Source: Myxococcota bacterium
GTDB taxonomy: Bacteria > Myxococcota_A > UBA796 > GCA-2862545
Assembly: GCA_039208735.1 (NCBI GenBank)
Contig: JBCCQY010000002.1
Coordinates: 111,429 to 175,428 of the forward strand
Length of the DNA: 64,000 nucleotides
Direction: 5' to 3'
The notes beneath the pieces are model-generated. The model was not told the DNA's origin, ran no database searches, and worked only from the letters and a program-made list of their open reading frames with translations. Shown here one piece after another: positions 1 through 64,000 of the stretch; position 1 is the stretch's first letter, and each line of letters opens with the position of its first letter. A program made the position numbers and the translations under genes.

Positions 1-1216
<1,216 letters not shown>

Positions 1217-1250
1217 GCAGCAAGCCTGGCCCGGGAGGAGGGTTCGCCAC

Positions 1251-3740
1251 TCAAGAGGCGAACCACCTCCGAGAATACTCGATGGCGAGCCTCGGATCGG
1301 CAGAAAGGGTGTCGAATCGAGCCGCCCACTCAGCAAATGCGAGGGCATCCTTTTTGGCGACCACCTTCACAATCTCGATCGTCTGATCGTTGGCCTCGTA
1401 CGTTTTCGGCAACGGCTCGAGTCGGGACAACGCCTCTCTGGACTTTCCGTTTCCGACGAGGGCCAGGGCGTGGAACGCCGAAACAAGCGGGTAAGTGGTT
1501 GGATCATCGGGCAGGCAGGTTTCGAGGGCAAGCTCCAGGTACTCCAACGCCAAGGCGAACTGTCCCCGCTTGAGTTGCAGTTGTCCAAGGCTGAAATTCG
1601 CTTCCCCAACCATGTAGGCCCGACCGAGACGACGACCGAGTTCACGAGCCTCCACAATGTGCTCCTCGGCCATGGTTTGGTCGGGCTCCATCGACGCACA
1701 ATTGAGCAACGTGTGGAAGAGCAGTTGGCGCGTCGCATGCTCGCGAGCCACGGGAAGCAATTCGCTGAACCGCTGGTGGGCGGCTTCGTTTCGACCCAAT
1801 TCCCCGAGCACCATGCCCTCACACATCTTGAGCACGACCCAGCTCGAGGTCCCTTCGTATGCGGTGACTTGATCGAGTTGGCGGCGGACGAACGACAGTG
1901 CTTCGTCAAGCCGATTGAGCGAAACGAGCCCGTTGACCACAATATTCGAGAGCGCCACGCGCTGCTCAAGGGGAGCGTCCCCCAGCTGCGGCATTCCAGT
2001 CAGGGCGACGGTCACGGCTCGATTCGCATCGCCCGTGAGATAAAACGAACGCGCCACACTATCGAGCACCTTGGCTCGAAGTCTCGGAGACAGTTCTTGA
2101 GTTTCGGCGTACGTTTGCAATGCCTCTGCCTCAGAGGCCAACGCGACCACACCGTCTTGCATTCCCGTGACGTTCACGACATGGGTCCACACGTCCACAA
2201 TGACGTCGGCGTCGCCTTCGTTCAAGGCTCGGTCGAGTGCGGATCGCAATGCCGGAAGCGCGCGGTCGGCCGAATCCCCTTTCAGCGTTCGTACGGCTTG
2301 TCCCACGGCTACCCGAACGCCGAGTCTCGGCGAAAGTTCGTCTGGGTTGAGTGTATCGATCCACCCAAGCTCGCCTCGATGGGGGCCAAAGTACGCTTGG
2401 TGCTGCGTCAAGGCCAACGCCAGGAGTGCTCGCTCGTCGGCAGTATCGACGCGTGGGGTAGCCTCAAGCCATCGAGCCTTGCCTTTTCGAAGCCTTCCCA
2501 GCACGTCCTCTGACGGTGTACCAAACACGAGTTCCTCGGCTTGCTGACAGGCCAACTGCACAAATCTCTGCCAAACCTCGGCCGAAAGCTGCTGTCGAAT
2601 CACCTGACGAACCACGTCAAACAAGAACCACCGCTCACCATCGCGCAACAGCAATGACCCGTTCAGCAGCTCCTCAACGTCATCGAGCACGTCACGCCCC
2701 GCAATGTGCTCGATGTCATTTAGGTCAAACGGACCCGGAAACGTCGCGAGAAGATTCAGTACCTCACGGGCCGAGGGGTCGAGCCGGGCGGCTGCGCCAT
2801 CGATCACATTCGCCAAGGTTCTCTTTCGTCGTTCGATCAACGCCCCGTCTTCGAGGGAGGCCGCCAAACGACTCAACGGAATCCGACGCGCTAACGAAGC
2901 GGTAAGCTCGATGGCGAGGGGAATCCCGCTGGCCAGCTCCAGCACGGGACGGAGCACCGCGTCGCTCAACGTTGACGGATGCAGCTCAGACGGGGCCCTG
3001 CGTCGAAACAGTGTGGCGGCATCGGCGTGGGTGAGCGGGCCCAGGGGCAGTTGGGGCACGAGCGATGGAGCCTGACGCGCCGTGACGACGAAGAACGTGG
3101 AGCCCAACCGTGCCCAGTCCGCAATCAGCTCGAAGGCTTCGTCGGACAGTTCGTCTGCACCATCGACGATGATGAGGCCCGCATTGGCCACCGGCAGCCC
3201 GTACGCCACCATGCCTTCGTCCGCCTTGACCGGTTCGAGTTCGATGGCCTCGGCCACCAACGCCGTCAGCTCTCCTCGTGATTGGGTGCCTGCTGCATCG
3301 ATCCAAATGGTTTTCCCACTCTTACGCGCTGTCGCCCGGGCAAGCCTCGTCTTGCCGATCCCTCCTAAACCGACCACCACACACCATTGCTCCTCCAACA
3401 AAATGCGTTGGAGTTCCGAAAGCGCGACGCTTCGTCCCACCAAGCCGTGGTCGGGATCGTCGTAGCGATACCCAACCCCCACGACCGTCGAGATTAACGA
3501 AGCATCCTCTCCCAGTTTGCCCCTGAGACGGGCCACCAATTTGTCGATCGCCCGAGTCCGAATTCGAGGGGAATAGGACCAAACGTCGGCAAGCAACTCT
3601 CGACGGGACACCGTGACACCCGGCCGGGTCGCCAGGTGTCGCAAGAAATCATGCTCGAGTTTGGTCAGGCCGACCTGTTCATCGAGTCGCTGGAGCACCA
3701 AGCGGTCATCATCCAAGTTCCACGAACCGAATCTTGCCAC
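1251..3740 (-). CDS. Winged-helix (OmpR-type) DNA-binding + STAND-like P-loop NTPase + TPR regulator
   Basis: N-terminal LTKLE..FLRHL..RPG..VSRRELLADVW...RLRGKL..ISTVVGVGYR. Walker A GLGGIGKT, Walker B LIIVDGAD, GIPLAIEL, helical TPR-like C-terminus. GTG at 3740 follows GAGGA. Confidence 0.85.
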   Translation of the reverse strand: MARFGSWNLDDDRLVLQRLDEQVGLTKLEHDFLRHLATRPGVTVSRRELLADVWSYSPRIRTRAIDKLVARLRGKLGEDASLISTVVGVGYRYDDPDHGLVGRSVALSELQRILLEEQWCVVVGLGGIGKTRLARATARKSGKTIWIDAAGTQSRGELTALVAEAIELEPVKADEGMVAYGLPVANAGLIIVDGADELSDEAFELIADWARLGSTFFVVTARQAPSLVPQLPLGPLTHADAATLFRRRAPSELHPSTLSDAVLRPVLELASGIPLAIELTASLARRIPLSRLAASLEDGALIERRKRTLANVIDGAAARLDPSAREVLNLLATFPGPFDLNDIEHIAGRDVLDDVEELLNGSLLLRDGERWFLFDVVRQVIRQQLSAEVWQRFVQLACQQAEELVFGTPSEDVLGRLRKGKARWLEATPRVDTADERALLALALTQHQAYFGPHRGELGWIDTLNPDELSPRLGVRVAVGQAVRTLKGDSADRALPALRSALDRALNEGDADVIVDVWTHVVNVTGMQDGVVALASEAEALQTYAETQELSPRLRAKVLDSVARSFYLTGDANRAVTVALTGMPQLGDAPLEQRVALSNIVVNGLVSLNRLDEALSFVRRQLDQVTAYEGTSSWVVLKMCEGMVLGELGRNEAAHQRFSELLPVAREHATRQLLFHTLLNCASMEPDQTMAEEHIVEARELGRRLGRAYMVGEANFSLGQLQLKRGQFALALEYLELALETCLPDDPTTYPLVSAFHALALVGNGKSREALSRLEPLPKTYEANDQTIEIVKVVAKKDALAFAEWAARFDTLSADPRLAIEYSRRWFAS

Positions 3741-3860
3741 TATATCCTCATCCTGGTCCGGACTTCCCAAAGGGCAGCGCATTCTTTAACGCTATTGGCG
3801 CACCAGGTCTTCGAAGCACAGGATAAGTCGAATGCCTCATCGAGCCTCAGGGCCAAGCGA

Positions 3861-4160
3861 TCATCCGAGGCCATCAGGCAGAAGCTTGTGTAGTGCGTCG
3901 AGATAGGCGAGAAACGCGTCACGGCCAGGCTCGGTCAACGAGACCCGCGTCTGGGGCTTTCGTTCGACGAACCGTTTTTCGACTGCGACATAGCCCGCCT
4001 TCTCGAGCTTCCCGAGGTGGCTGGCCAAGTTTCCATCGGTCGCCCCGAGCTGGTCACGCAGCACAGTGAATGCAATTCGCTCGACGGGAATCAATGCGCT
4101 CATGATGGCGAGCCGAAGGGGGGCATGAATCACCGGATCAAGGGCCTTCGGGTCACCCAC
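3861..4160 (-). CDS. Small winged-helix transcriptional regulator (HTH_34/MarR-like)
   Basis: LDPVIHAPLRLAIMSAL...FTVLRDQLGATDGNLASHLGKLEKAGYV..EKRFVERKPQT is typical of this family. Confidence 0.88.
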   Translation of the reverse strand: MGDPKALDPVIHAPLRLAIMSALIPVERIAFTVLRDQLGATDGNLASHLGKLEKAGYVAVEKRFVERKPQTRVSLTEPGRDAFLAYLDALHKLLPDGLG

Positions 4161-4725
4161 GGGCCGCCCGCATCATCCAGATGCCCGGCACGACGTAGCC
4201 GAGCAGGAGGACGACGGCGAACAGCGCAAACTGAAGCTGCCAAGTAAGGAACCAGCTCATTATTCCCGCGATGAGAAACAGCACCGCAGACCCGGTCACG
4301 GGACGATAACGATACAGCGCCCCGGCGGTGGCCAGCGCGACCGCGAGGATCGAGCAGAGAATCGGAACAATGGCGGCGGGGGGGAGCATGCCAGACGCGG
4401 GACCTCCGAACGCCAGCGCCCCCATGGCCAAGCCTGTGAACAGCCAGGTCCGGGCCTCGACACGATTGGCGTAGGTGAAGACGCGATTGGCCTGTTGGCG
4501 GCCACGGAAGATGGAGTACGCCACCGCGGCGGGGGTCGTCATGAACCACGCCATCCACGGCTGGGAAAAGCCCCATCGATCGAGCATGACCTGGCCGAGG
4601 AGCGCCGCAATCACCACGACCGCCCAGACGACATAGATGTCTCCGGTGCGAATCCGATCATGGCGCGATCGTTCTACCATCTCGCGGATTGCTGCGAGGT
4701 GGCTTGCGGCGTCCTCGGTCTTCAT
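4153..4725 (-). CDS. Multi-pass membrane protein of unknown function
   Basis: HLAAIREMVERS N-terminus followed by about 6 hydrophobic segments. Coupled to neighbours on both sides. Confidence 0.75.
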   Translation of the reverse strand: MKTEDAASHLAAIREMVERSRHDRIRTGDIYVVWAVVVIAALLGQVMLDRWGFSQPWMAWFMTTPAAVAYSIFRGRQQANRVFTYANRVEARTWLFTGLAMGALAFGGPASGMLPPAAIVPILCSILAVALATAGALYRYRPVTGSAVLFLIAGIMSWFLTWQLQFALFAVVLLLGYVVPGIWMMRAARG

Positions 4726-4726
4726 T

Positions 4727-5260
4727 TCAGGCTCCCTGGCCAAGCGCTCCCAAGTACACCATGACCCCTGCCCTCACACTGGGGCCTCGAACCACATCGA
4801 GGACTCCGCGCCCACCTTGGCTGCCGAACTCAACGGAAAGCGCGGTGCGGGGAGCAAGGCGCACCTCGATTCCGTAGTGCCCCCCGCCGCCCAGGGCAGG
4901 CTCCCCTTGTGCGTCAACCCCGACCAACAGTCCCCCTCCTCCTACAACGCGCAGAATGCCGAGGAGCACAGGGCCACGGCCAAACAGCGAGATCCCTCCC
5001 ATCCACACCACGGGATCGGCCGAAGACACGGCAAGGCCGCGTAGGCGCGCGCCGAAGAACTGCCCGGCCCGCCTGCCGAATGGCACATCGAGACGGATCC
5101 CGTACCCCGTACCCCGACCCAGGGTCCCGCCATCGGCACCAAAGCCCAGGCCCCGCCATTTGCGGTTGATCGCGGCGACCTCCTGGGGCGATGCCAATGG
5201 ACCCGTCGTCACGTCAGGCGGACTTGCCAGGGCGGTGAGGGCAAGGAAGCAAGAAAACAC
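4727..5260 (-). CDS. Secreted hypothetical protein, possibly a small beta-barrel
   Basis: Signal-like N-terminus after a GGAGG RBS. Gly-rich alternating hydrophobic strands. Confidence 0.6.
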   Translation of the reverse strand: MFSCFLALTALASPPDVTTGPLASPQEVAAINRKWRGLGFGADGGTLGRGTGYGIRLDVPFGRRAGQFFGARLRGLAVSSADPVVWMGGISLFGRGPVLLGILRVVGGGGLLVGVDAQGEPALGGGGHYGIEVRLAPRTALSVEFGSQGGRGVLDVVRGPSVRAGVMVYLGALGQGA

Positions 5261-5275
5261 ATCGACCTCCAACTT

Positions 5276-5306
5276 TTCAAAGTACTTTGAAGTGCAAAGT
5301 ATAGCA
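5276..5306 (-). promoter_or_regulatory. Extended -10 promoter overlapped by palindromic operators
   Basis: Minus-strand TGCTATACT (5298-5306), perfect palindrome TTCAAAGTACTTTGAA (5276-5291) and ACTTTG-N5-CAAAGT (5284-5300), in an AT-rich patch just upstream of the 3-gene operon. Confidence 0.7.
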
Positions 5307-5763
5307 GAGACGAGCGTCGTGGATGCACATTCAATCGGATGGAGGCCATATGTAGGTGTGGCTCGCGTGTGGAGTAGCGTCGGACGCGTATCGGGGGCGC
5401 TCCGTGTTTGCCGTTTCAGGCCGAACCCTACTGCGGAACCTCTACGCGCCCTGCCCCCGCGATATCCGCATTCCGCTTGAACGGGTTCGCTACGTCAGCG
5501 GGACTTTGTGTACGGCATGCGCAAGAGCCTGGAAACATCGCTCACAGAGGTGGTGATCGTGGTCCGCCCCGAAGGTTCCGTGACGACGGCGGTACTTCGT
5601 AGGGCGGCCACACTCACACCGATGTCGATCCCGACGCATCGGGGCTCGCCGGCACTGACGTTCGAAGAGTGCGTCCAAAAGGTCTCCCGCAGCCTGGGCC
5701 AATGTCCCAGGTTGGATCGGGAGAGTCCCGTCCGTCAACCTCGGCGTCCAACGAGCCGGACCA

Positions 5764-7419
5764 TCAGGCCATCCGTCCAACCCCGGCAAATCGAATGCCG
5801 GCGAGCGCGGCCGTAGTCTCGTCACACGTAGACAGATCCGAAGGTTGAAACTTGCGGAATGCATCGTGACCGCAAGCTCGCGCCAACACCTTCATCAGTT
5901 CGGTGGCCCCGATGAAGAAATTGGCCAAGCGCGTGGCGCTAGCTTCCACCACAAGCCGCTTGCGAAGGTGTTCCTTGCGGGTCGCGATGCCGACGGGACA
6001 GTTGTTCGTGTTGCAAGCCCGCATGCCAAGGCAACCGATGGCCTGCAGGGCCGCGTTGGAGACCGCAATGGCGTCTGCTCCGAGCATCAGGGCCTTCACA
6101 AAGTCGGTAGGAACGCGCAGGCCGCCGGTCACGATCAAAGTCACCGGCTTGTCGCTGCTCCGCCCCCGGCCGATTCGCTCCAGGTAGTGTCGGGCGCGCG
6201 CCAGCGCGGGAATGGTCGGCACGCTGATGTGGTCACGGAAGATGACCGGAGCCGCGCCCGTTCCCCCTCCACGACCGTCCAAGATGATGTAGTCGGCGGT
6301 CGACTCGATCGCGAAGTCGATGTCGTCTTCGATGTGCTGACCGCTCATCTTGAAGCCGATGGGGATGCCGCCGGTCGCGTCTCGTACCTCATCCGCGACC
6401 CGTCGGAAGTCGGCCGGGGTCGAGAGATCGGTGAACGTGGCCGGTGAAATGGCGCTCTGTCCCACCTCGATGCCACGAACCTGTGCAATGCGCGCATCGA
6501 CCTTGTGGCCCGGCAGGTGACCCCCCGTGCCCGTCTTGGCTCCCTGACCCGCCTTGAAGTGCATGGCTTGCGACTTCTGGGCATTCGCGATGGACCAGCC
6601 AAACCGACCGCTGGCCAGTTCAAGCAGATAGCGCGAGTTCGCCTGCTGCTCCTCGGGTAGCATGCCCCCCTCTCCCGAGCAGATCCCCGTTCCCGCACGC
6701 TCCGCGCCCTTGGCGAGCGCGAGCTTGGCTTCCTCCGAGATCGCTCCAAAGCTCATGTCGCTGACGAACAACGGAATCTCGAGTTCGAGCGGCTTGTTGC
6801 ACGCCGGACCGATCACCGTTCGCGTGTCGACGGGATGGTCATCGAGCAACGGCTTGCGCCGCAGCTGGGCCGTCAGAATCTGAAGATCGTCCCAGGCGGG
6901 CAGTTTGTGGTGCGGAACCCCCATGGCCACGGTGACCCCGTGGTGCCCCACTCCGGCGATGCCTTCCCGGGCGAGGCGTTGGATGAACGCGTTGTGGGGC
7001 TCGTCAGGCGTGCCGTGGGGGTCTTGGTAGTCACCAAGGTACGCATCGCGGTTGAAGGGCTGTGGATGCTCGGTGCGCCACCGTGCGACTTCATCCGCAT
7101 CGACGGTCACAGACCGTTGGCCATCGACATCCTCAATCCACGCCGAGAATTTCTCGAGAACCTCGTCGTTTTTGTACTCAGAGACACCGGTGTCGAAACG
7201 GTAGTCCCAGTTATGAAGGCCGCAAACGAGGTTGCCACCTTGGATATGACCATCGGCGAGTAGGGCACCCCGATGGAGGCAACGCCCATAGAGCACCGAG
7301 ACCTGATCAGCGCCATCGCGTTCATAGCGAACGATCACGAGGTCGACGTTGGCGACCCGAGCGGGGGTGGGAGTGAGGGCGGGCAGCTGGTTCCAACGGG
7401 CCACGACCACGCGATTCAT
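5764..7419 (-). CDS. FMN-binding glutamate synthase family (GltB2-like) protein with N-terminal Rieske domain
   Basis: Rieske CLH...CGLHNW. Core motifs DMSFGAISEEAK, SGEGGML, KAGQGAKTGTGGHLPGHKV, DGRGGGTGAAP and [3Fe-4S] CLGMRACNTNNCPVG. ATG at 7419 follows GGAGGAG. Confidence 0.92.
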   Translation of the reverse strand: MNRVVVARWNQLPALTPTPARVANVDLVIVRYERDGADQVSVLYGRCLHRGALLADGHIQGGNLVCGLHNWDYRFDTGVSEYKNDEVLEKFSAWIEDVDGQRSVTVDADEVARWRTEHPQPFNRDAYLGDYQDPHGTPDEPHNAFIQRLAREGIAGVGHHGVTVAMGVPHHKLPAWDDLQILTAQLRRKPLLDDHPVDTRTVIGPACNKPLELEIPLFVSDMSFGAISEEAKLALAKGAERAGTGICSGEGGMLPEEQQANSRYLLELASGRFGWSIANAQKSQAMHFKAGQGAKTGTGGHLPGHKVDARIAQVRGIEVGQSAISPATFTDLSTPADFRRVADEVRDATGGIPIGFKMSGQHIEDDIDFAIESTADYIILDGRGGGTGAAPVIFRDHISVPTIPALARARHYLERIGRGRSSDKPVTLIVTGGLRVPTDFVKALMLGADAIAVSNAALQAIGCLGMRACNTNNCPVGIATRKEHLRKRLVVEASATRLANFFIGATELMKVLARACGHDAFRKFQPSDLSTCDETTAALAGIRFAGVGRMA

Positions 7420-7509
7420 GGACTCCTCCGATTGTCTAGGAGACTCTACCGGGAACTTGCGCCCCGATGAGTCCAGTGTGCGAAGATCGGTCCCCCCCCC
7501 GGAGGAGAC

Positions 7510-7986
7510 ATGTTGCGCATCACTGCACTTTGGGCCCTGTTGACGGGCTGCGTCGGCACCGAGCCAGACACGACCCCAACCGACGAGACGGCCACGCCAA
7601 CCGAGACCCTCCCTACAGCCGAAACCGGCGAGAAAAAGAGCCCCGATACCCCGCCGGTCGTCACGATTACGATGCCCAAAAAGGCACAATCCTCGTTGTT
7701 CTACGACGGCTACGACAACGACGCGATGCTCTGGTACAAAGACGTGACCTTCGAGGGCACCGCCACGGACGCCGAAGACGGCGAACTCTCCGGAGCATCG
7801 TTGGTTTGGACGACCAACAAGTCCGGCATTCAAGAAGCCGAACTGGGCACGGGCGGATCGATTACCGCGCGGCTCTACAGCGACGACTGCTTTGGAGCCA
7901 CGCACAACATCACGCTGACGGGGACGGACAGCGACGGCAATGCCGTCTCTGCCGTCGTCGAGATCTTCATCTACACCGTCTGCTGA
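7510..7986 (+). CDS. Lipoprotein with Ig-like domain
   Basis: Lipobox LLTGC, Thr/Pro linker, ATDAEDG...LVW...HNITLTGTDSDG. GGAGG RBS. Confidence 0.8.
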   Translation: MLRITALWALLTGCVGTEPDTTPTDETATPTETLPTAETGEKKSPDTPPVVTITMPKKAQSSLFYDGYDNDAMLWYKDVTFEGTATDAEDGELSGASLVWTTNKSGIQEAELGTGGSITARLYSDDCFGATHNITLTGTDSDGNAVSAVVEIFIYTVC

Positions 7987-7989
7987 AGA

Positions 7990-9282
7990 CTACGGAAGGA
8001 TCTCGTTGGGCGCGATCGTCGTGAGGGTCGTGCTCCCAAGCACGACCGACCGGTCGGTGGCGGCGGTGTTGTTGTCTCCACCCAGAACGACGGACTCAAG
8101 GCCCGAGGCGATGTTGAGGGCCCCGCCGACGACCGCCGAAGTCACGCCGGGCGCCTGATTGGCGTTGCCAGACAGAATGACCGCGGCAAGGCCGTCATTG
8201 AGGTTGAACGCACCGCCCACGACGACCGCCGAGAATCCGTTGGTGCCGGTCTGGTTGGACTGACCACCCACCACCGACGACAGAATGCCGGTGGTGGTGT
8301 TGCTCACGCCTCCAAGCACGGTAGAAGCGGGGCCCAACGCCTGGTTGCCCGAACCGAAGGCCACCGAGAAGTCGGTGATGACGTTGTCGAGGCCTGACAC
8401 CATGGAAGCCACGCCCGTCCACTCGTGACCATCGCCGATGATCAGGTTGTGGCTCCCCGTCCGCACCGGGTTGGCCACGGGCGGGTTGTTGGCCGGGTCA
8501 GGCAAGGCATTGTAACCGATAACCAGATTACCAAGTCCCGTAAGCGCCCCATCGTCGTCGGTGAAGCCCGAGCCCGACTGGACGAACAGGTTGGCCCCGC
8601 TGAAGACGATCTCGTTGTTCATCGTGTCGACCGTCACGTAGCTGAGCAAGTCGCTCGCATCCCCCAACCCATCGAGATCCGACTGGGTCAGGTAATCGGC
8701 CTCGATGACCGCGATACGATCTTCGACCGCCTGGAGGTCGGGCGGAGTGTTGACGTTGGCCAAGACGAAGGCCTCGGTGGCCAAGCCCACCAAGTCGCCC
8801 GCGGTGAGGTAATCGGCCTCGATGAACGACACGCGCGTCGACACCGCCGCCGTTGCGTCCGACAGCGCCGTCGCCGTGGCCTGCGTCAGGTAATCCACCT
8901 CGATGGCCCCTACGCGCGCCGACACCGCATCGGTCGCGTTCGTGAGCGCCACCGCATCCTTCTGGGTGAGGTAGTCCACCTCGATGTCGGCAACCCGTTG
9001 TTCGAGGTCCGTCGGAAGGGCATCGACCGCCATCTGTAGCGCATCATCAGCCGCTTCCAGCTCTGCATCCGCATCTTCGAGTTCAAGATCCTTGGCTTCA
9101 AGCGCCGTAACCGCCGTTTCAAGTTGGGTGCGCAAGTCCTCAATCTCGTCCGTGGCGTCCATCAACGCGTTCTCGAGATCATCGAGACGCTGCTGGTCGG
9201 CGTCCGAGGTGCCACCGAACGAACAGGCGACCGAGGTGAGCGGGATCAGCGAAAACAGCATCAAACGAAGCATAATGACCAT
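7990..9282 (-). CDS. Putative lipid-anchored fibre/adhesin: coiled coil + IE[VA]DYLT repeats + Gly-rich beta-repeat head
   Basis: Lipobox-like SVAC, heptad coiled coil, 4 IE[VA]DYLT repeats, C-terminal SxV[LV]GGxxN repeats. Confidence 0.75.
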   Translation of the reverse strand: MVIMLRLMLFSLIPLTSVACSFGGTSDADQQRLDDLENALMDATDEIEDLRTQLETAVTALEAKDLELEDADAELEAADDALQMAVDALPTDLEQRVADIEVDYLTQKDAVALTNATDAVSARVGAIEVDYLTQATATALSDATAAVSTRVSFIEADYLTAGDLVGLATEAFVLANVNTPPDLQAVEDRIAVIEADYLTQSDLDGLGDASDLLSYVTVDTMNNEIVFSGANLFVQSGSGFTDDDGALTGLGNLVIGYNALPDPANNPPVANPVRTGSHNLIIGDGHEWTGVASMVSGLDNVITDFSVAFGSGNQALGPASTVLGGVSNTTTGILSSVVGGQSNQTGTNGFSAVVVGGAFNLNDGLAAVILSGNANQAPGVTSAVVGGALNIASGLESVVLGGDNNTAATDRSVVLGSTTLTTIAPNEILP

Positions 9283-9347
9283 CCATCGTGGGAAGGGGCA
9301 GCCAAAGTAGCCGGTCGATGCAGGATCAGCTGGCAGAAGTTGACCGC

Positions 9348-10478
9348 CTAATCTTCCCCGCTTTCTTCCTCGGGTTCTGGCAGCAGCGACTTACGAATGC
9401 GGTGCCACACATACCCGGCATCCGAACCGGGATCGTCCCATCGACCTGAGAACCTTCCGCAAAAGCTCGATTTCAAGATCTCCGCGAGGAGCGCATCGTC
9501 GGCCTTCTCCATGAGCGGATGCTTGAGATAAATGCACACTTCATCGGTGGCCCGAACCGACAGGCCCGCTACGAGCTCTTTGGCATCGCGAACCTCGTTA
9601 GCGAGCTTCACGATGGTCTTGAGCCGTGCCTTCGAGACCTCGGGATGCCGCCGATGCAGCAACTTGACCTCTTCCTCCGCGGGCAGGTAGGTCACCTGAA
9701 GAGGCGCAAAGCGGTCGAGTTGGGCCGCATCGATCGAAAAGGTTCCGGTGAACGCCGACCCCCGATTGACTGCGGCCACAAACTGTACGTTGTCAGGAAT
9801 GTCGAGGAACGCGTTGGTGACAGGATCGAAGAGCTTCCGAGTGCTGTCCAACGCGGGCATCAGCGTATTGCGCGCGGCTTCTGGACAACGATTCAGCTCG
9901 TCGAGGAACACGAGGTAGCGCCCATCGTCCTCGCGCGCCTCGAACAGCGCGGCCCGCAGGTCCGTCGAGACGAAATCGGTGATGGGCACCCCACCTTCAC
10001 CGGCTCGGACTTGAATCGTGGCCATGAAGTCGGTCGCTTCAATGACCGAACTGCAGTTGAAGAATACGAACCGCATGCCCAACGTCTCGGAGATTGCGCG
10101 GGCGAGAACAGTTTTCCCAGAGCCCTGTGGACCATCGAGCAGAATGTTGAGGCCACTTTCGAGAAGCACCTGTAGCTTTCGCGAAACCACAGGATCCAGA
10201 TAGATCCCATCGATCTGAAGCGCATGGGCCCGCACGAACTCCACCTCGATCCAGCCCCGGTCGCTCCGTTCGGGTTTGTGGACCTCGACAATGCGCACCT
10301 CGGTCCGCATACCAGGTCGAATGCGCGGATCGTCGGACAATACGACTTTGGGAGCGCGCTTACCGTCGAGGTGAGTCGCCCGATAACGGTATTTGGAGCT
10401 ATCAACCGGGTTGACGAAAAACGTGGTGGACATCGTCTTACCGACGTGGATCTCGTGGACCTTCCACTTGCCGCTCAT
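9348..10478 (-). CDS. MoxR-family AAA+ ATPase with extra N-terminal beta-rich domain
   Basis: Walker A GPQGSGKT, Walker B VFLDELNR, FVAAVN, AQLDRF, GLSVR. Confidence 0.9.
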   Translation of the reverse strand: MSGKWKVHEIHVGKTMSTTFFVNPVDSSKYRYRATHLDGKRAPKVVLSDDPRIRPGMRTEVRIVEVHKPERSDRGWIEVEFVRAHALQIDGIYLDPVVSRKLQVLLESGLNILLDGPQGSGKTVLARAISETLGMRFVFFNCSSVIEATDFMATIQVRAGEGGVPITDFVSTDLRAALFEAREDDGRYLVFLDELNRCPEAARNTLMPALDSTRKLFDPVTNAFLDIPDNVQFVAAVNRGSAFTGTFSIDAAQLDRFAPLQVTYLPAEEEVKLLHRRHPEVSKARLKTIVKLANEVRDAKELVAGLSVRATDEVCIYLKHPLMEKADDALLAEILKSSFCGRFSGRWDDPGSDAGYVWHRIRKSLLPEPEEESGED

Positions 10479-10486
10479 GAACTCTC

Positions 10487-13400
10487 CTACCGGCGCGCAC
10501 GCATCGTGGTTGCCACGAGGCCCTGGACGATGCGGCCGAAGCGGCGCACCGCATCGCCGGTTTCATCGTTCAGCACCTCGACGTAATGGTCGAAACAGGG
10601 CTCGCGAATCGGCGCGACCGCGACCTGGGCGCAGGCCATGCCTTCGCGAGAGAGTCTGCGGACCAGCCCGATGAGTGCGTTCGAGGTGCACTCCGTGGGA
10701 AGCCCATCGCTGATCATGACGAGGAGCTTGACGTCGCGGGGGCTTCGTCGCGCCAGCGTTGCGACATGGTGCAACGCCGCCGCATCGTTGTTGCCGCCCT
10801 CCGTACGCAAGGCATGGGCCGCACTGCGCATGGCGTTGCCCGCATCGAACAGCTTCGAGTCGGTAAAGCCAAAGGTCCGAAGATCGACGCTCGCCAGTCC
10901 TCGGCAGGCTTCAGCCATCAAGGTTGCAAATCGGCGAGCCCGCTCGAGCCGGGCTCCGCCCATCGAGCCCGAACAATCCACGCAGACGCCGACGAACAGG
11001 TCGTTGGCCGGCATGCGAACCCGACTCACCAAGATGCGCGGATCCCGTCGGAGCGCAGCGTGCACCAAACGCCCTCGATCGATGCGATGCCCTTGGGTGC
11101 GGGGCTTGACCGGTCGGGTGGCCAAGCCCAAATCGGCGAGAGCGGCCCGAAGTTGGCTTGCCGGTCGCTGAACATCACGGGCGAGCCGGGCGTGCGCCAC
11201 CGGATCATGGGACAGGACCTCGATGGTTTCAATGCGGTCGAATTCGGTTTCATCCCCTACATTGATGGTGTCGGGGCCGGCGGCCCCTTCGCCAAACCCC
11301 TTGGGCTTCTCCCGAATGCGCTGGAGTTCATCGGCTTTGCCTTGAACCTCCTCGTCGGTGACCCCACGGCCACCCGGAATCGCCTCACCATCGCCCCCCG
11401 CCGAGGTTTCGTGCAGGTCGACGAGGTCCATGAGGTTGACGTCATCCCCAAACAACTCGTGCAGCGCGAGGGTGACCTTCCACAGTCCCTCGTTGTCGAG
11501 CTTCCGGAACCCCTTCCCAAACAGGGCCAGACCCTTCTCAACGAGCGGATCCCCGTGCCGATTGCCAAGCCCCATGCGCAGGGCCCGCACAAAGCGGGCG
11601 AAGCTCGATCCCTCGGCTTCGAGCTGCCGGAACAGCCGGCCCATTTCGATGGTGACGCAGCCCACCGTCCGCGCCACGCCCATCGAGGTGGCGATGAGGC
11701 GGTCGACCGACATGCCAAGGCGCTCGATGAGCGTGAGCACGTGGATGTCGGTGCGGGTGTGAAGGAACGCCCACGCGGCCAACCGCTTGAGCACAAGGTC
11801 GTAGCCAGGCTTCATCGATCGCAAATTGCGTTCAAGATGCTCGTCGCACACGAGATTGTGAAGACGCTGAAGCTTCTTCTCCCCCGCCCGTTTCCAAACC
11901 TCGAGGCCTTCTCGGCTTGCGTTGTAGAGGTGGTGCCCAAGTTCGTGGATGAGCAGTCCCTTCAGAATCGCCGCGCCATTCCGCTCCCGGCGCAACAGCG
12001 GCAGCGGATTGACGTAGACGCGGTCCTGCTCGAGACGGGTATAGCCGAGCGACTCCCCTCCAATGAGCTGAACGCCGAAGTCCCGATCGAGCAGGTCGCG
12101 GGCCTGGTCGCGCCCCCACAACACAACGCGAGCAAGCCGCCCCACCACCCGTTGCTTGATGTGGCGATTGTCCAGGTGATTAAGGGCTTCACGCTGTACC
12201 GCCTCTTGGTCGCAGTCGTTGAGGATGGCCAGCGCGGCCCTCGTCCGCTCAAACAAGGGCACATGGGAGGCGACAACCGCCGTGAGCAGGGCGCTTGGCG
12301 GCACAAGGTCCGTCCCGGCCAGCACACCGGCTCGCGCGACTTCGTCGGCCCCCCGTGGGGCGAGTTCGACGAAGGGCTGGGTGTCGTTGCGCACCTGCTC
12401 CATGCGCCGCGCGGCCAGGATGGGTGCGCCCAGCGAGTCTCCCCGCGTGGCCAACGCTTCAGCCGCGGTCAGCCGAATCTTGGCCATCCGGTTCCGACCA
12501 TGACGTAAGAACCGTCGTAGCGGCTCAATCTCCCGCCCATCGGGCTCCTCGATCAGCAAGAGCACGGCCCAGCGGTAAGCAGGGAAATGCGGGCTATCGA
12601 CCAGAGCGATGGCAAGTTCCATGCTTCGGTCTGAGGGGGCATGGGCAAGCCAACGCGTGAAACGGGCGTGATCGAGCCACGATCGAGCCTCATCGGTATG
12701 GGGGGCCACCATTGCGGCGACCGCCGGTTCGACGCAATCTACGTCGTCGAGGAACGCTCCTTCCGCCAACGCCAATGCCACGTGGAAGCGCACCTGTGGG
12801 GGGCGCGACGGATCGGCGAGGGTCTCGGCCAGAAGGCGAAGGGCATCCGAGTCCGACACAAGGGCAACCGCCTGGCAGAGCACGGCGGGATTGCGGCCCG
12901 GAGTCTCCACGAGAGCGTGAACGAGCGCGCGTCCGCCTTCTGGAAGCTCGAGAAGGCGCAACGAAGCCAGTTCCGCCCAGCCTCGCTCACCGCGCTGAAC
13001 AATGTCGATGAGCACCGCCACGTCCGTGAGAGATTCCACGCCCTGCGGCACCTCCACGGTCTCGCCCGGCGGCTCCTCCGTCCCCGACGGTGGTTCGACG
13101 CCCAGCCACGCAGCGAGTTCGGCGACGGTTCGCGGAGGAAGCTCCCCGAGTCGGGCTTCCACAGGCTCGCGATACGCCGAGAGGTCGATGCCCAAATGCA
13201 CCATCGCGTTCAAGATCAGGGCCGCCTGTCGGGTGACGTCGGCGAAATCGGGGCGACTGGCAACATAGGCCCGGGGTGAGCCCGACGTGGCGTTCGCTCC
13301 ATCGAAGGAACGGACGACGATCGTCAAGAATCGATCGTGCGCCACCTCGACCAGCGTTGTCGGCACACGCCACCGCCAACGACCGCACAAGTGCCGAACG

Positions 13401-15562
13401 GCTTGCCACAGTCGATGCCGAAGCCGAGTGGACGGGAGCTCGAGCGAACGGGCCAGGACGGCGGCGAGGTCCTGGGCCTGGTCGGTCGCCCACGACACAA
13501 AGACGGAAAACGGGCGATCCCAGCGCCACAACCATGCCGCCATCGCCGTTCCCACCTGATCGTCCTGACCAAAGTTCTTGACGGCGCGGGTCTCGAGTTC
13601 GTGCCAAAACGCGTCGGTGGATTCGCTGTAGTCCTCCAGAAGCCGGCCAACCGATTCGAGACGATCCCCAGACAACAACAGGGCCAAGCATGCCTCGATG
13701 CTGGGCTGTGGCTTGCGGTTGTCCAGCGCTTCAACGACCCCGCGGCTGCGCGCGGACAACGCCGGAGCCAACGCCGTGGCAAGCTGCTTGGGAGTCGCGG
13801 TCTTGATTCGGTTGAGTTCGGCATTGGTAAGACCACGGCCTGGCGAGGCCTCGGCCAACCGGGCCATGGCGACCTCGACCGGCGCCAAAACCTCGCGTGC
13901 CCATGCCTGAATGCCCGAATGCCCATGGTGTTGCAGGGCTTTGGCCACCTCCTGCTGCAACGCCCAGGGCAGCGCATCTTCCTTGCGATCCAAGTCGACG
14001 AGCCGCTGCAGCGCTGCACCGGACAGATCATCCACCACGGAAGACCCCAGAGCCACCAAGGCCTGCGTCACCAAGTGATGGACGAACCCACCCGACAACG
14101 CCTGCTCCAGCACCGCGGAAAGCGCGGCCACCGTGTTGAACGGAGGGTGGCGAGCCAGCTTCGTGACGTGCCGCTCGCGGATGGCTCCGTTCCGATCCAG
14201 ACTGGCGAGAGCGGCAAGAACCTCCCGCAACAATGCATCCTGTTCCGCTTCCCCCCAGTCCGAGGGGCGAGCTTCGAGCAGCAACAAGGCCTCTTTGGGA
14301 AGCCGTACGGCAGCGTGCGCGATGAGGGTCGCGGTGGCGCGTCCATGCTGGTTCAGCACGTCCAACAACAGCGTTCGGCGAGCGGACTTGTCACGGCGCG
14401 TCTGCACCGGTACCGCGAGCAGCCGGCCCCCCGCGTCTGGGTCCTCCACCATCGCGTTGACCAGCGCATCCCGGCGAAGGTCCGGATGCTGCAGCAGCGT
14501 GTCGAACGCGTTGGGCCCCGCCAGCCGGACCAACCCGGTCAGCCCGTCGATCGACACCGCGTCCCAGGGCACGTGCTCAAACAGCCCGTCTTGCACCTCG
14601 GAGGGGAGACTCCCTTGGACCGCGCGGGCGTAGTGTGGCAACGCGGGCCACAGCCGATCGGGGTGCATCAGACGGGCCAGGCCAGGGAACCCCGCCAGAG
14701 CCAATGCCAACCCGAGGGGCCACCAATCCAACTTCGAAAGCACCACCACCACACTGATCGCCAGGCGACGTTCGTGGTCGGTCAGCGCACCGCCCGATGC
14801 GACGTCGTGGAGCCACTGTTCCACGATGCTTGTCGCATGTGGATCTTCGGCCATCGCTCCACTGATGATGGTTCGAACCAACTCATCCAAACTGTCGGAC
14901 TGGGACCGCCACGCGAGGATTTGCTCGCCCAACGGCTCGTCCTTGGTGGGCGCCGGATTCCGGGTCGCGGAAAAGACGGTGACGATGGCCTCGAGCTGAT
15001 GACGCCAATCCAGACTGGCCAAGCAACGGAAGACCAGCCCCGTGGCCAGACCGCCCCGTTTGGTCAGGCGCATCAGATCACCGACGCTGCCCGGCTCGAG
15101 CCCATGTACGAGCAGGCGGGCCTCGAGCATCGGCCCCACCTCGGGGTCGCCAAGCAACGGCAGCAACGACCACTGTGGCATCGCGGCATGGCTCGGCATC
15201 GCCTCGAGGGTCTGTTGACGGACATCGGACCGCGGATGGTACAGCCCGTGGACCCACAGCAATCGGTCCATCCGACCCACCACGGCACACGACCGCATCG
15301 CGGCGGCCCGAACCGCGTCCTCCTCATCGTCGAGGGCTCGAACCAGAGCCGTGCGGGCCCCGAGTCCGGTGGCCCCCTCAAAGGCCGCGAGGGCCGCCAC
15401 CCGAACGGCCGGCGCATCATGGTCCAACAATGCCTCGACCCGTGCGAAATACGGCCAACGGTCTGAGGCCGAAAGCTCCGCGAGGGCGTCGAGCCACTCA
15501 ACCAGCTCATCATCCGACCGTTCCGGGTCGGTGAGGGCGTTCCAACAATCCAAGTCACGCAT
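10487..15562 (-). CDS. Giant HEAT-repeat / HExxH peptidase-like / VWA domain protein (about 1690 aa)
   Basis: HEAT repeats (LLDHDAPAVRVAAL, ALDDEEDAVRAAA), LIHELGHH...HNLVCDEHLE, C-terminal MIDAS VDCSGSM...GGNND...ISDG. Start set at MRDLDCW; the ORF-track extension to 15883 looks non-coding. Confidence 0.85.
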   Translation of the reverse strand: MRDLDCWNALTDPERSDDELVEWLDALAELSASDRWPYFARVEALLDHDAPAVRVAALAAFEGATGLGARTALVRALDDEEDAVRAAAMRSCAVVGRMDRLLWVHGLYHPRSDVRQQTLEAMPSHAAMPQWSLLPLLGDPEVGPMLEARLLVHGLEPGSVGDLMRLTKRGGLATGLVFRCLASLDWRHQLEAIVTVFSATRNPAPTKDEPLGEQILAWRSQSDSLDELVRTIISGAMAEDPHATSIVEQWLHDVASGGALTDHERRLAISVVVVLSKLDWWPLGLALALAGFPGLARLMHPDRLWPALPHYARAVQGSLPSEVQDGLFEHVPWDAVSIDGLTGLVRLAGPNAFDTLLQHPDLRRDALVNAMVEDPDAGGRLLAVPVQTRRDKSARRTLLLDVLNQHGRATATLIAHAAVRLPKEALLLLEARPSDWGEAEQDALLREVLAALASLDRNGAIRERHVTKLARHPPFNTVAALSAVLEQALSGGFVHHLVTQALVALGSSVVDDLSGAALQRLVDLDRKEDALPWALQQEVAKALQHHGHSGIQAWAREVLAPVEVAMARLAEASPGRGLTNAELNRIKTATPKQLATALAPALSARSRGVVEALDNRKPQPSIEACLALLLSGDRLESVGRLLEDYSESTDAFWHELETRAVKNFGQDDQVGTAMAAWLWRWDRPFSVFVSWATDQAQDLAAVLARSLELPSTRLRHRLWQAVRHLCGRWRWRVPTTLVEVAHDRFLTIVVRSFDGANATSGSPRAYVASRPDFADVTRQAALILNAMVHLGIDLSAYREPVEARLGELPPRTVAELAAWLGVEPPSGTEEPPGETVEVPQGVESLTDVAVLIDIVQRGERGWAELASLRLLELPEGGRALVHALVETPGRNPAVLCQAVALVSDSDALRLLAETLADPSRPPQVRFHVALALAEGAFLDDVDCVEPAVAAMVAPHTDEARSWLDHARFTRWLAHAPSDRSMELAIALVDSPHFPAYRWAVLLLIEEPDGREIEPLRRFLRHGRNRMAKIRLTAAEALATRGDSLGAPILAARRMEQVRNDTQPFVELAPRGADEVARAGVLAGTDLVPPSALLTAVVASHVPLFERTRAALAILNDCDQEAVQREALNHLDNRHIKQRVVGRLARVVLWGRDQARDLLDRDFGVQLIGGESLGYTRLEQDRVYVNPLPLLRRERNGAAILKGLLIHELGHHLYNASREGLEVWKRAGEKKLQRLHNLVCDEHLERNLRSMKPGYDLVLKRLAAWAFLHTRTDIHVLTLIERLGMSVDRLIATSMGVARTVGCVTIEMGRLFRQLEAEGSSFARFVRALRMGLGNRHGDPLVEKGLALFGKGFRKLDNEGLWKVTLALHELFGDDVNLMDLVDLHETSAGGDGEAIPGGRGVTDEEVQGKADELQRIREKPKGFGEGAAGPDTINVGDETEFDRIETIEVLSHDPVAHARLARDVQRPASQLRAALADLGLATRPVKPRTQGHRIDRGRLVHAALRRDPRILVSRVRMPANDLFVGVCVDCSGSMGGARLERARRFATLMAEACRGLASVDLRTFGFTDSKLFDAGNAMRSAAHALRTEGGNNDAAALHHVATLARRSPRDVKLLVMISDGLPTECTSNALIGLVRRLSREGMACAQVAVAPIREPCFDHYVEVLNDETGDAVRRFGRIVQGLVATTMRARR

Positions 15563-15599
15563 GACGTGCCCTATGGGTACACCACGGCGGTCCGATGAC

Positions 15600-16130
15600 G
15601 GGGGCATGACCTCGCACCCGGGGAGCCGGACCGGGCCCACCACGCCGTTCGTGAACGGGCGCCACGTAGCCGTGGCCCCCGATCGCCCGGCGACCCACGA
15701 GGGGCCGCAGCGTTGTGTTTCCGATCCTGGGTTGGGAGTGCATCGAAGGAAGCGACAAGCCGAGGACCAAAGAAGGGCGGATGCATCCGAAGATGTCATC
15801 GAGGTGGTTGAAATGCCCTTCGGTCGTGCGCGCAGCCCGCTCCCACCTGAGAAGACTGGATGCTCGCGCACCTCACCCTGCACCTTCCTGACAACCGGGG
15901 AAGGTTCAGAGGCCCATGCGTCGCAAACTCATGGGCTAACTCCACTTGCGACCGAAGCCGCAGCGTTCAGCTCACGTCGTACGAAGGAAACGTCCGAAAC
16001 CGGACCGCCGTAGTGTCAAAGAACCGGGTCGAACCAGGACAGAACCTGAACGACAGCGAGAGGCGCAAAACGCGCACGACTCATGACGGCTCCAAGAAGG
16101 AAAGTGAAGAACGCTCTTTCGAGCTTCTAC
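15600..16130 (-). ncRNA. Candidate long structured RNA / 5' leader upstream of the VWA-MoxR operon
   Basis: Many hairpins, with stable tetraloops on the minus strand (cUUCGg at 15780-15800 and 15947-15962, GAAA at 16113-16124). No convincing ORF. Boundaries approximate. Confidence 0.4.
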
Positions 16131-16136
16131 ATTCCT

Positions 16137-16163
16137 ATTATGGGGTCTCTGGATGGGGGTCAA
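16137..16163 (-). promoter_or_regulatory. Possible sigma70-type promoter
   Basis: Minus-strand TTGACC-N15-CATAAT in an AT-richer patch. The spacer is shorter than optimal. Confidence 0.35.
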
Positions 16164-16258
16164 TAGAAAGAGATCTGCATCACCAGGGCCTTGTCGCGAC
16201 GTTGCATATCGAACAGCCCGCCCTATTCAGGCTCGACGACCCCTACCTTCCCTAGGAT

Positions 16259-16406
16259 CGCGGTGTTCAGGACCCCGAAGGAGGGGCGGTGCACGAAACG
16301 GCCGCCCGATGCGCAGGCCCCGGGTGGATTTTCGTAACGGATCCAACGACAAGGCCGCCTGCGTCAGGGTTTCCGACACAGACGGCCAAGGGCCTCAACA
16401 CGGGCG
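16259..16406. ncRNA. Candidate rod-shaped RNA with central bubble (6S-like architecture)
   Basis: Outer pairing cgcggtgttcaggaccc / gggcctcaacacgggcg, inner pairing cccgatgcgcaggc / gcctgcgtcaggg, apical tggat...atcca hairpin. Confidence 0.3.
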
Positions 16407-16414
16407 AAGGTTCT

Positions 16415-18808
16415 TTATGGCAGGAACTGCACCGGTGGCTGGGCCGCACACCCCACTTGACCATCGTTGTGGGGAGCGGGAGCGGGTTCGATGCCGAGCG
16501 TCGTGCTGCTGCCCAGGACCGAGGCCGCACCGTAGCCCTCGACGCGCCACCCGCCCTCGGCCAACTGTGCGCCAAGGTGGGTTCCCGCCATCACCGCGGG
16601 CTTGTCGAGCTTGACCAGAGCCCCGTCTCCCGTCGCATCCTGCACGCGGAACCCCAGCGGGATGCTCGCAAGACCGGACCCGTTCGAATTGAGGTAGACC
16701 GCGTCGAGGAAAGCGAGGTCGAAGCGATCGAGGGTGATGCCGAGGGGAATGCTCGCAAGGCCGCTTCCATCCAACGATGCGAGCATCACGGGAACTTCGT
16801 CCTGACTGACGCCCAAGGTGACGGTTTCGACCGACGTATCGAGGTCGTCGAGGGTCTTAGGCGTCAACACCAAGCCCAATGGAATGGACGCCAGCCCGGA
16901 GCCGCTGTCGACGAGGCTGTAGCCCTCACCTACGCGTCCCAGCACGGGGTCTTGATGGTCCGACCACCCCCACGCGAGCATCGCCTGGTTCGTGGCCGGC
17001 TCCGCCCGCAAGGCCCCCACGAGGTCCTGGAAGGCATCGGTGGCCGTGACGGCAGCCCTTGGGCGGTGCGTCGTTTGGGACGCCTCGTCGCTGTGCAACT
17101 CGACGAGGGACTGCACGGCAATGGCCCAGGCAACAGCTGGGAACTCGCCCGTGCTCAAATCCCTCATGACATGGGTGCCCCGCGTGGTGCAGACCCCATT
17201 CGAATCGGTGGTGCAGAACACGGTCTCGTCGCCATTACCCCAAATGTTGGCGTACACCTTCACGTTGTCGGCACGCGCACCATCATCGGTGAAGACGGTG
17301 ATTCGAACCTTGGGCCGAACCGCATCGCCATGGTCATCAACGGCGAGGTAGGGCAACATCGCGACATAGAAGGAACGAGGGTCAGGTGCGACGGAGGGCA
17401 CCTCTTCGTCCACGTCGAGGTAGCCCGACCCGCGGCCGGACCAAACGTCCCTCCCCGTCGCGGCCTCCTTGAGCAGCAGCTCGACCTCGCGACGGTCGTA
17501 CCCTGCTTCGACCAACGGTACGGCTGCGCCACTCACCATGGCAGCGGCCTGGCTGGTCCCAGCCATCAGCCAGTACCCCATTTCCGTAGGCTGCCCCGTG
17601 GCGAACGTCTCGGCCAGGATTCCATCCGGGATGCCGTCGCCATCGTGGTCGTCGTGCAGGTCTCCCCCCGGCGCGAGCAGGTCGATGGCGGCGCTCGCGT
17701 TGGAGTAGCTGGGGACGCCTTCACTGCTGAAATCGCCGTAGGACCGTTGGTTGGCGGCCCCGACGGCGATGACTTCCGGACTCGCCGCAGGCCAGGTGAT
17801 GCGGTCCGCCCCATCGTTGCCCGCCGCCGCCACCATCACGATGCCCGCATCCGCCGCGGCCTGAAGGGCCTCTTGGAGGGCCAATGACGGCACGTAGTCT
17901 TGGTGGAACGACAGACTCATGTTGATGATGTCGGCCCCGTGCTGCACGGCGTGCCAAATCCCTTCGATGAGCGCCGCTTCATGGCCCTGGTTGTGCTCGT
18001 CGAGCACCTTGATCGGCATCAGCGAGGCGCCTTGGGCGACCCCGTGCAGGGCGCCCCCATCGGAAGCAATCACCGAGGCGATGTGCGTGCCATGCTGGTG
18101 GTCGTCGTTTGCGTGCGGGTCGTCGTTGATGAAGTCGTGGGGCGAAACGATGGCACTCGAGGCAAGCGACGGAGCCGCAACGTAGGACGTCCCGCTGCGG
18201 GTGATGGTCTCATAGGCGACGCCTGTGTCGAGCACTGCGACGACCACGCTCGACGAATCGACCGAGCACGCCGGGTCCAGCTCGTCGAGGTACCACTGGT
18301 GCGACTCGAATGCCGGATCGTCACCGCAATCAGACCCGGCCCCCACGATTCGGCCATTGGCACCGCTTGCCTGGACCCGAGGGTCTTGCGACGCGGCCGC
18401 CAACGCCTCTGTGGTCCCGCCCAACAGCCCATAGCCCGAGGGCCCCGCGGCCCGAAGCACGTCCAGGTCGTAATCAGCGGCAAGATCGGACAAGTCCTCG
18501 GGGTCAGTAAGGCGTACCAGCCGCTGACCCGGCACATAGGCGTCGGCAAAGGTGACCTGCGAAGCATCGTCAGACAGCGCCGAAGTGGTCACACTCGAGG
18601 CGGGCGCCACTGGTTTGAAGGGGCGAGACCCCACTTCAACGGTGGGCCCTGTCACAAGGGTGGGAGTTGCAGGCGGGTTCGGCGGGTCCGATGACCAAAG
18701 CAGGACAATCATAGCGAGCAACGCGCTCGCAGCAGCAACCGGACGGGCTCTCACAAGGGCCTCCGCGACGGTGAGGTTCGCAGGCCCTCTCGGTTCAATG
18801 AGCGTCAC
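16415..18808 (-). CDS. S8 (subtilisin-like) serine peptidase, N-terminally anchored, with C-terminal GSGLASIPLG repeats
   Basis: Catalytic VLDTG / HQHGTHIA / AGTSQAA, oxyanion AAAGND, N-terminal hydrophobic segment. Start uncertain. Confidence 0.9.
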   Translation of the reverse strand: MTLIEPRGPANLTVAEALVRARPVAAASALLAMIVLLWSSDPPNPPATPTLVTGPTVEVGSRPFKPVAPASSVTTSALSDDASQVTFADAYVPGQRLVRLTDPEDLSDLAADYDLDVLRAAGPSGYGLLGGTTEALAAASQDPRVQASGANGRIVGAGSDCGDDPAFESHQWYLDELDPACSVDSSSVVVAVLDTGVAYETITRSGTSYVAAPSLASSAIVSPHDFINDDPHANDDHQHGTHIASVIASDGGALHGVAQGASLMPIKVLDEHNQGHEAALIEGIWHAVQHGADIINMSLSFHQDYVPSLALQEALQAAADAGIVMVAAAGNDGADRITWPAASPEVIAVGAANQRSYGDFSSEGVPSYSNASAAIDLLAPGGDLHDDHDGDGIPDGILAETFATGQPTEMGYWLMAGTSQAAAMVSGAAVPLVEAGYDRREVELLLKEAATGRDVWSGRGSGYLDVDEEVPSVAPDPRSFYVAMLPYLAVDDHGDAVRPKVRITVFTDDGARADNVKVYANIWGNGDETVFCTTDSNGVCTTRGTHVMRDLSTGEFPAVAWAIAVQSLVELHSDEASQTTHRPRAAVTATDAFQDLVGALRAEPATNQAMLAWGWSDHQDPVLGRVGEGYSLVDSGSGLASIPLGLVLTPKTLDDLDTSVETVTLGVSQDEVPVMLASLDGSGLASIPLGITLDRFDLAFLDAVYLNSNGSGLASIPLGFRVQDATGDGALVKLDKPAVMAGTHLGAQLAEGGWRVEGYGAASVLGSSTTLGIEPAPAPHNDGQVGCAAQPPVQFLP

Positions 18809-18863
18809 ATTGAAATCGGATTCGCGTGTGTGACGCCTGCGAGAAACCCGGGACTACCCCACC

Positions 18864-19376
18864 GTGAGCCCTTCGCCCCAAGACGGACTGTTCCAAGCCG
18901 CGGTGGCCCAGCATGGGCCCGCCATCCAGCGACTTGCGCGGACCTACGAGGCCCACCCCTCGCGCCGTGAGGAACTGCTCCAGGACATTTGGCTTGCCCT
19001 TTGGCAGGCCCTCGGCCGATTCCGACAAGAGGCCTCGCTGCGGACTTTCGTGTTCCGGGTCGCCCACAACGTGGCCATCAAGCACGTTCGCAGGGACGCA
19101 AAAGGTCGTGAAGACGTTGAGCTTCCCGAAACGCTGAGGGCGGATGACCCCGAACCAGCCGAACGCTTGGACCGCGAACAGCGTCGACAGCACTTGCTCC
19201 ATGCGGTTCGTGCGTTGCCTGACCCCGATCGGCAACTTGCCATGTTGCACCTCGAGGGACTGTCCAACGCAGAAGTCGCCGAAGTCAGCGGTCTATCGCC
19301 CAGCAACGTGGGCACCCGCCTCCACCGCATTCGTGGCCGTCTGCGGCAAGCCCTTCAGGAACTTGAACATGGATGA
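18864..19376 (+). CDS. ECF RNA polymerase sigma factor
   Basis: Region 2 EELLQDIWLALW...FRQEASLRTFVFRVAHN and region 4 LEGLSNAEVAEVSGLSPSNVGTRLHR. Confidence 0.93.
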   Translation: MSPSPQDGLFQAAVAQHGPAIQRLARTYEAHPSRREELLQDIWLALWQALGRFRQEASLRTFVFRVAHNVAIKHVRRDAKGREDVELPETLRADDPEPAERLDREQRRQHLLHAVRALPDPDRQLAMLHLEGLSNAEVAEVSGLSPSNVGTRLHRIRGRLRQALQELEHG

Positions 19377-19929
19377 TGACTTGACCACCCTGTGGCGCAA
19401 CGACGACGAACCGGGACCGCAGGTTGACCTGCGGGGCATTCGAAAATCGAACCGGACTTTTCGCCGACAGATTGCCCTCCGCAACGGGGGGGAACTGTTC
19501 GCGGCGGGCGTGGTCGTGGCCTGGTTCGGTGCCCGCGCCCTGGCAACCGATGATCCCTGGACCGCCTTGGCCTTCGGACTGTGCTCGCTGGGGGGACTCA
19601 TCGTCGGCGGGCTCATCTGGTGGAGAGGGGATTCCCCCGAGGCGGAACCCGAAGATTCGTTAGCTGCCTTCGTCGACGAGCACCGTACGGCCTTGCTCTA
19701 CCAAGCCCGCCTCCTCGAAACGGTCCCCCTTTGGTACATCGGGCCGCTCTTGCCCGGTTTGGGGCTCCTCCTGTTCCTGCGAACACCCGCACCCGGCGAA
19801 GAAGGATTTGGGACGGGCCTCGTGGTCATTGCCTGCAACGTCGCGTTCCTCGCCTTCGTCATCGCCATCAATCGGTCCGCGGCTCGCCAACTGCGACGGA
19901 AGGCCGAAGTGCTGCCCGAATGGAGTTAA
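19369..19929 (+). CDS. Membrane protein, probable anti-sigma partner
   Basis: Overlaps the ECF stop. DDLTTLW N-terminus, 4 TM segments, WYIGPLLPG motif. Confidence 0.75.
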   Translation: MDDDLTTLWRNDDEPGPQVDLRGIRKSNRTFRRQIALRNGGELFAAGVVVAWFGARALATDDPWTALAFGLCSLGGLIVGGLIWWRGDSPEAEPEDSLAAFVDEHRTALLYQARLLETVPLWYIGPLLPGLGLLLFLRTPAPGEEGFGTGLVVIACNVAFLAFVIAINRSAARQLRRKAEVLPEWS

Positions 19930-19938
19930 GCGCCCGGC

Positions 19939-20409
19939 GTGAACGCCTTGACCCAGCTCCTGTCTCGCATCCTGGACCTTCGCTTCGCCGTAGGCGGCGC
20001 CGTCTTCATGGGCGGCCTCGTCTTCGCGGTCAATGCCTCCTACGGCACCGGGCCCGCACTGGTCGCCGCCGCCAAGCAAGCCTCCTACACCTTCTTCTTT
20101 GCGGGGTTCGTGATGCGCTGGTGCGAGCACCTGGCCACGTCCGTGGAGCCCCGCAGCCTGGCCGTCGCAACGGCGACGCTGCTGCCTTCGGTGCTCGCGG
20201 TCTCCCTGACGTTTGGCATCCACAACCTCCGAGGCACGCCCGATCCCGTCGCCTCGACCCTCCCGACCTTGTTCTTTGGCCCCCCTTCGTTCTTTGTCTG
20301 GGCTCTACGAAGGTCCGCGCCTCAATCCTCGGGCCAGTACCAGGACTCAAATGGCGACGACAGCTCATCGATGAGCACCCGCGCTTCGCCGAGTGGCTCG
20401 AAACGCTGA
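19939..20409 (+). CDS. Small membrane protein
   Basis: About 4 hydrophobic segments, co-directional with the ECF operon. 3' end overlaps the convergent gene. Confidence 0.65.
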   Translation: MNALTQLLSRILDLRFAVGGAVFMGGLVFAVNASYGTGPALVAAAKQASYTFFFAGFVMRWCEHLATSVEPRSLAVATATLLPSVLAVSLTFGIHNLRGTPDPVASTLPTLFFGPPSFFVWALRRSAPQSSGQYQDSNGDDSSSMSTRASPSGSKR

Positions 20410-21407
20410 TCCCCAACCGCGCCGGATTCGCCCGTGGCGGGCAGCGTAATGTTCGTGGGGAACCTGGCTTCGATGACCCGTCCCCGACCGACACCAAACG
20501 AGCGCGGGCTGCTGTCGGCAAGGAACATCCGGTCGTCCTCGAGCAGCTCAACCCCCCGTAGGAACACAAAGGGGGCCACATCGTCCCCCGGGATGAGATC
20601 GGCCACGTAGGTAGGGGCAACCGTAGGATCGCTCGTCACGGCCAGCCCCACCGTGCCGACCACCCCGGCTCCTCCAGTATGGGCCCACAAAAGCCACCAA
20701 TCCCCCCCCCGCCGCCGCAGGATCGGCCCGTGAGGGGTATCGACCGAGCCGCTCGGCGGAAATCGCCATAGAAACTCGGGCTCTTCCGTGGTCGTGATGT
20801 CCCACATCGTGATGCGGCCGTTGCTCGGACGATGCGACACCAACAATAGCGTCCGGTCGCCGAGGTCGATGCGCTCTGCACCATTGGGCGTGTTCGGAAA
20901 CTCGGGATGATCGCTGGTCAGCGTCCGAATGCGTTCGTCGGAACTTCCATCTCCAGCGATCCACTCGATCGCATTGGAGAACGTCGAGACCACGAGCAGC
21001 GACCCATCCGCCGGATCTCGAATGACATCGTGGGGAAATCCAAATCCATCCACCCGAAAGTCGAGGGTTCCGTCTGCCGCGATCCGGGCGATCGCGCCAG
21101 GCCGACGGCCGCCCAATGTCTCCGAGGTGGTGAATGAAAGCAGCAACCCATCGCCGTCGGGGCTGCCCCCTTCCCCCCCGCAAGTCTCGCAAAACCCCAC
21201 GAGGTTGGTCCAGGTGGGGTCGGCCACCACCGTGCCATCCACCCGTGCGAACACCACCCGATCTCCCTCTGGAATCACCAGCACGTCTCTTGGGAGTCCT
21301 CCATCCAGCGGCTGCGTGGAGGGCGGAGGTTCCCCAGTTTCACCTGTCGTCATCGAGTCTGCGGGAGCACATCCCGCTAGCGTCAGCCACCAAAGGCGCG
21401 CGACCAT
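20322..21407 (-). CDS. Lipoprotein, probable beta-propeller
   Basis: Lipobox TLAGC. FPHDV, PNGAE and TPHGP blade-like repeats. Confidence 0.7.
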   Translation of the reverse strand: MVARLWWLTLAGCAPADSMTTGETGEPPPSTQPLDGGLPRDVLVIPEGDRVVFARVDGTVVADPTWTNLVGFCETCGGEGGSPDGDGLLLSFTTSETLGGRRPGAIARIAADGTLDFRVDGFGFPHDVIRDPADGSLLVVSTFSNAIEWIAGDGSSDERIRTLTSDHPEFPNTPNGAERIDLGDRTLLLVSHRPSNGRITMWDITTTEEPEFLWRFPPSGSVDTPHGPILRRRGGDWWLLWAHTGGAGVVGTVGLAVTSDPTVAPTYVADLIPGDDVAPFVFLRGVELLEDDRMFLADSSPRSFGVGRGRVIEARFPTNITLPATGESGAVGDQRFEPLGEARVLIDELSSPFESWYWPED

Positions 21408-21524
21408 CCATCGCTCCCGAGTTGCCTCAACATGCCTTGCCCCGTGCTTAACGTCAGCCCCTTCGGTTGTGGGTTGCCGTTGGCGCAAGGGCTCGGCATG
21501 ATGACGTTCGGTGTTGGAGGGACG

Positions 21525-21998
21525 TTGAAGGCTTGGCTTGTGCTCGGATTGTTGTCCGTAGGGGCGTGCGGATTCCCGTCACCCTGGAAAAATGCGGAAC
21601 CCACTGGAACCACGATCGAAGGTTGGATGCGTACAACGCTCGACCATCCGCACCCCGGCGCAGGATGGTTTCGCGTAGATGACCTGGAGGCCTATGACTT
21701 CAGTCAGGCCAGCCTCAAGTCCGTACGACGTGCCAAAGACGACGTGGTCGTCCTCCAAATCGGTCGTGTGGACACCGAGGGCACCACGGTGCTCGAGTTT
21801 GACATTGCCCTGGGGGCCTGGGTCGCGGGGGCGGTCCCGGTCGACGGCGTGTCAGCGATTGGCGAACTTCGCAGACCCGATGGGACCCAGCAGTTTGTAT
21901 TGGGCGGCTCGCTGGACGTGCGCGCGGCGGGGGTGGCCGAAGGCGACCTCATCGAAGTGTCGTTCGTCGACCTGACGCTCGCTCGGGTGCAGCCATGA
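21525..21998 (+). CDS. Hypothetical lipoprotein
   Basis: TTG after GGAGGG, lipobox VGAC, stop overlaps the next ATG. Confidence 0.65.
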   Translation: MKAWLVLGLLSVGACGFPSPWKNAEPTGTTIEGWMRTTLDHPHPGAGWFRVDDLEAYDFSQASLKSVRRAKDDVVVLQIGRVDTEGTTVLEFDIALGAWVAGAVPVDGVSAIGELRRPDGTQQFVLGGSLDVRAAGVAEGDLIEVSFVDLTLARVQP

Positions 21999-23035
21999 TC
22001 GGCCTCCTTGCTACCTTAGCCGGGGCGCAGACGCCCCCCGACGCCTTTGGGCGCTTCGACGTCGAAAATCTCACGATCGTGCGTCCCGTTGGAGCCGCCT
22101 TCGAGGGCGGGTTTGACAACTCGGACCCCAATGACGAATCGGCCTTTGATCGCACCGTGGTGCGTGCACTTGAAGGTCGGGCGACCGACTACGACTTCGT
22201 GATGGTGTTCATCGGGCAAGGCCTCCCACGACAGATCGCCGGCGCGTTCGCGTTCAACGAAACCCACAACCGAGACCTCATGGGCGTGGGCTCCGTTCGC
22301 CTGGCCGACGAACGGTTTTCGGTTCGCAGTGCATTGTACATGAATCGAACGACGTCGTTCACCACACTGGATCCTGTGCGAAGCCAGTGGGTGTTCAATC
22401 ACGAGATCGGCCACCACTGGCTTGCCTACCCCTGGATCGACCTCGGTGAAGGCCGCAGCGATGTCCTGCTCGGTCGACAGCGCGCCCATTGGACGTATTT
22501 CTTGCATACGGGCAATGCTCCAATGGAGGGCAACGACTGGATCGACAACGGCGACGGGACGTTTACGACCAACCCCTCATCGGGACAAGGCGGCTACAGC
22601 GACCTCGAACTGTACACGATGGGGCTGCTCCGGGCGGACGAGGTTGCGCCCTTCTTTCTCATCGAACCCGATGACCCCGGCAATCGGACGCGGACGTCCG
22701 CGCCGGACCATTGGCTCGAGATTGCCCCGTTTACGGTTTCTGGCCAGCGCATCGATCTGACGATCGACGATTTGATTGCCACGAATGGCCCCGTCAGCCC
22801 GGGCCCAGACACCTCACAGAAGGACTTTCGATTCCTCACGGTGCTCGTCGTGGGACCCTTCGAAGACATCGATAGTGGCGATTTGACAAGGGTTAGTGAA
22901 CTCCAAACCCAGTGGGCCGAGGGCTTTGCCACCGCAACCCGCAACCTCGCCCGGGTGTCGTTCGACATGCCGGATGAAAAGCTGACGCTCGCCTCGATCG
23001 ATGCCCCCGCTTGGATTCCGGAGGCTGCCCGATGA
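21995..23035 (+). CDS. Secreted zinc metallopeptidase-like protein
   Basis: Short signal peptide, FNHEIGHHW (HExxH), downstream AHW, YSDLELYTMGL. Confidence 0.75.
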   Translation: MIGLLATLAGAQTPPDAFGRFDVENLTIVRPVGAAFEGGFDNSDPNDESAFDRTVVRALEGRATDYDFVMVFIGQGLPRQIAGAFAFNETHNRDLMGVGSVRLADERFSVRSALYMNRTTSFTTLDPVRSQWVFNHEIGHHWLAYPWIDLGEGRSDVLLGRQRAHWTYFLHTGNAPMEGNDWIDNGDGTFTTNPSSGQGGYSDLELYTMGLLRADEVAPFFLIEPDDPGNRTRTSAPDHWLEIAPFTVSGQRIDLTIDDLIATNGPVSPGPDTSQKDFRFLTVLVVGPFEDIDSGDLTRVSELQTQWAEGFATATRNLARVSFDMPDEKLTLASIDAPAWIPEAAR

Positions 23036-24960
23036 TCGTGTTGACCTGGCTTGCCTGCACGTCGGGCACCATCGTGACCACCGAGCTTCCTGAAGGCCGC
23101 GTGGGCGACGTTTATTCGGCCGCGATCGAGGCCGACAAGCGCCGCAAGTGGGTGTTTACGGCCGAAGGACTCCCCCCCGGCCTCATCCTCAATCCATCGT
23201 CGGGCATCCTCTCGGGAGTGCCTGAAGAACGCGCTGAAACCACCTTCACGGTGCAGGTGGCCACGCCGAACGGCAACCTCAAAGGCGAGCAGGATCTGAC
23301 GCTCAACGTGCTGGGTCCTCGCAATCCGAACTGTGGGCGAACGTTCACCGGCGACTTCTCGGCGGCGAGCCCATTCGGCGACATCGCTTGGGATCTGGAC
23401 AGCTGGAAACTCCTCGAACTGCCGTTGCCGGGCGAAGAGGTCGAAGAGATCTCGTTCGAAACCACAGGATCCATTCAGCTGTACGCGGGACTTCCGGGGA
23501 TCGACGTCGTGGCTGGAGAAGCCACGCCGTTCGTGGACGTTTGGGGCCTCGACTTTGGGGAAAACCGTATTGGATGGAACACCCTTCCCCATCTGGGTGC
23601 GCTGCAGGCCTCAGGACGCCCATTGCAGCTATTGGTCGTCGCGTTTGGCGTTGGCGAGTGGTCGATCGAGACCGCCTGCCGTGCATCACCGGTGCTCGAA
23701 AGCACGGGGATCGGATCCTTCCCCGTCGGACAACGGGCCCAGGGCTCCTTCCGGGCCACGAAGTACGACGAAGAGATCGTCGTCGAGGCGCTCGATCCGG
23801 TCCCCGAAGGCCTCGAGCTGTTCGAAAGTGGTGGATTTGACGGCATTGCGGAGGAAGCTGGGCTTCACCGCTTCAACATTCGCCTGACCCGCACCACTAC
23901 CGGCGCGCAGACGGTCGCTGAGGTGGCCATCGGTGTCTACGAGCCCATCACCCCCGAATGCGGCGAGACGGTGCGCTTCGAAACCACGTCAGGCCGCTTT
24001 GCCCTCGACGCCTTCCCAGAAGCTGTCAATGTCGATGGTTTCAGCGTGGTGGAGGTTCCCTGGGCCGACCACACCGGCCTTCGCTTCGACCTTCTGCTCG
24101 ACGATCCCAAGCAGGCCGACTCGGCTGACGTTCGCATCATCGAGCCAGAGGCGCGGACCGTCGGTGACTCCTTGTTTGGGCCCTGGACCGACGTGGTGCA
24201 AAGCAGCCCCCAGACCTGGCCCCCAGCGAGCTTCTACCAAGTGTACCCGCGGTTCCGCCTGGCGATCAGCGATTTTCTTTCTGTCGCTGGCGAATTGACC
24301 CTCACCTGCGAAGATGGGCCGCTGCCCGCTGAGACGCAGCTGCCCTTGTTGGCCGCTGGATCCCCTTTCGAGACGTCGCTCGAAGCGGTCGGGGGGACAC
24401 CTCCCTATTTGTGGTCGGCGGCGGGGTTGCCGAAGACCGTGACGCTCGACGGGGACGGAACGTTGAGGTCGAACGGTGAGGACTTTGGTTCCGCCATGAT
24501 CGACGTCACCCTCGAAGACGCCATGGGTCGCATGACGACCACTCCACTTACGCTGTGGTCGTCGGTCGAGGCCGCCTGCGACCGTGTGATTTCCTGTGGA
24601 GCGACCCAGACGTTCGAGGTGGCGAGTTCCTCCCCTCAAGTCGTCTGCGTACCTCCCGAGGATGTGCTGGCATCGGACTGGGTTTCGTACGACGTCCGCT
24701 ACGATGGCTTTGGCGAACCAGGGTTGCTCGAGCCGGGCAACTTCAACCCCAGCGAAACCCTCGCGCGATTCACAGCGTACCAGGGCGTATTGGCCGCTAC
24801 GCGAGGCACGGGGGGCACCACGTTTGCCCTCGAACGCTACGACAACCGAACCTGGCCACTGGTGGCCACTCAGGGTTCGGGCATCGACAAATGGACGGTG
24901 TGTGCCCAGTGCGGCACGGGACTCACGCCGAGCAACGACGAGTTGTCCTGCGCGGACTGA
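23032..24960 (+). CDS. Lipoprotein with putative Ig (He_PIG-type) domains
   Basis: WLAC lipobox. GLPPGLILNPSSGILSGVP and GGTPPYLWSAAGLP Ig repeats. Confidence 0.8.
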   Translation: MIVLTWLACTSGTIVTTELPEGRVGDVYSAAIEADKRRKWVFTAEGLPPGLILNPSSGILSGVPEERAETTFTVQVATPNGNLKGEQDLTLNVLGPRNPNCGRTFTGDFSAASPFGDIAWDLDSWKLLELPLPGEEVEEISFETTGSIQLYAGLPGIDVVAGEATPFVDVWGLDFGENRIGWNTLPHLGALQASGRPLQLLVVAFGVGEWSIETACRASPVLESTGIGSFPVGQRAQGSFRATKYDEEIVVEALDPVPEGLELFESGGFDGIAEEAGLHRFNIRLTRTTTGAQTVAEVAIGVYEPITPECGETVRFETTSGRFALDAFPEAVNVDGFSVVEVPWADHTGLRFDLLLDDPKQADSADVRIIEPEARTVGDSLFGPWTDVVQSSPQTWPPASFYQVYPRFRLAISDFLSVAGELTLTCEDGPLPAETQLPLLAAGSPFETSLEAVGGTPPYLWSAAGLPKTVTLDGDGTLRSNGEDFGSAMIDVTLEDAMGRMTTTPLTLWSSVEAACDRVISCGATQTFEVASSSPQVVCVPPEDVLASDWVSYDVRYDGFGEPGLLEPGNFNPSETLARFTAYQGVLAATRGTGGTTFALERYDNRTWPLVATQGSGIDKWTVCAQCGTGLTPSNDELSCAD

Positions 24961-24963
24961 CCC

Positions 24964-26499
24964 CTACCCGTCGTCACCACACGGGTGGATGGGTTGGGGC
25001 GAGCAACTAAACAGGGAATCGACGTACCGGAGTTCGTCGGCAAGGGTGTCGTCGACGTCGAAACAGCCCCCGCTGAATACCTGGGGGCCTTCGGCGTAGG
25101 CGGCTCGGTAAACGCGGTCTCGAGCGCCGGTTCGATGCACCGCGGCCACGGTCTCTGAAAACGCAGGGCCTCCACCAAGCACCGTAAAGTTGGCGATTCG
25201 GGCTGCCGTCACCGGAGACGCCACATAGTTGTCAGGGTTGCTGTCGCTTTCGAGACCCCGCTGACCGCCAAACGTTCCGAATCTCACCAATGCCCACTGA
25301 ATCTGCCCGGTAAACCCGAATTCAAGGTCAATTCCATCGTCTCGGGGTCCGTTGCACACGAGGTGGCTCACCTTGGGCGCCCCGCCAAACGCCCGGAGGC
25401 AGTCCCCGTCTGAGCCCAGCATCTGAACGTAGTCGATGGTGGTGGCCGAACCGACGGCCTCGAGGGTGAGCGCGTCCAGGCGGGTCTGCGCTTGTGCCAA
25501 CGCGCCCGCTTCTGCAATGACGACGTAGTTCAAAAAACCGCTGCTTCCCTCGTTGGTGCCTCCCCCAAAGAAGCGCGGCTGAAACGCCGCCGTCGAGGGG
25601 CTCTGCGCCTCACCGTAGTCACTTCCCACGCTCGTGTTGAGTTCGCCTCGGCCCGACAACACCAAACCGCCCCACAGCCCTCGGGAGGACAGATTGGTCG
25701 GATCACCAAAGATCAGGTTGTACGTGGTCGTCGGGTAGGCTTCGAGGGCCCCCATCACGATGGGCTGCTGTGCGGTTCCCCGAGCCTGAATGCGAGAACC
25801 TCGGGTGATCACCAGGGCGGCCAGCGTCCCTGACGTCCCGTAGATCTGCGTCCCGGCCTCGATGGCCAGGTTCACGCGAGGAGGGAGCGGTCCGCCACCC
25901 AGTGGCCGGTCCCCCGTGCCCACACGAATCGACCCACCCAACAGGTAGACGTGGTCATTGGTGAGTTCGGTGTCGCTCAAGATGGTTTCCGTGATCGCAC
26001 ACACGGGAAACGACGCACCAAAGACGTCGACTTCGCCAGCGTCGGTGAAGCCCATGGGGCCACAACGGCTCGTCGAAGCCGGAACGATGACCCCGTCGCG
26101 GATTTCACGTTCGAGAGGGTGGAAGAAGCCACCGGGAAACCCACCATCGACGGAGCCACGGTAGGTCCATTCCCCCCACCAGGCTGGTCCCTCGGGATCG
26201 ACCGCACCGTAGTAGTCGTTGCGAGCAAACCCTGATGGCAGGGCCGTGCTCGGCGGAGGAGCGTCGCTTAGCACCGCATACGTCCCAGGGTTCACCGACA
26301 CCTTGGGCGTGAGGTACTCGATCTGCCCCTGATCGACCGCCTCCTGCTGAAGGCAGAGCGGAGGCGGTGGCGACGTGTCGTCGGGCGAGGTGTCGGTGGT
26401 GGTGGCTGGGGGCGTGCCGATCAAGTCGAAAAAGAAGATGCAACCTGGCAGCGCGAGGGATGCGGCGACCCCAAGGATCAGGGGTCTTGCGATGCGCAT
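24964..26499 (-). CDS. Lipoprotein with parallel beta-helix-like domain
   Basis: LPGC lipobox. LVITRGSRIQARGTAQQPIV, GLWGGLVLSG, DDGIDLEFGFTG motifs. GGAGGA RBS. Confidence 0.78.
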   Translation of the reverse strand: MRIARPLILGVAASLALPGCIFFFDLIGTPPATTTDTSPDDTSPPPPLCLQQEAVDQGQIEYLTPKVSVNPGTYAVLSDAPPPSTALPSGFARNDYYGAVDPEGPAWWGEWTYRGSVDGGFPGGFFHPLEREIRDGVIVPASTSRCGPMGFTDAGEVDVFGASFPVCAITETILSDTELTNDHVYLLGGSIRVGTGDRPLGGGPLPPRVNLAIEAGTQIYGTSGTLAALVITRGSRIQARGTAQQPIVMGALEAYPTTTYNLIFGDPTNLSSRGLWGGLVLSGRGELNTSVGSDYGEAQSPSTAAFQPRFFGGGTNEGSSGFLNYVVIAEAGALAQAQTRLDALTLEAVGSATTIDYVQMLGSDGDCLRAFGGAPKVSHLVCNGPRDDGIDLEFGFTGQIQWALVRFGTFGGQRGLESDSNPDNYVASPVTAARIANFTVLGGGPAFSETVAAVHRTGARDRVYRAAYAEGPQVFSGGCFDVDDTLADELRYVDSLFSCSPQPIHPCGDDG

Positions 26500-26616
26500 G
26501 GGTCCTCCAACGGTCCGCATGGGGTTGACGATAGGGCAACGAAACGCGACCCGCTGCACCGGGGTTGTCGGGTGCACGACGGCGTAGCCAAATTAACGGT
26601 CTACATCGGAGTCTCG

Positions 26617-27363
26617 ATGACCCGCTATGACACGATTGGTGACCGCTACAGCGCACGGCGAAGAGAAGATCCGCAGATCCGAGCGCGCATCCACGAAGCC
26701 CTGGGCAACGCGCGCACCGTTGTCAATGTCGGAGCCGGCGCAGGGTCCTACGAGCCCCAAGACCGCACCGTATTCGCCGTCGAACCGAGCCATGTCATGG
26801 CCGAACAACGCGCGCCGGATCGACCGGCCCTCCGGGGAACCGCCACGGCTCTGCCGTTCTTTGACGGGTCCCTCGACGCCGCGATGACCGTGTTGTCGCT
26901 GCACCACTGGGACCCTGACCAGGAAGCGGGGGTGCGCGAGATGGCCAGGGTCGCTCGGGACACGATCGTCATCTTGACGATCGATGCCGAGGTTTCCGGT
27001 CGCATGTGGCTCATGGCGGACTACTTTCCCGAGGTTCGAAACCGTGACTTCGCGATCTTTCCCCCACCCGAGCAAATCGCGGCGTGGACCGGTCGCCGGG
27101 CCACGATCGAGACCATCCCGGTTTCGAGGACGACGCCCGACCACTCCCTGGCATCGTTCTGGGCGCACCCTGAGCGGGTCCTCGATCCGCTGGCACGGCA
27201 AGTCACCTCGGGATTCGCTCGCGAACCTCAGGCCGTGATCGACCGAGTGGTCGCGGCGGTCCGGACCGACCTCGAGTCGGGGGCGTGGGACGCTCGCCAC
27301 GGGGCCCTCCGCCACCTCGAAGAAGCGGATGCGGGCCTGCGGCTCATCGTCGCGAAGTCGTAG
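26617..27363 (+). CDS. Class I SAM-dependent methyltransferase
   Basis: VVNVGAGAGSYEP, AVEPS..M, LPFFDGSLDAAM..LSLHHW. Confidence 0.9.
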   Translation: MTRYDTIGDRYSARRREDPQIRARIHEALGNARTVVNVGAGAGSYEPQDRTVFAVEPSHVMAEQRAPDRPALRGTATALPFFDGSLDAAMTVLSLHHWDPDQEAGVREMARVARDTIVILTIDAEVSGRMWLMADYFPEVRNRDFAIFPPPEQIAAWTGRRATIETIPVSRTTPDHSLASFWAHPERVLDPLARQVTSGFAREPQAVIDRVVAAVRTDLESGAWDARHGALRHLEEADAGLRLIVAKS

Positions 27364-27365
27364 GG

Positions 27366-29018
27366 TCAGAACAACGCGACATTCAGGAAGAATGGTGTCA
27401 ATCCGTTCTGGCTGTCCATCACCAGGTACAGCGTCTCGTCTTTGGGCGAGAGGTTTGTGTAGGTGAGGGCCTCGGTCGCGTTGATGGACAGATCAGCCCC
27501 CGAAACACAGGTAAATGCATCGTTGCAGTTCGAAAGCAGGTAGAGGGATGGATTCGACCCCGGGGCCTCGACCGACACGGACAAGGTGGCCCCCGCGGGC
27601 ACCACCACCGGCGCCATGGCCTCACCGCCGGGTGCGGCGGCTCCCGTACAGCCGCCTCCGCCGGGATTGAGGTCGCCTGCGTAGGCAGTGAAGGCGGCGT
27701 AGTAGTTGCCTGGCGTGAGCAGGGCGCCGCTGTCGATCGACTGGCACGTGTCGAAGAGTTCCGGGGCTGGCAGGACGTCCAACGTCACATCGATCGTGAG
27801 GTGGCTCGGCTCTGCGAGGCCCTCGGTATCGGTGATCAGATAGATACTTTGCGTGCGATCGCTAAAGTTGAAGTACTCGGCGAACTCGGGCGCGTTCAGT
27901 CCCCCGACGTTCGACGTGGCCACGCACGGCCCACAGCTACCGTCCAGCGGGGCTTCCGTGAGGGTCAGCACGGCCGAATCCCCGTAGGCGGTCGCCTCCA
28001 CGGTGAGCCGAGCCCGGGGCGGAACCTCGATCCGCTGCACCACGTCGCGACCGACCTGCTCCACCGGGCACGACAGCGAGACGTCGTTCGTGGCGTCCGC
28101 CAAATCGACCCAGTGGTCTCCAGCCGCCAACGGAGCCAAGCCCCCCGCGAACTCGCAATCCGCGGCCGCGCGCGCTTCGTCTCGAGCCCCCACTTCGAGG
28201 TAGCGGGCTCGAAAGGGCGATTCGCTCACCGCAATGAGGTCAACCACATGACCAAACTCAACGATCTCGCTTCGATACCATCGACGCAGATTCAGATCGA
28301 TTTCGGCCTCAAAACCGGGCGAGGGCAACCCTCCAAGGGCAAACAGTCCGTCGTCCTTCAATCGATACTGACGTGAAAATACGGGAATCGCCGAGTCGTG
28401 CACCACGTCGAGCGTCACGTATTCCGCTCCTGTCGGCACCCACTCGATGATCAGCGCATCGCGATTGGTCATCTGCACTTCCGATCCCGAGCGCGGATCG
28501 ACCGACTGGATGTGGGACCCCACAAAGAGATCCTGCTCGCTGGAGTAGGGAGGCCAAGCCCCCGCCCATGTCAGGCCAATCCACCGATTCTCTGGGACCG
28601 ACGCAAGCATCGAGTCGGCGTACCAGAGTTCTTGGGTCTCGGGGTCCTCGACCAGGGGCAACTCGCTGTCGCCAAAGCTCACCGTCTGGCCGAGGTAGCG
28701 CGTATCGTACGGCCCCAGGTTCAAGTTGCCATTGAGCGGCACAAAGTCACCGTCGAATGCGGCGGGTTCGGGAAGACATGGTTCGCCGAACGCCCGACAC
28801 AGTGCCAAAGTCGCAATACCGGGGCTGGTCCCGACCCCAATGGCCGCCGCCTGCGAAACGCCTGTGGTCTCGTTCGTGAGCAGCATGAATGAGCCGTAGT
28901 CCCCAGGAAGAAACTGGGTCTCAAGACCTGAGTCAGTGGCTTCAGTCGGCTCGACGCCCGGCGCGGGAGGCGTTGAGGAGCAGCCCCCTAAGAGGACAAG
29001 GATCGACAGCACATTCAC
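27366..29018 (-). CDS. Lipoprotein with C-terminal Cys-containing PPC-like beta domains
   Basis: LGGC lipobox. Two repeated domains ending in YLITD and YLVMD. Confidence 0.72.
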   Translation of the reverse strand: MNVLSILVLLGGCSSTPPAPGVEPTEATDSGLETQFLPGDYGSFMLLTNETTGVSQAAAIGVGTSPGIATLALCRAFGEPCLPEPAAFDGDFVPLNGNLNLGPYDTRYLGQTVSFGDSELPLVEDPETQELWYADSMLASVPENRWIGLTWAGAWPPYSSEQDLFVGSHIQSVDPRSGSEVQMTNRDALIIEWVPTGAEYVTLDVVHDSAIPVFSRQYRLKDDGLFALGGLPSPGFEAEIDLNLRRWYRSEIVEFGHVVDLIAVSESPFRARYLEVGARDEARAAADCEFAGGLAPLAAGDHWVDLADATNDVSLSCPVEQVGRDVVQRIEVPPRARLTVEATAYGDSAVLTLTEAPLDGSCGPCVATSNVGGLNAPEFAEYFNFSDRTQSIYLITDTEGLAEPSHLTIDVTLDVLPAPELFDTCQSIDSGALLTPGNYYAAFTAYAGDLNPGGGGCTGAAAPGGEAMAPVVVPAGATLSVSVEAPGSNPSLYLLSNCNDAFTCVSGADLSINATEALTYTNLSPKDETLYLVMDSQNGLTPFFLNVALF

Positions 29019-29111
29019 CTCAGTGGCACACGGTCGCGCCGTCCATCTATGCCCGCCGCTGCGGCACGCCGTCATCGAATCGCGCTATGGTGGGTCCGCA
29101 AAGGCAAGACG

Positions 29112-29711
29112 ATGGCAGCGCGTAAGCCTCCAAACCAGCCTGAGATCGACCCCGACACGCTCAGCACCCTGGTCGACGAGCCGGCTCCCGATTTCCTTGA
29201 GGACTACGAAGAAGCGGACACCAAGCCTGGGACGTTGCCGCGTTCCCTTGCTCCACCGGCCGGGTCCGGCGGTGGGTTCGAGGAAGCGGAAACCGACGCC
29301 CAACCGCTCGGTCTCCTCGATGGCGCTTGGCCAGATGAATCGCCGTCTCCCGATCCGTTCGGCGAGGCGGAGACCGAGGCTCGCCCCCTGAAATCGAGGT
29401 TTGAAGAGATCGCCACCAAAGCACGACCCCGGCCCACGCTGAAAGTGGACTCCTTGGTCCCGCCTGCGCTACTGCGCAAGGGCGACGCGGAGGCCACCAT
29501 TCGGGTTCCTTCGGAGCCGCCCGAGGCCGTGCGGAGCTTGCGAGCCGCGGAGAGACCAGACTCCACAGGCCTGACGAGCAAGGTGCCTCGACGCGCCAAG
29601 GTCGATCCCGAACAGGCCTTAGGCTTCATGACGGTGGGACTCGTCGTGGGACTCGGACTATCCGCCCTCATCGGAACCATTATTGTCAGCTGGCTTTTCG
29701 CCTCTCAGTAA
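29112..29711 (+). CDS. Hypothetical Pro/Glu-rich protein with C-terminal TM anchor
   Basis: Low-complexity body and a single C-terminal hydrophobic helix. Confidence 0.6.
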   Translation: MAARKPPNQPEIDPDTLSTLVDEPAPDFLEDYEEADTKPGTLPRSLAPPAGSGGGFEEAETDAQPLGLLDGAWPDESPSPDPFGEAETEARPLKSRFEEIATKARPRPTLKVDSLVPPALLRKGDAEATIRVPSEPPEAVRSLRAAERPDSTGLTSKVPRRAKVDPEQALGFMTVGLVVGLGLSALIGTIIVSWLFASQ

Positions 29712-29759
29712 ATCTTGATCCACGCCAATTCGCCGGAACATTGGGCTGGAGGCCACATC

Positions 29760-30332
29760 TCAGAGGGTCGGAGCCCAGCCGGCCGCTCCCCCTTCGAGCT
29801 GGTGGAAGAAGTGGTAGACACTGCAGAACGAGTCACCGGGTCCATAGAACCCTTTGCCCGTTCGACGTAGACCCTGCTCCGTCTTCCGGTAGGTCGCAAA
29901 GCCGGGCATGAGTTCGGTGAACGTGGACCCATCGTGCTTGGCAAATCCCTCGTTCACGGCGAATCGAGTTTGACCGTGACTCACCATGGGAAACTGCCAC
30001 CCGCGCTGGGCGGCAAACGCCCGTTGGGTGGCCGGATCCTCTGGGCTAATCACCACAAAGGCGGCCCGACGGACGAGGTGTGGGTAGACCCCGTTGACCT
30101 CGTCGGCCCACAGGGTGCAGTACGCACAGCTCTGGCCCATGTTGAAGGACAGGATGAGGTCCTCGTGCTCGCCGAACAATTCCGACAGGCGAACATCACC
30201 ATCCGGCCCCTGCAGTACCACATCGTCGACCGGACCATCGGCCAATTCACGTTGCAAGGACGCCATTTCGGCTTGGGTCGCATGGAGCTGTTCGTGGAGT
30301 TCTCGCAGACGCTCAAATCGGGGATCGGTCAC
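29760..30332 (-). CDS. DUF899 family thioredoxin-like protein
   Basis: LSELFG..EDLI, MGQSCAYCTLWAD, RGWQFPMVS, GPGDSFC. Strong RBS. Confidence 0.85.
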   Translation of the reverse strand: MTDPRFERLRELHEQLHATQAEMASLQRELADGPVDDVVLQGPDGDVRLSELFGEHEDLILSFNMGQSCAYCTLWADEVNGVYPHLVRRAAFVVISPEDPATQRAFAAQRGWQFPMVSHGQTRFAVNEGFAKHDGSTFTELMPGFATYRKTEQGLRRTGKGFYGPGDSFCSVYHFFHQLEGGAAGWAPTL

Positions 30333-30403
30333 GCGTCCTCCTTTCCTCCTGGCTAACCGGCCTGTCGTAGACCCACGCCCCCACGGTCAGGCATCATCAG
30401 GCC

Positions 30404-31915
30404 ATGAGCCACCTTCTCGACGCCGCTTTGGCCGCCGGACGCGGCAACGCCGTCGCCCTCACGACGCAGGACGACGTTTCCCTCACCTACCAACAGCTCA
30501 AGAACGCAGCCGTGAACGTGGCCTCAGGCCTCCGAGGGCTGGGGATTCGGCGCGGCGAACGGATCGTGCTCGTCCTCGACGACACGCCCTCGTTCTACGC
30601 GACCTTCCTGGGTGCCATGCACCTCGGTGCGGTGCCGATCCCCGCGAATTTCCTCTCACGCGCCGAAGATCTCGCCTACTTCCTCGATGATGCTTACGCC
30701 GTAGCCATGGTGGTCGATGGGCCCTTTGTCGAGAAGGTGGCCCCCATCCTCGCAGCGCGGCCCTCGGTTCGTCCCATTGTGGCGAATGCCCCTGCACCCC
30801 GAGGCGCCGCCTCCCTCGACGCCTGGCTAAGCGCCCCCACGCCAACCCTGCCCGCAGTGACGATCCACCCCGATGATCCAGCATTCTGGCTCTACAGTTC
30901 GGGATCCACAGGGCGGCCCAAAGGCGTGGTGCATCGGTACGCGAGCCTGAAGGCGACCGCGGAGCACTACGCCAAAGGGGTGCTCGGGATGGGCCCCGGT
31001 GACGTGATCTACTCGACGACTCCGCTCTTTCACGCCTACGGACTCGGCAATAGCCTGACCTTTCCCTTGTCGGTGGGGGCGCGGGTGATCCTGTCCACGG
31101 GCCGCCCCGACCCACACAAAATCCTCGATCGGGTGCGAAAGCATCTGCCGACCCTCTATTTCTCGGTACCTGCACTCTACGCGGCGCTGCTCGCGACGCC
31201 CGAGACCGCGACCGTCGATTGGTCGCGCGTGCGCCACGGGGTCAGCGCGGCCGAGGCGCTTCCCCCGGACGTCGGGCGGCAGTTCCAGGCCCAAACGGGT
31301 GTCACGATCCTGGATGGCATCGGGTCGACCGAGATGCTGCACATCTACTGTTCAAACCGTGCAGGGGAGGTGCGGTTCGGAACCTCGGGCACGCCCGTCG
31401 AGGGGTATGAGCTGGCCATTCGCGACCCCGATGGGGCGGTCTGTCCACAAGGCGAAAGCGGTGAGCTCTGGGTGAGAGGGCCGAGTAGCCTGATGCAGTA
31501 TTGGCACCTCGTCGATCGCACACGGGCCAAGCTCGTCGGCGACTGGTTGGCCTCGGGTGACCGGTACCACGTCGACGAAGCAGGCTGCTATGTCTACGAG
31601 GGTCGTGTGGACGACATGATGAAGATTGGCGGCCTGTGGGTGTCTCCGATCGACATTGAGAATCGCCTCATCGAGCACCCCGCAGTCCACGAGGCGGCCG
31701 TGGTTCGGGTGATGGTGGAAGAACGGAGCCGAATCGCGGCACACGTCATTCTCAGTGAGGGCCACACCGGCTCGGAAGGACTGGTGAGCGAACTCCAGAC
31801 CTTCTGTAAGGAGGCGCTGCAACGCTACCAGTTCCCCCACGTCGTGCACTTCGTCGATGACTTTCCCCGAACTGCGACCGGCAAAATCCAGCGCTTTAAA
31901 CTCCGCGACCGTTGA
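30404..31915 (+). CDS. Benzoate-CoA ligase family AMP-binding enzyme
   Basis: FWLYSSGSTGRPKGVVH, FHAYGLGN, DGIGSTEMLHI, GRVDDMMKIGG, PRTATGKIQRFKLR. Confidence 0.93.
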   Translation: MSHLLDAALAAGRGNAVALTTQDDVSLTYQQLKNAAVNVASGLRGLGIRRGERIVLVLDDTPSFYATFLGAMHLGAVPIPANFLSRAEDLAYFLDDAYAVAMVVDGPFVEKVAPILAARPSVRPIVANAPAPRGAASLDAWLSAPTPTLPAVTIHPDDPAFWLYSSGSTGRPKGVVHRYASLKATAEHYAKGVLGMGPGDVIYSTTPLFHAYGLGNSLTFPLSVGARVILSTGRPDPHKILDRVRKHLPTLYFSVPALYAALLATPETATVDWSRVRHGVSAAEALPPDVGRQFQAQTGVTILDGIGSTEMLHIYCSNRAGEVRFGTSGTPVEGYELAIRDPDGAVCPQGESGELWVRGPSSLMQYWHLVDRTRAKLVGDWLASGDRYHVDEAGCYVYEGRVDDMMKIGGLWVSPIDIENRLIEHPAVHEAAVVRVMVEERSRIAAHVILSEGHTGSEGLVSELQTFCKEALQRYQFPHVVHFVDDFPRTATGKIQRFKLRDR

Positions 31916-31991
31916 TCCCCTACGCATTCTTCCTTGGGCACGATGACGGGAGCGGTTACCCCGCGCATCCCTCACAGATGAACCGAGTGGA

Positions 31992-33239
31992 ATGGAAGCC
32001 ACAGAACTCCGAACCGCCGCAGAACAAGCGGCTCGCCGAGAGGCCCTTCAGGTCCTGCGCATCGTCGCTCCCGTGGTGTCCATCTGTCTGGCGCTCGAGG
32101 GACTGTCGCACATCATCGAAACGCCGGAAAGCACCCACCTCATCGCCTTTCCCTTTGTCGCGTCGGTGGTCCTTGCCGCCATCGGACTGTGGGCAGTGCG
32201 CCAAAGTGAGCCCATCGCCTCGGCCTGGCTTTTGATTCCCTGGGGGTTCGTCTTTGCTTCGAACGTCCAACACGTGTACGGCGGGGCCCCGACGGGAGCC
32301 GTGCTTTTCATGTGTGTCGGGCTGTTGGGCCTCGCCGCACTCGTGCTTTCGCCCGGACCCCTCCTCGTCGCAGGCTTCATCAGCGTTTTGGGCATCACGT
32401 GGGCTAGCTACGTCGCATTCGATCGGTTGTTCTGGGTTTACCCGGCCATCGTGGTCCCTATGGCCGGGGTCGTGAGCTGGTCTCGGCGACGAGCGGTCTT
32501 CGAAGCAGAGCACCGGCGCATCGTCGAAGAACGCTTGGCCATCGAACGTGCACGCCTCGAGAGCCTTCGGCGCACGCAGACGTTGGCGGCGGGGCTCGCG
32601 CATCACTTCAACAACCTCCTGGCTGTGATCGTGGGCAACACCGAGCTGCTCGCGGAAGACGGAGCGCCAAACCAGGGCGACGAACTCAGCGACATCATTG
32701 CGGCCGGCCGCCAGGCTGCGTTGATCGTGGAAGACATCTTGGCCTACTCCGGCCACGCCCCACTCCACGAGCGCGTTCAGCTCAACGCGGCGGCCCTGCT
32801 CGACCAAACGCTGGTCCGCGTCGAACCCGTGGCTCGGGTGGTCGTCACCCGAACCCAACCCCTACCCGCCATCACCTGTGAGCTGGAGCCCCTCACCAAG
32901 GCGCTCGCCCACATTGTCCAGAACGCGCTCGATGCGACTTCCGAAGCGGCAGTTCAGGTGGCCATGCAAGCGACCACCAGTCGGCTCATCGTCGAGGTGT
33001 CCGACCAGGGGCCCGGCGTTCCCGAAGCCGCGCAACCTCACGTGTTTGACCCGTTCTTCACCACCCGCGGACCCAAGCGAACAGGATTGGGCCTTGCCTT
33101 CGCGAAGGGGGTCATCGAAGGCCACGGCGGAACCATCGCCCTGACCAGCCAGGAAGGCCGGGGCACCCAAGTTCGCGTGGTTCTACCGCTGACCTACAAA
33201 AGACCAAAGGCCGCGCCAGCAACCCCGGCGAGCAGGTAG
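31992..33239 (+). CDS. Membrane sensor histidine kinase
   Basis: About 5-6 TM segments, H-box GLAHHFNNLL, NALDA, DQGPG, FDPFFTT, GLGL. Confidence 0.9.
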   Translation: MEATELRTAAEQAARREALQVLRIVAPVVSICLALEGLSHIIETPESTHLIAFPFVASVVLAAIGLWAVRQSEPIASAWLLIPWGFVFASNVQHVYGGAPTGAVLFMCVGLLGLAALVLSPGPLLVAGFISVLGITWASYVAFDRLFWVYPAIVVPMAGVVSWSRRRAVFEAEHRRIVEERLAIERARLESLRRTQTLAAGLAHHFNNLLAVIVGNTELLAEDGAPNQGDELSDIIAAGRQAALIVEDILAYSGHAPLHERVQLNAAALLDQTLVRVEPVARVVVTRTQPLPAITCELEPLTKALAHIVQNALDATSEAAVQVAMQATTSRLIVEVSDQGPGVPEAAQPHVFDPFFTTRGPKRTGLGLAFAKGVIEGHGGTIALTSQEGRGTQVRVVLPLTYKRPKAAPATPASR

Positions 33240-33631
33240 ACGATCACGAGGTAGCCTGGCACGGTGGCGATCAGCACGGCCAACCGAATCCCCCGGCCCA
33301 AACGGGACCCCATCAGGATGGGATGGCCGATGCGCGCCACGAGGTAGACGCCGCCGGCCACGGAAGCGGACAAAGGGCTCACGAACACCGCGTGCAGCCA
33401 CATGAGCAACAAGAACGGCGGCATGTGCTCGAGCATGTTGAGCTGGGTTCGGTCGGCGGCCAGCATGAAGCGGTCCTGACCGAAGTAGCGGTCGAACTTC
33501 TCTCCACGTCCCGCATATTCGCGCCGCAGGCGCGACTTGACCCGGTTGATGCGGATCTGAAACAGGTAGTAGAGAAGGATGTAAGCCCCGGTCACGAGAA
33601 TGGGGCCCTGATAGGGTGTGGCATCGATCAT
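33194..33631 (-). CDS. MAPEG family membrane protein
   Basis: DRTQLNMLEHMPPF...YLVARIGHP. Confidence 0.82.
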   Translation of the reverse strand: MIDATPYQGPILVTGAYILLYYLFQIRINRVKSRLRREYAGRGEKFDRYFGQDRFMLAADRTQLNMLEHMPPFLLLMWLHAVFVSPLSASVAGGVYLVARIGHPILMGSRLGRGIRLAVLIATVPGYLVIVYLLAGVAGAAFGLL

Positions 33632-33664
33632 GGTCGTGAGTCTAAATCGAAAAGGTTGGCGTCG

Positions 33665-34297
33665 ATGACAGCGCAAATCATGGATTCGGTGATTCTCGAA
33701 GACGACCTCGAGCGTTACGCGCTCGTGGGCATCTCAGGGAAGCCGCTCTTCAAGCCCGAAGCGCACGGCCTGACGCCAGTGATGATTCACACGGCGTGCT
33801 GGCGGGGGTGGTACGTCACCTACCAGGTCACTCACGGCCAGCTGACGGTCCTCGACCTCGCGGTTGGCCTCAACGAAGCGCAAACCGCCCTGGCCGAGGC
33901 GGGTGAGGGACCGTTGCTCGAAGGCCGGGCCCCTCGAAAGGAGACCTACGAAGCCCACGTGGTGGGTAAGGAGGGGCCGCAGACGTTCGACAAGACAGAA
34001 TGGGACTACCGTAATGTCGGCCTTCCTATTCCATTTTCCGGCGGGCTGTTGCTCGGTCGGGATTTCATTCGCGAGCTGTACGTCCACATGGGTTTCCACC
34101 CGGCGTGGAAGTACGGCACGGTCATCGAGTTGCTGTTGCGCGAGGGCCACGTCGAAGATGTGCGGGACGTTTCGCTCCTGATGGCGGAACGGCGCGAGTC
34201 GGTGCGCAACGCCCCATCGCCCGACCGGCCACCGACCCGTCCTGAACTCGAGGCCTGGATCAAACGAACCTTTTCGCGAGACTACGGCCTCAACTGA
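33665..34297 (+). CDS. Conserved-looking hypothetical protein
   Basis: MTAQI, HTACWRGW, FSGGLLLG, LYVHMGFHPAWKY motifs. Coding-like codon usage. Confidence 0.75.
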   Translation: MTAQIMDSVILEDDLERYALVGISGKPLFKPEAHGLTPVMIHTACWRGWYVTYQVTHGQLTVLDLAVGLNEAQTALAEAGEGPLLEGRAPRKETYEAHVVGKEGPQTFDKTEWDYRNVGLPIPFSGGLLLGRDFIRELYVHMGFHPAWKYGTVIELLLREGHVEDVRDVSLLMAERRESVRNAPSPDRPPTRPELEAWIKRTFSRDYGLN

Positions 34298-34376
34298 CCT
34301 CGGTGCACCTCCGGATCACGTGATCACGGGGATCGAAGGGCGACTGTGATGTGGTGATGGACCACTCGGAGGAACT

Positions 34377-35345
34377 GTGCGCGCCGCCTTGATCACCGAA
34401 TTGAACGGCCCGGATGGCATTGAGGTCCGCGAGCTGCCCGACCCCCAGCCTGGCAAGGGCGAAGTCCGCATTCGCGTGGAGTCCGCCGGAGTCAACTTCC
34501 CTGACTTGTTGATGAGCCGAGGCCTCTACCAGGTCAGCCCCCCGCCGCCGTTTCCGCCGGGCGGTGAAGTGGCAGGCGTGATCGACGCGGTCGGCGAGGG
34601 CGTCGAACGGCTCGCCGTGGGCGACCGCGTAATGGGAACCATGTTCTTTGGTGGGTTCGCCACGCTCATGTGCCTGCCCGAAGTGCGGGTCACGAAGCTC
34701 CCCGAGTCGATGGACACCACAACGGCAGGAGCATTCTCGTTCACCTACGCGACGAGCTACCATGGGCTCGTCGACCGTGGCGCCCTTGCCAGGGGAGAGC
34801 GGCTCCTGGTCCTCGGGGCGGCGGGGGGCGTGGGTTTGGCCGCGGTCGAGATTGGGCGGGCGCTCGGGGCCGAGGTCGTGGCGGCGGCAAGCACCGACGA
34901 AAAGCTTGCCCTGTGTCGGGAACGCGGCGCAACCCACACGATCAACTACACCACGCAAGATCTCGGCAAGACGCTCAAGGCCATGGGTGGCGTGGATGTG
35001 GTCTATGACCCGGTGGGCGGCGACTACGCCGAGACAGCGCTGCGGCGACTTCGCCCCGATGGGCGCTTCCTCGTCATCGGCTTTGCCGCAGGCTCCATCC
35101 CCAAGATCGGACTCAACCTGCCGCTCCTCAAGGAGTGCCAAATCGTGGGGGTGGCATGGGGTGCGTGGACGATGCGACACCCTGATCGGCACGATGCCAA
35201 TCTCAAAGCCCTCTTCCACCACTTTGAGGCCGGCGAGGTGAAGCCCCATGTGTCCCATCGCTATCGTCTCGATGAGGTGCCGGACGCCCTTCGGGCCATG
35301 GATGAACGGCGGGTGCTGGGCAAGGTCGTCATCGAGCCCCAGTGA
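34377..35345 (+). CDS. NADPH:quinone oxidoreductase (zeta-crystallin/MDR family)
   Basis: GVNFPDLL, PGGEVAG, LVLGAAGGVG, VDVVYDPVGG, GKVVI. Confidence 0.93.
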   Translation: MRAALITELNGPDGIEVRELPDPQPGKGEVRIRVESAGVNFPDLLMSRGLYQVSPPPPFPPGGEVAGVIDAVGEGVERLAVGDRVMGTMFFGGFATLMCLPEVRVTKLPESMDTTTAGAFSFTYATSYHGLVDRGALARGERLLVLGAAGGVGLAAVEIGRALGAEVVAAASTDEKLALCRERGATHTINYTTQDLGKTLKAMGGVDVVYDPVGGDYAETALRRLRPDGRFLVIGFAAGSIPKIGLNLPLLKECQIVGVAWGAWTMRHPDRHDANLKALFHHFEAGEVKPHVSHRYRLDEVPDALRAMDERRVLGKVVIEPQ

Positions 35346-35389
35346 ATGCTTCGGTTTGACGAAGCATTCGTGACGAGTACCCTGGCCGC

Positions 35390-35818
35390 ATGGACCTCGA
35401 CGACACCATTGATGCGGTGCAGCGGCAGTACCCGCGCATCTGGCATGCGGCCCACCGACGCCACCCGCCCCGAGGACTCGGTGGCGATCGGCCTTCGGAG
35501 CGTGAGCACACCGTCCTGGCGCACCTTCGAATCGCGCCCACCCCAATGGGGGAACTCGCGAATCACCTCAACATTGCGGCTTCGACGTTGTCGGAAGTCA
35601 CCCATGCCCTCGAGGCACGTGGGCTCGTGCATCGGCACCGCGACCCGGCCGACCGACGGCGGATCGCGGTCGCCCTAACCGAAGCCGGTCACACGGTCGT
35701 ACGCGACACCTCGCCCCTCGACACCGACCGACTGCGCGAGGCCCTCGCCTCACTCGACCCCACCGCTCGGGCCACCGTCGTGGAGGGGCTCACCCTGCTT
35801 GCGGAGGCATTGCGATGA
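35390..35818 (+). CDS. MarR family transcriptional regulator
   Basis: ELANHLNIAASTLS...LEARGLV.R.RDPADRR..VALTEAG. Confidence 0.9.
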   Translation: MDLDDTIDAVQRQYPRIWHAAHRRHPPRGLGGDRPSEREHTVLAHLRIAPTPMGELANHLNIAASTLSEVTHALEARGLVHRHRDPADRRRIAVALTEAGHTVVRDTSPLDTDRLREALASLDPTARATVVEGLTLLAEALR

Positions 35819-36339
35819 AACGCTGGTCTTGGTTGCTCGTGGCACTGGGCGTGCCGGTCCTTGGGGGCGCCCTGTTCGTGGCCTGGGGGACCACACTGCC
35901 CGTCGAACACACCGCAGTAGCGACCACCGATGTCACCGCACCGCCCGATGTGGTCTACGATCTCATCACCGACCCCCGTCGCGGACCGGAGTGGCGCGCA
36001 GATGTGCAGCGGGTCGAAATCCAAAGCGATCGCCGCTGGATCGAACACGGCGAAGAACCTCTCATTCTGGAAGTTCGCACCGCAGACCGTCCCCGTCGCT
36101 TCACCACCGAGGTCGTCGAGCACCCGGCGTTCGGGGGAACCTGGACTTGGGAACTGCAATCCAACCCCGACGGTACCCATGTCATTCTGACCGAGGATGG
36201 TGTGGTCTACGATCCGTTCTTTCGGGCCGTAATGACGGCAATGTCTTGGGAATCGGCAAACATCGAAACCCGCCTGGCCGAACTAAACGACCATTTCGGC
36301 AAGACTCGATCTTCTGTGAACCGTGAAAAGGGTCTGTGA
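35815..36339 (+). CDS. SRPBCC/polyketide cyclase-like protein
   Basis: APPDVVYDLITD..PEWR, FGGTWTWEL, GTHVILTE. N-terminal TM segment and ATGA coupling. Confidence 0.82.
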   Translation: MKRWSWLLVALGVPVLGGALFVAWGTTLPVEHTAVATTDVTAPPDVVYDLITDPRRGPEWRADVQRVEIQSDRRWIEHGEEPLILEVRTADRPRRFTTEVVEHPAFGGTWTWELQSNPDGTHVILTEDGVVYDPFFRAVMTAMSWESANIETRLAELNDHFGKTRSSVNREKGL

Positions 36340-36395
36340 ACCGTAGATGAACGGGTATCGACCTGCTAGACTCCCCCGGCGTTGGGGGAGCATAC

Positions 36396-38204
36396 ATGCG
36401 GCACAGTTGGATCGGATGGTTGTGGATCGGGATGATGGGCTGTGCGGAGACGCTGACCGTACCCGACATCGACGGCGACGGACTCTTTGGCGATGACGAT
36501 TGCGACGAGGGCGATCCGAACCGAGGCGGCGAGGAGGTCCCTTACGACGGCATCGACAACGACTGCGACCCCGACACCCTGGACGATGACCTCGACCAGG
36601 ACGGTCTGCCCGACGAAGACGACTGCGACGATGGCGACGCGGCCAAGGGGGGAGAGGAGATTCCCTACGATGGCGTCGACAACGATTGCGACCCCTCCAC
36701 ACCCGACGACGACCTCGACGAAGACGGCTTCGACCTGGTCGACGACTGTGACGACAACGACCCGACAGTGGGCGGGCCCGAAATCCCCTACGATGGCATC
36801 GACAACGATTGCGACCCCTCCACACCCGACGACGACCTCGATGGGGACGGTCTTCTCGGCGTTGACGATTGCGATGACGAGGACGCCTACGCGGGCGGTG
36901 GCAAAGAGATCATCTACGATGGCATCGACAACGACTGCGACCCGACCACCCTCGACGACGATTTCGACGAGGACGGGTTCGGCATTGCCAACGATTGTGA
37001 TGACAACGACCCCACCGTGTTCGCCGATGCCGTGATCGCCGACCTGTTCACGGCCGACCTGCCCACCGCGTGTGACAACCGATGCACCCTTGAGGTCACC
37101 GGGGACCTGCGCGTTGAGGGGGCGCCCAACGTGGACCTCGCCACCATGCATTGCTTGGTGCGCGTCGGTGGCCAGCTCATCATCAGCGACAACCTCGTCC
37201 TCGAGAGCCTTCTCGGCCTCGAGAACCTCACTGACCTGGGCGTTCTTGAGATCCGCAACAATGCCTCGCTGGCGGGCCTCGAAGGCCTCACCGGCGTGAC
37301 GCAGCTTGCAAGCAACCTCGAGATTCGGCAGAACCCTTCCCTGCAGGGTCTTCAAGGTCTAAGCAACCTCGCTTTGGTCACGGGCGACATCCGCCTGCTC
37401 GACAACAACAGTCTGGTCAACCTCGCGGGCCTCGAAGGGCTCACCAACGTAGGCGGCGTGCTCGAGGTACGCGACAACGACAGCCTTTCGAGTGCCGGAG
37501 CCCTATCGAACCTCACCACCCTGTCGGAGTTGGTGATTCGCGATAACGCCACGCTCTTCACGCTCGATGGGCTTGCCGGACTTTCGGGGGCCATGGGTCC
37601 GTTCGACGTGTCGAACAATCCCTCGCTCAACGACATTTCGGGCCTTCGTGGCATCACGAGCTTCAACTCCTCGGCCACGTTCGATCGCAATGGAAGCCTG
37701 GCCTCGCTCGAGGGCCTGCATCGCGTCACGAGCGTGGGCGGAGACCTGTCGTTGCGCGACAATGACTCGCTGCTCGATCTCTCCGGACTCCGAGGCCTGG
37801 GATCGGTCGCCCAAGACCTAAGCCTCAATCAGAACGGCTCATTGACCTCGCTCGCCGGCCTATCGTCACTGACCTTCGTGGGAGGCGACTTCCACCTCGC
37901 CGACAGCGCGGAACTCGACAACCTGGCTGGCGCAGTTCAACTCGTGGAAGTGGCGGGAACGCTCACCATCGCGCGCAATCCCCAAATCACCACCCTCGGC
38001 GGTTTGGGGCCCCTCACCACGATTGGGAGCAACCTGGTCATTACCGAAAACCTGTTGCTTAGCGATGTGATGGGGCTCGATGGCGTCGATGTGGGCAACG
38101 ATGTGGTGATCACCGACAACCCTGCCCTCGGAGACACGGCGGCCGAAGACCTGGTGAACAACCTCAACGTAGGCGGCACCGTCACGATTGCGAACAACCA
38201 GTAA
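36396..38204 (+). CDS. Lipoprotein with DGxDNDCD metal-binding repeats and receptor-L/LRR domain
   Basis: MMGC lipobox, 4 ExxYDGxDNDCD repeats, then LxxLxGLxxLxxVGGxLxIxxN repeats. Confidence 0.88.
   Translation: MRHSWIGWLWIGMMGCAETLTVPDIDGDGLFGDDDCDEGDPNRGGEEVPYDGIDNDCDPDTLDDDLDQDGLPDEDDCDDGDAAKGGEEIPYDGVDNDCDPSTPDDDLDEDGFDLVDDCDDNDPTVGGPEIPYDGIDNDCDPSTPDDDLDGDGLLGVDDCDDEDAYAGGGKEIIYDGIDNDCDPTTLDDDFDEDGFGIANDCDDNDPTVFADAVIADLFTADLPTACDNRCTLEVTGDLRVEGAPNVDLATMHCLVRVGGQLIISDNLVLESLLGLENLTDLGVLEIRNNASLAGLEGLTGVTQLASNLEIRQNPSLQGLQGLSNLALVTGDIRLLDNNSLVNLAGLEGLTNVGGVLEVRDNDSLSSAGALSNLTTLSELVIRDNATLFTLDGLAGLSGAMGPFDVSNNPSLNDISGLRGITSFNSSATFDRNGSLASLEGLHRVTSVGGDLSLRDNDSLLDLSGLRGLGSVAQDLSLNQNGSLTSLAGLSSLTFVGGDFHLADSAELDNLAGAVQLVEVAGTLTIARNPQITTLGGLGPLTTIGSNLVITENLLLSDVMGLDGVDVGNDVVITDNPALGDTAAEDLVNNLNVGGTVTIANNQ
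36663..36841 (+). repeat. Near-identical intragenic direct repeat (56 nt, 123-nt period)
   Basis: 36663-36718 and 36786-36841 differ at one position. Confidence 0.85.
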
Positions 38205-38205
38205 T

Positions 38206-38688
38206 CTACTTTGTTCCCCCACGAGCCTTGGCCATCGCCGACTGCAGCTGGGGACACAAATCGCGGTTGTAGATGGTGATATCGGTTGTCCCTGCCTTTC
38301 GAGGGTAGGGATAGACGTTGAACCACCCGTTTGAACCAAACCGGAACTCGAACGCGATCGGCAAGTCGTGTGAACTCACAATGGCCGCGTCGTCGCGCGC
38401 CTCGAGCCGCCAGGGTCCCACCTTCCAAATCCCGGCCACGAGCTTGTAGGGCGGCTTGGTAAGCTTGGGGAGCGGCCCCGCCTCGCCCTTGGCAGATGTG
38501 CGGTCAATGCGGACGCCTTCGGCCAACCGTTCCTCTTCCATGAGGTGAGCCACCGCGGCGGTTTCTTCGAACAGGGCAACCACCGAAGCCACCTTGTCGG
38601 CTCCGAATCGGTTGGTGACGCAAAGCCCGGCCGCCACTTCATGAACACTCCAGGCGTACTCACCCGCGTGATGAATCTCGGCCCGCAT
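38206..38688 (-). CDS. Hypothetical protein
   Basis: ATG after GGAGGG and fills the gap between neighbours. No recognised motif. Confidence 0.5.
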   Translation of the reverse strand: MRAEIHHAGEYAWSVHEVAAGLCVTNRFGADKVASVVALFEETAAVAHLMEEERLAEGVRIDRTSAKGEAGPLPKLTKPPYKLVAGIWKVGPWRLEARDDAAIVSSHDLPIAFEFRFGSNGWFNVYPYPRKAGTTDITIYNRDLCPQLQSAMAKARGGTK

Positions 38689-38816
38689 TCGCCCTCCGCC
38701 TTTCGCTGAAGACAGAGAACACGGAACGGCGATGACGTCCCTCGACGTTCTGATGCACGCCGGGACGGTCTGTGGTGCCGCCATTTCCTACGGCCTCTGT
38801 GAAAATCGGAGGTCCC

Positions 38817-39938
38817 ATGATGATGTGGCTCGCGGCCACTGCGTTTGGCGCAGATCTCGTCGACACGGCCGTTCAGGATGGTCGATTCCAGACCCTGACC
38901 CAAGCCCTCGAGGCAGCCGACCTGGTGGAAACCCTGCGAGGACCAGGTCCGTTCACGGTGTTCGCCCCCACCGACGATGCCTTCGCAGCCCTTCCCCCCG
39001 ACACCCTGCCGACACTCCTCGACCCGAAGAACCGAGGCTTGCTCAATCAGATCCTGACGTTTCACGTGGCCTCGGGTCGCGCGAACGCCGAACGTGTGCA
39101 ACGCCAGGGCGGCGTGATCAGCCTTGCCGGACAGCGCATCGATGCTCAAACCTCGGCTCAGGGCCTCGTCGTAGAGGGAGCTCAGCTAGTACGGACGGAC
39201 ATCGAAACGAGCAATGGCATCATCCATGTCATCGATGCCGTGATGGTGCCGGAGTCACGCAATCTCGCCACCGTTGCGCGTGATGCGGGCAGTTTCGGCA
39301 CCCTCCTCGCGGCGGCCGAAGCGGCAGGCCTCATCGGCGTGCTGACGGGAGACGATCCGTTCACGGTGTTCGCACCCACGGACGAGGCGTTTCGAGCGTT
39401 GCCCGAGGGTACGGTCGATCGGCTGCTCCAACCCGAGAATCGCGAGGAACTTCGCCAGCTCCTGACGTACCACGTGGTTCCTGGCAATCAGTTTGCCAAC
39501 CGCATCGCCCGACAATCCGCGCTGGTCCCCGTACAAGGGTCACCGCTGCCCATCAAACCCCAAGACGGCACGCTGCGAGTGGGTCAAGCCCGGGTCATCC
39601 AGGCGGACATCGAAGCCGCCAACGGTGTGATTCACGTCATCGATGGCGTGCTCATGCCCCCTCAAGACGTCGACGCGGTGCTTGGCGTGATCGACGCGGC
39701 GATTCAGCGTGGAGCCCCCTTGTTCAATCACGGACAAACGCAGGCCTGCTACGCCATCTACGAGGTCACGGCGAAAGCCTTGCTTGCCCTTGGCGACGAT
39801 CGGCTGTCCGACCGGGCACGGCGGCGGCTCACCGAGGGCCTCGCAACGGCGGCACGCCGACACAACCCGGGCCGCGCCGCGTGGGATTTGCGGCACGCCC
39901 TCGATGAGGTCAGCGCGAGCCTTCAGCTGCAGATGTAG
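38817..39938 (+). CDS. Secreted protein with two fasciclin (FAS1) domains plus a C-terminal helical domain
   Basis: Two FTVFAPTD...IHVID repeats. C-terminal AIQRGAPLFNHG..ACYAIYE. Confidence 0.92.
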   Translation: MMMWLAATAFGADLVDTAVQDGRFQTLTQALEAADLVETLRGPGPFTVFAPTDDAFAALPPDTLPTLLDPKNRGLLNQILTFHVASGRANAERVQRQGGVISLAGQRIDAQTSAQGLVVEGAQLVRTDIETSNGIIHVIDAVMVPESRNLATVARDAGSFGTLLAAAEAAGLIGVLTGDDPFTVFAPTDEAFRALPEGTVDRLLQPENREELRQLLTYHVVPGNQFANRIARQSALVPVQGSPLPIKPQDGTLRVGQARVIQADIEAANGVIHVIDGVLMPPQDVDAVLGVIDAAIQRGAPLFNHGQTQACYAIYEVTAKALLALGDDRLSDRARRRLTEGLATAARRHNPGRAAWDLRHALDEVSASLQLQM

Positions 39939-39965
39939 AGCCCGAGTCGGGTTAAGCGCCGCCTC

Positions 39966-41150
39966 ATGACACGATTCGGAAGTCCGGGAACCGCCTCGGA
40001 AACGAAGCTACTCCTCCTCGGTTCGGGTGAACTGGGCAAGGAGGTGGCCCTCGAAGCCCAACGTCTCGGGGTGACCGTCGTGGCCTGCGATCGGTACGCC
40101 GGCGCTCCGGCCATGCAGGTCGCCCATCGCCACCACGTTTTCCCCATGACCTACGGCGACGCGCTGCGAAAGGTCATCGAACAAGAACGCCCAGACTACG
40201 TGGTGCCCGAAATCGAGGCCATTGCTACGCCCGTGCTGCAAGCCCTCGAAGCAGACGGTGTCCACGTCGTGCCCACGGCCCGAGCGGCACGGCTCACGAT
40301 GGACCGCGAGGGCATCCGCAAGCTTGCCGCCGAAACGCTTGGTCTTCGGACGTCGCCATACCGATTCGCGGGAACCGAGGACGAGTATCGGGCTGCGGTC
40401 GAAGCGATTGGGCTACCGTGCGTCGTGAAGCCCGTCATGAGTTCATCGGGCAAAGGCCAGAGCACCGTCCGCACCGCTTCGGACATCGATGCCGCGTGGC
40501 GAGGCGCCCAGTCAGGAGCCCGCGGTGGCGCAGGTCGCGTCATCGTGGAGGGGTTTGTCGACTTCGACTACGAGATCACCCTACTCACCGTGCGCCATGT
40601 GGGTGGCACCAGCTTCTGTGCTCCGATCGGGCACCGCCAGGTCGATGGCGACTACCACGAGAGCTGGCAGCCTCAGCCCATGTCCGAGGCAGCTCGCACC
40701 GAGGCCGAACGAATGGCTCGCGCCATCACCGACGACCTAGGGGGTCGCGGTCTCTTCGGCGTCGAGATGTTTGTGCATGGCGACGAGGTCTGGTTCAGCG
40801 AAGTGTCGCCACGCCCCCACGACACCGGCATGGTCACGATGATCTCCCAAGACTTAAGCGAATTTGCGCTTCACGTCCGGGCGATTCTTGGGCTGCCCAT
40901 TCCGGGCATTGTCCTGCATGGACCTTCGGCGTCGGCGGTGGTGTTGGGACAGGGCGACTCGGACGCCCCTGCGTTCGAGGTGTCCCCCGAGGCCCTCGCC
41001 GAACCCGAGACCGACCTCCGGCTCTTTGGCAAACCAAACGTCCGCGGGCATCGGCGCCTCGGCGTCGGGCTGGCCCGGGGCGCAACGATCGAGGAAGCCC
41101 GCGACAAGGCGGCTCGCGTCGCGAACGCGGTCACGGTTACGCTCGCGTAG
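39966..41150 (+). CDS. purT: Formate-dependent phosphoribosylglycinamide formyltransferase
   Basis: [61 protein letters not shown]. Confidence 0.97.
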
Positions 41151-41960
41151 TTACGCGAAGTGCAGCTCCACGCGGCCGTTGTTGTAGCCCACCTGCGTGA
41201 AGTCCGCCGTCACCGTGCGACCCTCGATGGTTCCCTGCAGAACAAAAGGCACATCGAGTTCCACGAACCGTCGGAACGTCCCGGACCCTCCCGTGCACGC
41301 CGTGATCGGAACCCCCAGGTGCAGCTCGGCCACTTGGGCCACGCAGTCGACGAGATGGGCCACGTTGACATGGTCGCCGCTCCCCGTATGAAAGGGATGT
41401 CCAGGGAAAAAGGCGCGCTCAGACGTCACGAGGCCCCGCGCGGCAAACCGGCCATCCTCACCCCCATCCTCGAGCCGGACAAACCAGGGCGGCATGCGCT
41501 CGGGCAGTTCGGGGAATGGGGGCTCGAGATGGGCCTTGGCCAGAACTTTCTTACGTGTCTCTGCCCGCCACGCGGCCATGTCGCGGTCCGTGATCGCAAC
41601 CCCACCGCCCATGAAGGTCAACGCACCGTCATCGAGGCGCAGCTCGAACCGGTCGCCCTCCGGACCGCTCGCAAAGGCGCAGTGGCCCCGAGTTGGAATC
41701 GGAGCATCGGGACCAAGCTGGCTCGACCATTTCACAAACGTCAATGCGCTCGGTGCGTCGGGGGTCGATCGACCCGACGCAAGCAACGCGGTGGCGGACG
41801 CAAAGTACAAGAGCTTCTGTTGCAGCACCGGATGCTGGGCGGGCAGGGTGAGCCATGGCCAATCCGCTTGCGGAGTATCGAGTTCGAACACCAGGTCGAC
41901 CTGGTCGGCCGACGCTTCCACGACCCGCACCGGGTTGTGCGGATAGACGATTCGGGTCAC
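41151..41960 (-). CDS. Hypothetical protein, possible double hotdog fold
   Basis: GTG after GAGGAGG. HPFH..GDHVN..HLVD...FRRFVELD resembles hotdog-fold enzymes. Confidence 0.6.
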   Translation of the reverse strand: MTRIVYPHNPVRVVEASADQVDLVFELDTPQADWPWLTLPAQHPVLQQKLLYFASATALLASGRSTPDAPSALTFVKWSSQLGPDAPIPTRGHCAFASGPEGDRFELRLDDGALTFMGGGVAITDRDMAAWRAETRKKVLAKAHLEPPFPELPERMPPWFVRLEDGGEDGRFAARGLVTSERAFFPGHPFHTGSGDHVNVAHLVDCVAQVAELHLGVPITACTGGSGTFRRFVELDVPFVLQGTIEGRTVTADFTQVGYNNGRVELHFA

Positions 41961-42065
41961 CTCACCTCCTCGCCAAATCTTAGGACGGATCCCCCAAGCC
42001 AGTCGCACCCCGACGTGGCATAGTGCCCCGCGAGGTTGACACTGGCGGACGAACCGCCACCGCCC

Positions 42066-42341
42066 ATGACAGGGGGTCCCATCTTCGCCCTGCTTTCGTT
42101 GCTGTTGATCGGCTGCGCGGATCCCGAGCCCGTCGGTTTGGGGGATTGCAGCGATATCTGCCGAGAAGTCGTTGACCAATGCGCGCTTCCCACCTGGCCA
42201 ACGCGTGCAGGTTGCCTCGACGGGTGTTTACTCAATGCCGCCCGCGGCGGCGATATTACCTCGCAACGCCAGTGCGTTGAACTGGCGGAATGTGACCTGT
42301 TTGCCCTCGTGGAGTGTGAGCATGCCTTTGGCCCGCGCTAG
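42066..42341 (+). CDS. Small Cys-rich lipoprotein
   Basis: LIGC lipobox, CxxxC pattern, 8 further Cys. Confidence 0.7.
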   Translation: MTGGPIFALLSLLLIGCADPEPVGLGDCSDICREVVDQCALPTWPTRAGCLDGCLLNAARGGDITSQRQCVELAECDLFALVECEHAFGPR

Positions 42342-43416
42342 CGTCGTAATCGCGCTCACCTTGACCGCATGCGGCTCAGAACCCCAACTGGGCTTTGGGT
42401 TGGCCGTCGACCCTGTCGACGTGCTGCCCTGCGACTTTTCGCCCATCTCGGGAACCAAGTTGTCGGTCTACGATTGCAATCCCGTATTTACGTCGGTCGA
42501 TGAGCCATGGGCCAACGGGGTCATTTCAATGGCATTCCGCACCCAAGGGGTGTTGGGCGCGCCGTTGTTCCAGGTCTGGTACACGAGCGAACTCATCGGG
42601 TACGAGACCGGATGGGGGCTTGGCCACGCGGTATCGTCCGACGGCATCACCTGGACCCCTCACCCCGAAAACCCCCTTTACGGACCTACGCCGGATTGGG
42701 ACCGAGACCGGGCCAGTGCGATGACCATCGCCTACAACCAGGCCGACGACGAGTATGCGTTGACCTATCAGGGGTCGGACATCGAAAACGGCTCGCTCGG
42801 CATGGGCGTCCTGCAATCGCCAAACGGCATTCGATGGCGCGAGCCCGACAGCGGCTCGCAACTCTTCGACCTTACCGGCCAGCTCACCCCCATCTGCTGG
42901 CCGCTCGGGCTCTCTTGGACACCGAGTCAAGGCTACTTCGGGTTTCTCGCGGCTTCGGGGGCTCGACAAACCTGCGAAGCGTACCGTTTCGACGCGGAGG
43001 CGCTGTCGCCGGATGCCGTTCGGCTCGACAACCTCCCTGCGTTGCGCGCCGCGAACAACGATCGTCAATTCGATGCGCGGGGCCAAACCAGCGTGGCCAC
43101 GGTCGAGTTTGAGGGCACCTTCTACCTGTTCTACACCGGCTTCCAAGCGTGGGAGCCGACCGAGGTGGAAGGCTTCATCCGCACGTCCAACATCTCCCTT
43201 GGCGTCGCCACCTCGCTCGACGGCGTCGCATGGCGAAAGTCACGCAACGAGAACCCCTTGCCCATCGCGCTCACCGATCCCGGTGAGGTCGGGTCGGTAG
43301 GGGCCCAGGTCATCGGTGATCGCATTCACCTCTGGGTGGCCGACCAGTACCCGGAACTCGAACAGCGGGGGCTTGGCTACTTCCTTTACGAGCCCAATAT
43401 CGAGGCACATCCATGA
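42322..43416 (+). CDS. Lipoprotein with five-bladed beta-propeller (GH32/43/130-like) fold
   Basis: LTAC lipobox. Asp-box-like [33 protein letters not shown]. Confidence 0.78.
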
Positions 43417-46400
43417 TCTTCATTGGGCTGACGTCGTGGTTCGTCAACCCGGCGTCCGCCCAGGTCGTCGGAGTCATGGGCGCCGTTGTCGAGCCAGCCA
43501 CCTTGCCTACGGTTCGCGACACGCTGTTGTGCACACGCGAGTTCATCGAGGTCACCACCACCGATCTGTCGACCTCGACGCCCTCGGTCGTCGAACTCCA
43601 ACAGCATCACGCGGTGCTCGTGTTCGCCGACGCCCCGATGGCCGACCCGGTGGGCTTTGGGGATGCCTTGGCGGAGTACCTCGCGTCCGGCGGCGGGGTG
43701 GTCGTTGCGGTGGGCGCCACGTCTGCGGGCACGGGCATCGAGGGCCGCTTTGCCACCGAAGCCTGGGCCCCCCTTGAGCCTGGCCCCGTGCGGGCCCCCG
43801 GAGGCCAACTGTCGATCGCCGCCGTGCCTGAGTACGCCTGGTTGCCTGGCGTCGACGGGCACCCCACGACCCAGGGGGTCAACACCTTCTTGGGGGGCAC
43901 GGCGAGCTATCAGGTCGACGCGGAGCCGCGGGATAACACCATCACCACCGCGGAGTGGTCCAACGGGGTCCCCGCCATTGTGCTGTCGGCGCCCAGCACC
44001 ACCACAGGACGAGTGGCGACCGCGAACATCTGGCCCCCGTCCAACGTTGTCGACCTTGCATCCTGGGATGCCGCGACGGATGGCGACCGCATTCTGTCAA
44101 ACACACTGTTGTGGGCGATGCGGTACGCCAAGCCCTTTCAGACCTGCGACAACGACGTCATCGTACAAGACCTCGATTGCGACGCCATCGATGCCGCCGA
44201 CGAGTTGCCGATCGACCTCGACGACCCGCAATGCGCAAGCAACATCGATCCGGCAACGAGCGAGCCCTACCCCAACGCGGACTACTACATCGACCCCGGC
44301 AGCTTCAGCTGCACGTACCTCATCGCAGGCGCAGATCCCGACGGGGACTTGCTTGGGGGCATTGGCCAGCCCCTGGCGATTCCCAACGAGGATGGGGGCA
44401 CACTCATTGTCCAGCTCGACTGCGACAACTGCCCCTTCGACTACAATCCGCACCAGTCCGACATCGACTGCGACCGCATCGGCGACCTGTGTGACCCGTG
44501 CCCTTACGTGCCCGACAACGGCCGTGAGGACGATGGCGACTGTGTGGGCAATGCCTGTGACAACTGCCCCTTCACCCCGAACCTCGACCAGTCCGACATC
44601 GATTTCGACGACGTTGGGGATGTCTGCGACAACTGCCCCGCCGTCTTCAACCCTGACCAGGCCGACCAGGACCTCGATGGCTTCGGCGATGCGTGCGACA
44701 CGTGCCCAGAGTTCGCAAATCCCGAGCAGGAAGACCTCGACAAAGACGGGTTTTCGGGTCCCTGCGACAACTGCCCGGCCACGCCGAACCCCAAACAGTC
44801 GGACCGCGATGGCGATGGCATTGGCGATGCCTGCGACGTGTGCCCGGATCTTGTGTCCAAATTCAATCTGCCGGACACCGACGGCGATCGCTTGGGCGAC
44901 ATCTGCGACAACTGCGTGGCCATCCGCAACCCGGACCAGGCCGACCGCGATGAAGACGGTCGAGGCGATGCCTGCGACAACTGCCCCGATTGGTTCAACC
45001 TGACGATTGGGGCCGAGGTCGAGCAAGAGGACGCGGATGGTGACGGGATCGGTGACCGTTGCGACGTTTGCCCGACCCTCGCCAACCCCGAACAGGCCGA
45101 CCAGGACAACGACTTCTTCGGCGATGCCTGCGACAACTGCCCGACCGTGCCCAATCCCTTAGGCCTCGACCAAGATGAGGACGGCATCGGCGACGCATGC
45201 GATTTATGTCCGTTCTTCCAAGACAGTCGGAATAGCGACGCGGATGGGGATGGCGTTGGCGACGTGTGCGACAACTGCCCGAACTTCTTCAACCCCGAAC
45301 AGGGCAACGAGGACGGCGACAACACAGGCGATGACTGCGACAACCTGCAGTTCCGCGGGGGTGGCCAGTGCGGCGTCGTGCCCGCCGCACCAACCGGTAC
45401 GCTCGTGCTCTTCGGCCTCGTGCTCTTGGCCGCACATAGGGCGCGGAGGAGCCTTGGGGTTCTGGCCGCGTTGCTCTTCCTCGCCCTCGCCGGACCGGCG
45501 CAGGCCCAGCCCTACCGGGTGGCGCTGCTGACGGCGACGAGTCAGCCTGACCACGCGACCGACGTGCGGGATTACGTGATGTGCGCGGGTCGTGGGCTTG
45601 GAGAAGTGCTCCCTGGCAATCCACGCCAAACCTACGAAATCGAACGCATCGATATCTTTGACGTGGCGGCGGCCACCCCTACCGTAGCCGAACTCGACTC
45701 CTACGACGCCGCATTCGTGTTCAGCGATGTGACGTTCGCCGACCCTACATTGCTTGGCAATCGGCTCGCGGACTTTGTTGATCAGGACCGAGCCCTCGTG
45801 GTCGCGGGGCGGGCCCTCGACGCGACGGCGGGGCTGCAGGGCCGCGTCCTCACGCAGCTTCCCGTTACCGCTCCGGGTACCCTGGTCTTACCCGGGGGAA
45901 ACCTGGGCATCGACATTGTCGACCCGCTCGATGCGTGGACCGCGCGTCCGCCCCAGCGTGGCCACGTCGCGTTCTATGCCTACGAAGCGTTCGATGGCGG
46001 GGCCGCGAGCCTTCATGTGCAGGGCCTTTCCGCCACGTCCAACGCTCGGCTACTCGCCGCCTGGAGCAATGGGGAGCCCGCGCTGATCACGGGCGACAAC
46101 CGCGTTGCCGTGCTCAACCTCTATCCGCCCTCCGATGGCGCAGATCCAGCGTTCTGGCTCCGCAGTAGCAATGGCGACCGGCTGGTTCACGGCACCCTGC
46201 GATGGGCGCTGGGTTGGGAAATCCTGGCCCAATGCGAAAACGAGTCGTTGTCGCAGGACCTGAACTGCAACGAGATCGACGCAGCCGAGGAGATCGAGAC
46301 GGACCCGCTCAACGACGACTGCAACTTCGAAACCGCCGACTACTACTGGTCGTACTTCGGCTACGAATGCACCTTTCCGGTCGACAACTTCGACGACGAC

Positions 46401-47531
46401 AACGACGGGTTCGGGTCGGGCACCATTCCGCTGTACCTCCCGGGTAGCCCGATTCCGTGGGACATCATTGGGCTGGTCTGTGACACGTGCCCAGACGTCT
46501 ACAACCCCCATCAGCTCGACTTTGGCTGCGATGGCTTCGGCGACTTGTGCGACGCCTGTCCCTTCGACGAAGCCCTCGTTCCCAACAACAACCGCGATGG
46601 GGACGGCGACTGCTTTGGCGATGCCTGCGACAACTGCCCCGAGGTCCCGAATCCCGACCAGTACGACGACGATGAAGACTGGTTTGGCGAGGCGTGTGAC
46701 AACTGCCCAGGGCTTTTCAACCCCCCCGACTTCATCGGGAACCGCTGGGTTCAAGCCGACCTCGACCAAGACGGGGCCGGTGACGCTTGCGACAACTGCC
46801 TGATTGAACCCAATCCCGACCAGCTCGACAACGACGGCGACGGGCTCGGCAACGCCTGCGACAACTGCCCCGACGTACCTTCGCTCGACCAAGAAGACGA
46901 CGATGCCGACGGGGTCGGCAACCCTTGCGACAACTGCCCCGAGGTGGCGAGCCTCGACAACGGGGACCCCGACGAAGATGGCTTGGGCAACCCTTGCGAC
47001 AACTGCAGGTTCGTCGCCAACCCTGGTCAGATCGACACGGACAAGGACGGCGTCGGCGACGCGTGCGACATTTGCATCGACATCGCCAACGAGGGCCAAG
47101 CGGACCGCGATGCCGATGGCGTAGGCGATGGCTGCGACAATTGCCGCGACGACGCCAACGAAACCCAGCTCGACACTGACGAAGACGGGGTCGGCGATGC
47201 GTGCGACAACTGCCCCCTCACCCCGAACTTCGACCAAGACGACCTAGATGCGGACGGCCTGGGCAACGCCTGCGACAACTGCCTGCTCGGCCGGGATGCG
47301 GCGGCGGTGGATTCCGATGGCGACGGCGTAGGCGACGTCTGCGACAACTGCCTCGATGTGCCCAACGCCGATCAGATCGATGACGACGGCGACGGCCTCG
47401 GCGATGCCTGCGACCGCGAGGTCTTTCGGGGTGGCGGGCGACTCGTCGCCTGCGGCACCACCCCCCTCACCGTCGGTTGGCTGGGCTGGCTAGTGGCGTT
47501 GGGTCTCGCCTGGCGTCGCAAACCCGTGTGA
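43413..47531 (+). CDS. Thrombospondin type-3 repeat surface protein with two tandem units and MYXO-CTERM-like tails
   Basis: Many [15 protein letters not shown] repeats, two homologous globular domains, and RGGG..C-TM-RR segments both internally and at the C-terminus. Confidence 0.9.
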
Positions 47532-47624
47532 GTGGCTCACGTCGACGACAATGGGTGTGCGCGACCGACCCTCAGGGTCGGGACCAAGGCCGGTCGTTTT
47601 CAAATGGCGTCGGTCCTACCGTCC

Positions 47625-50600
47625 TCAGCCGGCTCCAGGTTCTGCGATGCGAAACAACGTGGCCGGCCCATGATTGCGGACCACCACCACCCCGGTCCCG
47701 TTCGAAAGCCGCAATTTGGCGAGGCCCTTGACATCACCGCGCGCCGTAAACCCTGATTCTACAGAAGAAATTGGCGTGTAGACGCCGGATGCAGAGCCTT
47801 TGAGAACCCATCCCGTCCCCCCATCGATTCGGGGCGTTTCTACCTCGGTCTTCTCCAGGTTCCCGGCCACGATCAAGTCGAGATGGCCGTCCTGGTCGAC
47901 ATCGTGAACCACCGTGCCGTGCACCGTGCCGATTTGCGCCAGCAAAGGCAGGGATTGCGAATTCCACACCCCATCTTTCGCCGTCCACACCGCACTATCA
48001 AAGGTGTGTGCGCGCAAGGCCAGGGCGGTATCGAGGTCCTCGCCGTAGACATCGCGTAGGGTGGCCTTGCCGTAGGCATCATAGGTCGCAAACTTCTCGG
48101 CGATGAAGGGCATCTGCTGCGAGGAACACTCCCGCCCGCGAACCGGATAGAGTTCCCCATCATTCTGCATCGAAAGCACGATGTCGAGCGAGCCACTCTC
48201 ATCGAAATCCTTGGCGAACACGCGGAAGGGCGCATCTAGGCTCGCCCGGAACTTGATGCTTCGGCCGACGTTCCCCGCCACGATGCGGGGCCCTTCCGGA
48301 CCTTCGAGGAAAGCGAGACTGCGCCACCATCCTTCGCTATTGGGAAGCGGAGACGAGGTCAGGGTTCCTCCCTCATTCGTGGCGACAACAATGGGCATCC
48401 ACTCCCCAGCTACAATGAGGTCCAGGTCGGCATCGCCATCGATGTCGGCAAACCGAGCCGCCGTAACCATGCCCGCCTCTTGTAGCCCCGGGGCAAGCGT
48501 TGCCGTGGCGTCGTCGAATCGACCTCCATCATTTCGCAACAGCACACTCTTGGGCGTCAAGGGGTACCGACCCGGCAGGAGCCGCCCCCCCACGAACAGA
48601 TCGTCGTCACCGTCACCGTCCACGTCCCCTGCCACGACGACCCCACCGCTCGTGCGCACTTCGGGCAGTTGGTCCGTCGCGTCCGCAAACGTCCCATCGG
48701 AGTTTAGATAGAGCCGGTCCTGTAGGGACGGGGAGTCGGGCGCGGGTTCGTTGCCGCCGCTTGCGACGTACAGGTCCATGTCGCCGTCCCCATCGGCATC
48801 GAAGAAGGTGGCTGCGGTGTCCTCTCGACCGGCGTGGACGCTCCATGGACCAGGAGTTTCTTCAAACTCGCCGTTCGCACCTTGAACGAAAAGCACCCCA
48901 CTTTGGCCCATCGCTCCACCGATGTACAGGTCGTCCAGGCCATCGCCTTGCACGTCCCCGACCGCCAACGCCGGTCCCAGCTTCGAGGTTTCGTACGGGA
49001 GCAAGGTTTCGCGTGCAAGATCGTCGAACGGGTTCTCCCGATGCAGGAACGTCAGTGCGTCCGTCATCTCGGTGAGCAATGGTGGTAGGGCCGCATCCTT
49101 TCGCGGCGGCGCATCCTGCGCCTGGGCGTAGTCGAGCACCAAGGGCGGATCGACGGGCACATCGGCGAGGATCTGCGTACGCCCACCGGGCCAACGCACC
49201 TCGAGGTTCTCGATGCGTGACGCGGTGCCCACGCCAAAGTGTAGCCCCGGTTCGACGGACGACTCGTAGCCACGGGCGAGGTAATGCTCCGCCACCTGGG
49301 CGTCGCCGCCCTGCCGCAGCGTGACCCTGGCTCCGATGCCCTGGGGATTTGCATCGGGGCCCCGGAACGTGATGCGTAGAGCGTTGCCGACCCCTTCGGT
49401 CTGATTCTCGAAGATCAGTGCGGGGTCATCCACATTGTTCACGACCAGATCGAGGTCGCCATCGCGATCGAGGTCGCCGTAGGCCGCCCCATGGGATGCC
49501 CCCACCCAGTCGAGGCCCGCGGCTTCGCCGACCGATTCGAAGGTGAGATCGCCACGATTCCGGAACGCCAGGTTTGGAATCCGACCATCCGGCATCTCTC
49601 GAAGGAACGCAAGCAACCCAGGTCCTTGTAGACCGCCGCTGCTTTGGTAGGCGCGCTTTTGGTTGACAAGGTCGACGTTGCTCGACTCTTTGCGCCGGCC
49701 GTTCGTGATGAAGACGTCGCGCCATCCGTCGTTGTCGAGATCGAGCAACAGCGCCGCCCAGCTCCAATCGGTCCGCGCAAGGCCGGCGAGCTGGGCCGTG
49801 TCGCTGAACGTGCCATCGCCGTTGTTTCGCTGCAACGTGTTGAAGCTGTACTGGTAGTGGAAGCCAAACGTGACCATTTCGCGGAATTTCGGCACGTTCA
49901 TGCTCTGCATCATCGTCTTCTGACGGTAATTGTCGGGGGCCGCCATGTCGGCCACGAGCACGTCTAGACGCCGGTCGTTGTCGAAGTCCCCAATGTCCGA
50001 TCCCATCGAATATTGCGAGATGTGCGGCATGGACGCCTTAAGGTCGTCGCGGAACGTCCCGTCGCCTTGATTGATGTAGAGGTAGTCGCGCTCCAAGTAA
50101 TCGTTGCACACGTAGAGATCGGGGTACCCATCGTCGTTTAGGTCTCCTACGGACACCGAAAGACCGTACCCAATCGCATTGCCGGTGATGCCCGCCTCCG
50201 CACTCGCATCGACGAACCGGCCTCCCTCATTCCGATACAGTCGATCCCCCGCGTAGGGGTCCCGAGATTGCGTCAAATCTACCACCGACCGGCTTACGTC
50301 GGGCGGCACGACGGGATGGTTGAGGACGTAGGCGTCGAGGTCCCCATCCAGATCGTAGTCGAAGAACGCGGTCTGGGTGGTGTAGCCTAGGTCGGCAAGC
50401 CCGAACTTCGCTGCCTGCTCCGTGAACGTGCCAGTCCCATCGTTGATGAGCAGTTCATTGGCCCGCAACTGAGGCTTGACCCGTCCCCCTCGCGACACAT
50501 AGATGTCGAGGTCCCCGTCGGCATCGATGTCGACCATGGAAACGCCGTTCGACCAGCCCGGGTTGCGACCAATGCCTGCCGTCTTCGACACGTCCTCAAA

Positions 50601-50909
50601 ACGCAGGTCACCTCGATTGAGGTAGAGCTGGTCCCCCACGACGTTGCCGGCAAACATCAGATCCGGCAGGTCATCCCCATTCACATCCCCAATCGCGACC
50701 CCAGCCCCGTTGTAGAAGTACTGAAAGCCCACGACATTCATGGTGGGATGGTTGTCAGGCAGCCGGTTCACAAAGCCAATGCCCGTACGCGAGGCATCGA
50801 GCTTCTCGAACTTCCACACAGGATCGAGGGGGGTCGGCGCCTCGGCGGTCGAGCCTCCGGAACAGCTGAACAGGAGGATCGTGGTGAGGGAGCAGGCATA
50901 GCGGATCAT
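47625..50909 (-). CDS. VCBS/FG-GAP repeat lipoprotein (CRTAC1/ASPIC-UnbV family)
   Basis: LFSC lipobox, many D[IF]DxDGDLD repeats, GIGARV...GYESS..LHFGVG UnbV segment. Confidence 0.92.
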   Translation of the reverse strand: MIRYACSLTTILLFSCSGGSTAEAPTPLDPVWKFEKLDASRTGIGFVNRLPDNHPTMNVVGFQYFYNGAGVAIGDVNGDDLPDLMFAGNVVGDQLYLNRGDLRFEDVSKTAGIGRNPGWSNGVSMVDIDADGDLDIYVSRGGRVKPQLRANELLINDGTGTFTEQAAKFGLADLGYTTQTAFFDYDLDGDLDAYVLNHPVVPPDVSRSVVDLTQSRDPYAGDRLYRNEGGRFVDASAEAGITGNAIGYGLSVSVGDLNDDGYPDLYVCNDYLERDYLYINQGDGTFRDDLKASMPHISQYSMGSDIGDFDNDRRLDVLVADMAAPDNYRQKTMMQSMNVPKFREMVTFGFHYQYSFNTLQRNNGDGTFSDTAQLAGLARTDWSWAALLLDLDNDGWRDVFITNGRRKESSNVDLVNQKRAYQSSGGLQGPGLLAFLREMPDGRIPNLAFRNRGDLTFESVGEAAGLDWVGASHGAAYGDLDRDGDLDLVVNNVDDPALIFENQTEGVGNALRITFRGPDANPQGIGARVTLRQGGDAQVAEHYLARGYESSVEPGLHFGVGTASRIENLEVRWPGGRTQILADVPVDPPLVLDYAQAQDAPPRKDAALPPLLTEMTDALTFLHRENPFDDLARETLLPYETSKLGPALAVGDVQGDGLDDLYIGGAMGQSGVLFVQGANGEFEETPGPWSVHAGREDTAATFFDADGDGDMDLYVASGGNEPAPDSPSLQDRLYLNSDGTFADATDQLPEVRTSGGVVVAGDVDGDGDDDLFVGGRLLPGRYPLTPKSVLLRNDGGRFDDATATLAPGLQEAGMVTAARFADIDGDADLDLIVAGEWMPIVVATNEGGTLTSSPLPNSEGWWRSLAFLEGPEGPRIVAGNVGRSIKFRASLDAPFRVFAKDFDESGSLDIVLSMQNDGELYPVRGRECSSQQMPFIAEKFATYDAYGKATLRDVYGEDLDTALALRAHTFDSAVWTAKDGVWNSQSLPLLAQIGTVHGTVVHDVDQDGHLDLIVAGNLEKTEVETPRIDGGTGWVLKGSASGVYTPISSVESGFTARGDVKGLAKLRLSNGTGVVVVRNHGPATLFRIAEPGAG

Positions 50910-51083
50910 GGATTCCTCATGGGCCGCGGCAGTATACCGCCTCTCGCGTCGTTCCCATCATCGTCATCGAGCCAAGCTGACCGTTGGTCGGAAATGGGCT
51001 GGTTAACTCTCCAAACGCTGGAACGTTCCACCACCCGCCGGTCGCGCCCGAACCCGCACCCGAACCCGCACAAGGAGCCCTCG

Positions 51084-52403
51084 ATGAGCGACACTGCGTC
51101 CCAGACCCTCACCCGCATCGGTAGTGTGATTGCGGTGTCGGCTGCGCTGTTTAGCATCCCGGCTTTCATCTTTGGCTTTTGGGTGACCGGGGGCATGGCG
51201 CTCATCTTTCCCTTTGCCTACTTCGGCCTCGTCGTCTACGGGCGTCACCCTGGGCGCAGCTTGCTGGCGACCAACCTGTTTGGTGCCGTCGCGATGGCCC
51301 AGATTTTGCTTGCCGTTTCGATGACCGGCGGGCCGGCGAGCATCGCCACGCAGTCCATCGTGCTGATTCCCGTCCTCACCACCCTCATCAGCGGCCCTCG
51401 CTACGGGTGGATCTGGCTTACGATCACGATGATCTTCCTTGGGGTCATGAACCTTTCTGAATCGTTGTGGCTTGGCGACCTCGCTTCCATGCCCGTGATG
51501 ACCCGGGGATGGCTGGTGATTGGGATGATGCTGGTGACCTGTGGGGCGATACAGGCCGGGCTGTCCTCGTTCGCCGGCCAGCGGAACTTGGCGCTGGAAG
51601 AGCGAGACATCGCCCTCGCAAGCTTGGAGAAGCGTGTCGAGGCCCGTACCATCGAGCTGAAACTCGAGGTCGAGCAACGCCGCATCGCGGAAGCCCGGGC
51701 CGCCCAGGCCAACCATGCAAAAACCGCCTTTTTGATGAACATGAGCCACGAGCTTCGAACTCCGCTCAACGCAATCCGCGGCTACGCGGAGCTGTTGGGC
51801 GAAGAGCTCGAGGACCTCGAAGTGCCCACCGCCACCTACATGCGAGACCTCACCCAAATCACGGGTGCATCAAGGCATTTGCTTGGGCTTATCGACAACA
51901 TCCTCGAGTATGCGCGCATCGAGGAAGGCCAAATCGAGGCCGCGCTCGAAACGATCGACCTCGGCAAACTGCTCCACGACATGGCGCACATGATTCGACC
52001 GGTGATTCAGACGCGATCCAACACCATGCGCCTCGAGGTCCTCGCGCCCGACGAAGGACCACTCCTTGCGTTTGGCGACGCAGGATGGATTCGCCAGATC
52101 GTGATCAATCTCGTTTCAAACGCAAACAAGCTGTCGAACGAATCGACGATCACCGTTCGGGCCTCTGCCGAGGGGAACGTGGCCATGATCGCGGTGGAAG
52201 ATGAGGGGCCAGGCATCGAGCCCGCCCTCATTCCACGGCTCTTCGAGCGTTTCACACGCGGCACCGAAAGCATTGGCACGTCGGGAACCGGATTGGGACT
52301 CGCGATCAGCCACGACCTCGCCACCCGCATGAACGGGACCCTCTCGGTCCAATCCACCCTGGGTCAGGGTACCACCTTCGTACTCACCATCCCGATTGCG
52401 TAA
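51084..52403 (+). CDS. Membrane sensor histidine kinase
   Basis: TM region, FLMNMSHELRTPLNAI, NLVSNA, DEGPGI, GTGLGL. AAGGAG RBS. Confidence 0.92.
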   Translation: MSDTASQTLTRIGSVIAVSAALFSIPAFIFGFWVTGGMALIFPFAYFGLVVYGRHPGRSLLATNLFGAVAMAQILLAVSMTGGPASIATQSIVLIPVLTTLISGPRYGWIWLTITMIFLGVMNLSESLWLGDLASMPVMTRGWLVIGMMLVTCGAIQAGLSSFAGQRNLALEERDIALASLEKRVEARTIELKLEVEQRRIAEARAAQANHAKTAFLMNMSHELRTPLNAIRGYAELLGEELEDLEVPTATYMRDLTQITGASRHLLGLIDNILEYARIEEGQIEAALETIDLGKLLHDMAHMIRPVIQTRSNTMRLEVLAPDEGPLLAFGDAGWIRQIVINLVSNANKLSNESTITVRASAEGNVAMIAVEDEGPGIEPALIPRLFERFTRGTESIGTSGTGLGLAISHDLATRMNGTLSVQSTLGQGTTFVLTIPIA

Positions 52404-52863
52404 AGCGAACGACCCGAACGAACCGCTCGGAATCGGAGGGCCACGCTTCGAGGGTGTCGCAAATCAAACGGGCGGCGCTGGGTTCATCGAAACGCCCGGA
52501 ACCCGCGCCAATCACCGGCATCGCAATCCGCGAAAATCCGTGGTCCCGGGCGACTAGTACGGCATTCTGTACAGAATCCACAATCGACCGTTCGCTGGCC
52601 CGCCACAGCAAATCGATCCCCGCAACGTGGATAATGCCACGAAAGGGGAGGTTTCCCGCTGAGGTCACGCGAGCCTGGCCCAGAGGCAGCATTCGCCTTC
52701 CAAGCTCGCGAAACGGGGCGGTGCCACCACGCCGTTTGATGGCCCCCGAAACGCCCTGCGGAAGCAGCAACCACCAGGGAATGAGGTTGCGATTCCAAGC
52801 GTTGACGATGGCGTCCACGTCGGTCTGGTCGAGCAGATCTCCCCACACCACTTCGAATTGCAT
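52384..52863 (-). CDS. Macro domain protein
   Basis: GDLL..VDAIVNAWN, GVSGAI, GQARVTSAGNL, IIHVAG, IAMPVIGAG. Confidence 0.9.
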   Translation of the reverse strand: MQFEVVWGDLLDQTDVDAIVNAWNRNLIPWWLLLPQGVSGAIKRRGGTAPFRELGRRMLPLGQARVTSAGNLPFRGIIHVAGIDLLWRASERSIVDSVQNAVLVARDHGFSRIAMPVIGAGSGRFDEPSAARLICDTLEAWPSDSERFVRVVRFTQSGW

Positions 52864-52866
52864 GCG

Positions 52867-53634
52867 TCACACGATGACCGTGGTTGTAGCCACGGCTTCC
52901 GGACTCCGAAAGGGGAGCCGAGACGGAGTAAATGGATTGCGTCTCAGAATCAGCGTACCCATTGCGCCAGCATCGGCCGCCCGCACCAGCCGGGTTGCCC
53001 CGACCAGCTGAATCTGGCATTCCTCGAGGTCGAGCCAGGTGAGATCCCCAAACCAGGAGGCCTCCACCAGGTAGCCGACTCCTGCATCCTCGATGGGGTT
53101 GCCCGACAAGTCGAGCCACCACACACCTGCGAGGGCCTCACACTCCGCCATCGCCGCCACTTCGTAGGGTGTCAGCCGCTGCCCGCTCAACGCCAGTCGG
53201 GTAAAGCGAAACATCTTCGCGTGCTGCAGCCAGCTGTGCACGCCGACCGGCCCCCGTGGAGCCAGGGTTCGTTCGTCGAACAACACCGCCGGATGTCCGT
53301 CCAGGCCCTCGACAAAGTCACGCGTAGCCGGTTCGATGGCGGTCACCCGGGTCGACACGACGAAGCCATCTTGCCAGTCGAGTCGCACGCCTTCGACCGA
53401 TCCCACCGTGGCCGCGAATGCCACGGTGATTTCGGCTTCCCGTTCGAGCACGAGTTCGCGAAGCTCCCAACTGTTGGTGGCCGTGAGGGGCTCCGTGGCC
53501 AATCGATGCCGTAGACGGACGAGTTCGCCCCGTTCGTCGTTGTGCTCGGTCAGCCAATCGGCAAGGACAAGCCACGCCGACCAGTCTCGAGGACGAACGC
53601 GCAGTTGGGCGACAAGCCGGGGGTCGAGCGACAC
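52867..53634 (-). CDS. TIGR02996 domain + LRR-like protein
   Basis: WLVLADWLTEHNDERGELVRL, WQDGFV, LDLSGNPIEDAG, LTWLDLEECQI. Confidence 0.82.
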   Translation of the reverse strand: MSLDPRLVAQLRVRPRDWSAWLVLADWLTEHNDERGELVRLRHRLATEPLTATNSWELRELVLEREAEITVAFAATVGSVEGVRLDWQDGFVVSTRVTAIEPATRDFVEGLDGHPAVLFDERTLAPRGPVGVHSWLQHAKMFRFTRLALSGQRLTPYEVAAMAECEALAGVWWLDLSGNPIEDAGVGYLVEASWFGDLTWLDLEECQIQLVGATRLVRAADAGAMGTLILRRNPFTPSRLPFRSPEAVATTTVIV

Positions 53635-53642
53635 ACGATGGC

Positions 53643-56540
53643 CTATCCCGCAAGCCCCAAGCGCGTACAGGCTTCGCGGATCGACATGACTTCGCGGCGC
53701 CGATCCACGTCGTCTCCCTTGAGTTTGGCGAGAAGCGGCACCGCGAGCTGCGCGGCGTCGGGGACCCACTCAGCCACCAACGCCAACCCTTGAAGCCCGA
53801 CGGCCTCGCGTTGGTCTTTGACCAAACTCGCTTGCTCCGCACAGTCCCGCGCGAGCGATGCGTCCTCGACAAACGCCGCCCGAAAGCAGTTCAACAAGAG
53901 GCGGACGAGACTCTTGTGGTTGGGGGCTGGCAATCCGATCCGCTGAAGTAACGCCATCCCGACATCGGGCATCGGGTACCGCCAGGCGACGGCACACTCC
54001 ACGCACAAAATCAGTTCAAGCACCGCTGGAATACCAAGTAAATCCACGGCATCGATGAGTTCAGCATCCGGAGTCAAGGGACGACCTTCGCGATAGGCAA
54101 TGTTGCGGAGCAAGAATTCAGCTCGAGCTTCCCATCGGGCCAACCGGAACGCACTCGCTTCCTCGAAGAGCGCCCGAGCCGCCGAGGCCGCGTGCCGCAA
54201 CTGCCCGCGCTCGAGCAAGGCGACCCCAATGTTGAACAAGCCCGAGACCCGCACCACCGGGTCGGAGGACCGCGTTCGAGGCTCATGCCACCGGATGGCT
54301 TCTTGGTAGTCGCGCTCTCGCAACGCGGCGACCCCACGCCAGCCCCGCACGTGATCGCGCAGCACGGCCGAGGGCGACCCTTCGTAGCGCTCGCATAGCT
54401 GGCGGATTTGTGTCTTAAGGTTCTTGACGCTTTCAGCTTGGATCACCGCAACCCACCGCCCCAGTGGCGTTTCGTCGGGGGCGCGAATTGGCTCGAGCAT
54501 CTGCCAGGCGCGCTCTCGTGAGGTCGGCAGGACCTCACAGGCCCGAAGGAGGTCGAGCCAGGGACGAATTTGCGCATGGTGGTCGTGGGCGCCCAGCGTC
54601 CGCAGTGCGCGGTTCAACGGATCGGCGGTTCGCAACGTGACCGCGACCTCAGCCAGCGCGGTCAACACGATGGTTTGGTCGTCTCCCTCCACCGACCGAC
54701 TCAGCGTCTCGAAAAGGCCGAGCGCCCGATCCAGCTCACCATTGGCCTCCGCCCATCGAACCCCTTCGGCACACTCCCTCGCCGCGGTAGTGGACCGACC
54801 ACCCAACATGAGGTGCTGGATGCGCGGCAACGCACCTCGGGGGTGTGTGCCGGCCAAGGCGGCGTGGCGCACTTCACGAGCCTCGGGAGCCAGACGTTCG
54901 AGTACCTGCGACGGAACGCGCGGCACCATGCGCCCATCGTCCAGAGCGATGCAGCGGAGGTCCCCAAGCGCCTCGAGCATAGCCTCGAGTTCCCAGGGCG
55001 AGAGGTCCGAAACCTGCTGGAGTCGAGCCCGGGTGGCCCGCGGTTGCGACAGCCAGATCCACGCCAGCAAATCATCGAGATCCGCATCGAGCGTCTTGAG
55101 AGGCAGCCCGATGGAGGCGGGCACAAAGGCGGATTCCAAGGCGTCGAGTTGCGTCGTTTCCATGACGATGCGCTGGCCTTCTCTTCGCCCAAAGCCAAGC
55201 TGAATCCATTGGTTCAATTCATCGACGACGTGACTGGCCAAGCCCTGAGTCCGTCGGTGAAGCAACTGCGAAGCCCTGGTGCGAACTCGGAAGATGCGTT
55301 CGTGGCCGTCGAACAATTCGTACAGTGCCGCAACGCTCAACGGTCCCAGCTCAACATCACCCGGGCCCCGGCCATCGACCCGCACCACAAGAGGAAACGC
55401 GCTCAGGAGCCCACGACTCCAGCGATCCATGCGCTCCATCCGATCGACAAACACGATGTCGTCAAACCGCGACAGTCGTTCTTCAAACCAAGCCCGCGCC
55501 TCGGCGAGCGTTTCGACGGCGGGCTCCCCCAAGAACGCCACCAAACTTCCAAACGGTCGATTTGACGGTTGAGCCCAGACCACGTCTGCGTCCATGGAGG
55601 CTTCGAGTGCCTGCAAAAACCGCGTCGCCCCCGCACCACGTGGCGAAACGATGTGAAGGGGCCGCCGTTGCTCCAAGAGCGCACGTGCCTGCGCTAGCTC
55701 CACATCGCGGTCGAGCAAGGGTAGACCAAGCCCCGGATCGGGAGACCGCAGCACCGAAAGGACGTGCAGCGCAGACTCCGCGCGGACATCGATCTCCAGT
55801 CGGAGCATGGATTCGATGACCCATGCGACTTCACCGGGCACCGCAGGCCGACCGAGTTCCTCCAATCGAGGCAACAGCCGTGGTGCCTCAAGTGTCCGAA
55901 GAACGCCGTTGGGATAGGGGTATTCCCCGGTCAACGCCAACCATGCCATCACCCCGATGGCGAAAAGGTCGGACCGCGCGTCAACCTGGGCTCCAAGGTG
56001 TTGTTCGGGAGCCATGAATCCAGGGGTTCCGGGAGCCACCCCCGGGCGCGTGACCCGAGGCAGGTTCTCGCCACGGGCGATTCCGAAGTCCAGCACCATC
56101 GCGTGGCCCTCGGGAAGGACCAAGACGTTCGCCGGCTTGAGGTCACGGTGGATGATGCCCGCGTTGTGGACCTTCGCCATCGTGCTCAACAAATCAACCA
56201 AACGGGGCTCGAGCCACTCCCAGTCGACCGGCCCCTCTGCGCCGGGGAACGGAACTCCCACAACGAGATCCATCACGAGGAAGGGACCATCTTCGTCTTC
56301 GCCCTGGTCACGCAGCCGCACCACTCGTGGCAAGACCAGGTTGCGAAGGGCCAGCGCCTCCCGGGCGACGCGACGCCGTACATCCGGGTCTCCACCCTGG
56401 AGGCGCTTAAACGCGACCCAGCGAGCATCGATGCCGTCCCACGCGCGCCAGACGCGGCTCGATCCGCCATGTCCGAGGACGTCGTGGAGCGAGTACCGCC
56501 CAACCACGAGCGGACGCTCCTCGGGTGACCGGGCGTCCAT
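53643..56540 (-). CDS. Ser/Thr protein kinase + degenerate STAND-like NTPase + TPR-like region
   Basis: LGHGGSS, VAFK, HRDLKPAN, LDFG, GTPGFMAPE. Then LLDRDVEL...SPRGAGATR (Walker A lacking Lys), TQGLA and helical repeats. Confidence 0.9.
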   Translation of the reverse strand: MDARSPEERPLVVGRYSLHDVLGHGGSSRVWRAWDGIDARWVAFKRLQGGDPDVRRRVAREALALRNLVLPRVVRLRDQGEDEDGPFLVMDLVVGVPFPGAEGPVDWEWLEPRLVDLLSTMAKVHNAGIIHRDLKPANVLVLPEGHAMVLDFGIARGENLPRVTRPGVAPGTPGFMAPEQHLGAQVDARSDLFAIGVMAWLALTGEYPYPNGVLRTLEAPRLLPRLEELGRPAVPGEVAWVIESMLRLEIDVRAESALHVLSVLRSPDPGLGLPLLDRDVELAQARALLEQRRPLHIVSPRGAGATRFLQALEASMDADVVWAQPSNRPFGSLVAFLGEPAVETLAEARAWFEERLSRFDDIVFVDRMERMDRWSRGLLSAFPLVVRVDGRGPGDVELGPLSVAALYELFDGHERIFRVRTRASQLLHRRTQGLASHVVDELNQWIQLGFGRREGQRIVMETTQLDALESAFVPASIGLPLKTLDADLDDLLAWIWLSQPRATRARLQQVSDLSPWELEAMLEALGDLRCIALDDGRMVPRVPSQVLERLAPEAREVRHAALAGTHPRGALPRIQHLMLGGRSTTAARECAEGVRWAEANGELDRALGLFETLSRSVEGDDQTIVLTALAEVAVTLRTADPLNRALRTLGAHDHHAQIRPWLDLLRACEVLPTSRERAWQMLEPIRAPDETPLGRWVAVIQAESVKNLKTQIRQLCERYEGSPSAVLRDHVRGWRGVAALRERDYQEAIRWHEPRTRSSDPVVRVSGLFNIGVALLERGQLRHAASAARALFEEASAFRLARWEARAEFLLRNIAYREGRPLTPDAELIDAVDLLGIPAVLELILCVECAVAWRYPMPDVGMALLQRIGLPAPNHKSLVRLLLNCFRAAFVEDASLARDCAEQASLVKDQREAVGLQGLALVAEWVPDAAQLAVPLLAKLKGDDVDRRREVMSIREACTRLGLAG

Positions 56541-56890
56541 CAGACGTTGTGGGTCGTGCCGAAGTCGAGGTGCTCCACGAGCAAATCGTAGTAGTCGACC
56601 TTGACGACCGACTTTCCATTTGCCAACTGCTGAAGCTGGGCTGGCTTCGCGCACCAAGCTTTGAAGGCCGCGTAGTCGGCGTGGTTCGCACTCGCATCGA
56701 TGTGCTTGAAGACCCGGGACGCCGGCGTGCTACCCGGCCCATGGAGCTTGACACCGTGGTGCAAGCACCAGTACTCGTGGCCATTGCGGGAATAGTGGGC
56801 CCATCCGAGTAATCCACCGCCCGAGTCGCGGACTTCCATCGTTCCTTCTATGATCTGGACCGCATCAGGCCCTGTCGGCTCGTCGCTCAT
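56540..56890 (-). CDS. Small hypothetical protein (116 aa)
   Basis: GGAGGA RBS. Its TGA overlaps the kinase ATG (TGATG). Confidence 0.75.
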   Translation of the reverse strand: MSDEPTGPDAVQIIEGTMEVRDSGGGLLGWAHYSRNGHEYWCLHHGVKLHGPGSTPASRVFKHIDASANHADYAAFKAWCAKPAQLQQLANGKSVVKVDYYDLLVEHLDFGTTHNV

Positions 56891-56986
56891 TTGTCCTCCG
56901 CTCCTACCATAGGTCGACGCGAACAACCCTCCAAATTCACGGCGTTCACGCTGCGTGACTCTGGGCCCCGGGGGGGCGACTTCGAG

Positions 56987-57002
56987 GCAGGCGGATTGCC
57001 AA
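56987..57002 (-). promoter_or_regulatory. Putative sigma54 (-24/-12) promoter
   Basis: Minus-strand TTGGCAATCCGCCTGC, GG-N10-GC spacing, about 100 nt upstream of 56890 and just downstream of the activator gene. Confidence 0.6.
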
Positions 57003-57165
57003 CGAAGACAAATCCCCGAGTCTGCCGAACTCGTTCAACGCGCAGCGGCCGAGAGCGTCCCATGCTCACCTCCATGCCAACGCAAGAGCAAGGAGCGGGC
57101 CAAGGATTCTAGACGCTGGAACGCTAAGAATGGTGGAGGCGTGTCGTGAAAACACGACGGTTCGT

Positions 57166-58608
57166 CTACGAGCTGTCGTCAGAATCCGACACCCGCGGGA
57201 GCAGGTCGTAGAGCGTGGACCGATGGATGCCGAGTGTCTTCGCAGCCTCGGCATAGCGGCCGCCGCACCGAGCGAGGACCATCGCCGCAAACCGACGACG
57301 GAATGCATCGGTTTGCCGCCCGAGATGAAGGTCGTCGTCGTACTCCACGCCCTCGAAGTGCGTGACGCCGATGGCTCCCGCTCGGGCATCCCCCGCGTTG
57401 AGCAACGCCCAGCGCAGGACGTCTTCGAGCGAACGAATGTTGCCGTCGTCCCAACCTCGCTGCTCGAGCCACGCGTAGGCGGCAGGGGTCAAAGGAAGGC
57501 CCGGTGTGCCCTGCTCCATCGCCAACTGGCAGACGATGTGGGTGGCCAGCTCTGGAATGTCGTCGAGACGGCTCGCCAATGAGGGAATCGCAATCGGCAG
57601 CCGCCGGAGTCGGTTGCGAAGCTCGGGCAACATCACATCAGGGTTGTCGAGGTCGAGCGCCGACGCCGCGATGATGCGAACGTTCGCCGCTTGCTCATCG
57701 CCTGACGGCATGCGTCGGTATTTGCCGTCATCGAGGAACGTCAGCAACTGGGGCTGTACGTTCATGGGTAGATAGCCGACCTCGTCGAGAAAGAGGGTCC
57801 CCCCTTCGGCATCTCGAATCAGTCCTCGAATCGGGCCTCGCATGCCCGTGTAGGCACCTGCGTCCGCCCCAAACAGCTCAAATTGACGGGCATCGCCGAG
57901 CATGGTGGCGCAGTTGAGTCGAACGAAGGGCTTGTCGCGCCGCGCGCTGTTGCGATGAATGGCTTCGGCCAATTTGCTCTTTCCCGTGCCCGATGGCCCG
58001 GTGAGCAGCACGGGCAACTCCAATGGAGCGTATTGGGCGACCTTACGCAGGACGTTCGCTAACGCCGGGCTTCGCCCCACAATGCCATTCAATTCCAGCT
58101 TTTCACGGTAGACCAACGTGGCGTCCTGGTCCCACCGGGCGCGCCAACGCAGTTGGTCGCACAGCGGACGGAACCGATCCACCGCAATCTCCATGAGATG
58201 CCGGTCCTCAGCCCCCCACATGCGCCGACTTTCACGACCTTGAACATAGACAATGGCATTGGGCATCGCTGCGCACATCACCTGTTCGATGCTCTTCGCT
58301 TCAAGGCTCGCGCTGTCGAAGCGAGGGTCCTCCATGGCGTTGTCCGTCACCAGAAGTTCCCCCGGCCGCGCCGCCTTTACGATGGTCTGGCTCACCCGCT
58401 CGCGCAGCGCCGGAAGCTCGGCACCATGGGTTGCGTGCCAAATGGGGTTTGTCAGCGGCGAAGGCCCGACCGCAAGCAGGCCAAGGCGTGCATCGAGCGC
58501 CTTCACCACGAGCTGCAGCGCCTGCTCTAAGAACTCCTGTGCCTTCACGTCTTCCATGTCGAGCCTGGCGAGCGACCGGTAGAGCGCGAGTTCAGCGTCC
58601 ATCGTCAT
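57166..58608 (-). CDS. Sigma54-dependent enhancer-binding protein (GAF-AAA-Fis HTH)
   Basis: GAF (NAMEDPRF), GPSGTGKS, ELFG...GAYTGM, TLFLDEV, GNIRSL, AAKTLGIHRSTLY. Confidence 0.92.
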   Translation of the reverse strand: MTMDAELALYRSLARLDMEDVKAQEFLEQALQLVVKALDARLGLLAVGPSPLTNPIWHATHGAELPALRERVSQTIVKAARPGELLVTDNAMEDPRFDSASLEAKSIEQVMCAAMPNAIVYVQGRESRRMWGAEDRHLMEIAVDRFRPLCDQLRWRARWDQDATLVYREKLELNGIVGRSPALANVLRKVAQYAPLELPVLLTGPSGTGKSKLAEAIHRNSARRDKPFVRLNCATMLGDARQFELFGADAGAYTGMRGPIRGLIRDAEGGTLFLDEVGYLPMNVQPQLLTFLDDGKYRRMPSGDEQAANVRIIAASALDLDNPDVMLPELRNRLRRLPIAIPSLASRLDDIPELATHIVCQLAMEQGTPGLPLTPAAYAWLEQRGWDDGNIRSLEDVLRWALLNAGDARAGAIGVTHFEGVEYDDDLHLGRQTDAFRRRFAAMVLARCGGRYAEAAKTLGIHRSTLYDLLPRVSDSDDSS

Positions 58609-59419
58609 CGTGCATCCTCGGGAAGAGACCGGTGACCAACGTCACCACCGTGTCGGCCGATCCACTGCGAAACGGAACGAGGGCAGCTTGTTGGGCTTCC
58701 TGCAGCGCCTCCATGAGTCGAGGCAGCGCCTCGCGAGACACCCCCACGGTCAGGGTGGTGACCATGCGTTCCTCGGGGCCGAAGGTTTCGATGGCCGACG
58801 CGGCGTGTCGAAGGGCGTCGTGGTGATGGCGACGAGCCGCTTCTGCGAGCGTGGGCTCCGACATCTCGGAGGCGTGCCCCCAAGGTCCGGAACGGTCCGA
58901 TCGTGGGCCCGGACCATCTGCGACCACACCCGCTTCCACCGTGTCGGCCATGGCCTGGGCGACGGCCTCGGCCGAAGTGCGCGGCCACAACACCTGGGCC
59001 AACGCATCTGGATCCGAGGGTGGGTCGTCGAGGTCTTGCATTGCGATGAGGGTTCCGTGCAGCCAAGAACCGAGGATGCCAGCCTGATCGGGGGTGGACT
59101 GAGACAGATTGCGAAAGTCCCGGACCGCGTAGATGTGCGCACGAGCCGCCTGGCGAATGGCCAAACTCGGGCCGTGGGCCAGCCGGACCAAGGCCTCGAA
59201 GAACGACACTTCCTCGCCCTCAAGGCCCAACTCTCGCGCCACCGTACTCGCCTTGGCAAGGGCCAATTCGCGTTGACCCGATAAGATCATCGACATGTTG
59301 GACCGCGTCATCTCAGTCCGACGGGCAAGCGCGGCCTGAGAGCGATTCTCGCGCTCGTCGATCCAGGCCTGCACAAAGGCCCGATAGTCGTCAAAGTCGT
59401 AGACACTCGGCACGGTCAC
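58592..59419 (-). CDS. TIGR02147 family protein (HTH + DUF4423-like)
   Basis: PSVYDFDDYRAFV, HTH ...MSMILSGQR, LGLEGEEVSFFEALV, ERMVTTLTV, LFP C-terminus. Confidence 0.8.
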   Translation of the reverse strand: MTVPSVYDFDDYRAFVQAWIDERENRSQAALARRTEMTRSNMSMILSGQRELALAKASTVARELGLEGEEVSFFEALVRLAHGPSLAIRQAARAHIYAVRDFRNLSQSTPDQAGILGSWLHGTLIAMQDLDDPPSDPDALAQVLWPRTSAEAVAQAMADTVEAGVVADGPGPRSDRSGPWGHASEMSEPTLAEAARRHHHDALRHAASAIETFGPEERMVTTLTVGVSREALPRLMEALQEAQQAALVPFRSGSADTVVTLVTGLFPRMHDDDGR

Positions 59420-60501
59420 GCCTCCTTTGCTGCCGCCTCGAGCGCACCCCGCGCATCGACTCGGAGATAGGTCTGGTGGGTCGCGGGCACTGAAGGCGCC
59501 TCATCGTCGCCATCGAAAATCTCCTTTGCCCCTGCGCGAAGCCAGGTTTTCAACTGGTCGACGGTCGGCCGGGCGCCGGACTTGCGCCGCAGGTACTCTT
59601 GCAGCAGCAACACCACACCAGCTACCACGGGTGCCGCCTGACTGGTGCCATCCATCGAAGCGGTCGCGCGCGGATCGCCGATCCCCGTCGACGTGACCCG
59701 AGCGGCGGGAGCCAGAAGGGTGGTGAAGTGTTCGCCTCCGGTGGAGGAATGCAAGCGCTGGGAGAAACTGGCGACGCGGTCGGGCCCCGTCGTTCGGGTG
59801 ATGGTTCCCTCTTCCCAATGCACGGTGCGCCCGATGTCGTCGTCGTAGACCGCCCCCACGCTGATGGAACGGCGAATGATCGCGGGAAACGCCATTCCCT
59901 GCTCGCGAAAGGTTCCGTAGCGATTGCCGGTTGAGATGCACACCGGAATATCGCATGCGTAGAGGTGGTGAATCAGATCTGTAATCCCAGATTGATCCCC
60001 AGCTTCCTCTTCACTCCGATAGTTTCCGTCATCGGCGAGCGACATGCACACTGCGGTGATGCCAAAGGACTCGTGGCGCTCAACGACCCACTCGAGCGCA
60101 CGTCGAATCGGCCCAAACGTGTCGAGCTGACCTGGGCAGAGCACGCGAAGCGAGACGATTTCGGCATCGGGAGCAATGCCTTGATTCACCCCGTTCGCAG
60201 CAATGATCCCAGCCACATGAGACCCATGACCGGTCTCGTCCCAAGGTGAACCGGCCTCCGTGAAATCGACGGCGGCCCGAATTCGTCGTTGTCCTTGGGG
60301 AGTCAAGAAGTCGTAGTGTCCAGACATGATTCCCGAATCCAAGACCGCGACCGTCTGGCCCTGCCCAGAGACCTCGAAGGTCTTGCGCGCCTCGTGGCTG
60401 TGAACCAGCGCTCGAACCTGCTTCAAGCCATGTTCTTGGGCCGTCCGCACCACACGTTCGACGCGTCCTCGAAACGCGACCTCGGTATTTTCGTCAATCA
60501 T
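59416..60501 (-). CDS. S8 serine peptidase without signal peptide
   Basis: VAVLDSG / GHGSHVAG / DGTSQAAP, ISTGN, charged N-terminus. Confidence 0.92.
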   Translation of the reverse strand: MIDENTEVAFRGRVERVVRTAQEHGLKQVRALVHSHEARKTFEVSGQGQTVAVLDSGIMSGHYDFLTPQGQRRIRAAVDFTEAGSPWDETGHGSHVAGIIAANGVNQGIAPDAEIVSLRVLCPGQLDTFGPIRRALEWVVERHESFGITAVCMSLADDGNYRSEEEAGDQSGITDLIHHLYACDIPVCISTGNRYGTFREQGMAFPAIIRRSISVGAVYDDDIGRTVHWEEGTITRTTGPDRVASFSQRLHSSTGGEHFTTLLAPAARVTSTGIGDPRATASMDGTSQAAPVVAGVVLLLQEYLRRKSGARPTVDQLKTWLRAGAKEIFDGDDEAPSVPATHQTYLRVDARGALEAAAKEA

Positions 60502-60571
60502 GGCCAAATCCTAGCTGTCTGAACTGCGAATTTCCGAACGCCACGTTCACGGTTGGTGGATCCCGGGCCCA

Positions 60572-61342
60572 TCAGGGTCGTCGTAGGTCAAACCGAAAGA
60601 GAGGAGGGCCATAGACGTCACGCGCACTCTCTCGATCCGTATCGGTAAACTCCAGGTTGTGGCTGCCCACCCCGCCACAAAAGTAGTGCATGATCGACTG
60701 CGGATCGTAGTCGGTCAAGTTGATGGTGTGGTCCAAACTCTCGTCTTCGCAGGCGGCGGGGGCCCCACTGCGGATGTGCTCATGACGGAAACCCAAGACG
60801 TGGCCCATTTCATGACGTAGGACCCCGACGGGCTCAAAGAGCAACCCCGGCGTAAAGAATCCATCGAAAAGAGCCACGAACCGCCGAGGGCGTTCGTAGT
60901 AGGGAAAGAACGCCGTGGCAATGGTGTTGCTGCCTCCCATCACCCGTCGAACCACGAATACGGCGTCGTTGGGTCTCACCGTGTCGGCCGTGTCGAGTTC
61001 GGCAAGGTGAGCAAACTCGCAACCGCAGATGGACATCCAGTCCTGAGTGGCTTCCTTCATGGCCACCACGGCCTGTTGATAATCCGCCTCTGACTCACCG
61101 AAGGACGCCCGACGAACGGAATAGGTCAACCGAACCCCGGGTGCCCAACGCACGGTTCCTTCACCAAAGTCCATGGCCACGAGGCCTTCGCGAGGGTCGG
61201 GGGGACCTTCCGCCCACTCCCGGAGTTGGGCTTCATCGAGCAGGTAGTCGCCCTCCGCAATCCAGAAGGCCTGGCCATCGACCTCGACCTGAACCTTCCT
61301 TCGCTTCATGTCTTCAAATTCGCTTTCGGTCAGCCTTGGCAC
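60572..61342 (-). CDS. Matrixin-like metzincin metallopeptidase without signal peptide
   Basis: HEMGHVLGFRH and Met-turn YDPQSIMHY. GTG at 61342 follows GGAGG. Confidence 0.9.
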   Translation of the reverse strand: MPRLTESEFEDMKRRKVQVEVDGQAFWIAEGDYLLDEAQLREWAEGPPDPREGLVAMDFGEGTVRWAPGVRLTYSVRRASFGESEADYQQAVVAMKEATQDWMSICGCEFAHLAELDTADTVRPNDAVFVVRRVMGGSNTIATAFFPYYERPRRFVALFDGFFTPGLLFEPVGVLRHEMGHVLGFRHEHIRSGAPAACEDESLDHTINLTDYDPQSIMHYFCGGVGSHNLEFTDTDRESARDVYGPPLFRFDLRRP

Positions 61343-61364
61343 GTGCCCTCCGAGGAACCAGCCC

Positions 61365-62624
61365 TCACGAAAAGAAGTCGAGCGGCGATAGATCCACCGT
61401 TGGAGGGTCATCGCTGCCGTCTCCGCCATCCCGTCCGCCACTGCCGCCGGAGCGGCTCGAATCGTTGCGCAATCGCTGATTCTCCTGCAGCGCCTTTAGG
61501 TTGTGCGTGACGCCCTCGAACTCCCAACCTTCGGGATCATCGATACGAGCCGAACCTGCCGCGGCTACGCTGGCGAGCAACGACCCCCGCCAGTCGTGAA
61601 ACACGGGGGTCCGCCCGGTATAGACCTCGCGCCACTGCTCCACAAGCCTGGATGGCGGGCGAACGAGCCCATCGTCGAGCCGGGACCCTTCCCAATTCCA
61701 CTCCAGGAGGCGGTTCGCCACCCGATCGGCCTGCTCGATCAGCGGCTTCATTGCGTCTGCAGACGGATAGGCCTCGCGCCATCGCTCCCAGGTCGGAGTC
61801 GCTTCGCCAGCTGCGGCTTGGCAAAGCGCCATTCGCACGGTTCGTGGTGGATAGGGACTCTGCGCTTCGGGTGCCTCATTGCGAATCGCCTCGGGCACAT
61901 CGGCAAGTTCGCAAGAAAGGGTCGCTGCGTAGCCATCCCCCAGGGTGGCCGCGGCAAACACATCGGCAAAACTCTCGCTGACCCACGCCGACCATGCAGG
62001 GTCGACGCCATCGGGAAGCAGGGCCTGAAGTTGGTCTGCGCCCCCCCGGGAGGCCACCAGGACGTGGGCGGCTTCGTGCACGACGAGCGCCAAGTCGGCC
62101 ACCGAACCCCTTAGTGACCATGGAACCCCGATCAATGGGACCGGAAGTTGGCTCAGCACCTCACGGAACGCCGCACCATGGCGCTCTCGCACCCCACTTA
62201 CCGAAAAGCTCCGGGTCATGGCGAAGGGCGCATGATCGGGGCTCAGATGAACCAGTGGAGGCACCGGTGCGGCCCGAGGATGAGGTTCCAGCACGATCCA
62301 CGCCAAATCATCTGCCGCGACCAACCAAATCTGATCCGTCTCGACTTCGCGCTGGTGCCAACGCCGGGTGAAATACGTCCAGACCGCACTGGCACGGTGG
62401 TACTGCCGGCGTCTTCGAGCGGCCTGCACAATCGGCGGGCCTTGCGGAGCTTGTTCGTCGAGCGTCTGCAGGAGCCAGTGCAGGCTCCCCGACACGGCTT
62501 TGATCTGGCTCTGGTGAGGCCTATAGGGAGGGTCACTCGCTCGCTTGACCCAGTCTTGGAGATCGCGAAGCAACCGTTCCCGCACGCGGCCGGCAACCAA
62601 CTCTGTGACGCGATGCAAGCTCAT
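61365..62624 (-). CDS. Putative gluzincin-type (HExxH...E) peptidase-like protein
   Basis: VVHEAAH followed by WVSESFAD and YPP..VR. AAGGAG RBS, no signal peptide. Confidence 0.72.
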   Translation of the reverse strand: MSLHRVTELVAGRVRERLLRDLQDWVKRASDPPYRPHQSQIKAVSGSLHWLLQTLDEQAPQGPPIVQAARRRRQYHRASAVWTYFTRRWHQREVETDQIWLVAADDLAWIVLEPHPRAAPVPPLVHLSPDHAPFAMTRSFSVSGVRERHGAAFREVLSQLPVPLIGVPWSLRGSVADLALVVHEAAHVLVASRGGADQLQALLPDGVDPAWSAWVSESFADVFAAATLGDGYAATLSCELADVPEAIRNEAPEAQSPYPPRTVRMALCQAAAGEATPTWERWREAYPSADAMKPLIEQADRVANRLLEWNWEGSRLDDGLVRPPSRLVEQWREVYTGRTPVFHDWRGSLLASVAAAGSARIDDPEGWEFEGVTHNLKALQENQRLRNDSSRSGGSGGRDGGDGSDDPPTVDLSPLDFFS

Positions 62625-62641
62625 CCGATGCTCCTTGCGCC

Positions 62642-62670
62642 ATCTTCAGAACCTCTGGCCATGGTGTCAA
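62642..62670 (-). promoter_or_regulatory. Putative sigma70 promoter for the peptidase operon
   Basis: Minus-strand TTGACA-N17-GAAGAT immediately upstream of the RBS. Confidence 0.5.
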
Positions 62671-62704
62671 CTCTGGACCTCGAGGGAATCCGTCGATGTT
62701 CACC

Positions 62705-62721
62705 ATTGAACCTTGTTCAAT
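62705..62721. promoter_or_regulatory. Palindromic candidate operator
   Basis: ATTGAAC-CTT-GTTCAAT, a perfect 7-bp inverted repeat. Confidence 0.45.
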
Positions 62722-62786
62722 CCGTACACGACCCGTGAACGGGACTCTGGGCGCCCTGCAGCATGTTGTCCGGATGCCCCGCATCC

Positions 62787-63776
62787 CTACCTGTCGCCCA
62801 ACCCCGACATCCATCTCGTCCGTTTCCTGCGGTCAATAGCCGACGACGTGGAGCGGGATTCACGAATTGTGACGGTTCTTGGCCAGACGACGAGGGCAAT
62901 CCCCGCAACCACAAACGGAGCGCCGAGGGCAAACGCCAAAGGCGGGACCTCACCAAGGAGGACCCAGGCCGCTACCGCCGCCGTAAACGGAAGGACCGGT
63001 CCCACAAACGCAACCACAACCGGCGGCAACAAACGACTCGACGTGCCAAGTCCCCACAACGGAGCCGCAGTGCTGATGACGCCGAGGGCGAGCATGGACC
63101 CGACCTCGAATGAGGTCCGAGGAGCAAGGGCTCCAAGCTGCGTAAAGGGTGCAACCAAGAACAGTCCGAGGCCCCAGAAGGAGGTCATGGCCGCGAGCAG
63201 GAACGCACCCGGTCGCACGCCTCGCTCCGCAAGACGGCTACGCCCGTAGACGAAGCATGCATTGAAGAACCCTGCCACCAATCCCCCCAAGGCCCCCATC
63301 GCCACCCCGTAGGCGCCTTCGTCGCCCGTCGTGGCACCTCGAATGGAAGGAAGCAGGGCGATCGCAGCCCCAAAGAGCGCAAAACCAACCCCCAACACCC
63401 GACGCCCATCGAGCGATTGACCCGCGATACGCTGGAAGATCAAGACCCAGGCGGGGGCCAACCCCACCATGAGCACCACCAATGAGACGGGGGCCAGCTG
63501 GAACGAAGCCACGGCTACGGTGAAGAACACCGTCATGCAAAGGGCCAAGCCGTGGACACGAAGCGATGTCAGGGCCTGCCACGCCGCCGCACGGTCGGGC
63601 TCGAGCCACCACGAGGCAGGGGCCAACACCAACAGCGCGACCCCCACGCGGCCCGCCGTCACCGCGAGAGGGTCCAACGCAATGAGCCATCGCACCCAAA
63701 TGCCCGTCATTGAAAAGCCAATGACCGTCAGCCCAAGGGCGAGGGTTCCGACCAGCGGGAATCGGTCACGCGACAT
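62787..63776 (-). CDS. DMT/EamA family transporter
   Basis: About 10 TM segments in two EamA repeats, AWVLLGE motif. Confidence 0.88.
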   Translation of the reverse strand: MSRDRFPLVGTLALGLTVIGFSMTGIWVRWLIALDPLAVTAGRVGVALLVLAPASWWLEPDRAAAWQALTSLRVHGLALCMTVFFTVAVASFQLAPVSLVVLMVGLAPAWVLIFQRIAGQSLDGRRVLGVGFALFGAAIALLPSIRGATTGDEGAYGVAMGALGGLVAGFFNACFVYGRSRLAERGVRPGAFLLAAMTSFWGLGLFLVAPFTQLGALAPRTSFEVGSMLALGVISTAAPLWGLGTSSRLLPPVVVAFVGPVLPFTAAVAAWVLLGEVPPLAFALGAPFVVAGIALVVWPRTVTIRESRSTSSAIDRRKRTRWMSGLGDR

Positions 63777-63850
63777 GAACCACCGAGTGCAGGCCGGCTC
63801 CGTAGCATTCGGAATAGACGGCGGGGCCCAGTGAACGTGGTTGTCGCAAG

Positions 63851-63890
63851 GAAAGGAAAACGCCGCCCGAGGAAGACCTGGGGCGGCGTT
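63851..63890 (-). terminator. Rho-independent terminator after the rRNA operon
   Basis: Minus-strand stem AACGCCGCCC/GGGCGGCGTT followed by TTCCTTTC. Confidence 0.85.
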
Positions 63891-63901
63891 TAGAAAAGGA
63901 A

Positions 63902-64000
63902 GCCGGCGATACCTACTCTCCCACAGGGTTCCCCCTGCAGTACCATCGGCGCACTAGGGCTTAACTTCCGAGTTCGGAATGGGATCGGGTGGGACCCCCG
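63902..64000 (-). rRNA. rrf: 5S rRNA (5' end beyond window)
   Basis: Reverse complement of conserved 5S segments: CCTACTCTCCC, CAGTACCATCGGCG, CTTAAC, GAGTTCGGAATGGGATCGGGTG. Confidence 0.96.

Follow-up and report, generated by a model that had tools for sequence, protein, structure and literature searches.

Gene content of the locus

The window analysed here, a 64,000-nucleotide stretch of contig JBCCQY010000002.1 from a Myxococcota bacterium (assembly GCA_039208735.1), carries nine minus-strand genes (g1 to g9), several of which were assigned to two modules, A and B.

63776-62787, co-directional with the nine genes: EamA gene upstream of g1
62624-61365, minus strand: g1, apparently an unnamed gluzincin-like metallopeptidase (family G1), 419 aa; module A core
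61342-60572, minus strand: g2, metzincin without a signal (family G2), 256 aa; module A core
60501-59416, minus strand: g3, subtilase S8 (Pfam E 5.8e-30); variable partner of module A
59419-58592, minus strand: g4, TIGR02147 protein with HTH and DUF4423 (81.7 bits, cut-off 50); module B
58608-57166, minus strand: g5, sigma54 activator with GAF-like, AAA+ and HTH regions (Sigma54_activat); module B
57102-57087, minus strand: sigma54 -24/-12-like promoter motif, 102 nt before the GNP motif
57063-56887, minus strand: 58-codon ORF with a Shine-Dalgarno sequence and a GNP signature (three-frame translation, HMM)
56890-56540, minus strand: g6, orphan, 116 aa
56540-53643, minus strand: g7, Ser/Thr kinase (Pkinase) with a STAND-like domain and helical repeats; module B associate
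53634-52867, minus strand: g8, TIGR02996 domain (35.6, cut-off 29.05) and weak LRR
52863-52384, minus strand: g9, stand-alone macrodomain (Macro, Pfam E 5.7e-19)

All nine ORFs of the original prediction were recovered, together with its packing figures (gaps of 22, 70, 275, 8 and 3 nt; overlaps of 4, 17 and 1 nt). The co-directional run nevertheless extends to the EamA gene, and the gap of ~275 nt that had been described as holding a sigma54-like promoter contains both that motif and the 58-codon ORF. Profile matches bore out the S8, TIGR02147, Sigma54_activat, Pkinase, TIGR02996 with weak LRR, and Macro assignments, with no match above cut-off for g1 or g6. For g2, which had been called a matrixin, M10 and astacin profiles matched below cut-off, while its motifs and fold support a metzincin. 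As judged by hydropathy, an N-terminal hydrophobic stretch was absent from all nine proteins, in keeping with the expected lack of signal peptides and TM segments; the only 19-residue window above 2.0 lay inside g7, at residue 834.

Two zinc-protease families at the core of module A

The g1 protein carries HExxH at residues 183-187 and a downstream Glu as third ligand (E217), as in gluzincins, followed by YPxR at 258, and is predicted to begin with a three-helix bundle. The family comprises 671 representatives (50% identity) at E<=1e-10. An exhaustive search for G1 found 992, so the near-blank result of word-index searches, which returned only g1 itself and one locus protein, is a sensitivity artefact. 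HExxH was kept in 148/148 top representatives and the Glu ligand in 144, and none of 148 G1 proteins had a hydrophobic N-terminus. The AF2 model of g1 (pLDDT 85.8) matched neprilysin weakly (Z 6.6, rmsd 4.4, 170 aligned), and its scores against neprilysin, PepO, Zmp1, BepA and thermolysin (Z 5.4-6.6) all fall below the reliable range (Z <8). Neither Foldseek (E<=0.001) nor a comparison with the sequences of solved structures gave any match for G1, which is not proof of a new fold. The nearest named Atlas clusters were U49 and M48 (0.77-0.78, lead-level scores only), and BepA and an M48 protein were among the fold matches. In its HExxH, downstream ExxAD and (Y/H)PxxxxR, G1 is similar to M48 and to Lit (Peptidase U49), an abortive-infection protease, but it bears an additional helical bundle at the N-terminus and a helical domain at the C-terminus, and has no Pfam match above cut-off. 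G1 appears to be an unnamed gluzincin-like family. Proteins of ~540 aa, which made up most of the 50/401 phylum matches, were rejected as members: only the catalytic core is common, and their context is housekeeping-like.

Homologues of g2 numbered 1247 among 7999 scored candidates. HExxHxxGxxH and the Met-turn, which together define a metzincin, were both present in 82/82 G2 ORFs of the loci examined. The fold is of matrixin/astacin type (g2 against myroilysin, Foldseek E 5e-8; 290 matches at E<=0.001), and the closest folds are those of secreted enzymes (myroilysin, serralysin and karilysin), with MMP also matched. An EGD motif, invariant in 55/55 aligned G2 proteins, and an invariant D32 were found, the motif lying in an N-terminal domain of ~45 residues that is likely to be a propeptide; a similar motif is present in the astacin propeptide. 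A separate pro-domain ORF occurs in 34/80 G2 loci. In aspartate-switch metzincin zymogens, for example astacin and fragilysin, a propeptide Asp occupies the catalytic zinc until activation removes it (bioRxiv 10.1101/2020.07.07.192476). G2 is like them in its fold and in an invariant Asp in the segment before the catalytic domain; by contrast, it has no signal peptide, its pro-domain is also a separate gene, and its Asp-zinc contact is a prediction. A hydrophobic N-terminus was seen in 2/120 G2 proteins. The conserved, covarying cysteines C198 and C222 look like a disulfide pair, which would be odd for a cytoplasmic enzyme. Distribution of the family is patchy (2/154 genomes of the order). In a quick-search tree g2 fell near loci of CHAT-STAND type (support 93, unstarred, long branch), a placement given no weight here; both G2 copies of this genome have long branches.

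Association of G1 and G2 with caspase-like and STAND genes

Among 80 G2 loci from at least nine phyla, 32 contained G1, 27 contained CHAT proteases and 25 both, mainly in the orders CHAT-STAND > STAND-TPR > G1 > G2 or G1 > CHAT > CHAT > G2. Over G2 clusters at 70% identity (16 with both, 5 with G1 only, 2 with CHAT only, 29 with neither) the association gave a Fisher p of 2e-7, and with G2 collapsed at 62% a p of 4e-4, kin being still partly dependent in each case and detection favoured by CHAT and partner HMMs that were built from these loci themselves. Of 18 G1-anchored loci, mostly short metagenome pieces, 11 had the STAND-TPR gene, 7 had CHAT and only 2 had G2, many ending near the gene. 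Since G1 is also missing from 48/80 G2 loci, the pair is non-obligate. The CHAT-STAND proteins retain His-Gly, Cys and Walker A motifs, and the CHAT end of the STAND-TPR partner is apparently inactive. The same operons were found on Sinorhizobium and Bradyrhizobium plasmids, and G1 also occurred with TIR-SLOG and S8 (G107) and with CHAT, STAND and DUF7379 (G013). G1 and G2 therefore appear to form a conserved module of several peptidases, without a name so far, that is associated with caspase-like and STAND genes. A search of main texts, mostly outside subscription journals, found no paper on this set of genes.

Other genes near G2 raise the alternative of module A as a cluster of hydrolases that act outside the cell or are released by lysis, serving predation, scavenging or matrix turnover; G2 would then be a secreted, disulfide-bearing metzincin that leaves the cell with no Sec signal. 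Amidase, M28, astacin, hemocyanin-like and RTX-repeat neighbours fit such a role, and ceramidase, phospholipase D and M4 genes, the secreted nature of the nearest folds and the conserved Cys pair would be in line with it. CHAT-STAND and STAND-TPR proteins, cytoplasmic sensors that carry Walker motifs, are however the strongest partners; signal-like N-termini are almost absent, secretion genes do not recur among the subset of annotated neighbours scanned, and G1 keeps company with TIR-SLOG as well. We regard this alternative as unlikely. Module A is instead likely to be the zymogen cascade of some conflict system, one that is absent from the literature searched. In many bacterial phyla it accompanies caspase-like genes and STAND sensors, and it probably constitutes a protease cascade, so far undescribed, with a role in defence or cell death. 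The original prediction of an undescribed conflict or cell-fate system may hold for the g1-g2 module but is not supported for the whole nine-gene block.

The original prediction had also recognised no named system, and a check against PADLOC models agreed: no system's gene set was matched, hits being confined to generic kinase, subtilase, AAA and HTH models across unrelated systems, with none for g1, g2, g6, g8 or g9. Kaur et al. 2020 (PMC7159879) described peptidase-cascade conflict systems of multicellular bacteria, including System 3 (NucA-trypsin-S8) and an alpha/beta-hydrolase-CASPASE pairing. These systems are like module A in having several proteases per operon, STAND partners, proposed proteolytic activation and a patchy spread in multicellular phyla, and some G2 loci (L041) adjoin a trypsin-NucA gene. 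The module A core nevertheless consists of two zincins with CHAT-STAND and STAND-TPR, whereas that of System 3, as defined in section 32 of that paper, is NucA and trypsin; none of NucA, trypsin, EAD, MoxR or vWA was found among the window genes, which excludes System 3 here, and the G1-G2 pair is absent from that section and the other passages found. PMC8195603 names a further ternary system with caspase and TPR components, CATRA. Its components were reportedly described by Burroughs and Aravind in 2020; like module A, CATRA brings a caspase-like protease and a TPR protein together in a conflict operon of three or four genes, but zincins are not known to belong to its core. Window genes and scanned neighbours gave no Pfam match to CATRA-N, CATRA-C or CATASP, a negative that counts only if the library includes these models.

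In this genome a second G1-G2 pair (C8) lies behind a C14 caspase, at a locus with a probable frameshift in a hydrolase-like gene. No STAND-TPR partner was found in the genome (92.7% complete), and none of its 12 CHAT ORFs adjoins G1-G2; the copy in the window is therefore possibly a relic. The g3 subtilase has an intact triad (D55/H92/S287) and no signal peptide. S8 directly follows G2 also in L028 and in a plasmid locus (L156), and S8 is present in only 2/80 G2 loci. Close relatives of g3 are seldom found, with just 2 others among 401 genomes, and inspection of their short loci by eye gave no sign of module A.

Module B and the promoter before genes 6 to 9

TIGR02147 proteins have 15 paralogues in the genome and adjoin the activator in 8/20 activator-orthologue loci; a literature search on TIGR02147 found no paper. 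The g5 loop reads GAYTGM and not the canonical GAFTGA, which is present in 10 other ORFs of the genome; loops vary across the g5 subfamily, and orthologues with the variant still adjoin a sigma54 motif. GAF matches were obtained in two g5 orthologues (L145 and L150). The genome contains rpoN (RpoN box on C116), and the -24/-12 motif adjoins g5. The motif pattern, defined after the site had been seen, matched once in the window against 0.12 expected (11/100 shuffles reach 1). It precedes the GNP motif by 101-144 nt in 7/8 evaluable relatives, against a background of 0.045 per 100 nt. The promoter proposed for the gap is thus homologous to one beside this activator subfamily, which makes it plausible, as originally suggested, that the activator switches on the downstream genes.

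The 58-codon ORF matched GNP with an HMM E of 0.0015 over three frames, and its frameshift-aware GNP score beat 150/150 shuffles and 248/250 random genome stretches. It is likely to be the decayed remnant of a small secreted GNP protein, the usual target of module B. Its stop overlaps the start of g6 by 4 nt; with this coupling and the conserved promoter spacing, genes 6-9 have likely inherited the activator's promoter. In one genome (G016) the order is kinase > TIGR02147 > activator > promoter > GNP, with identities of 33% to g7, 35% to g4 and 40% to g5, the g7 orthologue thus standing beside TIGR02147 and the activator. On its gene content, module B is a myxobacterial lineage regulator with a predicted composition of TIGR02147, GAF-sigma54 activator and kinase-STAND proteins and a sigma54 promoter before GNP. 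Myxobacterial sigma54 enhancer-binding proteins occur beside Ser/Thr kinases, and g5 is like them a GAF-AAA-HTH activator next to a kinase (10/30 activators here); its subfamily differs in its variant loops and in its companions, TIGR02147 and an unnamed small secreted protein that follows a conserved sigma54 motif. Scans for sigma70 promoters and terminators gave chance-level results.

Among 151 genomes of the order, g6 was found only in G000, with no Atlas match at >=0.9. Its identity as a diverged GNP protein was considered and rejected (hhalign probability 0.2%, no GNP profile match, frameshift score not raised). The g7 protein had been called a kinase-NTPase: its kinase catalytic motifs are intact, but its Walker A has Ala at the Lys position (Arg in the family), which does not indicate an active STAND NTPase. 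Twelve g7 homologues have GxxGSGR(T/S)-like loops, the g7 P-loop being more degenerate than its family, and homologues occur in 60/151 order genomes. TIGR02996, with 11-17 copies in the genome, is a paralogous expansion to which g8 belongs, and the macrodomain of g9 has 2 copies; g9 homologues were absent from 80 G2, 20 kinase-homologue and 20 activator-orthologue loci. Neither g8 nor g9 has a recurring link to either module.

A probable junction of two modules

The nine genes had been read as one candidate system; comparison did not support them as one conserved system: the set was not found elsewhere, and its homologues largely failed to co-occur. No homologue of g4, g5, g6, g8 or g9 was present in the 80 G2 loci, and no G1, G2 or S8 in the 20 activator-orthologue or the 20 kinase-homologue loci. 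The evolutionary seam falls at g3/g4 rather than at the 275-nt gap, where the two blocks had been divided, and the proposed switch from proteolysis to the activator lacks comparative support. We slightly favour reading the locus as a splice, specific to its lineage, that joins a mobile G1-G2 pair, probably the downstream tier of a protease cascade in a conflict or cell-death system, to a myxobacterial regulator whose promoter likely now drives genes 6-9.

The tight overlaps at g3/g4 (4 nt) and g4/g5 (17 nt) suggest one transcript across the seam. They would also suit a single two-tier circuit, in which proteolysis acts on the sigma54 activator and this on a kinase/ADP-ribose effector block; such wiring could be recent and lineage-restricted, a module A transcript carrying g4 and g5. 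The junctions are bridged in an independent strain: contigs of X2 (another study, ~97-99% alike) span g1/g2, g2/g3, g3/g4, g4/g5 and g7/g8. From run X1, which may be the source sample, a single contig covers 52525-60453 with zero differences. No independent piece among the matches listed bridges the whole g5/g6 gap. The promoter at its homologous place, the coupling of the remnant ORF to g6, and a kinase directly 3' of G2 in Sorangium and one other Polyangiaceae locus also fit a single circuit. Against a single circuit stand the zero cross-module counts in 80, 20 and 20 loci and the missing link of g8 and g9 to either module; the genome is moreover rich in kinases (153 ORFs), activators (30), TIGR02147 (15) and TIGR02996 (11-17), and 10/30 activators have a kinase within 3 kb anyway. 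We consider a single circuit improbable.

Least probable of all is a junk-drawer island of decaying module A and B fragments with no joint or remaining function, to which the decayed GNP target, lost CHAT-STAND tier, degenerate g7 P-loop, long-branched G2 copies and probable C8 frameshift might point, but none of the nine frames is interrupted, the catalytic residues are intact, 12 of the 13 listed g7 strain differences are synonymous, and the independent strain has the same arrangement. Base composition, considered as a sign of transfer, was discarded: GC and GC3 show no break at the g3/g4 seam (GC3 0.69-0.76, genome median 0.75).

A candidate protease relay

From gene content, motifs, predicted folds, co-occurrence counts and promoter position, we infer the following cleavages, zymogen state, trigger, defence role and transcription. 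In the full system, CHAT-STAND and STAND-TPR, the latter with its apparently inactive CHAT end, would detect a trigger and form oligomers. Next, the caspase-like protease would strip the EGD propeptide (an aspartate switch) from G2, and possibly also release G1 from its helical bundle; the freed zinc proteases would cleave cell proteins, leading to growth stop or cell death. The stand-alone propeptide copy of many loci could set a threshold in trans. In the window, where the CHAT-STAND tier is absent, the subtilase may be the activating protease, as the C14 caspase may be at the C8 locus. In module B, the kinase and the TIGR02147 protein would tune the activator, which would fire the adjacent sigma54 promoter; with the usual GNP target decayed, read-through would carry the orphan, kinase, LRR and macrodomain genes. 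As a whole, and only tentatively, we propose CHAT-STAND > STAND-TPR-pseudoCHAT > G1 > G2 as a bacterial immune pathway, so far undescribed, that resembles an apoptosome. Its caspase would activate two executioners, both zinc proteases, which an aspartate-switch propeptide would otherwise restrain; the propeptide would also be encoded separately, as a free inhibitor. Different proteases (CHAT, C14 caspase or subtilase) could be swapped into the activating role, and in this myxobacterium operon fusion and promoter capture would have freshly wired the cascade to a sigma54/kinase/macrodomain output.

Bacterial caspase-like proteases are known mainly for the cleavage of pore-formers or sigma-factor inhibitors. 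If the proposed pathway is correct, a caspase-to-zincin relay would extend bacterial death and immunity cascades, and a large unnamed protein family would gain a function. The G1-G2 pair is accordingly more interesting than the nine-gene arrangement, which carries less weight than previously held. The association of TIGR02147 with an activator, a sigma54 promoter and GNP places TIGR02147 in a functional context, and a promoter capture in progress may be visible in the window. Intact module A operons are present in cultured and harmless hosts (Arthrobacter sp. Leaf337, Sorangium and a Sinorhizobium terangae plasmid), which makes the cascade directly testable.

Arrangement and gene families

The nine minus-strand genes at 52384–62624 have the gaps and overlaps described in the original prediction and the arrangement is real; five gene junctions are bridged by contigs from a second study that are about 97–99% alike. 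The family calls also hold for g3 (subtilase S8, catalytic S287), g4 (TIGR02147), g5 (sigma54 activator), g7 (kinase), g8 (TIGR02996) and g9 (Macro). As predicted, no signal-like N-terminus was seen by hydropathy. In profile searches, g1 and the orphan g6 gave no family match above cut-off, g2 matched M10/astacin below threshold only, and PADLOC models matched only generic domains in the nine genes. The host genome (9.4 Mb, 64% GC, 92.7% complete) has 153 ORFs for kinases, 30 for sigma54 activators and 15 for TIGR02147 paralogues, a repertoire that suggests a myxobacterium-like organism.

G1 and G2 are predicted zinc peptidase families

The g1 protein carries HExxH (183–187, with the predicted catalytic E184), E217 and YPxR. 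Its family, G1, comprises 992 representatives at E<=0.001 (671 at 1e-10); HExxH is kept in 148/148 top representatives and the third ligand in 144/148. In the Atlas, G1 falls with unnamed clusters at 0.97, the nearest named group being U49/M48 at 0.78. In the predicted structure (pLDDT 85.8), a helical bundle at the N-terminus and a helical domain at the C-terminus flank a core that weakly resembles neprilysin and thermolysin (Z 5.4–6.6); a Foldseek search with this model gave no match. Strong G1 matches extending into the N-terminal region occur in 4 of 401 genomes of the phylum. A broader family of about 540 aa (L096:6497-8161, L097:6244-7863, L098, L100; L numbers denote extracted loci) has only the G1 catalytic core in common; its members sit in a conserved context that, by eye, resembles NfeD/flotillin-like (FloA) genes with a helicase, and the single member scanned had no Pfam match.

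G2, the family of g2, is a metzincin by motif in 82/82 ORFs and by predicted fold (myroilysin match, E 5e-8), and is patchy, being found in 2 of 154 genomes of the order. Its predicted catalytic Glu is E178. An EGD motif (Asp at D32) in its N-terminal domain (residues 1–45) is invariant across 55/55 aligned sequences. According to the available text of 10.1101/2020.07.07.192476, astacin and fragilysin are kept latent by an Asp in the propeptide, and by analogy G2 may be held latent in this way. An automatic count, with a few possible miscalls, gave a pro-domain encoded on its own at 34 of the best 80 of 548 G2 loci; such stand-alone genes are candidate trans-acting inhibitors. Small examples lie directly upstream of G2 at L016:9589-9894, L038:9623-9967, L051:9432-9818 and elsewhere.

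C198 and C222 of G2 are kept in 54/55 sequences and lost together in the copy on contig C8 of this genome; this conservation and joint loss suggest a disulfide, which counts against a purely cytoplasmic life. That module A (the G1–G2 pair, accompanied in the window by the subtilase g3) is a secreted hydrolase cluster seems unlikely.

Module A genes neighbour CHAT and STAND proteins

Of 548 genome loci with a gene for a G2 relative, the best 80 were compared; they come from Chloroflexota, Acidobacteriota, Actinomycetota, Myxococcota, Verrucomicrobiota, Pseudomonadota, Cyanobacteriota, Bacteroidota, Planctomycetota and other phyla. Of these best 80, 32 had G1 and 27 had CHAT, with 25 having both; G1 immediately adjoined G2 in 17. 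The G1–CHAT link persisted after collapse to 52 clusters (p 2e-7) and to 35 clusters (p 4e-4), statistics in which kin are not independent and the HMMs derive from the same loci; Pfam confirmed the CHAT assignment in the members scanned. Three layouts were seen repeatedly: CHAT-STAND > about 1700-aa STAND-TPR protein > G1 > G2; G1 > CHAT > CHAT > pro-domain > G2; and G2 > G1 > G1 paralogue without HExxH > TPR. The CHAT-STAND proteins retain catalytic and Walker motifs, while the large STAND-TPR partner has an invariant GGxGK, TPR-like repeats, a CHAT-like end without dyad motifs and, in some copies, a peptidoglycan-binding domain; it matched no Pfam or NCBIfam family above cut-off.

Genes and loci of module A relatives (G000, this genome)
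L014:2510-7738, L085:3930-8474 (Arthrobacter sp. Leaf337, with an intact operon of the first layout), L154:7181-11968 and others: STAND-TPR protein of about 1700 aa, CHAT-like C-terminus
L013:10838-16591, L015, L020, L081: variant operon with the third layout (G2, G1, G1 paralogue lacking HExxH, long TPR protein)
G000:C8:36792-44786 (L001:793-8787): second G1–G2 pair, following genes for a C14 caspase, a hydrolase-like protein and a ceramidase

In 18 metagenome loci anchored on G1 (a further, weak fragment was set aside; many contigs were short and the query favoured one subfamily), the large partner occurred in 11, CHAT in 7 and G2 in 2. On annotated plasmids the gene orders include CHAT > ATP-binding > G1, G2 > S8 > serine protease, and G1 > CHAT > CHAT beside a divergent S8. 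No G1 was found at 48 of the best 80 of 548 G2 loci, whose neighbours are mixed, which counts against a fixed system. Searches of this genome (92.7% complete) turned up neither a stand-alone pro-domain nor the large STAND partner.

At the C8 locus the alpha/beta-hydrolase-like ORF is probably frameshifted, and a divergent TIGR02996-like gene is present. One compared genome (G107, L094:6824-13800) has a phosphoesterase–G1 fusion followed by TIR-SLOG and a subtilase S8; another (G038, L095) has four clustered G1-like genes beside TIR-SLOG and a histidine kinase. At L041:8915-14801, L044 and L156, G1 is missing and G2 sits between an amidase gene and an unnamed gene of about 640 aa; next comes trypsin-NucA, or else S8 with a serine protease, an arrangement that touches System 3 of Kaur et al.

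The locus is probably a mosaic

With single-protein queries, g3, g4, g5, g6, g8 and g9 were found in none of the best 80 of 548 G2 loci and a kinase in 7; a broader S8 profile placed S8 in 2. G1, G2 and S8 were absent from 20 activator-orthologue loci and from 20 kinase-homologue loci. With no cross-module co-occurrence in these 80, 20 and 20 loci, nine genes acting as a single conserved system are unsupported, and the predicted two-tier circuit, in which proteolysis and the activator switch on a phosphorylation/ADP-ribose block, is rather improbable. By gene neighbourhood, an evolutionary seam is placed between g3 and g4, and the locus is very probably a mosaic of module A and module B, the latter a TIGR02147/activator/kinase regulator; g8 and g9 showed no recurring link to either in the compared loci. 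The original interpretation stands in part, unsupported as a nine-gene system but leading to a widespread, apparently unnamed CHAT-STAND/double-zincin system. The finding also points to a TIGR02147–activator–GNP regulatory module.

Module B and its promoter

Of 20 g5-orthologue loci, 8 have TIGR02147 close by and 11 a kinase. In genome G016 the order is kinase-STAND > TIGR02147 > activator, with 33%, 35% and 40% identity to g7, g4 and g5; G001 shows kinase > activator. The g5 loop reads GAYTGM, loops of its subfamily being mostly non-canonical, and the basic residue is missing from the g7 P-loop. Beside the activator, 9/23 loci scanned encode a small unnamed protein that has a GNP motif and a hydrophobic N-terminus, and 4/6 of its relatives in this genome abut TIGR02147 genes. 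Members of this family are about 145 aa, secreted-looking and beta-rich, with two conserved Cys, and are linked to TIGR02147 and a sigma54 motif.

GNP genes
L187:6806-7246
L188:1868-2341
L196:8253-8684
L197:5138-5572
G000, contigs C37, C34, C7 and C160

After the L188 gene, a contig-end ORF (L188:2342-3007) matches a local caspase profile and is a candidate caspase.

TGG-N9-TGC lies 101–144 nt before GNP in 7/8 evaluable loci (0.045 expected per 100 nt), and in the window the distance from the sigma54-like motif (57102–57087) to a GNP motif within a 58-codon ORF (57063–56887) is 102 nt. This ORF has a Shine-Dalgarno sequence and no signal-like segment, ends on the g6 start, and has a frameshift-aware score above 150/150 shuffles and 248/250 random stretches. 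The conserved spacing and the GNP-bearing ORF indicate that the promoter was inherited from module B; its GNP target has likely decayed in the window, and g6–g9 lie behind it. That the whole stretch is a decaying island is the least probable reading; 12 of the 13 g7 strain differences among those listed (40 of 325 rows) were synonymous.

Proposed mechanism and known systems

If the locus is a mosaic, module A probably forms the downstream part of a protease cascade that a sensor sets off; towards the two propositions together we lean only slightly. STAND sensing of a trigger would switch on a caspase-like protease. Once this had cleaved the G2 propeptide, and perhaps G1 as well, the zinc proteases would bring about arrest or death of the cell, possibly in defence. 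In the window, the subtilase may substitute for a lost CHAT-STAND tier, and module B would drive transcription from the captured promoter.

In its mode of action module A would resemble the peptidase-cascade conflict systems that Kaur et al. described in 2020 (PMC7159879), whose NucA-trypsin core, as described in the available text, is absent here. The G1–G2 pair is undescribed in the available text of PMC8195603 and of a 2026 ParA preprint. Full-text searches covered the main text of openly available papers, a set to which the CATRA paper does not belong, and listed nothing on the gene set; its novelty is provisional.

Two further features of the window were observed.

43413–47531, plus strand: 1372-aa protein, possibly two fused genes, whose numerous Asp/Cys repeats are thrombospondin type 3-like and which has a MYXO-CTERM-like segment in its interior
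about 63910–64000, at the window end: contig depth is very high and loose ends are rRNA-like, which suggests a multi-copy RNA gene or repeat nearby
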